Positions 1-64,000 of a stretch of DNA of 64,000 nucleotides are shown here, in pieces. The DNA is taken from NCBI GenBank assembly GCA_020137815.1, contig CM035352.1:4278001-4342000 (forward strand), given 5' to 3'. Made by a program: the position numbers and the translations under genes. Every line of letters begins with the position of its first letter. Position 1 is the stretch's first letter. Under the pieces are notes generated by a model, which was not told the origin of the DNA, made no database searches, and saw only the letters and a list, made by a program, of their open reading frames with translations. The stretch is from Hormiphora californensis (taxonomy: Eukaryota > Animalia > Ctenophora).

Positions 1-613
1 AGCGCTCATGAGACGTTTTGACCTACATGTGCTCATGAGTGTATCATGAGACATGTCTCATGAGACATATGTCTCATGAGACGTTAGGGTTAGGGTTGGG
101 TTTACGGTTGGGCTAGGGTTAGGGTTATCCTTTAGGTCTAGGGACCCGTAGGGATAGGGTTAGGGTTGACCCATAGGCTTGGACCTAGCCCTACCCTCTA
201 CGGGTCCCTCGACCTAAAGGAATGCCCTAACCCTAGCCCAACCCTAAACCCAACCATAACCATAACCTAACGTCTCATGAGACATGTCTCATGAGACATG
301 TCTCATGATACACTCATGAGCACATGTAGGTCAAAACGTCTCATGAGCGCTCATGAGACATTGAAACAGAGATGGGATGAGACATATGTCTCATGAGCGC
401 TCATGAGCAAGGTCTCATGAGCACTCATGAGCGCTCATGATACACTCATGACACACTCATGATACACTCATGAGCGCTCATGAGACGTTGAAACACCTAA
501 AAACGTCTCATGAGCGCTCATGATACACTCATGATACACTCATGACACACTCATGATACACTCATGAGCGCTCATGAGAGGAACGGACAGGTTCTTCCGA
601 CTTACCGGCAGTG
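1..613. mobile_element. Right part of a foldback/CACTA(CMC)-like non-autonomous DNA transposon with TCATGA subterminal repeats and a degenerate TTAGGG core
   Basis: About 1-85 is the reverse complement of about 268-352. Dozens of TCATGA motifs. Ends ...TTACCGGCAGTG at 613 (reverse complement CACTGCCGGTAAG). The left terminus is outside the window. Confidence 0.5.
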
Positions 614-1390
614 CTTTTCAAGAAATCAGAAAAAACACGAACTTCATCAAGTTTTTGAACTTTTTTACTACTGCAAATGCGGCGTAAATGCATAATAAAT
701 TTGCGCGGCACGAAAGAAAATGTAACGCGCGATGTAATTTACTGTTCATTGCATCAATCATGCATCACAAGTTCAATAAATTTAAAAAAATTTTATATCT
801 TTTTATTTTTTCGTTTTAAAATGCAAAATTTGGATCCTGTTTGCGGCGAGCAGGGTCCAAATTTTGAGCAGTAGCTCACCTCTCAAGTCCTTTGTCAGCT
901 TTTCACCCCCTCCCCATTTTCATTCTTTTAACGATACTTTCGGACTTCGGTTCTCGATAAAATCAGAGGCTTCCTAACGGAAAGTAATACACCAGAAAAT
1001 GGACTTCGCCCCTAGAGCATTGGCCCTAGTAAAAGTTTAAAAAGTAAGGCCCAGCATCTACAGAAACAATATATTGGAGTATTCAGTGACCGCGCTGGAT
1101 AAATTACCACAAGTACCACTCAAACTACAATAATGAAGATTGACCGCTTTAGAAAGATGTAAGAGTGGAGAGCGCAGCTAGTATCTAGCGTACGATATAT
1201 ACATCCTTTCGATAAGATCAATGGACAGTGAAGCCATCCCTATCCTTGAAGAAACAATTCATCGTGCCTAAGCCATTCGAAAGGATTATGAGAAACCACC
1301 TAGTAAATTGAAGAAAACAAAATCTTCATTGATGGCCCAACAAGGTTATCGATGAATCAAAAAACTGGAGCACGTATTCCACTCTTTTTC

Positions 1391-1461
1391 TTGTTATGTT
1401 CTAACCCTCCTATATATTTGTTTCGCGGGCGGGGCGCACGAAACACAGTATAGCTAGGCAA
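1391..1461. mobile_element. Tiny TTG...CAA element with 8-bp TSD (other copies 11964-12039 and 40651-40714; partial copies near 3667 and 5942)
   Basis: Shared core TTGTTATGTTCTAACCCTCC...GCACGAAACACAGT.TAGCTAGGCA. TSDs are TCTTTTTC, ATCCCGGG and TTCACCCC. Confidence 0.75.
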
Positions 1462-3302
1462 TCTTTTTCAATGAAATATGTGACGGAAATGAATTGGATG
1501 GCATGGCCATTACGCCAAAGCAAACACACAGCAGGAAACGATTGGTTCTGGAATGTTTTTGTTCAATATGAGCTAACAGAGTGGGTTCAGTTAATCCTTA
1601 TCTGCTGGACAAATTCTCACACACTCATTGAATTCCGACCCCTTCTCTGTAAATAGACATGTGGACACATAGAGAGGATAATTAGTAGCATTTTCCTATA
1701 TCACATATTATGTTTTTATGCTGCATGGTCGAGGAGAGAAGGAGAGGAAGAGACTAGAGAAAGATGGAGAGAGAGAGAAATACTAGGTCAAATGAGCTAC
1801 ATCAAGGAAGTTGCAAAACGAATAAAATGAGTGTAGAGGAAAAAGGAGAAAGCGAAAGCGGAAAGTTCCTTCCGTTACACGTCCATCAAGGAATCTGCAC
1901 ACGATTGTACTTGACTTGTACAGGAACCCAGTTTTCTGTCCACGGAACACACACCGTTTTCACCATCAAGGCATAGCACAAAATCGTATGCCCGTTTGAC
2001 ATATTCCTTTCCGCAAGCTTAGGGAGGGGAAACCTTTTCGCGCGCGGGTACACCGTACCCAAACCACCCCCTTGTTTCAGTCTCGGAAGAAAATATGTTG
2101 TGCAGATCTCTTGATAGATTCCGTTACACACGTAGCAGTTACATGTGTAACGGAATACACTGTAGCTGTTACACACTGCACTCATATTGTTTACTTTGTC
2201 TACCCATTGTAATGTGATAGGTGTGAACTGATAGTTTGTTTGTGTGTGTAACGTGTGTGTGCGATGTGTGCCATGAGTGTGGCACAGTTTTCCTGAGTGT
2301 TTGTATGGAACGCGCGAGAGTTCCAAATGTGTTGTGAGATATCGCGAGCGCGGAATCACGCCATATTCCGCCGCGCGAGAGATGTTTTACCTCAGATGTT
2401 TTTGTGAGATTGCAAGAAAGTTTGTCACTTCTTCCTAACAATCTATACCTTCGTTTACCTTGAAACCTTCTTCTAACCTTTGTAAGATCCTGTGTTTATC
2501 TTTGTCTACGGAAATACATCGGTACGGTCACCCAACGCCCCTGGCCCCCTGTAACCCCCCGAACACCCCGAAACATGTAATACTCAGCTACAAACTCTCA
2601 CACAGTATAACACACTCTTATTACTAGGTAATCATATTGATGATCGTGTTTTGCAATGGAACTAATTGATACCATGTGTACAGTAGCGGCATTATATAGA
2701 CCCTTAGCTACCACGTATAAGTGGTAGTTTCTACCTGCCATCGGGTTCGAGTTAAAAGTTCACCAGGGCACGCCGTGATTCGTAGAACGATGTTTGAAAA
2801 CTCATATTATTTTAAGTAAGGACATAACAAGGATAATCACCAAAAAACTTTTAACGAACGTTTTTTGAATATCTTACAGCCTGATGAATTATTTTGATTG
2901 TTAGCAGTTCACCGGAATATGTGAAGAACTAACTTTCAACCCAACACACGTCTTCCTGGCCTTGTCCGGGTCCCTCAACATTCATAGCTGTCTCGCGTGC
3001 TTGCTCTCTTTTAAACCCTCTCCATCTCGATACTTATATTTCTCTCTATTGCTTTCTTTCTCTCTTTCTCTCTCTTCTCTCTCTCTCTCTCGTCTCTCTC
3101 TTCTCTCTCTCTCTCTCTCTCTTCATCTCTCTCTCGCTCTTCTCTAATCTCTCCTCTCCCCCCCCCTCTCTCTCTCCTCCCTCGTCACGGTCTTCTCTCT
3201 TCTCTCTCATCTTCCCTCTCCTCTCATCTCTCCTCCTCTCTCTCTCTCTCTCAATTCTCCTCACCAAAAGTCTTCCCCTTCACTCCAGCTAGGCTAGTTA
3301 TT

Positions 3303-9280
<5,978 letters not shown>

Positions 9281-10093
9281 TAATTATTGATAATAAAGTG
9301 CATCTCTAGTCTGGAATTCCACGCTGAAGCTGTCAAAGCATTGGCCTGACCCTATTCTCAGTTCTTCTGCACGCGGAGCGGGCGAGAATTGCGATCAGAG
9401 CATTGGCCTGACAACGCTGAAGCAGCTGGACTTCATTTGAGCTGTTTTACAAACTGTGCTGGAAGTTAGAGAACATTTATGGAGTCATTTGACACGCGCT
9501 TGTAAAAAGTGTAAACAACTCACACATTGTTTGGCAGATTCGATTGGGTATTATCCTGCTCAACAGTGGTAGTTTATGGCTGTCTAGTCTCTAGATTAGT
9601 TTTCAAACAATCTTTATATACCAAGAGTCATACTGTTAGATTCAGATTTAATATCTGACTCTGGCAATTTGTATATTGTCTGCATGGTGTTTGGGAGGAT
9701 CTTGACCAATCGCTAATTTTACCCCGGGCCTTCTTTCGTTGACTGCCGATTGTTTTAAGCTTTTTTTCTGGTTTTATTACTTCACTTGGTTATGTACTTA
9801 TAATACAGTTTTAACCCCAAAAATTATGCCTTTTCCCTTGAACATTATACCACAATCATGACTCATTCTCATTAGTCATTCTAAAGTGACAATGAAATAT
9901 GTCCTTCATTATTTTTTACCGCCAATGAGGCATGATTGTGTATTATAAAAGCGTGAAACGCAAGGATTTGCCAAAGTGTTTTATACACATTACACAGAGC
10001 AGTGATAACAAAATAACACAATATAGTATCTCTCTTTTCAAATATAACTCTCTCTAACAATCGGCCTGGGGATGGCCCCCACTCAATCCGATT

Positions 10094-10160
10094 CTGTCTG
10101 GCGGAGCCGGCACCCTATTTGATTCTCAAGCGCTCAGATCGGGTCAGCAGTGCCAGACAG
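10094..10160. mobile_element. Mini hAT-like MITE CTGTCTGGCG...GCCAGACAG (other copies 50022-50090, 51139-51224, ~61630-61690)
   Basis: Short TIRs and shared internal GATTCTC/CAGATCGGG motifs. 8-bp TSD is exact at 51139 (TTCTCTAG) and has one mismatch at 10094 (ATCCGATT/ATCCAATT) and 50022 (ATGATGTT/ATGATGAT). Confidence 0.7.
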
Positions 10161-10397
10161 ATCCAATTTAGTTTCTCAAATCTGTAAAAGAATATCTGAG
10201 GCTGGTGACTTTTTCCAAACACGAACAGGGCAGCCAGTGGTACATAACAACAAGAATAAAACACTATTTAACACACATAATGGTTCGGGGCGGTCCCTTA
10301 GAATGAAACCTAATTATATAATTACTCTCTCTCTCACTCTCTCTTGGCACACACGGGGGCATACATATCAAATAAATCCGCTATCAGTCTCTTGCAA

Positions 10398-13300
10398 TTA
10401 CAGTTGAACATGGAGCATATTGTTAGCGTTTTTGTTCAACAGATTGATAAGGGCCATGGAATGATAGTAAGTTCCCATGAACACGAAAATATGCCAAATA
10501 GCATGGGCGAACAGCATTTTCCCTTCCAATTTGAAGAAAACAATGCCACAGAGAAAGAAGGCGCCTCCCAACATCACTTCGTATAGCTCAGGCCTGTATC
10601 CGACCTGGGAAATCAATGTGTTAGAGAATGGACGAATGACATGATGCATACATGATACATCATACACATATGTATACAAAAGGACAGAGGTAGAATGCTG
10701 TGAGTCAGTGTGACCAGTGATATTTGCGTACCGGTAGTGCTACTACCGGCGTACCGGATTCCGAATCGATCCTCGCATTTGATTGGCTAGTTTTGTCCGC
10801 GCGCGATATCATCCGATGCTGAAACTCCGCGCGAGCACCTCGCGCCTTACAGTCGGTCAGGAAGTGGGGGCTCTAGTGAACCGCTTGTTGCTCGTGAACA
10901 CGGTTCATTGAGTTTACATTATTTTCTGGATTTCACATGTAAAGAAAAACCGCATAGAAAGGCTAAGCTTAACTTAACATCCGAATCGCATTGACATACA
11001 GACATTACTAATTGAAAATAGAATTGAATAGAAACGAATCATTCCGATCTCCCAATTCAACGGGACCAGTTGTCCGGAATTTGTAACACTATACTCATAT
11101 TATATTCGACTGTAAGCAGCTCATACCTGGGATACTAGAACCGCAGCTGGCAGAACTCCCTCCCCCACATACATGAGAAGTTCCAAGCTCGCGTGACTGC
11201 AGGAGAGAGAGGTGGGGTTAGAGGGGGAGATAGGAGAGAGAGGGAGAGAGAGGTGGGGTTAGAGGGGGAGATAGGAGAGAGAGGGAGAGAGAGGTGGGGT
11301 TGGATGGGGAGGGAGAGAGATAGGAAAATTCCTGTCGGAGATGGGCCATATATAGGAGTCAGGAGTTAAAAAAAAGAGAGATTATTTTCGAAGAGATAAA
11401 GTGGGGGAATAAAGAAAGAAATGGTAGGAAATTAAAATTGCGTGATAGGCATGTGATGTGGTGTGAACTAACAGGCAGGTGTGTGTATTAACACGAGACA
11501 GGCATATTTGTGTAATCAGTCAATTTTTTCATCTAAATTCGTGTTGTGTATTATATGAGTGTTGGAAGTAGTTCGCTTACACACTTTAACAGAGATATAA
11601 CAGAGATATAACATACGATATATGGTATAAGTTATAACCAGTCTCATAATATTAATATTAAGATTTAAGAACCCACGTATACATCTCCCGCAAGGATATA
11701 ATTATGCCCATAAAAGATATAAACTACTGCATAAACTGATATTGGCCAAAAAGTGAAAACTTTAGCTAAAAGATCCACTCCAAACTTTTCAACATTACCT
11801 CATTCCCTTGTTGTAAAAGGAGAAGAAGATACCAAAAATGGCCACACTCCATAGGGGGACCATGTAATTAAACGTAGAGATATTGTAGCCTGCAATTATA
11901 TATGGAGTTGTTAGTGTTAAATAGTGAACAATATTAGTCATGCCCGTGGCACACAATCCCGGGTTGTTATGTTCTAACCCTCCTTTACATTTGTAAAGAG
12001 AAGAGGGCGGGGCGCACGAAACACAGTCTAGCTAGGCACATCCCGGGAGTGCGGATCCCTGAATTTCTTGGTGAACCACCCACACCCTCACCCCCTCTAC
12101 TACTACAGAAAACAGGGTACTTCCTCTTAGAGACATTGAATCAATTTAGAGATCTCACTGTGTACACTAACATGTTAGTACACAGTGTTTGGCAGATATA
12201 ACTGTACTGGTTATAACAGTATAGTTATATCTGCTGTGTGTTTGTGTGTTCGGCACCTACCTGCTATGTGTTTGTATGTTCGGCACCTACCTGCTATAGT
12301 AATCCAGGGTGTGTAGGAACCTACCTGCTATAGTGATCCAGGGTGTGTAGGAACCTACCTGCTATAGTGATCCAGGGTGTGTAGGAACCTACCTGCTATA
12401 GTAATCCAGGGTGTGTAGGAACCTACCTGCTATAGTGATCCAGGGTGTGTAGGAACCTACCTGCTATAGTGATCCAGGGTGTGTAGGAACCTACCTGCTA
12501 TAGTAATCCAGGGTGTGTAGGAACCTACCTGCTATAGTAATCCAGGGTGTGTAGGAACCTACCTGCTATAGTGACCCAGGGTGTGTAGGAACCTACCTGC
12601 TATAGTAATCCTGTGCGATCACCACACCCATACAACAGCCACATACATACATATATAACCCAAACCCAAACCTAAACCCTAACACTAAACCTAACCCTAA
12701 CCCAAACCCCAACCCTAATTATAAACCTAACCCTAACCCAAACCCCAACCCTAATTATAAACCTAACCCTCAAACCTGAATCCTAAAACCCGAAGCCTAC
12801 TTTAACCTATGGACTTGATAAGCAGGGTGAAGCCTTATACTATTTTCCGAATGCATGAAATCTCTGTAAATGAAATTGTTTCCCATATATTCGAGTTGAC
12901 GGAAATTGTCGACACTTAGTAGTCCGAGGGCATTATTTGTTATAGAGCATGATAGCACTAGAGCTAAAATTCTATGAATCACGTGACTGGGCAGGTCAAT
13001 ATATCGTTTGGTTAAAGTCATAGAAGTGTGTCTTACCCTGTACCGATTTGATTTGGAGTTTTCCAATATATTAACTTCTTCCAAAAACCTAAAAACCCAG
13101 ACTATTTGACTTCTAGACACCCAACACCCAACACTTCATTTGAACCCGAGTGGTGCGACCCACACAAATTGGCGACCCCGAAGGGACTTTGTAAAAATAA
13201 CATCGCGGTTTTCCTTTTACGATCTCCTTTGTTAATCGTCGTGACTTCCTTCTACGATCTTCATTGTTCATCGTCGTGATTTCCTTTTACAATCTACATT

Positions 13301-16300
13301 GTTCACCCCAGTGAGTTCCTTTTACGACCTACTGTGTTTCATCAACGGACTTTATTTGCAAACTAGGATATTCGAGACAGCATGGCTCGTCCGAATCCTA
13401 ATCCTGAGTTAGACGCTGCAGAAATGTACGCAGACGTACTCACTGCATTCCAAGTTGAGGATCTCAATGATGTGCAATCTAGTGCTCTGGAAAGACTAAT
13501 AAAAAGGGAACGAGATCGAATTCAGACTACCAACGCCGACGCTGACTTGGAACAAATAAGGTCAAGAGCAGGACTCATCCTAAACCGGAATCAACTGTCA
13601 GCACTTAGCCGAAAACCTCCTATATTTGATTGGGACAAAATGGAGATGAAAAGATACATCAAGATGTTTGAGGCGTATACACATGGGCAGCGACTGGACG
13701 ATCAAACACGAATCACCATATTTCAAACATACTTGACAGAAGGCACTTTGGAGAAGCTGGACAACGCTATGCCTGACTTCGACCCAGAACAGAGGACCTG
13801 GGAGGAGTATAAAACCAAGGTGATCCAAGTTATTGCCATGTTAAAACAGGACCAATCTCTTCAGGCAAGGATTGCCTTGAGGGGAAGAACACAGAAGAGC
13901 AGCGAGTCGCTGGCTGAATTCGCAGACGAACTATCTAAACTGGCTCACAAAGGTTGGCCAAAAATGGATGATAAGGTCACCAGGGAAATGGTCCTGAAGG
14001 ACGCACTGGTTTCGGGAGCAAAGAAAGATGAAGTGGGAGTATGGCTAATACAGCAGCAAGATGAAATGTCCTACACAGAGATGGTGCGAAAAGGGACTAC
14101 TCGGGAGTTATCCTACAAGGCTAGAGAAGGAATGAAAGCTCACGAGGGACTAGAAGTGAGTGTATTGCGAGCTGCCCCTACTGAACCGGATAATCAGGCC
14201 AGCGGGAAAAACTGGGGTAATCAGCAGGTGGCAGCAAGACCGAGTGGCATTCAGCAACTTCAAGTGTCAAACTGGCAGACCAATAGACCTCCTCCTAACG
14301 GTGATCATCGAACACAAGATCCTCGGTATGGAGATGTAAGACCCTCATTTGACCTGGAAAACATTATATGTTGGCGGTGCTCAGAGAGAGGACACTTCGC
14401 TAGAGACTGCTCGCTACCCAGGTTTAGGGGGAACAACTCATACGATCGCAGACCCAGTTACAACAGGAACAGCCAGATGTATAACCAGCAGAACCGTCCC
14501 TCGTATCAAGTGCCTCGTAACCAGACAGGTCAGGGTCATGGACCTAACCGGAGTTTGGGATACGGGCCATATAGTGATCCATGGGAGCCATCCAGACACG
14601 TTTCATTTGCAGCAATGCCCGAGACAACACGCACAAATACTCCAAATCCACGGGGTCCAGTAGTTGAGAGCAGCAATCCAGCCCCGGAAAACTAGATTGC
14701 CCCTCCCATGTTTTGGGGAGGGGACGCCGTTTGGAGGATGAGGCAGGAAGTGCTGAAAGAGAGGTGTCAGAAGAAAAGATAGCATCAACTGAACAAAGAG
14801 ACACATGGGATGTAAAAAGCTGCAGTGGGTGTTTGTTTGTCATGGGGGAAATAGTGGGGATCGATGTTAACGCCCTAGTGGACAGTGGTTCGTGTATCAG
14901 TATCCTATCCAGAGAGAAAGCAGAGCAAATGTGTCTTCTCGATAAACTGAAAGACAGTAAAGTGGAACTGATCGGGATATCAGGCAACCGTATTGCAGCC
15001 ATGGGCTGTATTGCCGAAATACCCTTTGAGGATAGATGACACAATATGCCAGGTTTCGGTACAAGTTGCAAAAATAGAGGAGGAAATGATCTTGGGCCAG
15101 GACTTTCTGAAAGACCACTGTTTCACCCTGGATTTTGGCAGCCGTATACTGTTCAATGATCACTTGACAGTATATCTCTCTGAAGGAAAATTTAGTGATG
15201 TGACATTTCCAGTTCCAGTAAAGGTGGCAAAGAGTTGTAAACTGGCTGGTGAACTAAGTCTGATTCCGGGACAAGTGGTGTATGAGGAATCTAAAACTCT
15301 CAAGAATGGGTTGTATATGTTACAGCTGTCTTCACTGTGGGAAAGTTTATTGGATACGGAGGCGGAAGGTGGTGTAGACATAACACCTATTGTTATAAAG
15401 GTGGTGGACAACATTCTGGAAGTTCCACTGGCTATTGCTGATGATAGAGTGACCGTACAGCTTAAAGTGGGGCAAGATTTGGGAATGCTCAGACCGTTAA
15501 AATCTACATACTCGGTGGTGAAGGGCAAGCGGTACGACTCTGATTTCGACCCTGAACGAGTTGAGCAGATTTATTCTGAGCTGGAGATAGATCAGAAATT
15601 ACATCTGACTCTCTCGCAACGGGAGGAACTACGGGACTTGGTGGGGAAAAATGCTGACCTTTTTGCCCTGGGAAGACATGAATTGTGTCGCACGGATCTG
15701 GTAGAACACGAAATTCATCTGAAGTGTAACAAGCCAGTCCAGGCTTCATACCGGCGAGTACCCCTTCATCTACGGGCGGAGTGTATAAAGGAGCTAGAGG
15801 AGTTGTTGGAAGCAGGTATATTGGAACACAGTGACTCTACATATAACAACCCGGTACTCATTGTTCGGCGAAATGACAAAACTCGGGTCTTATTAGATCT
15901 ACGAGAATTGAACTCTAAAATGACTCGGTCGTTCTGCACGGTGCCTGCACTAAACACCATCACTGCAGGGTGTCACGGGGCAAAGTACTTCTCCAGCATG
16001 GATGTGAAGGATGGATTCCTGACTATTCCACTGAAAAAGGAACACCGACATTACACCGCATTTGCTATTCCAGGAGTCGGGAGACTTCAGTGGACACGGA
16101 TGCCACTAGGACTAGCCACCAGCCCAGCCACTTTTCAGCTCCTTTTGGACAGGCTCCTAGCAGGCGTACCACCGGAGGTAGCATCAGCATTCGTCGATGA
16201 TATCTTATCCCCTGCTAAGACGTTCGAGAAAGTTCTACAGAATCTAAAAGTCGTTTTTGGTAGACTCAGAGTGTCAAAGCTTAGACTTAGCCCTAAAAAG

Positions 16301-19300
16301 TGCAAGCTGGCAGAGCAGCGGTTGAAGTACTGCGGAGTATATTTGTCCGAGCATGGAATTGAAACGGACCAGGAAAAGATAAGGGCAATAAAGGATATGA
16401 AGACTCCATCCACTTATAAGGAACTGAGGTCGCTAATAGGGTCGTTCTCATGGTTCCGGCAACATATCCCAAAGTTTGCTGAAATAGCCAGGGGCCTTAC
16501 AGAGTGTCTCAAGGGAGAGAAAATGGTCATCACTGCTGAAGCTCTGGAGAGCATAAAAAGGTTAAAGGAGGCGCTGTGTTCACCTCCGATCCTGATATTT
16601 CCGGATCCAGAAAAGGTTATGGTGTACTACACGGACGCGAGTGAGAAAGGCATAGGTGGGTGTTTGGGACATGAAATGGAAGATGGGTTTCGAGTCATAG
16701 CGTATAGCTCCCGTGCACTAAGTCCAACTGAGAAACGATGGGCGTCGTTTAAACGAGAACTATTTGCTATATGGTTCCACACAACTAAAGCTTGGAGATA
16801 TTATTTGCTGGGGGCAAGCGCACGGTGTCACACGGATATGAAGGCAATAACACAAGCTGGATTTATGAAGCATTGCAGTCAACCCATTATAATCCGGTGG
16901 TTGATGGATCTAGGGAGTTACAATGTGGAGTTGGTATTTACAGCAGGAACGAATATGGAACTTCCTGACTGTCTATCGCGTTGCCCAGCAACAGTGAAGG
17001 AGATGTATGGATGGTGGACAGGGGAAGAGAAGCCTTTGGAAGATTCGGATGATGACGAACCTCGAGTACTTTGTGTAACCGCTGAAGGGGTAAAAGATAT
17101 ATCGGTAGAAGCACCAATCAGCGAGTCGGATACCGAACTGGAAGTGACTGAATCGGAAGTTATTGCCGAAAACAGTTGTAGTACAATAGAGCCTGAAGGA
17201 TCATTCTCCAACCCGATCCCTGCTAGTCACAGTCAAAGTGTAAAGGAGGCTCAAGAAAAAGACCCCGAGTTAAAGATCGTCATGGAGTGGGTTCGTGAAA
17301 AACAGAAACCAAAGACTAATCAGGGACTTACCTCACAACTAATGTGGGCGTGGCGTTATTACGAACACTTGGATATCAGCAGGCATGGCCTCTTGATTTA
17401 CAAGTATCATCAAAGCGCTTCTAAAAAGTTCAAAGAATTGCTGGTTGTTCCTGCAAATCTACGAACTGAGATTATTCGGGCACACCATGATCGAGATGAA
17501 TCGGGACACCAGGGCCCCAAAAAGACTCTTCTGCGGGTTAGAGACAAGTACTTCTTCGAGCACATGACAGAGCAGATCACTTTGTATTGTCGTACCTGCC
17601 CCACGTGTTTCATGTTCAACGAGACTTACAGAAGAAATCCAGCCGCTCCTCTAAAACCATTCCAGTCATCACGTCCGAACCAATGTGTTGCAATAGACTT
17701 GGTGGGACCAATTCGAGGACCGGGTCCATATCGATGGGTGCTAACTATGGTAGACCGTTTCACAAGATATTTATGCGCTGCTCCACTCCGAAATGCTACT
17801 GCCAAGGCCGTTGGTGACGCTCTGATGAAAGAGTGGATTTGGAATGCAGGGCCACCGGAAAGTATCTTGTCTGACCGAGGTGCCAACCTAACTACCGCTA
17901 CTGTCATACAAGAGGTGTACAATGTCCTGGGAATAAAGAAGCTGCAAACTACCGCTTACCACCCTAAAGGCAATGGACAGGTGGAAGGTTATAATAAACA
18001 CCTCGTTGTGGTCATGAAGAAACTCGTCACTGACCAACCTTCTAAATGGTATCTAAAGATAAAACCGGCTGTGTTTGCATTGAACAGTTCCGTTTGTCCA
18101 AGTACTGGACACGTTCCAGCGCACCTATGGTTTGGAAGAAGGATTCGCGTTCCGAGTGATTTGGTTTTCTCCACATCGAGCACGGTATTCTATGTGAGTC
18201 AGTCCCATTTGGCTAGTCAACAGTATGAAGAACTGCGGGAAATATTTGACAGTGTTCGTGTCGCCAGTGGTTTGGCATTGTCTCAACAAAAGACAGCACA
18301 CGATAAACGAAAGGGTTTCCATTGCACCTACAAGGAGGGAGATCGAGTGTTAGTAATGCGGCCTTTACCTCCCTGGATTAAGAACTACCGAAGTTCCGAA
18401 CTGGCTTTACAGGAGTCTATGTAATCCGGAAGTGTCTGTCTGCGTGGACGTTTGTTACTTGAGCACGAAACGACCAAGAAGGAATATGTGGTGCACTTTG
18501 ACAGCATGAGGCTGGTGAATTCACAACTGCGAGGACCTCTACCAGTGTTGGAAAGTAAGAGTGGCACCGCAGAACAAACTGAGCACAACAATGAACTGAT
18601 CTCATACACTGAACCGCCTATAATGGTTGAAGAAGACGATGAGGAGGACACCTGGGGACTGGAACCAATCTTTTTTCCGACAGAGGCACCGACCACTACG
18701 GAAACAGTTATCCAAACTGAGCCCGTGGGTACAGAGCAGCAATCTGAGGAAGAGCGAGAGTTGCAGGAAGTTACACAGAACACGGTTGCAGAGGCCGATG
18801 ATGAAGAAACTAATGTGGGAAGAAGGTCACCGTATATGTTGCGAGATCGCAGTTAGATACCGGAATGTGTTGGGAAGCACGCTCACACATCACTCTGATA
18901 CCACTGCTGGCTGTTCATCTACTTCAAAATCCGGGTACAGTATAATAATCATCGCAGTGTACTACTCGGTCATTGTCTCCAATGTGTCAAGTAACGAGGA
19001 TTCGGGTTTCTACAAAATGGGCATGGCTCATTCGACATCTCCCTTGGATCTTGGCTCTCGGAGTGTATACCATAGCATGGCTATGTGAGTACAATGGCTG
19101 GAGAATATGACATAGCATGGCTATTCGAGTAACCTGACTGGAGGGTATGACATAGCATGGCTATTCGCGTAACCTACTGGAGTGTAGGAGCAACATCTCA
19201 GTGCGGAATACGCCGAATACTTGATGACGAGTGAGGAAAGTGTGAGTGCTACCACATAGGTATGTGATGTATGTAAAAACAATCAATAAAACTCTCGAAC

Positions 19301-22300
19301 TGATGAACAATTGTCTTGATGATGAGATTACACTGACTAGAAACTTGAACAATGATCCTAGTAAGTCGTGAGTGTGTCTGAATGTGAGCATAATGATTTA
19401 AACACTGAAAGTAGTACCATTTGAGCATTGACCTGCCCGGTCGTAGAATAGTAGAATTTAGTGAAGCATTTGTTTTGAAGCATTGATTGAAGTATGTGAA
19501 TAAAGCAACTGTAATTACCTGGATCAAAAGTTGCATATGAACAACTTGTTTACAGCCCAAATTGAGATTCGGAATGGATTTATAATATCACATGAATACG
19601 TATTTCAGTGGAACGGTGTTAATATAATGGAGATAGTGCTAGTATATATGTATGAAGCCAGATGTCGTGACTAGTAACCGTACTATGATACGATGTGTTA
19701 AAATTGTTGAGGTGTGTATGTTGGCTCAGCCAAACCTGCACAAGTCACTTTCATTCGGCACAAACTTGTTTTGTAACTAGTCGACTAGGCATTCATTACG
19801 TCACTTTGATCATTAATCATTTGTCCTTTGTGAATGCTTGTTGCAACTCGTAGTATTTGCCAATAGAAATGTCTTTACAGTCAGGCTTGATTAGAGTGCA
19901 CTCTAGAGCTGTTGTGATAAAAAACCTCATGATGTGAAGTAAACAGTGTGTACTTGTTGGTTACAAGTTGAAATGTGTTTGAAATGGTATTGAAATAATG
20001 TGATCTGTGAACAAGCTTACTTGATGTTAGAGCGTGAAGTTGTAAAAAAAAATGTATGATAAGTGTAACGAGTTGTGGTGTGATAATTGTGGTGAATACC
20101 GAATATGACCGTATTAATTAATTTAGTGTTCCCAGTGCAGTAGCAGCATGGCTGAACTACCGTCTTCATCAACAGAGGAGGAACTAAGGGAGCTGCTGAA
20201 ATGTCCGGTGTGCTACTGTATTGTGCGTCCCCCTGTTACCCAGTGCCCTGAGGGACATGTAATTTGTATCGGTTGCAAAGAGCAACTAATGGAAGAGGTA
20301 TGCCCTGTCTGCAGGTCCCCCTTGCAGGGGAAAATACGAAACCTGTTCTTTGAAAAGGTAGCGACGATGTTGCCTCTTCTCTGTGAAAGTAACTGTGGAG
20401 AAGCAGTTGAATTCAATGACACAACACATTATTTGACCTGCACAAACCGATATGTGAAGTGCCCGGAAACGGACATTTGTACTCATGTGGGCACGCGGAA
20501 AGAGTTGAGGGATCATTTGTACGGACATGCTACTAGTGAAAAAGTGGTAGGAGACACCGTTGTACTAAAACTGGATTGCCTGGATGGGCAGAGAGCAAAG
20601 TCATGGACTCTTCCTCTCATTGCCTATGAGGAGCCCTTCTGGGTAAAAATTGAGAGTAAACCGAAGAAGGAGATTGAGGTAGCGGTATATTCGTTATCCT
20701 TGCTTGAAAAGAGGTTTGAAACAACCATTGACGTGAGGAGCAACAGTACTGACGGGGGCATCAAGTGGAACGGGCCAATTCCAAACCTGGAGAGCGACTA
20801 TGGTGTAAACGAGGGAGACGTCTTGATTATTCCGTGTCGAACCTGGCAGCGACTGCTCGGCACATCGAGGGATCTGAGTGTCAGGGTCCGAATTAGGCAG
20901 CAACAGACCGTGCAGCTCAATGGATGTGAAATCCAGTAGTGTGGGTGTGTGTGTGTGGGTTCGGCACCTCCCAAATCCAGTAGTGTGTGACAACACACAT
21001 GTAGGCGTGTGTAATGAATATAACCTGTACATGTGTATGGTGTGACTGAAACCCTTTATTTTATGTTTTCACAATGATCCTTGTTTTCATACCAGTTTAC
21101 TGCACTGCACTGTACGTTGTCTCCACACTAACCAAATTATTCTCCCTTTTATCATGACATAGGTAATGAGGTGGTGGACTCTGCAGTTATTTCTCGTCGG
21201 TGTTGGATTAACTCTATATGGGGCCATGGGCCTCCGGAAAGAGGATTCGTTAGACAACAGCAGGCAGTATCAAAGAAGAGGCGCCGAGGTTTTAACCAAA
21301 GAGGAAATCGGTGTCGCCCTGATTCCCGATAAACTACTTGCTACTTCCGACCAGTCAGTTCTACAATCTGTGTTTCTGAGTCTACGACTTCCAGGTACCC
21401 CAGCTAGTCCGTGTCTTATTCCATGTGTACCTGATCTCTCGAAACTGGCCCTGAATATGCCTACCAGTGAAGACAATTGTTGGATTCGACAAATGGCTAT
21501 TAACCAGATGACTGTTATTGAGACTAAGAAGGTGAATTCGGCAGTGTTATGTTTCTCAGAGTGTCTAATGGTGTCTCGGTGTCTGCAGCTTACTTACGAG
21601 TTCGAAACAGGGAAATGTATACTTGCTGACGGGAGAAGCTACCAGCTCACTAACATAAATCCAAACCTACCAAGTGACTCTGTGACATCAAGGCTTGAAT
21701 GCATCTTGGAGAAAATGGGAATGACCCGATCCTCTGCGTGTGGTGGAGAGCAAAACCCACTACATGATTTACTGGTGAAAGAGTTGGAGACCTCCCGGAG
21801 GCAATACCGTAGGTTATATTTGGACAGGTTCTATGATCTAAAGTCTGCATTTGACCTGACTCTGGAAGGCAAAAAGACCAGTCGACAGACCAGGGCCTCG
21901 TTGGATTTCCTGAACGACATTCCGGTAATTAATTATTTCTACCAGCTATTGAAGAGTCCAAGTGAAAATAAAAAAATCAAGGTTCACCTTCATGAGCTAA
22001 AAGAGGCATTCGAGATGTTTGCAGCGGACACTATTAACCGACTGAATTCGGAACGAGAGTACAACGGGCAGATATTACAGATTGTGGACAATGAAATCGA
22101 GGAAATCTATCAGCAAATGCATGGCATTAAATGTGATGTTTCCACCCTAGCTTCTCTCCTTGTCCAGCTCCAAGCAGATCGCATTTTCGAGAAAAAGCTG
22201 AGCACTTTGTTTTTCAGCACTACTCATGGAAAACTGGCTGTCCCCATCACCACTACCCTGAACCTGGCTGACCTAAAGAAGATCGTCTCCAAGAATCCCT

Positions 22301-25300
22301 TGTTCCAAGATACAGTTTATTTACAACGACCGGAAATGTTGTATAGATTAGGTGATCTCATGCTGATGGAGGTCACTGAGGGACCACAGTGTATCCTGTT
22401 TCACTTCCTGTTGATAGCTCCGAAGTTAGAACCACAAAACGTATTCCAGACGTATAAAGGCCTCTCGGTACCGATTAAAGGTGAAGAGGAAATGTGTTTT
22501 AGAGTGGAGATTCCCGAGTTACTTATTGTCGAGGAGAAACAGGTATCACAGGTTTCAACCACACAATGTATGGAGAAGGACAACGTAATATTCTGTTCCC
22601 AGTCGTTCACGGATAAGTTCTCCCCTCTAAAAGAGGAGTGGGACTGTTTTAACACCGGAAACTGCGAGCTGACTCCCTCACCATGCACCACGTCAATGGT
22701 TTTCACAAAAACTGGTGCACTAATATTTTCTGAGAAGGAAGTCCTGGGGATGAAGGTCGAGGATAAATCCTCACTCTCTGTCATCAGTGAAGCTGACAAA
22801 TGTACATATTTTGTTCCATGGGAACAATATAGTATGGTCCAAGCGGATAGAAAGGTAATGCAGCACCCTTTTGACAATGAAGTCACCTATCGAAACCTAT
22901 CCTGGACATCTCCTGAACTGAGCGCTGTATTAACTAGGACCCTGAGGCAAGCAAAAATACAGAGAGATCGCTCCAACATTACCCTGCTATCACAATTGGT
23001 GGAACAGCAAAAAGTTATGGTGAAATCGGACTATGAAGTTGGTTTTCTTGGACTGCCGGTCTCGAGACGCAAGTTCATGGAAATAATTGGATGGATAAGT
23101 TTAACATCCACGGTGATAATGGTGATAATGTATTGTATGCGGAGATATAAAGATGGAGTGTTAAATCGGGTAAACTTTGTAGCGGAACAAATCGGAAGAT
23201 TGGGACCGGGGGTAACCCCATCTCATGGCGCCTCGGTGCCGGCTGTCGAACATGGTTCGCGGCCGGAGCCACGGCCGTCTATCGAAGGATACAGTGGTGT
23301 GCGACATGGTCTTCACATCACTTCCGACGATCTTCCTGTTGAATCTGCAAGTGGCGAACCTGACTACGTAGTGATGACACCCATTCCGACTGCACCTGTT
23401 GAAACTCCTACTCCCTCCAATCCTCCTACTACAGAACATGGTTCTACAGTAATGAGAAATGGAGACACTCCGAGGAGGAACCCCCCTGTGTGGCTGTATC
23501 CAGAGTTGGAATAAAGTGTTGACATCTCTATAGGACATTAACTCTGTAATATACCGGACTTCCAAAATTTCGACAATTGTTATGTTTCTCTGTTTGATTA
23601 TTTTCTTCTTGTGGATGACTCGACAGTACCGAGGAAGGAGGACACGTAGGGGAGAGAGGGTAATACGAGTAGTTTTCCCAAGAGTGAGACTCCCAGGAGG
23701 AGTTGTGACCAATGGGGGATCGGGATGTGCGTGTGATACCCGGCCAACTTTACCGCCTCGGGTGGTTCATGAGGATTACCCGTTCAGATGGCTTATCTAT
23801 ATAAGGTTTCTGGAAAGGGCTGAAGAGCTGTCTGTGGAATTCCAAAGACACCACATGCTCAACCAGGATGTAATGGACGCGTATGACGCGTTCACAAGAT
23901 CCAAAAATGAAATTCTGAAGGCACTAAAAAAGAGGATGAGAGACCACTACGGAATGAGGTTGAATGAACTCCCTGCACAGAGATGGAGGGAACAACTGAT
24001 AGAAGGAGTGGACATGATTAACTCGGTGGTGAACCCAACTGGTACCCCGGGAGCAGACGGGACCTGGCGAGGTGTAGCTTGCGTGCAAATGAGGAGAGGG
24101 CTGCAGTGTTTGATAAGCCTATATAATGAAAGAGCTGACGGACTGTAATCATGTGGAGACTGTATGTTACTGTCTGTGATCACTGTCGGAACTGAACTGT
24201 CTGAACTGGTGTATAATTTATAAAAATAATAAAAAAAGTATATATGAAAAATATGTGAAAGTGAAAACATGTAAACGTATCCTGTAACTGTATTTAACCG
24301 TACCCTGTGACCGTATCCTAGAAATGTATAATGTAACTGTATCCGTATTGTAACCTTTATTTAGTTTAAGACCAAGCGGTCGACTTTTTGTATAAACCTC
24401 GTTTCAATGTAACCGGAGTGTTGGATTTGGAAACCCGGAGAAGGAGGTTAAAACCCGTCTCATAGGAGGGGGTGAATATGTGCGATCACCACACCCATAC
24501 AACAGCCACATACATACATATATAACCCAAACCCAAACCTAAACCCTAACACTAAACCTAACCCTAACCCAAACCCCAACCCTAATTATAAACCTAACCC
24601 TAACCCAAACCCCAACCCTAATTATAAACCTAACCCTCAAACCTGAATCCTAAAACCCGAAGCCTACTTTAACCTATGGACTTGATAAGCAGGGTGTGTG
24701 TGTGTGTGTGTTTTGCACCGCCCGTCATTCCTCCCACTTTACTGCCCCACAATGGTCGGCAGACAACCTATATTAATATCACTCTTCGCCACCGTCCCCC
24801 ACACGTAGGGATAATGTTGATGTTGTTCCGGTTTGGGTCCTGGTATTTTGTCGAGCAAGCTCAACATTTCCCTCGAACCTTCGCCGGCATCACAAGAAGA
24901 GTATTTGATACAGTGAATCTAATATTAGACTGACATACCTATATTGTCAGGACAATGGATGGAATTTACCTGTCTCACAGACTGGTCTTTGGTTACTACT
25001 GCTCCAGGGAGCTGTAGAGGTAGGTGGGTTGCCGGATATGACAATACCGTGGGTTCACCATCTAATCGGTGACGGCTGAAATATCTTATCACACCTCAGG
25101 TCTTTGGTCAAAACCGCTAGCAGTACTTATCAGCATGCAACCTGGGGGTCCGGACAGCTAATTTCTTAGCAAGCACAGATAAGCATGAAAAACGCTTATG
25201 TAAACTTCTGGTGAGCATTTGGCAAATTATCAGCTCCCAGGGGTTGCACTATTGCGGGGTAATTACTTGCCATACGGCGGAGGTGGCCCTTTGTTATGGC

Positions 25301-27911
25301 CCAGACCTGCCCTACCTTAATCGTGGGTCCCTTATGATGTGGTTTTGTTGGAATTCCCCGGCCGTAGCGATTCTTGCCCTGTGGTTTGCTACTTCTTTCA
25401 GGTCGGGATGGTTGGGGATGGTTTAATCGAATAGGTTACTTTTGGCTATTAGTTTGGAGAATTTTACCAAATCAAGTGTGTTGCTTGATCTGTTTGTTAG
25501 TGAGGAGGATTATTCTAGATATATTGCAAAGGTAGTATGTGGCAAAAATTTGGGCAGAGGTTCCCCAGGGGAATAACCCCTATTTTTGCGAGAGAAGGTA
25601 ACCTCCGTCCGACCAATATGGGATGTTGGACAGGAGGGCTGTTTTAAAGGCTACAGCTGCCGGGTGATTACAAATCATGGGTTGCCGTAATTGAGGGAGG
25701 CTAGTTCTCTGGCGTAGAATTTACCCCCATAATTAAATGGGAGACAGCCGAAGGGTCATCAGGCATGCCTAGTAGGCAGAGGCCCTCGGTGATTACAAAT
25801 CATGGGTTGCCATGTGTAACAAGGTTACTGGCTGGGGTGAGATTATCAGTTCAACCGGGATCCTCACTAAGACTCAGCCCGACGACCGACCGACAAACGA
25901 TCGATCAACGACTGATATCAATCGTCAACCAACCGCTCATCAATCGACCGCCGAACCAAATCCCAGCAGGGACCAGCCGCACTGCAAGAGCTCGGTGCCA
26001 TAGTTGAGTTCGGCAAGGTCTCTGGCAAAGTTTACTCCCCAAGATTGGGGAGAGAGCCGGTGTGATTTGACCGTAATCATTGGACCATCAGCCAACCAGG
26101 TCCACGGCAACGGGACTGAGCTCGAAGAACTCAGCTGGCACGAAGAACCTGAGTTCCCCCCGCTGTGATAAGCAGGGTGAAGCCTTATACTATTTTCCGA
26201 ATGCATGAAATCTCTGTAAATGAAATTGTTTCCCATATATTCGAGTTGACGGAAATTGTCGACACTTAGTAGTCCGAGGGCATTATTTGTTATAGAGCAT
26301 GATAGCACTAGAGCTAAAATTCTATGAATCACGTGACTGGGCAGGTCAATATATCGTTTGGTTAAAGTCATAGAAGTGTGTCTTACCCTGTACCGATTTG
26401 ATTTGGAGTTTTCCAATATATTAACTTCTTCCAAAAACCTAAAAACCCAGACTATTTGACTTCTAGACACCCAACACCCAACACTTCATTTGAACCCGAG
26501 TGGTGCGACCCACACAATCCATGGTGTGTAGGAACCTACCTGCTATAGTGATCCAGGGTGTGTAGGAACCTACCTGCTATAGTAATCCAGGGTGTGTAGG
26601 AACCTACCTGCTATAGTAATCCATGGTGTGTTAGGCACCTACCTGCTATAGTGATCCAGGGTGTGTAGGAGGCAGCGATAAAGAGATAGATTGTGGCGTG
26701 GTCACTGATCCTCAGGAATTCTGTAATGTTCCTGAAATGCAGGGAGATATTGTGAGTCATACTGCAGTACAGTATACACACTGTGTATTACACAGTACAC
26801 ACGCAGACAGACACAAAGATAGACAGAGGGATAGAAAAAGAACACACACGGTTGTATTGAGACATTGCCTCACACAATATTTTCATTCAGTGAATTCAAT
26901 TGTGCAGTATACTACATAGAAAGGCACTGCATCACGCACTTGCATGATAATATGATTTTCTCTATTTCAACCTCAAACAATAGAGATGCGTACATCACAC
27001 CTCTTTGTGAATGATAGGGAGGCGAATAAAAAGTATAATTTGGTGGCACAAAACTGTGAAAATTATTTTATTCGTGGACATCAGGTGATATTGCAGCCAT
27101 ATTATCAATAGAAGAGTTGTTTGTTTAGGGGGAATGTTTGTAGAATGTGCCACTCGGGTAAAGTATGACAACTGAGGTGGGGTAACATGAATGGAGAGAG
27201 ACACGTACAACGAGAGGATTATATCTAAAGACTAGAGAGAGATCAGTCCAGAAAAGAAGAGGATAAGATAACATCTCATGCACTATGCACCTATGAAAAG
27301 AAGAGGGTGTTGAAACTGAGGTATAACAGTTCTCACTAACCTGTATGGTGTAAAGCAGGAACAATGGTACAGGGTGCTCACGGAGAAGAGAATGATCAGG
27401 GAAGCCCCATAGATCCACGCATTCCAGAGGTCCTCCTGGGTCTTGGCCAACGTGCAGAACAGGTATAACATGTACAGACTGGATGGTATAAACATCTGGG
27501 GAAATATTGGGGGTTGTTAGAAGTAGTTTGCTATTTTGTATTGTGTTATGCAGAAAGCGGATGTGTCTACTATGCTGCGATGTAGCGACTTTTGTGAGTG
27601 AAATGCCATTGCGTCTGCTGCAGCTGAAGACCGGAAATAGACAGGAAACTAGACAGGCATGAGAGAGAAGTGAGTCTAAATTGGAATATTTTCCGGGTAG
27701 GTAATCAATTATACAAACAAATTGTTTCAAACTATAAAAAGCAATAGGATGTTAGAAATTGCTACTGATCATATCCCGAAGTAGACATATTTTCAGTCAT
27801 TAAAATGCCACTCACCCCATGAGTTAAGCAGTTAGCAGCCTCCTCCACAATTGTGCTCTGTTTTGACTTGATGCTGCACTCATGGTCCGCAACCTGGTGA
27901 CGTTGGCACAT
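10398..27911 (-). CDS. MMD: Monocyte-to-macrophage differentiation factor (PAQR/hemolysin-III family) membrane protein
   Basis: Exons 27911-27816, 27495-27341, 26731-26643, 11889-11799, 11196-11127, 10604-10398 join in phase. Motifs EEAANCLTHG, STLYH, DHATIYLFIAASYTPW, FFKLEGKMLFAHAIWHIFV. A further 5' exon is possible. Confidence 0.9.
12255..12611. repeat. 34-bp minisatellite, left part (continues 26517-26670 beyond the retrovirus)
   Basis: Unit CCTACCTGCTATAGT(G/A)ATCCAGGGTGTGTAGGAA, about 10 copies on the left and 4 on the right. It equals the MMD exon-3 end plus splice donor on the minus strand. Confidence 0.9.
12612..13166 (+). repeat. 5' LTR (555 bp)
   Basis: TGTGCG...CACACA. Matches 24479-24696 plus 26180-26516 in length, with no difference seen by eye. 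Confidence 0.95.
13170..13187 (+). promoter_or_regulatory. Primer-binding site, probably tRNA-Arg
   Basis: TGGCGACCCCGAAGGGAC, 3 nt after the LTR. It is close to the complement of the animal tRNA-Arg(TCG) 3' end as I recall it (TGGCGACCACGAAGGGAC). Confidence 0.8.
13382..14695 (+). CDS. gag: Gag (capsid-like region + CCHC nucleocapsid knuckle)
   Basis: 437-aa ORF with LRGRTQKSSESLAEFADELSKLA (gypsy gag motif) and CWRCSERGHFARDC. Confidence 0.93.
   Translation: MARPNPNPELDAAEMYADVLTAFQVEDLNDVQSSALERLIKRERDRIQTTNADADLEQIRSRAGLILNRNQLSALSRKPPIFDWDKMEMKRYIKMFEAYTHGQRLDDQTRITIFQTYLTEGTLEKLDNAMPDFDPEQRTWEEYKTKVIQVIAMLKQDQSLQARIALRGRTQKSSESLAEFADELSKLAHKGWPKMDDKVTREMVLKDALVSGAKKDEVGVWLIQQQDEMSYTEMVRKGTTRELSYKAREGMKAHEGLEVSVLRAAPTEPDNQASGKNWGNQQVAARPSGIQQLQVSNWQTNRPPPNGDHRTQDPRYGDVRPSFDLENIICWRCSERGHFARDCSLPRFRGNNSYDRRPSYNRNSQMYNQQNRPSYQVPRNQTGQGHGPNRSLGYGPYSDPWEPSRHVSFAAMPETTRTNTPNPRGPVVESSNPAPEN
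14686..14723 (+). promoter_or_regulatory. -1 programmed ribosomal frameshift signal (gag to pro/pol)
   Basis: G_GAA_AAC immediately before the gag TAG, a 7-nt spacer, then stem CCCCTCCCA/TGGGGAGGGG. The -1 frame is open into the protease. Confidence 0.8.
14692..18856 (+). CDS. pol: Pol: aspartic protease, reverse transcriptase, RNase H, integrase; three 1-nt frame disruptions (~15024, ~18390, ~18452)
   Basis: ALVDSGS...ILGQDFL; RMPLGL and AFVDD; YTDAS; HHCC zinc finger, AIDLVG, SDRG, GQVE. A GPY/F-like KFRTGFTGVYVI lies in a shifted frame. Acidic tail runs to 18856. Confidence 0.93.
20148..20939 (+). CDS. SIAH/SINA-family RING E3 ubiquitin ligase, intronless, carried inside the retroelement
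   Basis: LKCPVCYCIVRPPVTQCPEGHVICIGC...CPVCRSPLQGKIRNLFFEKVA is the SINA RING signature. It is followed by two zinc fingers and a beta-rich TRAF-like C-terminus. Confidence 0.9.
   Translation: MAELPSSSTEEELRELLKCPVCYCIVRPPVTQCPEGHVICIGCKEQLMEEVCPVCRSPLQGKIRNLFFEKVATMLPLLCESNCGEAVEFNDTTHYLTCTNRYVKCPETDICTHVGTRKELRDHLYGHATSEKVVGDTVVLKLDCLDGQRAKSWTLPLIAYEEPFWVKIESKPKKEIEVAVYSLSLLEKRFETTIDVRSNSTDGGIKWNGPIPNLESDYGVNEGDVLIIPCRTWQRLLGTSRDLSVRVRIRQQQTVQLNGCEIQ
21166..23514 (+). CDS. env: Env: class I (F-type) fusion glycoprotein with PAN/apple-like insert
   Basis: Signal peptide; PAN-like Cys pattern at ~21475-21705; furin-type site RQTR at 21883-21894 followed by a hydrophobic peptide and heptad repeat; Cys-rich region; TM at ~23074-23139; Pro-rich tail of about 125 aa. 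Confidence 0.85.
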   Translation: MRWWTLQLFLVGVGLTLYGAMGLRKEDSLDNSRQYQRRGAEVLTKEEIGVALIPDKLLATSDQSVLQSVFLSLRLPGTPASPCLIPCVPDLSKLALNMPTSEDNCWIRQMAINQMTVIETKKVNSAVLCFSECLMVSRCLQLTYEFETGKCILADGRSYQLTNINPNLPSDSVTSRLECILEKMGMTRSSACGGEQNPLHDLLVKELETSRRQYRRLYLDRFYDLKSAFDLTLEGKKTSRQTRASLDFLNDIPVINYFYQLLKSPSENKKIKVHLHELKEAFEMFAADTINRLNSEREYNGQILQIVDNEIEEIYQQMHGIKCDVSTLASLLVQLQADRIFEKKLSTLFFSTTHGKLAVPITTTLNLADLKKIVSKNPLFQDTVYLQRPEMLYRLGDLMLMEVTEGPQCILFHFLLIAPKLEPQNVFQTYKGLSVPIKGEEEMCFRVEIPELLIVEEKQVSQVSTTQCMEKDNVIFCSQSFTDKFSPLKEEWDCFNTGNCELTPSPCTTSMVFTKTGALIFSEKEVLGMKVEDKSSLSVISEADKCTYFVPWEQYSMVQADRKVMQHPFDNEVTYRNLSWTSPELSAVLTRTLRQAKIQRDRSNITLLSQLVEQQKVMVKSDYEVGFLGLPVSRRKFMEIIGWISLTSTVIMVIMYCMRRYKDGVLNRVNFVAEQIGRLGPGVTPSHGASVPAVEHGSRPEPRPSIEGYSGVRHGLHITSDDLPVESASGEPDYVVMTPIPTAPVETPTPSNPPTTEHGSTVMRNGDTPRRNPPVWLYPELE
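23582..24148 (+). CDS. Unknown accessory ORF (hydrophobic N-terminus, polybasic stretch, helical domain)
   Basis: Intact 188-aa ORF between env and the PPT. The frame is open upstream to an AG at 23532-23533. AATAAA follows. Confidence 0.6.
   Translation: MFLCLIIFFLWMTRQYRGRRTRRGERVIRVVFPRVRLPGGVVTNGGSGCACDTRPTLPPRVVHEDYPFRWLIYIRFLERAEELSVEFQRHHMLNQDVMDAYDAFTRSKNEILKALKKRMRDHYGMRLNELPAQRWREQLIEGVDMINSVVNPTGTPGADGTWRGVACVQMRRGLQCLISLYNERADGL
24464..24478 (+). promoter_or_regulatory. Polypurine tract
   Basis: AGGAGGGGGTGAATA directly before the 3' LTR TG. Confidence 0.85.
24697..26165 (-). mobile_element. Non-coding (CA)n-tailed retroposon inserted in the 3' LTR
   Basis: 14-bp TSD TGATAAGCAGGGTG at 24683-24696 and 26166-26179. 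(TG)n at the left end. Second copy at 58172-60529. Confidence 0.9.
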
Positions 27912-28177
27912 CTCTTCACCCTTCGCTAAAGACGTTCAGAGATGTTAGGGACGTAACAGGGACGTAACAGGGACGTAACAGAGTAACTTGTATCTATTTA
28001 AGTTCAAGCATCAAGATTTAAGTTATGGGAGCACTCTCCCCTTAAAAAAGATGGCCCATCACTCATCAGTCATCACTAATCTATCACTGACGGATAACCA
28101 ACAAGAGGACAACAGAGCCAAAAGCACAAATAAGTCAATATATGAACAGTATATCTATTATAAACTACCTCACTTAA

Positions 28178-28640
28178 ATCATCATCATCATCATCAATAA
28201 ACATTTAATATACCGCTTTATAGCATATATTGGTAAGATAACACTTAAAAAAGATAAAACTTTACGGATACCTTCCTGCTTTCAAAAGCGGTTTTTCTCT
28301 ACTTGATCAATAAATTAGAGTCCATGAGCTAGTGTTTATATAAATATCTAATTGTCCCTTGGTGCTTCTAACACCCTGTTTCCACGGATTATGTAGCGAC
28401 TTCCAGGGGACTGCTTTGCCTTCTCCTTCAGTTCAATCACTAGCTGCTTCCGTTCTTTCCGTTCTTCAACAGTTCTATCAGGAGAAAGAAAAACTTTACC
28501 AAACTTGTCGTTCCCTTTCAGCAGGGATTTCTTCGACAGGAGTGACATTTGAGCGTCTCTGCTCCTCAAAACGACTTTCACGGGTCTTGCAGACGAAGAC
28601 TGCTTTCCCATTCGCTCAGCGGATTTCAAATCGCCCACCC
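28178..28640 (-). mobile_element. 5'-truncated ORF1-only retroposon (CR1/L2-type ORF1 C-terminus, short UTR, (TGA)n tail)
   Basis: RPVKVVL...VFLSPDRTVEERKERKQL...YIIRGNRV is homologous to 30715-31677. On the minus strand the stop is followed by TAAATGTTTAT(TGA)n. Confidence 0.65.
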
Positions 28641-30295
28641 TTCGCCCAAGCCGGGGCTGCGCCCTTGGACCTTACTTGTTGGGGTTCACCACGCCCCCTG
28701 ACCGGGGCTATCGCAGTTCGCACAGTGAACTGCTGGGATGCAGCCCATCACCATTCACCCATGTTCGTCCCAGAAAATTTTTCTTCACTTTGAAAACGTT
28801 TTTAAAATTTAAAAACCAAAAGTTTGGCAAACGTTGCTGGGATAAGGCAGCGCTTTTCAAACCAAAAGTTTTTTTTGAAAATTCACGAACCAAAAGTTTG
28901 GTTTTTTGAAAATCGTGATCGCGCGGCGCGCCGCGGCGGACTCATATCAGCGCGGCGCACACCGGCTGTTTTTGCAACGTATACTCATATTTTTCGCGCG
29001 CGCCGTTAAATGCCGCTGTCACGGTTTATTATTATTTGAGAGATCTGAACTTTGAAATTTGAAAAATTTTGTCACTTTTTAAATTTTTTTAAACAACAGA
29101 GTTGAAAAGCGTTTTGGAATGCGCTGCAGCCCCCTCATGCGCGCACCCCCGCAACGAGGGGACTGGAGGGAATGCCGCGCGCGCGTTTGGCCTGATCCCG
29201 GCTGGGTCGAAGATAACTTTGCGGTCGAAAAAACGGCGGTGCTTATAACTTTGGCTCCTGAAGGGGCGCGACTATAATCTGGGTGCCTTGCAGCCTGTTT
29301 ACAGGTGCGCGCTACCAAAAGAGTACACTTAGACCGACTTTTTTCAAACGGCTATAGCCACGCAACCACATGGCCAATTTGAGTAAACTAAACGGTATCT
29401 GTTAGAGAATCGATAGCCCTAACCGATAACCCCAAACCAAACCCTAACCAGACCCTAACGGATAGCCCTAACCCGTCGCGCGCGCCAAAACTACGAATTG
29501 TTAGCAATGAAAGGCACCCAGATTTTAACGTTTTCCCTCCTGAAGTCCGTTTGACTTGATTCTTTCACCAGTTGTTAGATCTGACGATTATCTACCTTGC
29601 TGTTTTTGAGAGAAGTTAATTGGACTTAAGGAGGCTGAGCAATAGCCGTTGAAAGATGGGTTGTTTTCAAAAAGTGACGTCACAGATTCTTGCAGGGACA
29701 CCTTTTTTTAAATTTCATTCAAATTTTGATTTTACCGCACTCGATTTTGCGGAGTTTGGTTCATATCTCCTGTTCCTGATAAGATAGAGACCTGAAACCG
29801 GTTGCATTTGAAAGCTGTTATCTTCCTCTTTCCAACGCTACCAAAACGATTTCTGTACCTTATCTGGAACCGGAGATATGATTGATTATGTATTCCCCCC
29901 GTGACAATTTCAGGGGTCTAGCTCAAAAACTGTAGGAGGAGTAGGGAGAAAACAATTATCGGACTAACATTTTGGAAATTATTATATGGATTTAAAATTT
30001 TTTCAAAAGTTGGTTTTATTTTTTTATTTTTATTTTTTGAAAATCGTGATTGATTCAGCTGCGCGGCACGCCGGCTGTTTTTGCAGCGCATACTCACATT
30101 TTTCGCGCGCGCCGTTAAATGCCGTGGACACGGCTGATTATTTGAAAGATCTGAACTTTTTAAATTTTTGTCACTTTTTAAAAGTTGTAAAACAGTTTTA
30201 AATCAAAAGAAACTGTTGGCATGCGCTGCAGACCCCAAGTGCGCGCGTTTTCCACGGCTTCTGTAGCATAGGCCAAAAGAAACTGGCATACTAAA

Positions 30296-30517
30296 TAGTG
30301 GAAGCTCTTACGGTAATTCCCACGCCCCGTGGGAAAGTTTTCGACCGTGGGAAAGTTTTCAAAGCGTGGGAAAAGAGAGATACATACAATAACTATAAAA
30401 AATAAATTGTTTTTTCCTAGTTATTGTATGTATCTCTCTTTTCCCACGCTTTGAAAACTTTCCCACGGTCAAAAACTTTCCCACGGGGCGTGGGAATTAC
30501 CGTAAGAGCTTCCACTA
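30296..30517. mobile_element. Palindromic MITE
   Basis: Near-perfect inverted arms of about 100 bp, TAGTGGAAGCTCTTACGG...CCGTAAGAGCTTCCACTA. Confidence 0.85.
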
Positions 30518-30714
30518 AAAGGTTTTGGACAAAGCGGCCAGGAAGATTTGTCAGAAACACAAGGAGTGTTACGCTGAAACAGTGTCCTTCATCCGAGAAA
30601 AGACACGATTCAGTTTGCTAAGATCAACACTTGTTGCGCTTCGGGGCACCAAGAGAAGGGTTGTCCGAGTCAGTGTGGAACTTTCATCAACTACAACGTA
30701 AAACTATTTATTGA

Positions 30715-31677
30715 GTGATGGGAACGAACGACAACGAGGGCGATAACCCTACGAATGAACGATTGATAAAATCAGTGAATGACTATGTTTCGGAGATCAT
30801 GAGATTGGAATACGCGGGAACCTCGGAAGAGATGAATGTTGAACCTCAGCTGGTAACAGATAGCTACAACTTTTTCAAACATTTTCCTGAGTCAAAACTG
30901 ACCCCTGATAGTGCTGGTACAGTTTATAAAGATATAAACACCTATTTTAGACATTCTCTCAAGAACTTATCTAAAGAGGAAATAATTGACGCCACATGTA
31001 AAACGTTTTTGTCCAGTGTAAAACTTCTCAAATGTGCAATGCACAGCCTTGATGAGATTGTTAGTACGAGGAAACTCGAGGAGGAGTTACGAAAGTGCAA
31101 GGAAGAACTTGACCGCCACCGTGTCAATGTGATTGAGCTACAACAAACCGTTATTAACGCCCAAAAGGAGCAACTGAGTTCCGTAAAAACTTCAGTGCAG
31201 AAGGTGAAAGCCTACTCTACTGTACTGGCTCAAAACTGTGCCGCAGTCTCTCCGGTGGTGAGAAAGTCTTCTCAAGATCCTGCTTCCACACCATCGTCCG
31301 ACAGGGAGAAAAACCTTGTTATTTTCGGTATACCAGAAACAACTGACCGCCTGACTAGGAATAGTGTTGATGGTGTGTTTGCCGAGTTGAACGAAAAACC
31401 AAAAGTTAACTCAATGAAACGTATCGGCGAGAGAGACGAGAAGGGCCCTCGGCCAATTTTGGTTTCTTTTGAAAGGCGAGCAACACTTTTGGCTCTGCTG
31501 AAAAAATCACGACAGCTCAAGAACTCGGAACATTTTTCAGCTGTTTACCTGTCACCTGATTTAACCCCGATTCAAATTAGAGAGCGAAAAACTCTTATAA
31601 ACACGATGAAAAAACTCCGCTTAGAAGACCCGAGTGGAAAGTACTATATTAAAAACAATATAATCCAAGTTGGATAA
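30715..31677 (+). CDS. LINE ORF1-like protein (coiled coil + RRM/CTD) with no ORF2; UTR ends in an (ATTGAT)n tail near 31872
   Basis: REKNLVIFGIPE, RPILVSF, VYLSPDLT, KYYIKNNII motifs. Intronless. Confidence 0.75.
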   Translation: MMGTNDNEGDNPTNERLIKSVNDYVSEIMRLEYAGTSEEMNVEPQLVTDSYNFFKHFPESKLTPDSAGTVYKDINTYFRHSLKNLSKEEIIDATCKTFLSSVKLLKCAMHSLDEIVSTRKLEEELRKCKEELDRHRVNVIELQQTVINAQKEQLSSVKTSVQKVKAYSTVLAQNCAAVSPVVRKSSQDPASTPSSDREKNLVIFGIPETTDRLTRNSVDGVFAELNEKPKVNSMKRIGERDEKGPRPILVSFERRATLLALLKKSRQLKNSEHFSAVYLSPDLTPIQIRERKTLINTMKKLRLEDPSGKYYIKNNIIQVG

Positions 31678-32466
31678 TATTTTTCTTATACACTGTTACT
31701 CTAGTTTAGTAAGCCCGCTTTAGGTAACTGCTGAAGCCTGTTGGCCTTTCAGCCTAAAAGCATACATATAATTTTATATGTATGTAAGTGTAAGAGCGGG
31801 TAGGGTCGTATATATTTTTAATCTATATTGACTCTGTTATAAATGTTGTAATTGATATTGATATTGATATTGAGATGTAGATTTTCGAGATAAGTGAGCA
31901 GAGAGAGGGAGAATGAGAGTATGAAGGTGTGTGGGTAATTTATTATATGGAATGAATGACAATGTTCATTCCTATCAAAAAAATGAATTTTGAGCTAGAG
32001 CTCTGATTTTTCTGTCAGGATCAAGATAGACATAGTGGAGCAACCCTGCCAAGTTACAGCTCTCCACCACATCGGCAACTATGGTGGTCTAGGGGGGGCA
32101 TTTTTTTTGCCGCACACGGTAGCCCTGCCTGTAGCATTTGCCAAGCTTTTTGTTTTAAATTTTTTTAACAACAGAGCAGAAATGCTCGAAGCGGCTGTGC
32201 ATGTACCCTAGGCTGCTGGGCCTAGCTTCTGGGAGTTTTAATCCGTGCCCCTGACCGTAGCTACCGCCCCTAGAGTCTAGGTACAGTCAGGGGCTTAGAC
32301 CCTGGACACACAGGGACACCGCATCTACTGGCCACAAAATGTTTGCCTAGAAATGTATTCTGTAATTTCACATTCTAAAAACCGAAGATAGTATCTTCCC
32401 TAAAAGTTAAAACTCACTCCAACTACTAACTTGATAAATAATAACTTTAATTCCCAGTTCGAGCTA

Positions 32467-33160
32467 ATGGCGAATGTTGTGAAGCGTGTGTCAGTCCACG
32501 GGTTTACGGAATACCTGCGGGCTGTGGAGGAGTATAGCAACTCTTCCCTTCACATGTTTGCCCTTTTTACCGGGGCATTGGATGACCAGGGCAAAAGCTG
32601 GTGTCCTGATTGCGTCAAAGGTATGTTTTTACAAACAGTGAGCATACTATTGTTGTCATCTAAAACCTTTTTTATTGTGATGAATTCATGAACAATATCA
32701 AACTTTTTTAAACAAAACCTCTTTTATCTACTTCTCTCTCTATCTCTCTCTCTCTCTCTCTCTCCAGCTGACCCAGTTATAGAAGCAGCCACTAAAGACC
32801 TCCCCGAGTGTTCCTGTATCATCACGGCATACATTGACCGAACCACGTGGAAGGACCCTAACAATAACTTTAGGAAATCAGCGGATCTTCAGTTGACCTG
32901 CATTCCAACTCTTATCAAACTCGGCACTGTAAGTTACACTTATCATTAATTTAATTTATTACACTGAATGGTCGTGAACGGGAGCTTCATTGCACCCACC
33001 CCTTACTTGCCAGTGTCCTTGTAGAAGAAGAAGAAGGGTATTACCTGGTCCTAGCACTGAGCTTGTTTTATGTTTCTTATTTCCCCCTCAGGAAAAAAGA
33101 TTACAAGAGAAGGAATGTGCCAAGAAGTCCCTGGTCGCTATGCTCTTTGACGAAGACTGA
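32467..33160 (+). CDS. TXNDC17: Thioredoxin domain-containing protein 17 (TRP14)
   Basis: Exons 32467-32620, 32768-32928, 33092-33160. Motifs GKSWCPDCVKADPV, WKDPNNNFR, IPTL. Confidence 0.93.
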
Positions 33161-33281
33161 TAGAGAGAGAGAGAAATAATCTCACAAATTGTCATCTGAT
33201 TTTTCACTCATAATTCCACTAATCACAAAGCATCTTTTTTAATCATGTGTAAATCTATTAGTAAGGTGATAAGCCAGGAAC

Positions 33282-34225
33282 ACCAGAAAAAAATTTGTTA
33301 CAAAGGATTTCCACCTCAAATGTACTCCTAAGGGTCCCCTCTATCGATTCCAACCAATGTTCATATTTGTTCAGGGGTGCTAAGGCCTCATTTCCGGGTG
33401 GGCGTGGTACCCGTATTTTCAGCCTGAGGCCAAAACCATAAGTACCCTTAAAATTGGAGTAGAGATAAAATTGAGGGCACTAGAGTGATCAGCGTCCTCG
33501 CATTAGTGGGGGTAGGTGCCGGAATTAAGTCTCTATCTCATCCGGTTAATTAGATAATCGGATAATTAGGTATGCGCATAACCATTTTTTGGCTATATGG
33601 CTATAGCCACTTAAGAATGGTTTAGAGACTTTTCACTGGTGCCATTTTGTTCAGAAGAAAATTCTAGAGAGAAGTTGTGGAAAAATTTAGGGCCTATCTC
33701 TTACCGTTTTGCCGTTATTTGCGGTAAACGAATGCCAAATTAGTCGAAAAAGCCAAAAATCGAGTTAATTGGCATTCGTTTACCGCAAATAACGGCAAAA
33801 CGGTAAGAGATAGGCCCTAAATTTTTCCACAACTTCTCTCTAGAATTTTCTTCTGAACAAAATGGCACCAGTGAAAAGTCTCTAAACCACTCCTAAGTGG
33901 CTTTAGCCATATAGCCAAAAAACGGTTATGCGCATACCTAATTATCCAATTATCTAATTAACCAGATGAGATAGAGACTTAATTCCGGCACCTACCCCCA
34001 CTAATGCGAGGACGCTGATCACTCTAGTGCCCTCGATTTTATCTCTACTCCAATTTTAAGGGTACTTATGGTTTTGGCCTCAGGCTGAAAATACAGGTAC
34101 CACGCCCACCCGGAAATGAGGCCTTAGCACCCCTGAACAAATATGAACATTGGTTGGAATCGATAGAGGGGACCCTTAGGAGTACATTTGAGGTGGAAAT
34201 CCTTTGTAACAAATTTTTTTCTGGT
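33282..34225. mobile_element. Foldback element with ~460-bp inverted arms
   Basis: Arms differ by a few substitutions around a ~25-nt centre. Possible outer ends TA|AGGTGAT (33262) and ATCACCT|TA (34255). Confidence 0.85.
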
Positions 34226-34408
34226 TGAGGCTAAAATTTTAGTTAAATCACCTTATTATATTTTGTGTATAAATTAACTGGTAAAATGCCACATGTTTTA
34301 TCTTGGAAAATATTTTGCCTTGCCCTTAGGGCAGCCGGCAGATTATCCCACTGCTTTACCGGTCAGACATTTACACCCCATAAACTGTGACCCAATCTAA
34401 TAATATAG

Positions 34409-37179
34409 ATGGCAGATGCAGATGCTTTTGGAAATGAGGACCTTTTTTCAGCTTTCTCTGCAGAGGCTACCCAGCAATCAGTACCCCGTCAGAATGGGTA
34501 AGTGTCACTCACCGAGTGAAAGACAAGATGGGCTCGGAAACACAATGTATCTCGATTAATTGTGTTTCAGAATAAATATGATGACAGAATTAGTAGAAGA
34601 AGAAGCAGAAGAATTAGAAGAGTTACCCCAACCGCCTTCCCCACCTGGTACAAAATCAACTGCCCTCTTGGATCGATTCGCTGATGTATTATCGGCACAC
34701 AACCCCGTAGCAGCGATTGGGTATTTTAGGAGTTTCTTGTCGCTGGAGTGTCAGGCACGGATAGAAGCGGAGCTGTTCACGGTGTTGTCAGAGCAGCGGG
34801 ATGCGGGGGATGAGGTCGTGGCGAACAAGGATCCACAAGGACAGGTTTGTAATTACTGTGCCCGTGTGGTGGGAATTGCTCGACCCTATTTCACCGCTAC
34901 CCGGGGGTGACCGGTGAGGAAGGGACAGCCGACAGGAGGTAGTAGCGGGGTAGATAATTATGTGGCTTGAATTGGAGTTACTGGTGAGATTGCACATGTA
35001 CTGCAAACTGCACCAGAGTCTGGTGACCAGACACTAATTTAGCGATATCAGTTCATGTGTTACAGTGTTCCCAATATAATACTTTTTACCCGTAGTGACC
35101 CTTCAATGAAGTCTATCTCTCCAGGTTCTATACATGCCATTCTGTATTCTGGACTCAGTGGGGAAGCACTGGGAAAAAACACCAGTACAGTACGGGGATC
35201 ACACTCCTATCTTTGAGAACCCATTCACTGTGGTCCTAGATGACCGGGAGGATAAACTTGATATGTTCGGGGCGAAACTTCCGAAAGATACCCGGTAATA
35301 ATTCTCCTAATTCAACTAATTAATTGGTAGTTGTTAACTAATTCTCCTATCAAAGTTACTCTTCGGTGTTAGTAATCTGTCTGACTAGTATCATTTCCAC
35401 AGTGGCCAGGGACCGGAGTGTTTTAACTGTGGTGGACCACATCGGCTGTCTGATTGTAAGGAGCCAAAGGACAAGAGGAAGATTGCCGAGAATCTGAAAC
35501 TTTTCAAGGAATCAAGAGGAGGGGCGAACTACAGTGATCGATATCATGTCAGGGTGGCTAAGGAAGTTGAACCCAGGTCAGTGTTAATTAGTTAATTACC
35601 CCGTTAATTAGTTGTTAATTAGTTGTACACATCAGTGATCAGTGGGCTGTTGATAACCGGTAATTAATATTATTTATTCCTTTTGGTGACATATTGAAAC
35701 ATGACCTGCCCCTTTTGGTGACACACTGAAACTCTACCAGCTACCTGCCCCTAGGTTCAAAGAGTTCCAGCCAGGTAAAATAACGAGTGAACTCCGGGAG
35801 GCACTGGGTTTGGGACGGCAGGATCTCCCCTCATTTCTGTATAGGATGCGGCAATATGGGTATCCTCCAGGTTACTCTATAGAGCCTCCTGTCAGGAACA
35901 ACCAGGGAATGCATTTCTACAAGACTGCTACTACGGCAACCGGTTAGTTGACACAAGTAATTCGATTCTCGATACCGTATTATATCTGTTCATAGGTTAC
36001 AAAATAACCCCTTCGCTTGCGCTCGCAAGGGAGGGGTTATTTCGTAACCAAATCTGTTCAGTGTTTACAGAAGTTGCTTAGGTTTTTCTCGTATCTGTTA
36101 AATTTAACAAATAACAGAGTCTCTCATGACTCCTTGTTGAGCAAACTATAAAATTGAGCTGTAAACAGGGCTCTAGGGGCAGGGCCGGGTGACCTAAAAG
36201 TATAGTATTGTTAGCAGGGCTTTAGAGCAATCTAAAATTATTGTTAGCAGGTTCTACTGCAGAGGATGGAGAGATAGAGGAAGCTCTGTTACCCTGTGTT
36301 ATCGATTACCCCGGATACACAATAGCACCAGACTCGCATATTGACGATAAATACAGAGAAAAATACCAGGTACCTGGCCCCCCCCCCCTCTCTTTCACCC
36401 AGCAGTTGAACCCTCACACACGATTGAAGTATTATTCGAGGGTTAATTATAAGATCTCTTATATCAATACTCCCAGATTTCACCCCTCCCTCCAACTCTA
36501 CCAGGTTTACAGTACAGTAACACCCATGCTGTCCGACAAGAGACGACCCCGGCCCCCATCACAAGCCCCTAAGCGACAGCGAGTGGAACAAACCGCCCTC
36601 GGGGACCGGACAGAGGACGACATGGACGTCAAAGATGATGGTTGTTGTTGCTCCTTCATAAAACTAATCATCCCACAATATATATCTTGTTTTACTAATA
36701 ATCCCCCTCCCATTTATCTCAGATCGGTTAGAAGCACCAGCACACTCCCGAGCTATCATCAAGCTTCCCCCACCAATGCCAGCTGGACCGCCACCCAAAC
36801 CTCCCGCTCCACCTAAACCAAGCATCCCAACCTGCCGAGGTGAAAGATGAGGAGGGTGAGGTGAAAGATGAGGATGGTGAGGTGAAAGATGAGGGCGAGG
36901 AGGTGAAAGATGAGGGTGAGGAGGAGTATGTGCCAGAGATGGTGACACCTTTCACGAATGGTGAGGAGAAAGCAAAGGAGGAAACTGAGGAACAAGGGGA
37001 GGAGGGAGACGAGGATGATGATTTGAATCGTTCAATAGTCAGCTGAAACAAACAAGATTGGAATTAAATTTGATCAAGTTGAGGATTATGGTCCGCTCGA
37101 TAAAAAGGCTGGGAACTTCACCAAGTTACAAGGAATCCTTCGGAAAAAACCAAAAACTGGCAAACGAAAACGCAACTAA
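34409..37179 (+). CDS. ZCCHC8: Zinc finger CCHC domain-containing protein 8 (NEXT complex subunit)
   Basis: N-terminal FGNEDLFSAF; knuckle CFNCGGPHRLSDCKEP...RYH (~35403-35576); PSP domain FQPGKITSELREALGL..LPSFLYRMRQYGYPPGY; C-terminal GNFTKLQGIL. Multi-exon, internal boundaries approximate. Confidence 0.88.
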
Positions 37180-37447
37180 ATATATTATATATGCGAAAAA
37201 AAGGTCAATTGTCTTTTACAGTTAACCGTTCAGAGAACGAGTCAGAGAAAGGAAAGATATGTGATATATGAGATGGAGGACGACAGCAGTTGTTGTGTGA
37301 GAGAGAAAGAGAGAGTGGGAGTTGCACGATTTTTTTAATCACATTGTAATAATATTGATACTGAATTTAAAATATACCCCCGTTACCCCTCCCCTCCTTT
37401 AGTGTGGATACCCCCTTTTTCTCACCATACTCTAGTCCTAGCTTCCT

Positions 37448-40400
37448 ATGGTATCTGTAGATTCGGGAAAGAAGTTAGAGAAGAAAAAGGGAAAGAAGGC
37501 GGTGAAAGATGGAGTCAAAAAGAAAGTTAAGGAGAGGCTTATGAAGAAGGGTGGAGGAGAGAAAAAGAAAACTGTTACTTTTGAAGACGAAACGGCCGAA
37601 CCAAGGTAGACCGTTTTACCTAATTTTCCATCACCTAAGGTTTAGAATATTCGGCTCTTTTGTTTCCACTGTTTGTTTTGTCTAACACTGATTCCTCTCA
37701 GTGTCGACAGTCTAATTAGTGAGATTCGTGGCCAGGTTGACGAGCAACAAAAGTCAGCCGATGATTCGACCCCGGCATCAAAAGAATTGGAGACCCTTTT
37801 AGCGGTAAGAGACGGAACGCGCGATCAACACTTTGCGTTGAAACCCCCACTGCCAAACACTTCACTCACCTTCAAAGTGCGCGCGAATTGGGGGTTATTC
37901 CATCAGTCGGCTGTCGGGTCTTGGGACGCCCTTGTCCCACAAAAGACTGCTATGCACTCTCCGAAGCAGCATCCGTGATGTTACAGTCAGACATGCAGTG
38001 TGACAAAAACGCCCCGAACTGAAAGTGAAGTCAGTTTTCCGACCTCTACAGCTCGACTGTTCATATTTCAAGAAAATATTGTCGACTTCACTACTACATT
38101 CTTACAGGAGGAGGAGGACCACGATGACGTTGCAGAGGGACACAGTGAACTCTTGGAGAAGTTTGGAGTTAAAGAGAAAAAGAGGGCACCCAAAGAGAAA
38201 ACTCTTCCTATGGAGCCAACTGGGATGGAGATTGATGGTGAGTTGGGGGTGTTGTAAAATTATATTCTCCCTTTAATTTGAAGTTACCTTACTCTCGTTA
38301 ATTAAGCTCGCATATTTCAAGAAACTTTTAAATAAGAAACTTTTTTTCTAGGAAACTACAGGTGTAAGCACTCCAAAAACAAAAAGAATTTCTCCTTTAT
38401 CAAGAAACTAAACAAGTTAGGGGTGTTCTATTTTGTTGTGGTGTCTCTGAATTGAGTGATTTCCATTTGAAAAGTTTCTTATAAAAAAGTTTCTTACTAA
38501 AGCGTTTCTTAAAAAACGAGAGTAAGGTAGTTTGTAGATGTAACATTTTGTCTCACAAGACTACCCTCTCCGAACAGCCATGAAGTATGATTAGTACCAT
38601 TATGCTGTTGTTTTTCAGGCAAAGTAACATTGAACGAGCTTCTAGTGAGTGCCTCTAAACAACAAAACTTAACGTCCGTTCAGCAATTGTTGGTAAGCTT
38701 CCCTCTAATTTTAATTCTTCCCATTCCCATATTTCTATTTAAATCAGGCACAAATTCTCCACACATTCCTCCAGGACAGTGGAAAAGAGCTGACAACCCT
38801 CTCAGAACCCCTGCCACGCTTCCAACAAGAACAAGCGGAGAGGATAGTTAATTATGACAAAACCAAGAAGGAAGTATCGAAGTGGCAAAGTTTGGTCAAG
38901 AGGAACAGAGAGACGGAACACATGTCTTTTCCTTTGTTCCATGTCCAGGAGACGAGGCAACAGAAACAGGATATAACAACATTTGCAACAAAACGAAAGG
39001 TAATAAAGTTTTAATACAGTTGTAGAAAACATAATACAGTCAGATCCCGATTACCAAAATATGATATGATGAAACTACTTCTTACCATTTTACATGTTTC
39101 CAGAACATGAGAAGTGCTCTGGAGGAAGAGATATATGAGGTATTGGAGAAAGATGCCCATGTGTTGGAGCGAGAGGGTCAAATGTTAACTGAGGCAGAGG
39201 AACAAACTCTAGAGGAGCTCACTGTCGAAGAGGTAACTGCTCAACTTTATGTATTTTTTTTCTAATTTCCATCTGAGCAGCAGTTCAGCTTTCTCTATCT
39301 CTTCAACTATTTTGATAGTTACAACTATTATATTTCTTATTTACATCTATCTCCACTTCTAAGCATGTCTGTACCTGATCTGAACCACGTGTTACCTAAC
39401 CCCTCTCTCACAGGCGGAATCACGAAGGCAGGAATTGTGTAAAATGAGGGCCTTACTTTCCTACCAAGAGGAGAAGTTGAGAAGGCAAAACAAAATAAAG
39501 AGCAAGAAATATCGGAGGGTTCTAAAAAAAGAAAAACAGAAAAAGGATGAGAAGGAGCTAGCGGAGGCCCTAAAAGCGGATCCGGCAGCAGTCGCAGGTA
39601 TGTGTAGGGCAGGTTGTATATTGTAGTTGTGTTTTTGTAGCCACGGCACTTTTCATACAGCAACTAAGCATCGCTTGGGATTGCATTGTCTGACATATCT
39701 ATATCAAGAACATGTAGGAGGACAGAGAACTAGAATCCATACTTCAGGTGATGAACAAGAGAAAGCAGATTACTTGAGAGCGTTAGAGCGGATATCACAG
39801 AAGCACAAAGTGGGGGGAAAGTGGAACAAGAATCTACTTCACAAGAAAATCAGGGATCCCGATGTAAGTTGATCTAGGTGACATGTTTTATGTGGCATCT
39901 CGCTTAGTGGGGCTACGAAGTGCGGGGTGGTCCTCATTCTCAAGAAACTTGATTTAAGCCTGGAGTGCGGTTTGGATGATTCCATTCGTTATTACCCCTT
40001 GTATTCATTTTCAGTTAAAATCAGCGATGGCGGAACAGAGACAAATGAGGAAGACCCTGATGGAGAAAAAAGCAGAAGAAGAATCGTCCGAAGAAGAGGA
40101 GGTAGACAACGAAGACGAAATGCTAGAAAAACATGTTAAACCAGTTGAAAAAGTGGAGGAAAAGTTCGAAATTGATCCCGATAATCCTTGGTTGATGGTC
40201 GGACAAGCCATGGAGAAGTCTGCAGAAACACCAGCACCACCACCTACCACCACTGTGATAGAAACCCCCAAAACACCCACAACCACTAAACCAGCCACCA
40301 TAGTGGTGGGAATCCTAGATCAGATGGAAAAGAAAGGAGAGGAGGAGGACCAGGAGGCCCTGGTGGATATGGCCTTTGCTAATGATGATGTTGTGGCGCA

Positions 40401-41249
40401 GTTCGTGGAAGAAAAGGCACAAATCGTGGATCAGGAAACAGAAAAGGTAACCCACTGCCCCCTCCCCTCACACTGTAATGTATAGTTGTACTTCCCTTCT
40501 ATGACATGATTATATGATTCTTATAACTTGTGTAGCTCTAACCGTATTTTGTTTCAAAAGCGTGTGAAGGTTCGGAAGATCAACTTCTAGCTAAACTAAA
40601 ATGTTTGATACCACCTGCACCCTATCCTCCCTTGTTGAGTCGTTCACCCCTTGCCTGGTTAGACTGTGTTTCGGGTGCCCCGATGTATGTAAAGGGAGGG
40701 TTAAAACATAACAATTCACCCCTAAACAAATCCTCCCCAGGATGTCGACCTGACCTTACCTGGTTGGGGTAGTTGGGGTGGGGCTGGAGTTGCCCCTCCC
40801 AAGAAACCACAGAAGAAGTTTATTAAAAAAGCAAAAAACACTGGGCCGAGGAAAGACGCTGGTCTTAGTCATGTGATTATCTCAACGAAGAAAAACAGAA
40901 AACTGGACGCCCACTTGGTAGGTTTTTGGTTTGTCATTTCGCCTGCCATTCCTACAGGGTGCTGGCAATCCTAGTAACTCCATGCCCATTTATGGAACAC
41001 GAATTCTACTTGTTTAGCACTTCTAAAACGCACTTCCCACAGGTCCGACACCTGCCCCATCCGTACAAGAACAGATCCACCTTTGAACGGGAAATGAGGC
41101 AACCCATTGGGCCACAGTGGAACTCAGTGAAGGCCTTCAGAAACATGATCAAGCCCACAGAGACAATTCTTGATGGACATGTAATTGAGCCGATTAGCGT
41201 GCCAAAAGGGTTTGATAAGGTACCCAGGAGAACCCGGAAAGCCCGGTAA
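37448..41249 (+). CDS. UTP14: U3 snoRNA-associated protein 14
   Basis: KIKSKKYRRV, RALERISQKHK, DNPWL, AFANDDVVAQF, DLTLPGWGSWGGAG, LPHPY...PIGPQWN. Multi-exon; the start exon is less certain. Confidence 0.92.
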
Positions 41250-41845
41250 AGGGTATGATCTGTTTTTACCCCGTTTTTACTTGTCATACTACCATACGGT
41301 ACATGACTGTATGAGAGGGCAGTCTTTTGTGAGACAAGACAGGGTCAGCTAAAATTCTAACAGAGTTGACTAATGACCCGCGTTAGAAATACTGAAACTG
41401 ACAGGGACATGATGGGGTGGTTTAATTTATTAATTTTGCACGTGTTTTACCTTTACAGTTTTATCTGGATCTGCAACACAGGTTCGGAAACAGCTAATCC
41501 CCGTTTTTATGATAGCACCTAATAAAAAATGCGCAACCCCCACTCAATCCAAATCAAAACATGGCAGGCAGGTGGGACATGGTGTCTGTCAGAGATTTGG
41601 CCTGACAGCAAGTAAGCTAACTTGGCCGTTGTTTTTTTCAAAAACTCCTGAAGAAGCAGGATTAGCAATTCAGGATTAGACGTCTCTAACAGCACTGTTT
41701 CGTTTGGGTCATGTCTCGTTCATTGTTTCTGTTCATATCACCACAGATCTACCAAACTTAAAAGTGCCCTGACACTTTGGTAGTTCGATATCGCAGTTGT
41801 TACACATTTTGTCACAAAACAGAGCTCTGGTCTGTCCCGATACTA

Positions 41846-43418
41846 CAAGGTGGCCCATAAATTATGAGGCCGGGGGACGAGTTGTACCTCCGAAACGGTG
41901 ATAGTTGTGCAAAAACAAACTACGGGAACATGCTGGAACAATTCCTTGGTAACTTTTTGCAAATTTTGAGTTTTTTATTCAAAAGTTCATTTTTCATTCA
42001 TGAACTATTTGCACGTTCATTAATGAATTAAGGACTCTAATTTACCGAGAGTGAGCCATTTTGTTTGGGTTGAGTTTATCTTTCCAATGAGCACCATGAA
42101 AATCAAATTGAAGCACCAGGTCACATGGCAGTTGAGAAAATGCACATGCATGATTTTGGCTCTTCCTGCGACTTTCAATCAGCTGTATCACAGCTACCTT
42201 TTGTTCAAACTTTTTAAATATTTGGGTGAACATTGGATAAGCAAAGATCGTTGCTCACAAGAAAAATCAAGGTCAAAACTGAAAGTTCATTTTTAAGTTT
42301 TGGTAGTTCATTCCACTCATTCAGGAACCAACATCCCTAAAGTGATGAAAAGTGATTGGTTTTGTTTGGCCCATACCCTGCAATGATAGGGAGGTGTAAA
42401 AACACGTTTCCGGGCTAGTTAGTGGGTGTCCACTGTCCATGTGATCATGATGATATCTGACACCTCTTCTGAGCCATAATCAAGGGATTTTCTCGAATTC
42501 AAGCATGTGATTTGGGTTATCTGTGATTGGTATCGTGCAGCAATGTTGAGAGATTTCATAGCACCTCAAAAATTACGATTAGCTCAATGAAATAAGTTGA
42601 TTTATGATAGAAGAGATTAAAACAGACGTCAAAATGAACTAAACTACCATTTTCGATCCAAAATCAACTCATTTCATTGATCTAATCATAATTTTCGAGG
42701 TGCTATGAGATCTCTCAACATTGCTGCACGATACCAATCACAGATAACCCAAATCACATGCTTGAATTCGAGAAAATCCCTTGATTATGGCTCAGAAGAG
42801 GTGTCAGATATCATCATGATCACATGGACAGTGGACACCCACTAACTAGCCCGGAAACGTGTTTTTACACCTCCCTATCATTGCAGGGTATGGGCCAAAC
42901 AAAACCAATCACTTTTCATCACTTTAGGGATGTTGGTTCCTGAATGAGTGGAATGAACTACCAAAACTTAAAAATGAACTTTCAGTTTTGACCTTGATTT
43001 TTCTTGTGAGCAACGATCTTTGCTTATCCAATGTTCACCCAAATTTTTAAAAAGTTTGAACAAAAGGTAGCTGTGATACAGCTGATTGAAAGTCGCAGGA
43101 AGAGCCAAAATCATGCATGTGCATTTTCTCAACTGCCATGTGACCTGGTGCTTCAATTTGATTTTCATGGTGCTCATTGGAAAGATAAATTCAACCCTAA
43201 CAAAATGGCTCACTCTCGGTAAATTAGAGTCCTTAATTCATTAATGAACGTGCAAATAGTTCATGAATGAAAAATGAACTTTTGAATAAAAAACTCAAAA
43301 TTTGCAAAAAGTTACCAAGGAATTGTTCCAGCATGTTCCCGTAGTTTGTTTTTGCACAACTATCACCGTTTCGGAGGTACAGCTCGTCCCCCGGCCTCAT
43401 AATTTATGGGCCACCTTG
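41846..43418. mobile_element. Tc1/mariner-type foldback element with ~760-bp arms
   Basis: TA|CAAGGTGGCCCATAA...TTATGGGCCACCTTG|TA. Inserted in a ~17-bp CCTGTCCCGATACTATA repeat. Confidence 0.9.
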
Positions 43419-43513
43419 TATACCTGTCCCAATACTTTCCCGATACTATACCTGTCCCGGTACTATACCTTTCCCGATGTGCCATACCTGACAGTCCCTC
43501 TGTTATAAAACTT

Positions 43514-44270
43514 ACTAAGTTCTCTGCACTGAACTTCAGTTATATCAACACTCCAAGTTCCATTGTCCTGACAAATAGATGCTGCTTCATCACCAATCAA
43601 CACATGGTTTTCCTGGCATGTGATGGTAATGTCAGTTCCTGGCAACGAGGAGGCGCCCCAGCTGTCTTGGGTAGATCCTGCGATTGTAACCATAGGACAC
43701 CCTGCTAGAAAGAAGGGAAACGGAGGCGTTAGCAATAGCAAAAGAGACAAGTAATGTTATCAATTACAGTTAATTGGTTAATTAAGGTTTCTACCTACTG
43801 AATACCTGCAGCTCGGTAGAAATCGGATGCTGTGTCATAACCTGCAACGGGCCCTGCAAATTTTATCATCTCCACAACATCGCCACCAAGACTTGCAACA
43901 CAGCTGGTATCTGAACTATTGGTGAAGACAAAGTTCAGCACCTCAACATCGTTACATCGGATGGTGAGGGCGCTCTCCGATTTGGCAATCGTCCAGATCT
44001 GTTCACCCCCCTGCTCCGGGGGCTGTACTGGCAGGTCCATCCAGGTGTAGTTGGTACAAGTGATTTTAGAATTAGAGCCTTGGGTGCCTATGAAATACTT
44101 CATCGAGGAGGAAAACTGCAAAATTACATTAATGATCAAGCTGCCTTCTTGGTCATACAACTTCACCCATATCAGGTCACCACTGACCGATGTTGAGTTT
44201 GTCCATATCTGGAGAGGTGTTTCCTCCAGGTCCCAGGATATCTTGTCACTTTGATGCACTGCTGTCCAGC
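43514..44270 (-). CDS. Internal exons of an extracellular protein: beta-rich domain (44270-43806) + sushi/CCP domain (~43704-43514); start and end not found
   Basis: Phase-1 modular exons. Sushi pattern C...PGTDITITCQENHVLIG...CQDNGTW...C. The GWTAV..WDLEETPLQI...DTASDFYR domain resembles a family I recall as expanded in ctenophores. Confidence 0.7.
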
Positions 44271-45052
44271 CTGAGAAATGGGCTACTACAGCAATAACAT
44301 AACAGTGTGATAATAGAAGATCTATCAACTATTTTTTGATCGAATAGTACTACTATTAGTAGGATATGTCTAGCTATAAGTACTACTACTTAATCAAGTT
44401 GTCTTTATCAAACCTTCGAATGGAACATTCGTGTTAGCTGAACAAAATAAGAAGATCACCGCCAGGACAAAAGTTAGGTTTAAACGCATCGCTTCTAAAG
44501 TTGGCGTCAAGCGCATCCGCCTTCTTTACAGTCACATATTCAAACACTACTACGAGGAAACACCATGCTATAAATATTTATACAAGTGCAACGCTACGAA
44601 GATTTTTTTTCAAGGCATCGTCCTCTGCATATGGCTTACTCGAGCGTCACCCTGTCCCTCTCGCCCTCTATATAACAATAAACCGCTTAGCATCGCCCGG
44701 TCCCTCTCTCCCTCAATATACTTGGACAGCTTAGCATCGCCCGGTCCCTCTCTCCCTCAATATACTTGGACAGCTTAGCATCCCCTGGTCCCTCACCCTT
44801 ATAATCTGTATAATTGAATAGCATTGTCTTCGTCTCTCCGAGCGCTAACCCATTAAGCCCAACGAATCGTTATGTCCATCTCCCAATGCATGTACGATCA
44901 ATGCTGGGGCCTGGCCACATGTACGACAATATACTAAACAAGGAATTTTGGAAAAGGTTTAGAAAATATAAAAATCTTAAAACAACACAAACACTCTAGT
45001 ACAGATTAGTTCACTGTCTCTGAATTGTCAAATTGTCCTGGGACCCCTGTTT

Positions 45053-46412
45053 TTAGCACATGCCGATGAGAGTGCAGAGGGTTTTGGGATCGAGGGTCTT
45101 GATGAGAGCAACAGCTTGGTCCAAGTATCCATCCAAGGTCTCGGCACAGTCAGTGATGGGCAGGATAGAGCACAGCTCACCAACAGCATCCTTAAGAAGG
45201 GTAACAATCTCAGGATTTGACAGAGCAGCCTTTACCTGGGTAGCAATTTCGGTGCACTCGCTGCAGTTATCCTCCAGCTTGGAGGGGGTGTCATAGAACG
45301 CCACGGCAGAGTTACACGCCCCAATACCGGCACAGGTTCCAGCGGGATCAGTGTGGTCAACATCTTCGAGGGATTCGTTGATGATTGCTGTCATCACGCT
45401 CTTGCAGAAAGGAATCTCGATGAAGTTGCAGAGAATACCACTCAGTTCAGTGAGAGGGTATCAGTTTCGTTGTCCTCGACAATGTTGTGTAGCTCCTGGA
45501 TGGCCTGTTTGCACGGATCACAGAACACATTGCTGCCAACCAGAGACATGGCGGTGATGTGTTTAGCGGGGCAGGCACCAGCCTGGGAGCAGAGCATCTT
45601 GGGATCGAACAGCTGGACGACATTAGTGATGATGGGATCGATGATACCTCGGAGAATTTTCTGGCACACATCAACTCGTCCTCCCATGACAATGCACAGC
45701 TCATCCATAGCAACATCAGCGAGTTCCTTGAGATCGTTGCTCTTCAGGACAACGTCAACCAGGTCCAGGGCAGCGACACAAGCCTTGCATCCCTCGGGGC
45801 TGGTGTGGAGGAGAGGAGAGGAGGAGGTACACACTCCCATGCTAGTGCAGATACCCTCAGTATCGAACAGGGGCAGGAGGTTTCCTAGGATCTCATCAGC
45901 AATCTTACCTGCCAGCCTCTCACATACATCAACATTGTGGGCATTGGAGGTGGATGCGATACAGCTCTCGTTGACAGCAATGTGTACCATGTCCCTTACC
46001 TCTGCAGAGTTGATGATCATCTTGATCACGTCAAATCCATCCTTACAAGCCCTGCAGGAGCTGGTAGATTCCATGAGCGTAGAAGGCTCCATCAACGAGG
46101 TTGGTGGCGGGACAAAGATGTAACCTGGGCACACACTCGATCCACATCGAACTTCTTGAAGAGCATTGCGATGGCCTCTGGTCCGTAGGTATCAACAGCA
46201 TCACCGCATTCCTTAGCAAACATGGGAAGCTTGGAGCAGGTCATCTTCCCAAAGTCCAGGATCTTCTGTTTGGTGTCCTTAGTGAGAAGCCTTGTATCGA
46301 TCTCGTGTCCTACAAACTCGCAGGTGTCGCAAACGATGTCCATGATGATTCCCTCTTGGTTGGCGCTCGAGGCAGCCACCAAACAGGCCAGCAGCAGACA
46401 AAGATATTTCAT
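45053..46412 (-). pseudogene. Prosaposin-like gene with five SapB domains, frame-disrupted (pseudogene or assembly errors)
   Basis: Signal peptide MKYLCLLLACLVAASSA. SapB Cys patterns are spread over several frames, with lesions near 46125, 46050 and 45455. Confidence 0.75.
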
Positions 46413-46883
46413 GGCTAGAGAGGGAATGGAGGGAGAGGTTATAGGCATAGACAAAATGGGTAATTGGACACTGAATGGGATAGGAACTAGGGAGAGTTAG
46501 ATTATAAAATTTTTGGTAGATTTTACAAAAACAAGAATTTTAAATGAAACTTTGGTCACAGCTCTGAGAACTAACTGAATATAATATTTGCATGGGCCAT
46601 TCTTATCTAACATAACCACTCGTGAGACAAGTATTTTGGGCCTCGCGTGATTTTATGTGCCGAACGATAAGCACCGCAAATTGTATTAGTCTCAAGAGAA
46701 TCACACCCCATTCGAAGAAGTCACATACCACCCATCACCCCAGCAAGCACCTGCGTCATTCGTTCGTCAATGTGACGTATTACACCCTCTGAATTTTATT
46801 CTGGTTTAGTCGAATCATTCTCTCGGCAAAGAAGTTTTAAAGTGGTTTATTTTATCTCAGACCGAGTTGAAAAAGCAGAAATC

Positions 46884-47414
46884 CTAATATCTACAGTAGA
46901 TGCCAAAAATGTTAAACAGGATAAAGTCACAAAGATGCTCTCCTGATAGGTGCTCCATCGTAACGATATCCGAAATGAACTTCAAAGAATCGTGAACGAA
47001 TTCCTGGCAATTCTGCATCGGTATCGCGATACACATCGTATCAAGTATTGATTCAGTAATTGCCAAGTGATCAGGATCCGCGACATTATCGATCACAAAA
47101 TCAGCCGCTGCTGCACATGTTTTACATATGTCAAGGTCCTGGAGTTTGTAAACGTTGTATCTGCCATGAGGCCGACAGAGTTTCAGTTCCCCACACAGCT
47201 GGTATGCATTGATTTGGGAGGGTAGACTGGCTAGTTCAGGGCATGTTTCATCGGAGCAGAGGGCTGCGAATCGAGTTCGAAGGACAGCAGGTTGGAGTTG
47301 GGTGACTATAGCTTGACAAGTTGTGCATTTGGTGGTGCTGAAGGAGTTGTATGCCGCTGGTTCTGCAGATGATAGCACTGGGAATAACAGGAACAGAACC
47401 GTCGGAAGAATCAT
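46884..47414 (-). CDS. Secreted two-domain saposin-like protein
   Basis: Signal peptide; CTTCQAIV...LCGELKLC and CKTCAAA...LCD. Intronless. Confidence 0.85.
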   Translation of the reverse strand: MILPTVLFLLFPVLSSAEPAAYNSFSTTKCTTCQAIVTQLQPAVLRTRFAALCSDETCPELASLPSQINAYQLCGELKLCRPHGRYNVYKLQDLDICKTCAAAADFVIDNVADPDHLAITESILDTMCIAIPMQNCQEFVHDSLKFISDIVTMEHLSGEHLCDFILFNIFGIYCRY

Positions 47415-47621
47415 GGGCGCTAAATTTAGAGATGAGGAAATCTTAAAAGTTCTCAGGTCATCTAGTAATCTATCTAACTCAAACTCTCATAAACGGTTAA
47501 AAAATCATAAAAAAGTTCACAATAAATCACTGACAGGAGGTTAAAACACAAAGTTTTTCGTTGCTAATGCTATACTACTGATTAACTTGGATACAAACCA
47601 TATCAATTCATCTCCTCCACT

Positions 47622-49271
47622 TTAGAAGAAACTGCAAAGTCCGAACATGCTGCAAAGCTCCTTGGGGTCCATCTTGGCAATGTAATCCAACAACATGTTC
47701 ACATACTCATCCACCGTCTCCTCACAGCTCTTGGCCATCTTTCCTGGAAGAACAGCACAAATCTCACTGACAGCATCAGTAACCTCCTTCCTTGCAGCAT
47801 CGTCGCTGAGAGAGGTGATCACCATACCAGTGATCATGGTGCACTCCCCACAGGTGTCTTGGACTACCTCAGGTTCAGGGGCCACAGCCTCGCAGATACC
47901 TGCAATGGTGCAGATCTGCTTTCCGTTAGTGAGTTTCAGGAGGGAAACTAGCTGGTTAAAGTACCCGTCAATAGTCTCCTTGCAGTCTGGGATGGGCAGG
48001 AGGGAGCACAGTTCTCCGATCTCATCCCTGATGATGGTATCCACTTGCTCATCCTCGAGGCTTGCAATGACCTGATCGGCCACTTGGGTGCACCGGTCAC
48101 ACGCGGGGTCATTCGAGTTGACAGCCTTCAGGACGGCATTGAGAGCTCTATAGGCGGGGCAAGCGGCTAGCTTAACACATTCTTTAGTAGGGTCCAGAGT
48201 CTTCAGCTTATCGAACTGAGTCTCCACCAGGCTGGTGATGATTCGGGAGCAGAAGGGGATGGAAATGGCCTCGCAGATGACTGGTGCGATGTCAGCCACA
48301 ATCTTTGCAGAATCAGGATCGTTTGCTATTTTCTTGACCTCTGCAAGAGCATCGTGGCACACTTCACAAATCTCTCCATCACCAACATCTTCCTCGATAT
48401 CATCTACAGCGGTATTGTTAGGGCAGGCTCCAAACCCAATACAAACACTTTCAGGATCAAATTTGGGCACGTACTCGTTCAGAATCTGGTTGATAACGAC
48501 CTCAATGATGGCATCACATCCTGAGAAATGGACCAAGCTACAGAACTCCTTGACCGCGATGTGGGTCAGATCCTTGAGGTCCGGAGAGTTTAGAATCAGC
48601 TTGATCATGTCCATTCCATCCTTGCAAGCTGTACACCCCTCTCCCTCCTGAATACCTTTGAGTGCAACAGCGAATAGAGGGTGGTTGTAGATCATCTCCC
48701 TGGTTTCCTTCTTGCAGAGCCCGGCCTTGGCACACAAAGCAGGGACATCAATCTTGTCAGCGAGGAGGTGGAGGTAGTAATTTCCGTATTCCATGACCAG
48801 CTGCTCGCACTCGTTGGACACCAGGGGAATCTTAGAGCAGACGGTTTCCGTGATATTCACGAGAAGGTCAATGGAGGCATTGGTGACAATGTACTTCACT
48901 ACTTCATCCCCGACAAACTCACAAAAGTCACACTCAACATCGGAGATGGTGTCAGTGACAACAGCAGGAGCAGCTGACCGAGCAGGGCACATACCAATAC
49001 TGGCACAGGTGTGTTGGGGGATCATACCGGCTATGGTCTGGTCTATAACACTGACCTCCTCGTTTATCCAGTTCGCACAATCCTCTATGGGGACCACTGC
49101 ACAGATACCATCAGTAGCGAGCTTGATAAGATCCTGGGTGGAGGGATCAGTCCAGGCTACCTTTACCTCAGAGAGAATGGCAGTGCAGAGTCGACAGGAT
49201 GCGGCATCTCCAACGATGGGGGTGGCGGACGAGGCGCCAACCAGCGCTACTAGAAGTAGAGCAGTCAACAT
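47622..49271 (-). CDS. Prosaposin-like precursor with six SapB domains
   Basis: MLTALLLVALVGASSA signal peptide; six CxxC...C...C...CxxxGxC units. Intronless. Confidence 0.92.
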   Translation of the reverse strand: MLTALLLVALVGASSATPIVGDAASCRLCTAILSEVKVAWTDPSTQDLIKLATDGICAVVPIEDCANWINEEVSVIDQTIAGMIPQHTCASIGMCPARSAAPAVVTDTISDVECDFCEFVGDEVVKYIVTNASIDLLVNITETVCSKIPLVSNECEQLVMEYGNYYLHLLADKIDVPALCAKAGLCKKETREMIYNHPLFAVALKGIQEGEGCTACKDGMDMIKLILNSPDLKDLTHIAVKEFCSLVHFSGCDAIIEVVINQILNEYVPKFDPESVCIGFGACPNNTAVDDIEEDVGDGEICEVCHDALAEVKKIANDPDSAKIVADIAPVICEAISIPFCSRIITSLVETQFDKLKTLDPTKECVKLAACPAYRALNAVLKAVNSNDPACDRCTQVADQVIASLEDEQVDTIIRDEIGELCSLLPIPDCKETIDGYFNQLVSLLKLTNGKQICTIAGICEAVAPEPEVVQDTCGECTMITGMVITSLSDDAARKEVTDAVSEICAVLPGKMAKSCEETVDEYVNMLLDYIAKMDPKELCSMFGLCSFF

Positions 49272-49721
49272 GCTAAAATGGGGAAATAATATGAAGTTTA
49301 ACTGCCACAAGCAGTTAAATCCGAAAAACAGGCTTACAACTAGAAGAGGTGTCAGGGGAGGAAAGCAGATTTTAACCCTGGGCTCGGTCAGGGATCAAAA
49401 GACACGCAAAACCTTGACAAATGGGGAGAATCATTCGCAGAAGAGTGTTATAGCCGAAAATATAGGCATATCTCACTGAGCGGGTGCAATCAACCAGCCT
49501 ACAGAGTGGGCCATTAAAAGGGAACCAATATGAAGTTTACTGCTAAGCATTGTATACACGAAAAAAACGGCGGAGACAAAAGCAGAAAAAGAGAGCTTAT
49601 GAGAGGAGAGAAGAGACGGAAGAGCAGATTAGAGATCTAGAAGGGAGCAACGAGCGGGAGAGAGAAGATCATATGAGAGAGGAGACGAGAGAGTCCTCCT
49701 CTCGTGCTCCTCTACTCTTCT

Positions 49722-49786
<65 letters not shown>

Positions 49787-51389
49787 CTTTCTCTCTTTCT
49801 TCTCCATTTACTTGCCAGATGACTGAATCCTACAAACATGATTGTGAGTAGTATAGCATGATGACTTACTATACTGTTTGTGGTATGTCATCAGGACCTT
49901 GCGTCAACTTCAAGCCATTGGTCTCCAATACAAGTCCTAACACCCCAAGATAAAGAATGTTTCAGGAAGGTCGAAGAAGGAGGAAACACCGGAGCAAATG
50001 TCGACTGACATCGATGATGTTCTGTATGGCGGCGCCTTACCCCATTTGATTCTCGACAGTGCGCTCAGATGGGGTCACGGCGCCAGACAGATGATGATGG
50101 GGCCTTGATGTTAAAATTTGTAAGTTGATTTTTACGACCACACAATTTTCTCATCACAAAATTCCCAAGTTTCTTTCCTGCCAGCTTCTAATTCCCTTCT
50201 CTCCCCATTTGGTTAGGGTAGCTCTCGGTAAGTGCTGCTAACTGGAGCAAGCACTGCTCCGGATAATTGCTTCCTGGGTACTCTCTCTTTTTCTCTCTCT
50301 CTCTCTCTCTCCCTCTCTCTTTCTCTCTCTGCCCTGAATTTGTGTACCTTGCTTTATACACTGTACATAGTGTGCGTGTGCAGCAGCAGCAGTAGTCACA
50401 TGGAATCTAGGGCGCACTGTTATACCCCAATCTCTCTTTTACATCTAGAGTCTCTCTCGATAACTTATTGCAGTAGAGTAGAGTGAACATCTCTCTCACT
50501 CTGTCAACAAGATGTCTCTCTCTGTTCCTACTTTCAGTATTAATATTCACACAGCCAGCACTCGAGAAACAGTGTGTGTATCCTAGTTCCTTGTCATAGA
50601 CAAACACACTGAATTGTTGGTGTATGGTTGAATCTTCCGAACAATACCATTCCCCTATAAATTGTTCATACCTCATACGATTGGAATACGAGTGTAGAAA
50701 ATGTTTCTTTTTGGCCAACTCCAATTTGACCATCTTTCACGAATGTTTCGTGATCTTCTTCTTCTCTCTTGTTGTTGTCGGGGTTCCTTCCGTACATGCA
50801 ACACGCCATGTGTTATGCAGATTCTGTACATTGATTCAGTGGAGCTAACTAAATAGTGTGGATGTGTGATACCACTGTTTGTGCCGTATAGAGCAGCAGG
50901 GGAGGGTGTGTTGCAGCAGGGGAGCTGGAGGGTGGGTTGAGTAATACCAGGGGGGAGCCCGGGGTCGAGGAGTTGTTGAGTTCTCTTTACACTCATAAAG
51001 GGAGGGTTGGACGTGGGTGTGCTACTGTGCTGCTACCGCCGCTTGTTGACAGTTTCATGATGACATATGGTTCTTCAATACACCCTTATTTTATTAATTC
51101 TTAGCTTTCTCTCCAAGTATTCTTAACTCGTTCTCTAGCTGTCTGGCGCCGCCGTCCCGATCTGAGCGCACTGTCGCGCGATCAGATTTGAGAATCAAAT
51201 TGGGGTATGGGCGCCGCCATACAGTTCTCTAGCGTCATCACTTCCTCAGCCTTTTACGATGGCCAGGGGGTTCCAGCCCTAAATTCCTTATTTTAGATAT
51301 TCATTATTCGCCTCCCCAATGTGCTAGTACATTTCCACTCCATCACTTTACAGCCTATTACAAATAGGAGTGATTACGTAATTTATTAA

Positions 51390-52270
51390 ACACTAGAAAG
51401 CCCATTGTAGTCCTACAACAGCCCCCCCACCCGTCTCTATGTCTCCCCCCTCTTACTATTCGTCTCTCCATGTCGGGGTAAAGAATACGGAGGTTGGTAG
51501 AGTGGTAGAGCGCTGGTGATAAACATCAATGGAAATCCCGCTGAATAACATGTAGAATCAGGTGATAAAGATCCGTAGAATGGTAGCTGTGTAGAGAATC
51601 AACGGGGTACGTAGAAAGGCTTTGGCAATCATGGCGGCCCCAGCAGAAGATCCCAAAACACCACAGGAACAGCACAGGAACACGCAACAAACAACCAACA
51701 ACATGCACGTGCAGTATCCCCCTCCCATACCCCTCCCAAGCCACCTCCCTGGCAACCCCCCTCTATTTGCACGTGGGATACTACATCCTCCTCCTCACTA
51801 CGACGTTCATTTGTACTTTATAATAAGGACTAGAAAGCCCATTGAAGTCCCTCACCCCCTCCCCCCCCCCCCCACCGTCCCCATGTCTCTCTCCCCCTCT
51901 TACTCTTCGTCTCTCCATGTCGGGGTAAAGAGGTTGGTAGTGGTAGAGCGCTGGTGATAAACATCAAGGGGAATCCTGCTGAATAACATGTAGAATCAGG
52001 TGATAAAGATCCGTAGAATTGTAGCTGTGTAGAGAATCAACGGGGTACGTAGGTAGAAAGGCTTTGGCAATCATGGAGGTCCCAGCAGTAGATCCCAAAA
52101 TACCACAGGAACAACACAGGAACACGCAACAAACAACCAACAACATGCACGTGCAGTATCCCCCTCCAATACCCCTTCCAACCCACCTCCTTGGCAACCC
52201 CCCCTCTATTTGCACGTGGGATACTACATCACTACTCCTCACGACGTTCATTTGTACTTTATAATAAGGA
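51390..52270. repeat. Diverged tandem duplication, ~440-bp unit x2
   Basis: CTAGAAAGCCCATTG...GTTCATTTGTACTTTATAATAAGGA occurs twice in tandem. Confidence 0.85.
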
Positions 52271-53729
52271 TATATACATGGTATATTCTCATAGAATAAT
52301 GCCCTTGTACAACTGTTACACCCCCTGCCCTCTTCCGCCCATTTTCCAAACAGCTCGTCATCGATCTATGACGTTCTGTTTTATCATGCATCGGAACAAA
52401 AGACAAAGATAGTATCTCCGATTTTCTTAGTTAGAGGAACAGAGAGACATGGAGAGAGAGAGTGAGAACTGAGAGAGGGTGGGTGAATAGTTTGTTAAAC
52501 GCATGGTAAAGGCGATATTTAAGCGTTGCACTGTTTACACACTTGACAACACCAGCCGTTCACATATTTTTGAATTAACTCCTCACTTGCCCACTGAGTC
52601 TCTGTTATAGTAATGCTTGTTCGATCACCTGATGCCGACCTCCCCCTCTTAGTTAACTGGCATCTCTCCAGCATCCTTATTATATCCCCCTCACGTGCAC
52701 TTTGATCGACATGTACCACCGCATAACTTGTGATTCGAACTATTAATGTACCATAGATTGAGGACATTGTGATCAAGTTGTAACTTTTCAGTTGGTCTTC
52801 TTCTTTTTTCACAAGTCATTCTTTGTTCACAAGTGATTGTATAAAGTTACAGTTAGAAGAGCTATGTATAAGGGATGGTTTGTACGTTATATCATAGTTG
52901 TTCCTGTACGTTAGAAGTGTGAGCTCTTATCAGTATATTCATTTCTATCACTTCCTTCCATATCAGTATTCATTCCATCTTTCTATCACTTCCCTCCATA
53001 TCAGTATTCATTCCATCTTTCTATCACTTCCTTCTAGATTCAATATCTTCATCACGCCAACTGTTCACTGTTCAGCTGCAGCTAAAATCTTCTTGGCTGT
53101 TTTTTTAAATAGTGCTATGACTGCTTATGTGGCGTACTACGAGGGACCATCGACTGTCGAGGGTTCGGTAGATCAGACCCTCATCCAGTGTTTGCTGTGT
53201 ATTTGGGCACGTCGCGCAATCCCCTGTACGTAGCGCTGCCAAGCTGTGTGTAGACTCTATGCTATAGATTCGACAGTGTAGATATAGCACTTGAGTGCCA
53301 GGAGCTGAGAAGGGGGAACAATGAACAGAGTGATTAGACCGCTGACATTATTATCTATAGGGCCAGGAACATATCCCAAGTCATGGAGAGATCGGTCCAC
53401 GTGCCCTTATATCGAGGCACGCTCCAGGGTTATATTGTGAGAAGTAACAGTGTTGGTTTTAGTTATGTTGTGAGTAAGAGAGGGAGAAGATATAATAGGG
53501 GAGAGAACTCTTGACTTCTTTCCCATGGGCAGCACTACATCCAGTCTAGCACTTGACAAGCCTTTGACGTGTACAGATCACGTGCATCTTCACTGTGCTT
53601 GTTCTCTTGTCAATCTCTTCATGTTTTTCCTGATCTTTATCCGCGTCACTGAATGAGAGAGAAAGAGAGAGAGGGAGAGAGAGAGAGGGAGAGAGAGAGG
53701 GAGAGAGAGAGGGGAGAGAGGGAGAGAGA

Positions 53730-53854
<125 letters not shown>

Positions 53855-54330
53855 TGTTTAGCATGATGATATTTCGTGTTACAAGCTTTGTCATTGGACT
53901 TCAAAGTTTGTTTTTTTCATGTTTGCACTGACGAACTTAGAGAAAGCACTGGAGAGAAAGATAGATGTGTGAGAGGGAAGCAAGGGGGAGTAAGCGAGAG
54001 ATTAACTGAGAGAGAGGGGGGAGAGACAAATCACCGCGGACATGTCCTAATCATTTGATTTGAGCTTGTCAGTATTCTTGTCAAACAGAGACTGCGGATC
54101 TCTCTTTGTGTCCCATACTCTTCTCACTTTCTTGCACAGTTCTGCATATGTTGTATTAGTCGCTACTCCTGCTGCACTGCCAGTCTAGTGGATTGCTATT
54201 CATTCGAACTGTCGAGTGGTGCATGGCAAGCCTGCAATCATATTGTATTACCCAGCAATATACACAATGAGATTCTCCTCTCTATCTTTCTCTATCTCTC
54301 TATCCCTCCCTACCTCCCTCTCTCTCTATG

Positions 54331-54380
<50 letters not shown>

Positions 54381-54663
54381 TCTCTCACCCTCCCTCTCTC
54401 TCTCTGCATGTGGTCTTGGGCACGATTCTGGAGATCCTACAGGCACTTGTGTAATCATTCTGAGTGGAATTCACAGGAATAACGTGGTACACATGTTGTA
54501 CTGCAGAGAGAGTGTGAATGAGACTCATGTGTATTTTGTCATTAGCTTTTGTTTTGACCTTCCTCTCGGCAGGGCTCCGCTATTTGATCTCAACACGCGT
54601 TTTTGAGATGAAATTTAATTTCTTATTTGCTACCTATTAACTCCGCCCCCCTCTGTCCAGAGT

Positions 54664-57600
54664 ATGAACAGTCGTTTAACGGCGACTAAACGAATAGAGG
54701 AAGAGGTGACATGTCCGGTGTGCATGGACCGATTTTCTAACTCAGGTACTAGCAAGGGCCAGGGGGAAATGTAGATATATTCTGTGTCAGAGACCAAGCC
54801 TTTACTGATGTATGATGATCTATCATTCCCCATTTCTCATCATCTCTTCACTTACCAACACATCCTATGATTCCATCATTTTTCTCACTCTTTTCACTAC
54901 CTCCCATCTAACAGGTGAGAAGATAGCCCGAATCCTACCCTGTCACCACACCATCTGCCAGACATGCCTGGTGCGCATTGCCCATGGGAGCGATACAGCA
55001 TGGACCCTCAAGTGTCCCTCCTGTCGGAACGAATCCCTCATCCCCAACGGTGATATCCGAGCATTTGAGGTTGATTTCAGGGTTAACAGGCTGATTGAGG
55101 TTCTTGCGAGGTTACAAGCCAGTGAGCAACCCTCGGGAGAGGTCCTGAAAAACAGGGCTGCAAGGTTGAGACCCGAGGTGACAAAATCTGCAAACTCCCT
55201 GCGGTCCCTCCTCCGACAGGTCAGTGCAGGCCCAAACAATTCCGTAGTTTAGATCATGTTGTAAAATTAAATCGTTAGTTTTAGTATCTTTGCCAATTAT
55301 AGGCCCCCCTCGTGACTTCGCCTCGAGTCGCTTGACACTGTGTCCGTGCTCCGAAAGTATGAACAATTCAAACTTCCCAACCACCCTCCCTGTTTCTAGA
55401 TTGATCTGGCGGTTAGGGAGAACAATGTTGGTTGTACGGTCCAGAAGAAGAAGGTTACAGATGGGATAGAGATGTGTGTGACATTAATCAGACAACACCA
55501 GCAGGAAATGTTGGGAGAACTGGAGGAGCAGAGAAGGGAAAATGAACAAGCATTGTTGCTACAACAGGTACGTAATAGTGATGATTTTAAATTAGACATA
55601 ATATACGTCCACATCGACTAACTACGTGATTCGTTTGACACTGTTGTGTTGGCTGTGTCCGTGCTTTAAATATATCAGCTATGAACATTTCAACTACCAT
55701 GAAATTACAAAATTCATTCACAATCTATCAATATCAATATCTATCAATATCAATATCAATATACCCACAGGAAGAAGCCTCGTTAGAACTTGGAAACATT
55801 GAAAGCGTCCTGGCCCTTGAACAAGCCTGTTTCCGGAGGCGAGATGACTCCGCAGAGATAGCCCGCCAAGCTGAGAGTGAGGTGTTACCACTCCTCGAAG
55901 TGTATAGTGAACGTTACAAGAGTATCAGGGAGCCTGTAATACCTGATCCCATCAATGGGTACCAGGAGGAGTTGGCCCAACTTCGGCGTGCTCTCATTAT
56001 TGACAGTGGCACTAGTCGGGTACACCAGGAAATGTTAAGTCTGGATGATAGTGATTCTGAGAGTAGTCTGGACGATAGTGGCATATCGGATACACCACCC
56101 AACCGGCCAAGTTTCTTTCTTACCAGCCAGACGGATTCCCCTGATCACACTGAGAGGAGGACGGTACATCGCCCGGTGGAGTCCCAGAGGACCGTCAGAG
56201 AATCTCGCCCACTTGAGTCCCAAAGAACAGTTAGGGAACATCCAGTGGAGAGAACTCACCAGAGAGCAGAGGTGACTGTGACACGAAGTGTCCCTGTTTT
56301 GAGAGAAGGTGTTGTCATGGATACCACCCGATCTGGCCGGGACAGGACCTATGTTGCTGCCCCTCCTCCTCCCCATATCAGGAACAGATCGGCCATTCGG
56401 AGACCACTCAACAATAGTGTCCGCCACTTTTCAACCTCTTGGGGTAGCCATGGGTCGGGTGTGGGCCAACTTGACACCCCTACAGGTCTCTGTATTGTGG
56501 ACGGTGGACGGGTGGCGGTGGTTGATGCGGGTAACTGCAGGATTTGTGTTTTCAACTTTGATGGCACGCTGGCACGACAGTTTGGTAGGAGGGGACGAGG
56601 GAGGGGACAGCTGAATTGCCCTAACGCCATCGCATCCGCGGGGGAGAATATCTTTATTGCGGATACCTACAATAACAGAATTAGTGTTCACTCTGCTGCG
56701 GATGGGAATTTCCTGACTGCTTTTGGAAGTCTGGGTAAGTTTGGGTTCTTATTTCAGGGGTGGATCCAGGTCCAAATAAGTGAGGGGGTGGCATGGCCGA
56801 AGGCCATGTTCACATTAGTAGTATATAAAATGGTACCGCTGTGCCACGATTTTGGGAGTCACCAAATTATTCCATATATGGGCATATCACGTGTCACATG
56901 GTGTCACATGATATCAGATGTGTCACGTGATATCAGGTGACATCACATGATGTCACATGATGTCACATGATTATGAGGTCATGGTGTGACGTCACTTCGT
57001 GACGTCACGTCATGACGTCATAGAATTATGCATAATTTTGTATATTTCATAAATTTTCATATGATGTCACGTGATTAATTACGATTATGACGTCATCACA
57101 GAAATGTATGAATTTTCTTCAGCANNNNNNNNNNNNNNNNNNNNNNNNNNNNNNNNNNNNNNNNNNNNNNNNNNNNNNNNNNNNNNNNNNNNNNNNNNNN
57201 NNNNNNNNNNNNNNNNNNNNNNNNTACATTAAATGTATGAGTCATAATACCATAATTCTTGTATTCAAATAAGGTAACATAGTTTGCTGAAGAATTCATA
57301 CATTTCTGTGATGACGTCATAATCGTAATTAATCACGTGACATCATATGAAAATTTATGAAATATACAAAATTATGCATAATTCTATGACGTCATGACGT
57401 GACGTCACGAAGTGACGTCACACCATGACCTCATAATCATGTGACATCATGTGACATCATGTGATGTCACCTGATATCACGTGACACATCTGATATCATG
57501 TGACACCATGTGACACGTGATATGCCCATATATGGAATAATTTGGTGACTCCCAAAATCGTGGCACAGCGGTACCATTTTATATACTACTCACATTTTGA

Positions 57601-60600
57601 CGGAACGCGACGACGGTGCCGCGAAGCGGCGCCGGAGGGGCACCGGCAGGGGGTTTGGGGGCTGCAGGCCCCCAATGGGGTCCAGGGGCAAAGCCCCGGC
57701 GGGGGTCTAGGGGGCGGAGCCCCCGGAAAATTTTGAGTTTTTTGACCAATTTTGAGCATTTTCAACCAATTCTAGACATCTAAAAGTCAAACTTTAGAAG
57801 AATAACTTATCGATTGAAGAATAACCGTTGAATTGTTCTTCTACTTTGATAAATCAATTGTAAATAATATAACTATTGAGACAAGTGAAAACAAGTTTTT
57901 TACACAATCAACAAATGTTTCACGCGAATGCGATCGTCCTGACGATCGCATTCGCGTGAAACATTTGTTGATTGTGTAAAAAACTTGTTTTCACTTGTCT
58001 CAATAGTTAAGCTCTCCGCATCCCCGGATCGAGCACTCTACCAGGATACTAACTTCTACATCTAGCTAGTAAATAATATAACAAAATGAACTTCTCGAGA
58101 AAATTTTGGGAGTTTTGAACCTTAAAACTATGCTTTTCAGACACTTTTTGCTAACAAAGTGGGGGGGTGTGTGTGTGTGTGTGTGTTTTGCACCGCCCGT
58201 CATTCCTCCCACTTTACTGCCCCACAATGGTCGGCAGACAACCTATATTAATATCACTCTTCGCCACCGTCCCCCACACGTAGGGATAATGTTGATGTTG
58301 TTCCGGTTTGGGTCCTGGTATTTTGTTGAGCAAGCTCAACATTTCCCTCGAACCTTCGCCGGCATCACAAGAAGAGTATTTGATACAGTGAATCTAATAT
58401 TAGACTGACATACCTATATTGTCAGGACAATGGATGGAATTTACCTGTCTCACAGACTGGTCTTTGGTTACTACTGCTCCAGGGAGCTGTAGAGGTAGGT
58501 GGGTTGCCGGATATGACAATACCGTGGGTTCACCATCTAATCGGTGACGGCTGAAATATCTTATCACACCTCAGGTCTTTGGTCAAAACCGCTAGCAGTA
58601 CTTATCAGCATGCAACCTGGGGGTCCGGACAGCTAATTTCTTAGCAAGCACAGATAAGCATGAAAAACGCTTATGTAAACTTCTGGTGAGCATTTGGCAA
58701 ATTATCAGCTCCCAGGGGTTGCACTATTGCGGGGTAATTACTTGCCATACGGCGGAGGTGGCCCTTTGTTATGGCCCAGAACTGCCCTACCTTAATAGTG
58801 GGACCCTTATGATGTGGTTTTGTGGAATTCCCCGGCCGTAGCGATTCTTGCCCTGTGGTTTGCTACTTCTTTCAGATCGGGATGGTTGGGGATGGTTTAT
58901 TCGAATAGGTTACTTCTGTATACTAATTTGGAGAATTTGTGCAGATCCAGTGTGTTGCTGGGAGTGAGAATGTTGTTGATGATATCTTGGTAGTCGAGTT
59001 TGTATCGTAGCTCATCTAGGTCTGGGCAGTGGAGGAGCTGCAAAGGTAGTATGTGGCAAAAATTTGGGCAGAGGTTCCCCAGGGGAATAACCCCTATTTT
59101 TGCGAGAGAAGGTAACCTCCGTCCGACCAATATGGGATGTTGGACAGGAGGGCTGTTTTAAAGGCTACAGCTGCCGGGTGATTACAAATCATGGGTTGCC
59201 ATAATTGAGGGAGGCTAGTTCTCTGGCGTAGAATTTACCCCCATAATTAAATGGGAGACAGCCGAAGGGTCATCAGGCATGCCTAGTAGGCAGAGGCCCT
59301 CGGTGATTACAAATCATGGGTTGCCATGTGTAACAAGGTTACTGGCTGGGGTGAGATTATCAGTTCAACCGGGATCCCCTCTAAGACTCAGCCCGACGAC
59401 CGACCGACAAACGATCGATCAACGACTGATATCAATCGTCAACCAACCGCTCATCAATCGACCGCCGAACCAAATCCCAGCAGGGACCAGCCGCACTGCA
59501 AGAGCTCGGTGCCATAGTTGAGTTCGGCAAGGTCTCTGGCAAAGTTTACTCCCCAAGATTGGGGAGAGAGCCGGTGTGATTTGACCGTAATCACTGGACC
59601 ATCAGCCAACCAGGTCCACGGCGGGGTAATTACTTGCCATACGGCGGAGGTGGCCATTTGTTTGGCCCAGACCTGCCCTACCACTTTTGGGTCCCTTATT
59701 GCGTTGTTATAGAAGAAAAATCCCCCATAAGTAGCGTTGCCCTATAGTTTGCCACTTGTTCCAGGTCGGGATAGTTAGGGATGGTTTAATCGAATAGGTT
59801 ACTTTTGGCTATTAGTTTGGAGAATTTTACCAAATCAAGTGTGTTGCTTGATCTGTTTGTTAGTGAGGAGGATTGTTACTAGATATATTGCAAAGGTAGT
59901 ATGTGGCAAAAATTTGGGCAGAGGTTCCCCAGGGGAAAAACCCCTATTTTTGCGAGAGAAGGTAACCTCCGTCCGACCAATATGGGATGTTGGACAGGAG
60001 GGCTGTTTTAAAGGCTACAGCTGCCGGGTGATTACAAATCATGGGTTGCCATAATTGAGGGAGGCTAGTTCTCTGGCGTAGAATTTACCCCCATAATTAA
60101 ATGGGAGACAGCCGAAGGGTCAACAGGCATGCCTAGTAGGCAGAGGCCCTCGGTGATTACAAATCATGGGTTGCCATGTGTAACAAGGTTACTGGCTGGG
60201 GTGAGATTATCAGTTCAACCGGGATCCCCACTAAGACTCAGCCCGACGACCGACCGACAAACGATCGATTAACGACTGATATCAATCGTCAACCAACCGC
60301 TCATCAATCGACCGCCGAACCAAATCCCAGCAGGGACCAGCCGCACTGCAAGAGCTCGGTGCCATAGTTGAGTTCGGCAAGGTCTCTGGCAAAGTTTACT
60401 CCCCAAGATTGGGGAGAGAGCCGGTGTGATTTGACCGTAATCACTGGACCATCAGCCAACCAGGTCCACGGCAACGGGACTGAGCTCGAAGAACTCAGCT
60501 GGCACGAAGAACCTGAGTTCCCCCCGCTGAGTGGGGGGGTGTGCAGTGCACCCCCCCCCCCTAAGGCCGTTTTCAGGGAAGTGAGGGGGTGGGCACCCCC

Positions 60601-61896
60601 CCACACCCCCCCCCCCCCCCGGTAGATCCACCCCTGTCTTATTTTGGGTTCTCTATTTTGTAGTACTTTGAAGATCCGAATGAATCAGCTGGTTTCAGTT
60701 GGTTTAGCCCACTGATGTTCCTAACTCCAATAGGTCGTGGTGAGTGTCAGTTTGATAGGCCGATAGGTCTAACTATAACACGACGAGGAGAGGTCCTAGT
60801 GGCGGACACATGGAACCATCGCCTTCAACTCTTAAAACCCGACGGAACATTTCTAAATGATATTGGTCGTCGTGGAAGTGGTATGTTATCCATCCCTTCT
60901 AAATCATAGTCCTGGCTTGTTGAGTTCTGCGCTCTGTGAGGGATGCTTGTCGAATCCCCTCATGGTTTTGTTCTTACATGTGAGCCCTTTTTCATCCTAT
61001 TCCACGCTTTATTCCGGCCCCTATTACCACCACTATTTCCTCCAGGCCCGGGTGAGTTTCAATGCCCATGCAGCGTCGCTCAGGACAGTAGAGGATTGAT
61101 CTATGTGTGTGATCTGGATAACACCCGAGTTCAGGTTCTCGATGAGGATGGGAACTATCTGAGGCACTTTGGTCGTCCTGGGTCTCATCCGGGAGCAATG
61201 CATGTAAGTGGGACAGACAGACAGACAACGACACGATGAGACACTGACAAGAGACTAGATATAGGATATAACAGAGGATTTCCCACTCTACCCGTATTTG
61301 CAACACAGTACAATACTGAGTACAGTACTGGTTATATATATCCCATATATACCCTCACTCCAGGCACCAAGAGCAGTAGCCGTGGACCAGAATGACTTTG
61401 TTTATGTTACGGAGTACCAGAACCACCACTTTCAGGTAACTACATATCATGAGGTTGTGACGTGGTTTTGGCGAGGTTTTGGTGAGGTTGTGACGTGGTT
61501 TTGGCGAGGCTTTGGTGAGGTTTTGGCGAGGTTTTGGCGAGGTTGTGGTGAGGTTGTGACGTGGTTTTGGTGAGGTTGTGACGTGGTTTTGGCGTGGTTT
61601 CTACTATTTTCATGTTGTTTGATCATCTACAGTCTCCGGCGGCGCCGACCCGATCTGAAAATCAAAACGGGGACTGCCGTCGCCAGACAGCTGCCATACA
61701 TATCCATTCAGCCCCTACATTGCTAACCCTCTCCCTTTCCTCCCAGGTGTTCGATCCCCAACACAAGTTTGTGTCCCGGTACGGTAGTGAGGGGTCAGGA
61801 GTGGGCGAGTTTAGCAAGCCTTGTGGGGTTGCAGTGGATGGTGAGGGACGAGTTTTCATAAGCGACTCTTTTAACCATCGCATTCATGTCTTCTGA
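54664..61896 (+). CDS. RING / coiled-coil / NHL-repeat E3 ligase (TRIM-NHL-like; no B-box seen)
   Basis: Approximate exons 54664-54745, 54914-55219, 55400-55566, 55771-56734, 60733-60880, 61026-61204, 61363-61435, 61747-61896. RING CPVC...LPCHHTICQTC...CPSCR. Six NHL repeats (GQLDTPTGL, VADTWNHRLQ, SDSFNHRIHVF). Confidence 0.88.
56817..57590. mobile_element. Probable Polinton/Maverick termini flanking an assembly gap
   Basis: TIRs longer than 300 bp starting AGTAGT, 6-bp TSD CACATT, and a 100-N gap (57125-57224) between the arms. Confidence 0.7.
57870..58009. repeat. Perfect palindrome with ~69-bp arms and a 2-nt centre
   Basis: TAACTATTGAGAC...GATCGTC-CT-GACGATC...GTCTCAATAGTTA. Confidence 0.9.
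58172..60529 (-). mobile_element. Second, longer copy of the (CA)n-tailed retroposon
   Basis: 14-bp TSD AGTGGGGGGGTGTG at 58158-58171 and 60530-60543. Both ends match 24697-26165. Contains an internal ~0.85-kb tandem duplication. Confidence 0.9.
61450..61600. repeat. Intronic minisatellite with 11/22-bp units
   Basis: GAGGTTGTGACGTGGTTTTGG(C/T) repeats. Confidence 0.85.
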
Positions 61897-61992
61897 GGCA
61901 ATACATTCTGAAGACAATCATACTATAGTACATTGCCGGAGTCAATACAAAATATATGGATGGTGACCATTTCTCATGTACTACATGATGTA

Positions 61993-63191
61993 CAGGGTGT
62001 CCCACTGTCTTTGCGTGACCTATGATTTTGAGTGATGAGTGGGTTCCATTCAAATGCTCATAACTCATCGAAAAATTGGTCAAAACGGCTCAACCAAAAA
62101 CAGTGTTGTAGAGAATTGTCAGGCGAACATTTGGGTACAAGATTGATGTTCCAAGTCTTACCAACCGTCAGATATATCGTCTTAAAGTCAAAAATACGTG
62201 TTCATGAAATCCGACCGGGGTTCACGTTTTGAAAAATTCACAAATGCAAAGTTGCTCGGATCACATTGCATCCCTCATAAGAGTTGTAGGAAATTGTCTG
62301 GCGGTCATTTTGGTACCCGAGTTTTTGTCCTAGCTCAATGTTTAGAGTGTCTTATGACTGTCAGAACTGGAATTTTCACAAAAGTGGTCTCAGGTATCGC
62401 ATTACATTTTGCCCTGTTATGAAGCTCATTGCTGCTTGAATAACATCTTAGTGCATGATAGGGTTGAGATAGACCACTTGCGTATCCTACACATTAACAG
62501 GGGCCTTGCCAAATCGTCATAACAACCCTGTCAAGTGTCTAGATGAAATTGAGACGATATGTGCTGATTATCATGGGATTACACACGACACCGAGCCACC
62601 TAATTAGGCGTTGTGAGCCGATACCAACTAAGACTCAGCGTAGACAAATCCTTATGTTCCTACAGTCATAACGCAACTAAAACGTAGAGCTATGGATAAA
62701 ATCATGGTATCAAAATGAACCTTAGACGATTCCAATGAAGCCCTTATAAATTTCAAACCATTTTACCCATTTGTTGATGACACGTGATCCCCTCAAAAAT
62801 GTTGGTTGAATTTCGTCTTTAGACAGTCATAAGACAGTCTAAACATTAAGCTAGGACAAAAACCCGGGTACCAAAGTGACCGCCAGACAGTTTCCTACAA
62901 CTCTTATGAGGGATGCAATGTGATCCGAGCAACTTTGCATATGTGAATTTTTCAAAACGTGAACCCCGGTCGGATTTCATGAACACGTATTTTTGACTTT
63001 AAGACGATATATCTGACGGTTGGTAAAACTTGGAACATCAATCTTGTACCCAAATGTTCGCCTGACAATTCTCTACAACACTGTTTTTGGTTGAGCCGTT
63101 TTGACCAATTTTTCGATGAGTTATGAGCATTTGAATGGAACCCACTCATCACCCAAAATCACAGGTCACGCAAAGACAGTGGGACACCCTG
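61993..63191. mobile_element. Tc1/mariner-type non-autonomous element with ~380-bp TIRs
   Basis: TA|CAGGGTGTCCCACTG...CAGTGGGACACCCTG|TA. Confidence 0.9.
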
Positions 63192-64000
63192 TAGTAACTT
63201 GGTCTGTAGATCGTGTGTTTGGGACAGTCACCCTAATATGGGGTACAAAACTCAGTGACTGCTTGCAGAGTTATAGTAGTTGTACAAAGATACCAAAGAG
63301 TGCTTTATTTGGTAGTTTAGTGGTGTGTATAATTAGTAGTTATTTGAGTTGTATATCTGTAGTTGTATTGGTACGTGACGCGGGCCTGTTGTGACATCAT
63401 ATCGTGTGTACAAAATGATGTAATGGGGGCGTGTGACGTTATTGCAGTGATCTATATATTGTTGTACAGAACAAAACAGGAAGCTTTTAGAAGTGAGAGG
63501 GATTGAAAACATTAACAATAGTACTACGACTCGTAGCGATACTTTTTGTATGAGAATCTATGAGATATTCAACTATATTTGCTGGCAAAGTTATTAACAG
63601 TTGAGTGATTTATTCAAACACGGTAAATTTTAATTCGTCCATGATCTAATATTCCATGCTGAAGTTGAACTGGAGCCAGCTGCGGGCTGCCGCGGTAAGC
63701 TGCAATCATCAGCCAGTCCTGTGACCAAAAGCGCACCGCCCACACACGACCGCGCGCAGAAAGTGAGTGCTTACAAGTAACTCACTTTGACATTTGGAAA
63801 TCTGCGCGCATTCCAGATACCACTGTAACATAGAATGTCAGGTGTGTCAGTGCCATATTTCCAATGAACGCAGCTGTAGAGTCACATGGGCAATTCAGTG
63901 TGACGTCAATTGAAGCACCTATATTGTAGTGAGAGATAGACCACAATTGCGGGTTAACCCCAATTACATATGCAGTCTATATAATACTTGTGCAATACTT

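Follow-up and report, generated by a model that had tools for sequence, protein, structure and literature searches.

The described systems closest to the locus reported here are the env-bearing gypsy elements of ctenophores, for which Chary and Hayashi (eLife 2026; PMC13524379) give nine rows, six of them F-type. The 'ancient errantiviruses' described there (for example Bfor_1, Mlei_1 and Hcal_2) likewise have a Ty3/gypsy pol, LTRs and an F-type env with a furin site after pol, and Bfor_1 and Mlei_1, at about 13.3 kb, share a long interior with the present element but differ from it in their listed PBS. In that paper the three F-type rows with LTR coordinates have interiors of 11.8, 12.2 and 7.9 kb. 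The interior here measures 11.3 kb, of which gag-pol and env account for 7.8 kb; that two of the published interiors are close to 12 kb, against 7.8 kb for gag-pol plus env, may mean that unannotated extra genes are common in these elements. The main text of PMC13524379, compared here by its descriptions, with sequences and figures aside, contains no match for SIAH, ubiquitin, accessory, apple or RING and hence gives no description of extra ORFs or a PAN domain, and it treats the entry mechanism of invertebrate F-type envelopes as open outside Drosophila.

Drosophila errantiviruses and other insect ERVs, as described by Senti et al. (2025; PMC12992720), express env from a spliced subgenomic RNA and have repeatedly lost env, giving env-less derivatives; they are described with three ORFs and, unlike the element here, with no ligase gene or PAN domain. 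Bdelloid LTR retrotransposons are described in PMC5408684 as having captured an ORF3 after pol (GDSL or DEDDy enzymes, or a paramyxovirus-like F env), a single one in each element compared with env and two further genes here, and that account mentions neither RING nor zinc. Accessory ORFs within Metaviridae are also described for the Drosophila MDG1 group, whose elements lack env (sORF1 and sORF2; bioRxiv 10.1101/2025.03.14.642691), and for Cer1 of C. elegans (CERV; PMC10309623). The original prediction for this DNA had taken accessory genes as a mark of complex vertebrate retroviruses; this is overstated, since the bdelloid ORF3s and the MDG1 sORFs are described as accessory ORFs outside that group. 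Neither the MDG1 sORFs nor CERV is, in these accounts, a ubiquitin ligase.

Lentiviral Vif, Vpu and Vpr (Retroviridae) are adaptors that hijack host cullin ligases and steer ubiquitination against host defence. By analogy, the purpose of the ligase gene described below is likely to be similar, with the difference that here a self-contained ligase is encoded by a Ty3/gypsy element. A literature search, with subscription papers mostly outside its scope, found neither a SIAH/RING ligase gene nor a PAN domain in LTR elements. The earlier view that no described element has this gene set appears to stand as regards SIAH and the PAN-env, and needs qualifying because ctenophore env-bearing gypsy elements are already published (PMC13524379, as described there); the kind of element is known, whereas the gene set appears to be new. 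It is probable that the SIAH, PAN-env and orphan genes of this young Ty3/gypsy element are long-held genes of a comb-jelly errantivirus-like lineage that would use the ligase on host proteins.

Organization and age of the element

The window is a stretch of 64,000 nucleotides from Hormiphora californensis (GenBank assembly GCA_020137815.1, contig CM035352.1, positions 4,278,001 to 4,342,000). The element and its parts are located in it as follows.

12608..12611, plus strand: left TSD (ATCC, 4 bp), inside a 34-bp minisatellite
12612-26516, plus strand: Ty3/gypsy LTR element, with the LTRs, TSD, PBS and PPT expected of Metaviridae
12612..13166, plus strand: 5' LTR, 555 bp, TG...CA
13170..13187, plus strand: PBS-like motif, beginning TGG
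13382..14695, plus strand: gag, 437 aa, with a CCHC zinc knuckle
14668..18856, plus strand: pro-pol, with PR, RT (FVDD), RNase H and H2C2 + DDE integrase
14686..14723, plus strand: candidate (predicted) signal for -1 frameshifting; the gag stop is preceded by the heptamer G GAA AAC, and a hairpin follows
19526..24239, plus strand: 4.7-kb block (spacer, SIAH, env, ORF5), absent from a ~99% identical sister, with a 6-bp direct repeat at both ends
20148..20939, plus strand: SIAH/SINA-type E3 ligase gene, 263 aa, with C3HC4 RING, two zinc fingers and substrate-binding domain
21130..21162, plus strand: candidate acceptor-like site made up of CTAAC, a pyrimidine tract and TAG, with the env ATG following 3 nt later
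21166..23514, plus strand: env, 782 aa, with hydrophobic N-terminus, PAN/apple domain, furin-like site, F-like region, TM and long tail
23582..24148, plus strand: ORF5, an orphan of 188 aa, with a hydrophobic N-terminus and, after it, a patch of basic residues (7 K/R in 15 aa)
24464..24472, plus strand: polypurine tract, preceding the 3' LTR
24479..26516, plus strand: 3' LTR, TG...CA, interrupted by a later insertion (halves 24479-24696 and 26166-26516)
24697..26165, no strand assigned: non-coding high-copy repeat, 1,469 bp, foreign to the element, with its own 14-bp duplication
26517..26520, plus strand: right TSD (ATCC)

The LTRs, TSD, PBS and PPT around the element and the three open sense ORFs after pol had all been predicted, and all were confirmed. 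The two LTRs agree at 555 of 555 bases when both 3' halves are counted, which supports a recent insertion; their predicted identity is borne out with the proviso that the 3' LTR is split by the 1,469-bp insert, without which the element is 12,436 bp long. Because this repeat lies in one LTR only, it arrived after the integration of the element. It has the look of a non-LTR or Penelope-type element of the non-autonomous kind, and further copies of it, with their own duplication, lie at 58169-60529 in the window. The repeat has a (GT)n end, and its target duplications are long and variable in length; at 58169-60529 the distal ~0.9 kb is partly repeated in tandem. No hammerhead core was found in the insert, and an Rfam scan of it gave a single, sub-threshold miRNA-like match.

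No priming tRNA was matched to the PBS-like motif, and the 64-kb window contains no tRNA genes. Telomere-like repeats resembling TAACCC abound in the 5' part of the LTR (12612-12830, ~220 bp); the LTR has 22 hexamer matches and 5 perfect CCCTAA. Short direct repeats, possibly RNA signals, occur in the 5' leader (13210-13343) and behind pol (19060-19165), the latter set being variable among sister copies. Nine AATAAA motifs in 13.9 kb correspond roughly to the chance estimate, so no internal poly(A) site is claimed.

The predicted gag-pol is present in its content, with a CCHC-bearing gag and, in a domain scan, the pol order PR-RT-RNaseH-IN with catalytic motifs; however, pol is not one frame, having two breaks in the window. 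The first lies between 14972 and 15039, past the active-site DSG of the protease; the second, close to where the integrase ends, is a stop codon at 18422-18424. Around this second break the contigs of three short-read runs (X1, X3 and X5) disagree with the window at full depth, so that the break is likely to be an assembly error or private to the window copy. Element copies in X5 carry frameshifting deletions in pol. The protease lies in the -1 frame relative to gag, and from the position of the heptamer and hairpin we infer that Gag-Pol would be made through a -1 frameshift; the hairpin itself (8 bp, 7 nt 3' of the heptamer) is unexceptional compared with shuffles (folding z -1.0). The best solved-structure match of pol is Ty3 Gag-Pol (E 3.8e-64), with retroviral RT at 6e-30 or weaker. 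By this similarity ranking the RT is nearer Ty3 than retroviral RT and falls outside the pol lineage of Retroviridae; the element may work like a complex retrovirus yet is no member of that family.

The genes behind pol

In one sample, short-read contigs span 19431-20318, 20846-22899 and 23076-24263 with 0 differences from the window, and the gene order is therefore not an assembly chimera. The first of these genes had been predicted to be a captured SIAH ligase, and this was corroborated: the full domain set is present, in the same order as in host SIAH/SINA ligases (RING, two zinc fingers, substrate-binding domain), and its differences from diverged copies are mostly silent (see below). The Sina RING profile PF21362 matches at 37.9 bits (E 2e-9; curated cut-off 29.3), and the ORF matches human SIAH1 (PDB 9g0l) at E 2e-14. 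The C-terminal half scores 41.5 bits on a SIAH-like profile built from 80 of 150 library matches (length 240-420, query excluded), with 0 of 500 shuffles above 3.3 bits. Since all eight RING ligands and all eight zinc-finger ligands are also kept, the gene encodes a complete, though remote, SIAH. It differs from host SIAH/SINA ligases in its low identity (22-28% to 14 aligned SIAH-like proteins), its long branch and its intronless frame inside an LTR element; a tree by a quick method (118 rows) gave it no supported sister. A protein library search returned no match better than E 1e-30, and a word-index search of public protein sets returned no SIAH match, which is not proof of absence. The predicted fold (pLDDT 32) is unusable.

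The env protein has a PAN/apple domain at about residues 116-167, a furin-like RQTR site at 240-243, an F-like cysteine region at 430-522 and a transmembrane helix at 640-658. It is a fusogen-like ORF after pol with signal peptide, furin site and TM, which is one of the features by which errantiviruses are operationally recognized in PMC13524379; another is an uninterrupted gag, pol and env, on which the two pol breaks of the window, and the contigs that disagree with it at one of them, bear. A Pfam scan of env gave PAN_1 at E 3e-4 and Fusion_gly at E 0.009, both under the curated cut-off. When env and its relatives were scanned together, PAN_1 appeared in 4 of 5 proteins (18.5-21 bits, cut-off 21.4), as did Fusion_gly (E 0.009-0.0005, all under the cut-off). 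The PAN cysteines are invariant in 4 of 4 aligned env proteins, all four env relatives scanned have the domain by Pfam match or conserved cysteines, and in the three relatives that are 35-38% identical these cysteines are retained together with the furin site and other env features. The predicted PAN-domain env is thus supported by its cysteines and by the PAN and F-like regions of its relatives, although both Pfam matches stay below threshold. The PAN module shared at 35-38% identity is a candidate for the receptor-binding part of invertebrate F-type envelopes. Searched against the PDB, the env profile matches microneme proteins with apple domains best (E 0.015 and 0.06); the predicted env fold (pLDDT 34) is unusable. 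Searches of viral contigs and metagenome contigs with the env profile and RT gave no loci, and an Atlas search with env gave no match, which does not prove absence.

The acceptor-like site before env ranks at the 97th percentile of 803 AG sites and is among the 24 of 803 passing a strict filter; the corresponding sites of SIAH and ORF5 score average, so that env alone has a strong one. An in-frame TAG lies 2-17 codons upstream of gag, SIAH, env and ORF5 (13364, 20124, 21160 and 23531), a pattern noticed post hoc; these TAGs may mark splice acceptors. If that at 23531 were used, ORF5 would have a longer hydrophobic N-terminus.

No ORF reaches the length of ORF5 when its interval is shuffled 2,000 times, and the base composition of ORF5 is coding-like. 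A domain scan found no convincing family, the word-index protein search gave no homologue and the Atlas only noise at a score of 0.76, which again is not proof of absence. Of the features of FAST/sORF2-like proteins (60-210 aa, one TM, polybasic patch, N-myristoylation), ORF5 fits the class in size, hydrophobic stretch and basic patch and falls short of it by having no MGxxxS/T motif. As described, MDG1 sORF2 (bioRxiv 10.1101/2025.03.14.642691) has a TM helix and a polybasic patch, as ORF5 may have; set beside the accounts of sORF2 and CERV, ORF5 read from its first ATG lacks both an N-terminal myristoylation motif and an ectodomain.

A sister without the block and diverged relatives

The element stretch is contained in 5 of the 7 runs listed; these five come from two studies, and those that cover it best may stem from the source sample. 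In X1 the depth is 34-45 over gag-pol, 18-19 over the extra block and 21 across a joint (19525 -> 24234) that skips the block, and X3 shows the same ratio of gag-pol, block and joint. In X5, from another sample, the joint is present, the env core is without cover and the block-less form is the only near-identical form seen; missing env-core cover in X5 and X6 is not read as proof of absence. The depths and the joint together reveal a sister, ~99% identical, that lacks SIAH, env and ORF5 together. Its differences, as listed, are silent at 7 of 7 sites from RT to the integrase core and at 2 of 4 in the pol tail, and the silent pol differences suggest that the block-less form has replicated as its own line. 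The sole RNA-like run covers just one 36-base repeat of the stretch, and a loose contig end at 22732 had no match in the window.

The original prediction had named, as evidence that would count against it, sister copies without the extra ORFs and extra ORFs with TSDs or poly(A) of their own. The former was found in part, in that the closest sister lacks the block; deletion fits this better than insertion. As to the latter, the block is flanked by 6-bp repeats and has neither terminal repeats of its own nor a retroposition tail. It is nevertheless conceivable, if rather unlikely, that the block-less sister is ancestral and that a plain gag-pol element acquired SIAH, env and ORF5 secondarily, by insertion, in which case the 6-bp repeat would be a TSD and the A-rich 3' end a retroposition tail. 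The precise absence of the block from the sister in two samples, the direct repeats at both of its ends and an A-rich stretch just inside the right repeat agree with such an insertion. However, the block occupies the usual place of env, in sense orientation between pol and the PPT; its A-rich end is an AATAAA directly abutting the repeat and not a tail set 10-30 nt downstream; and the same linked pieces recur in more diverged copies. Even if an insertion did occur, the source of the block would be a related element.

More specifically, sequences related to SIAH, the spacer that follows it, the 3' part of env and ORF5 occur in X1, X5 and X6 at 80-95% similarity, and the relatives within this species that carry such pieces are ~83-87% identical. 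The ungapped alignment of one X6 contig over 20197-20488 has 49 differences, and diverged copies run from SIAH into the same spacer as in the element. Both X5 and X6 have a contig whose end, lying before ORF5, agrees with SIAH 20240-20261 at 21 of 22 bases; judging from this match, it is a diverged copy with an internal deletion, in which SIAH and ORF5 are joined in this order. In-frame 6-nt and 3-nt indels recur in the diverged SIAH and env copies, and other copies are frameshifted. A gag ~79% identical is also present in the runs, but no contig was found that ties any gag or pol to the diverged SIAH or env pieces. Conservation of gene order in other copies, which the original prediction had put forward as a check, is seen for the SIAH-spacer linkage and the SIAH-ORF5 join. 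In X5 and X6 the diverged pieces at 20420-21100, 22730-23240 and 23963-24066 are several-fold deeper than near-identical gag-pol, suggesting amplified, internally deleted derivatives.

Among the best-supported rows, 35 of 46 SIAH sites differing from the diverged copies fall at third positions (32 rows from one X6 contig and 14 from a second comparison), and of 43 codons 33 are silent, 10 changed and none a stop, for a rough omega of 0.09. They come from the 40 rows with the best support out of 132 and out of 252 in the two comparisons, leaving out non-coding rows, one pol-break row and three SIAH and three env duplicated rows. On this pattern of substitutions, the element SIAH is under purifying selection against the diverged copies. 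Neutral evolution of the extra ORFs, the remaining observation that had been named as adverse to the prediction, is contradicted for SIAH and is little constrained for env, where the best-supported rows offer five sites, three of them silent (p 0.10). The linked diverged pieces, the SIAH-ORF5 join and the mostly silent SIAH differences favour deletion of an old block over a fresh insertion, although they are not proof.

The same signal could stem from host paralogues if SIAH were a recent host-gene passenger of no use to the element, which we regard as unlikely. In favour of a passenger, the diverged SIAH pieces are not linked to pol by any contig, SIAH families are expanded in many animals (by named library matches), and the sister suggests that the element transposes without SIAH. 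Yet the diverged pieces continue into the element spacer and are fused to ORF5; they are deep and include decayed, frameshifted copies, as mobile copies do; and an identity of 22-28% to the 14 aligned SIAH-like proteins implies that there is no close public host counterpart. Several observations weigh against the preferred reading. The block-less sister is about as deep as the block in one sample (21 vs 18) and is the only near-identical form seen in X5, the diverged SIAH and env pieces are linked by no contig to a gag or pol, public protein sets yielded no close relatives of SIAH or ORF5, and some diverged copies carry frameshifting indels. Further, env alone has a strong acceptor, the F and PAN matches stay under the Pfam cut-offs, and the selection count draws on the best-supported rows.

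Proposed mode of action and neighbouring features

The motif PxAxVxP is a known SIAH degron. None was found in the proteins of the element itself, and SIAH is for that reason proposed to act on host proteins. It would ubiquitinate host restriction or silencing factors; alternatively, it might dimerise with host SIAH and so poison it. The env gene, and perhaps SIAH and ORF5, would be expressed from spliced or leader-trans-spliced subgenomic RNAs, Env, cleaved by furin, would act as a class I fusogen and bind a receptor or glycan through its PAN module, and ORF5 would be a membrane-anchored accessory protein. The block-less sister would be an env-less derivative that arose via template switching at the 6-bp repeat, comparable to the env loss of insect errantiviruses; in line with this reading, six bases are shared at the sister junction, and at least 6 are shared in 0.17% of random junctions.

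A further reading, which is very improbable, has selection keeping the block while SIAH targets proteins encoded by the element itself, or while infection has ceased and env is a relic. Near-identical env cover in one sample only and the small env selection test are compatible with a relic, but the env frame is complete, its 782 aa including signal, furin site and TM, and the lack of the degron argues against targets within the element. Of the predicted infectious lineage, a young gypsy element with an F-like, PAN-bearing env is supported; infectivity itself was put too strongly. A bolder proposal, which we offer tentatively and consider doubtful, is that comb jellies host infectious complex gypsy retroviruses in which the lentiviral strategy evolved independently, with SIAH directed against host defence proteins, a PAN-F fusogen, a membrane accessory protein and a spliced or leader-trans-spliced operon, all shed together on becoming a plain retrotransposon. 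If the use of the ligase on host proteins is real, this would be an LTR retroelement encoding a whole ubiquitin ligase under purifying selection, of which no description was found, and the SIAH substrates would point to the proteins with which an early-branching animal counters viruses or silences transposons. The ~99% identical pair with and without the block provides a natural comparison for the switch from retrovirus to retrotransposon.

Elsewhere in the window, three adjacent long ORFs at 45442-49394 on the minus strand show, by eye, repeated saposin-like cysteine patterns; they are close together and apparently single-exon. A 320-aa ORF at 30715-31677 resembles, also by eye, a non-LTR ORF1-type coiled-coil protein. 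Long, near-perfect inverted repeats with arms of 298-769 bp and short spacers occur at 41844-43420, 33282-34225, 61991-63193 and 56817-57590.
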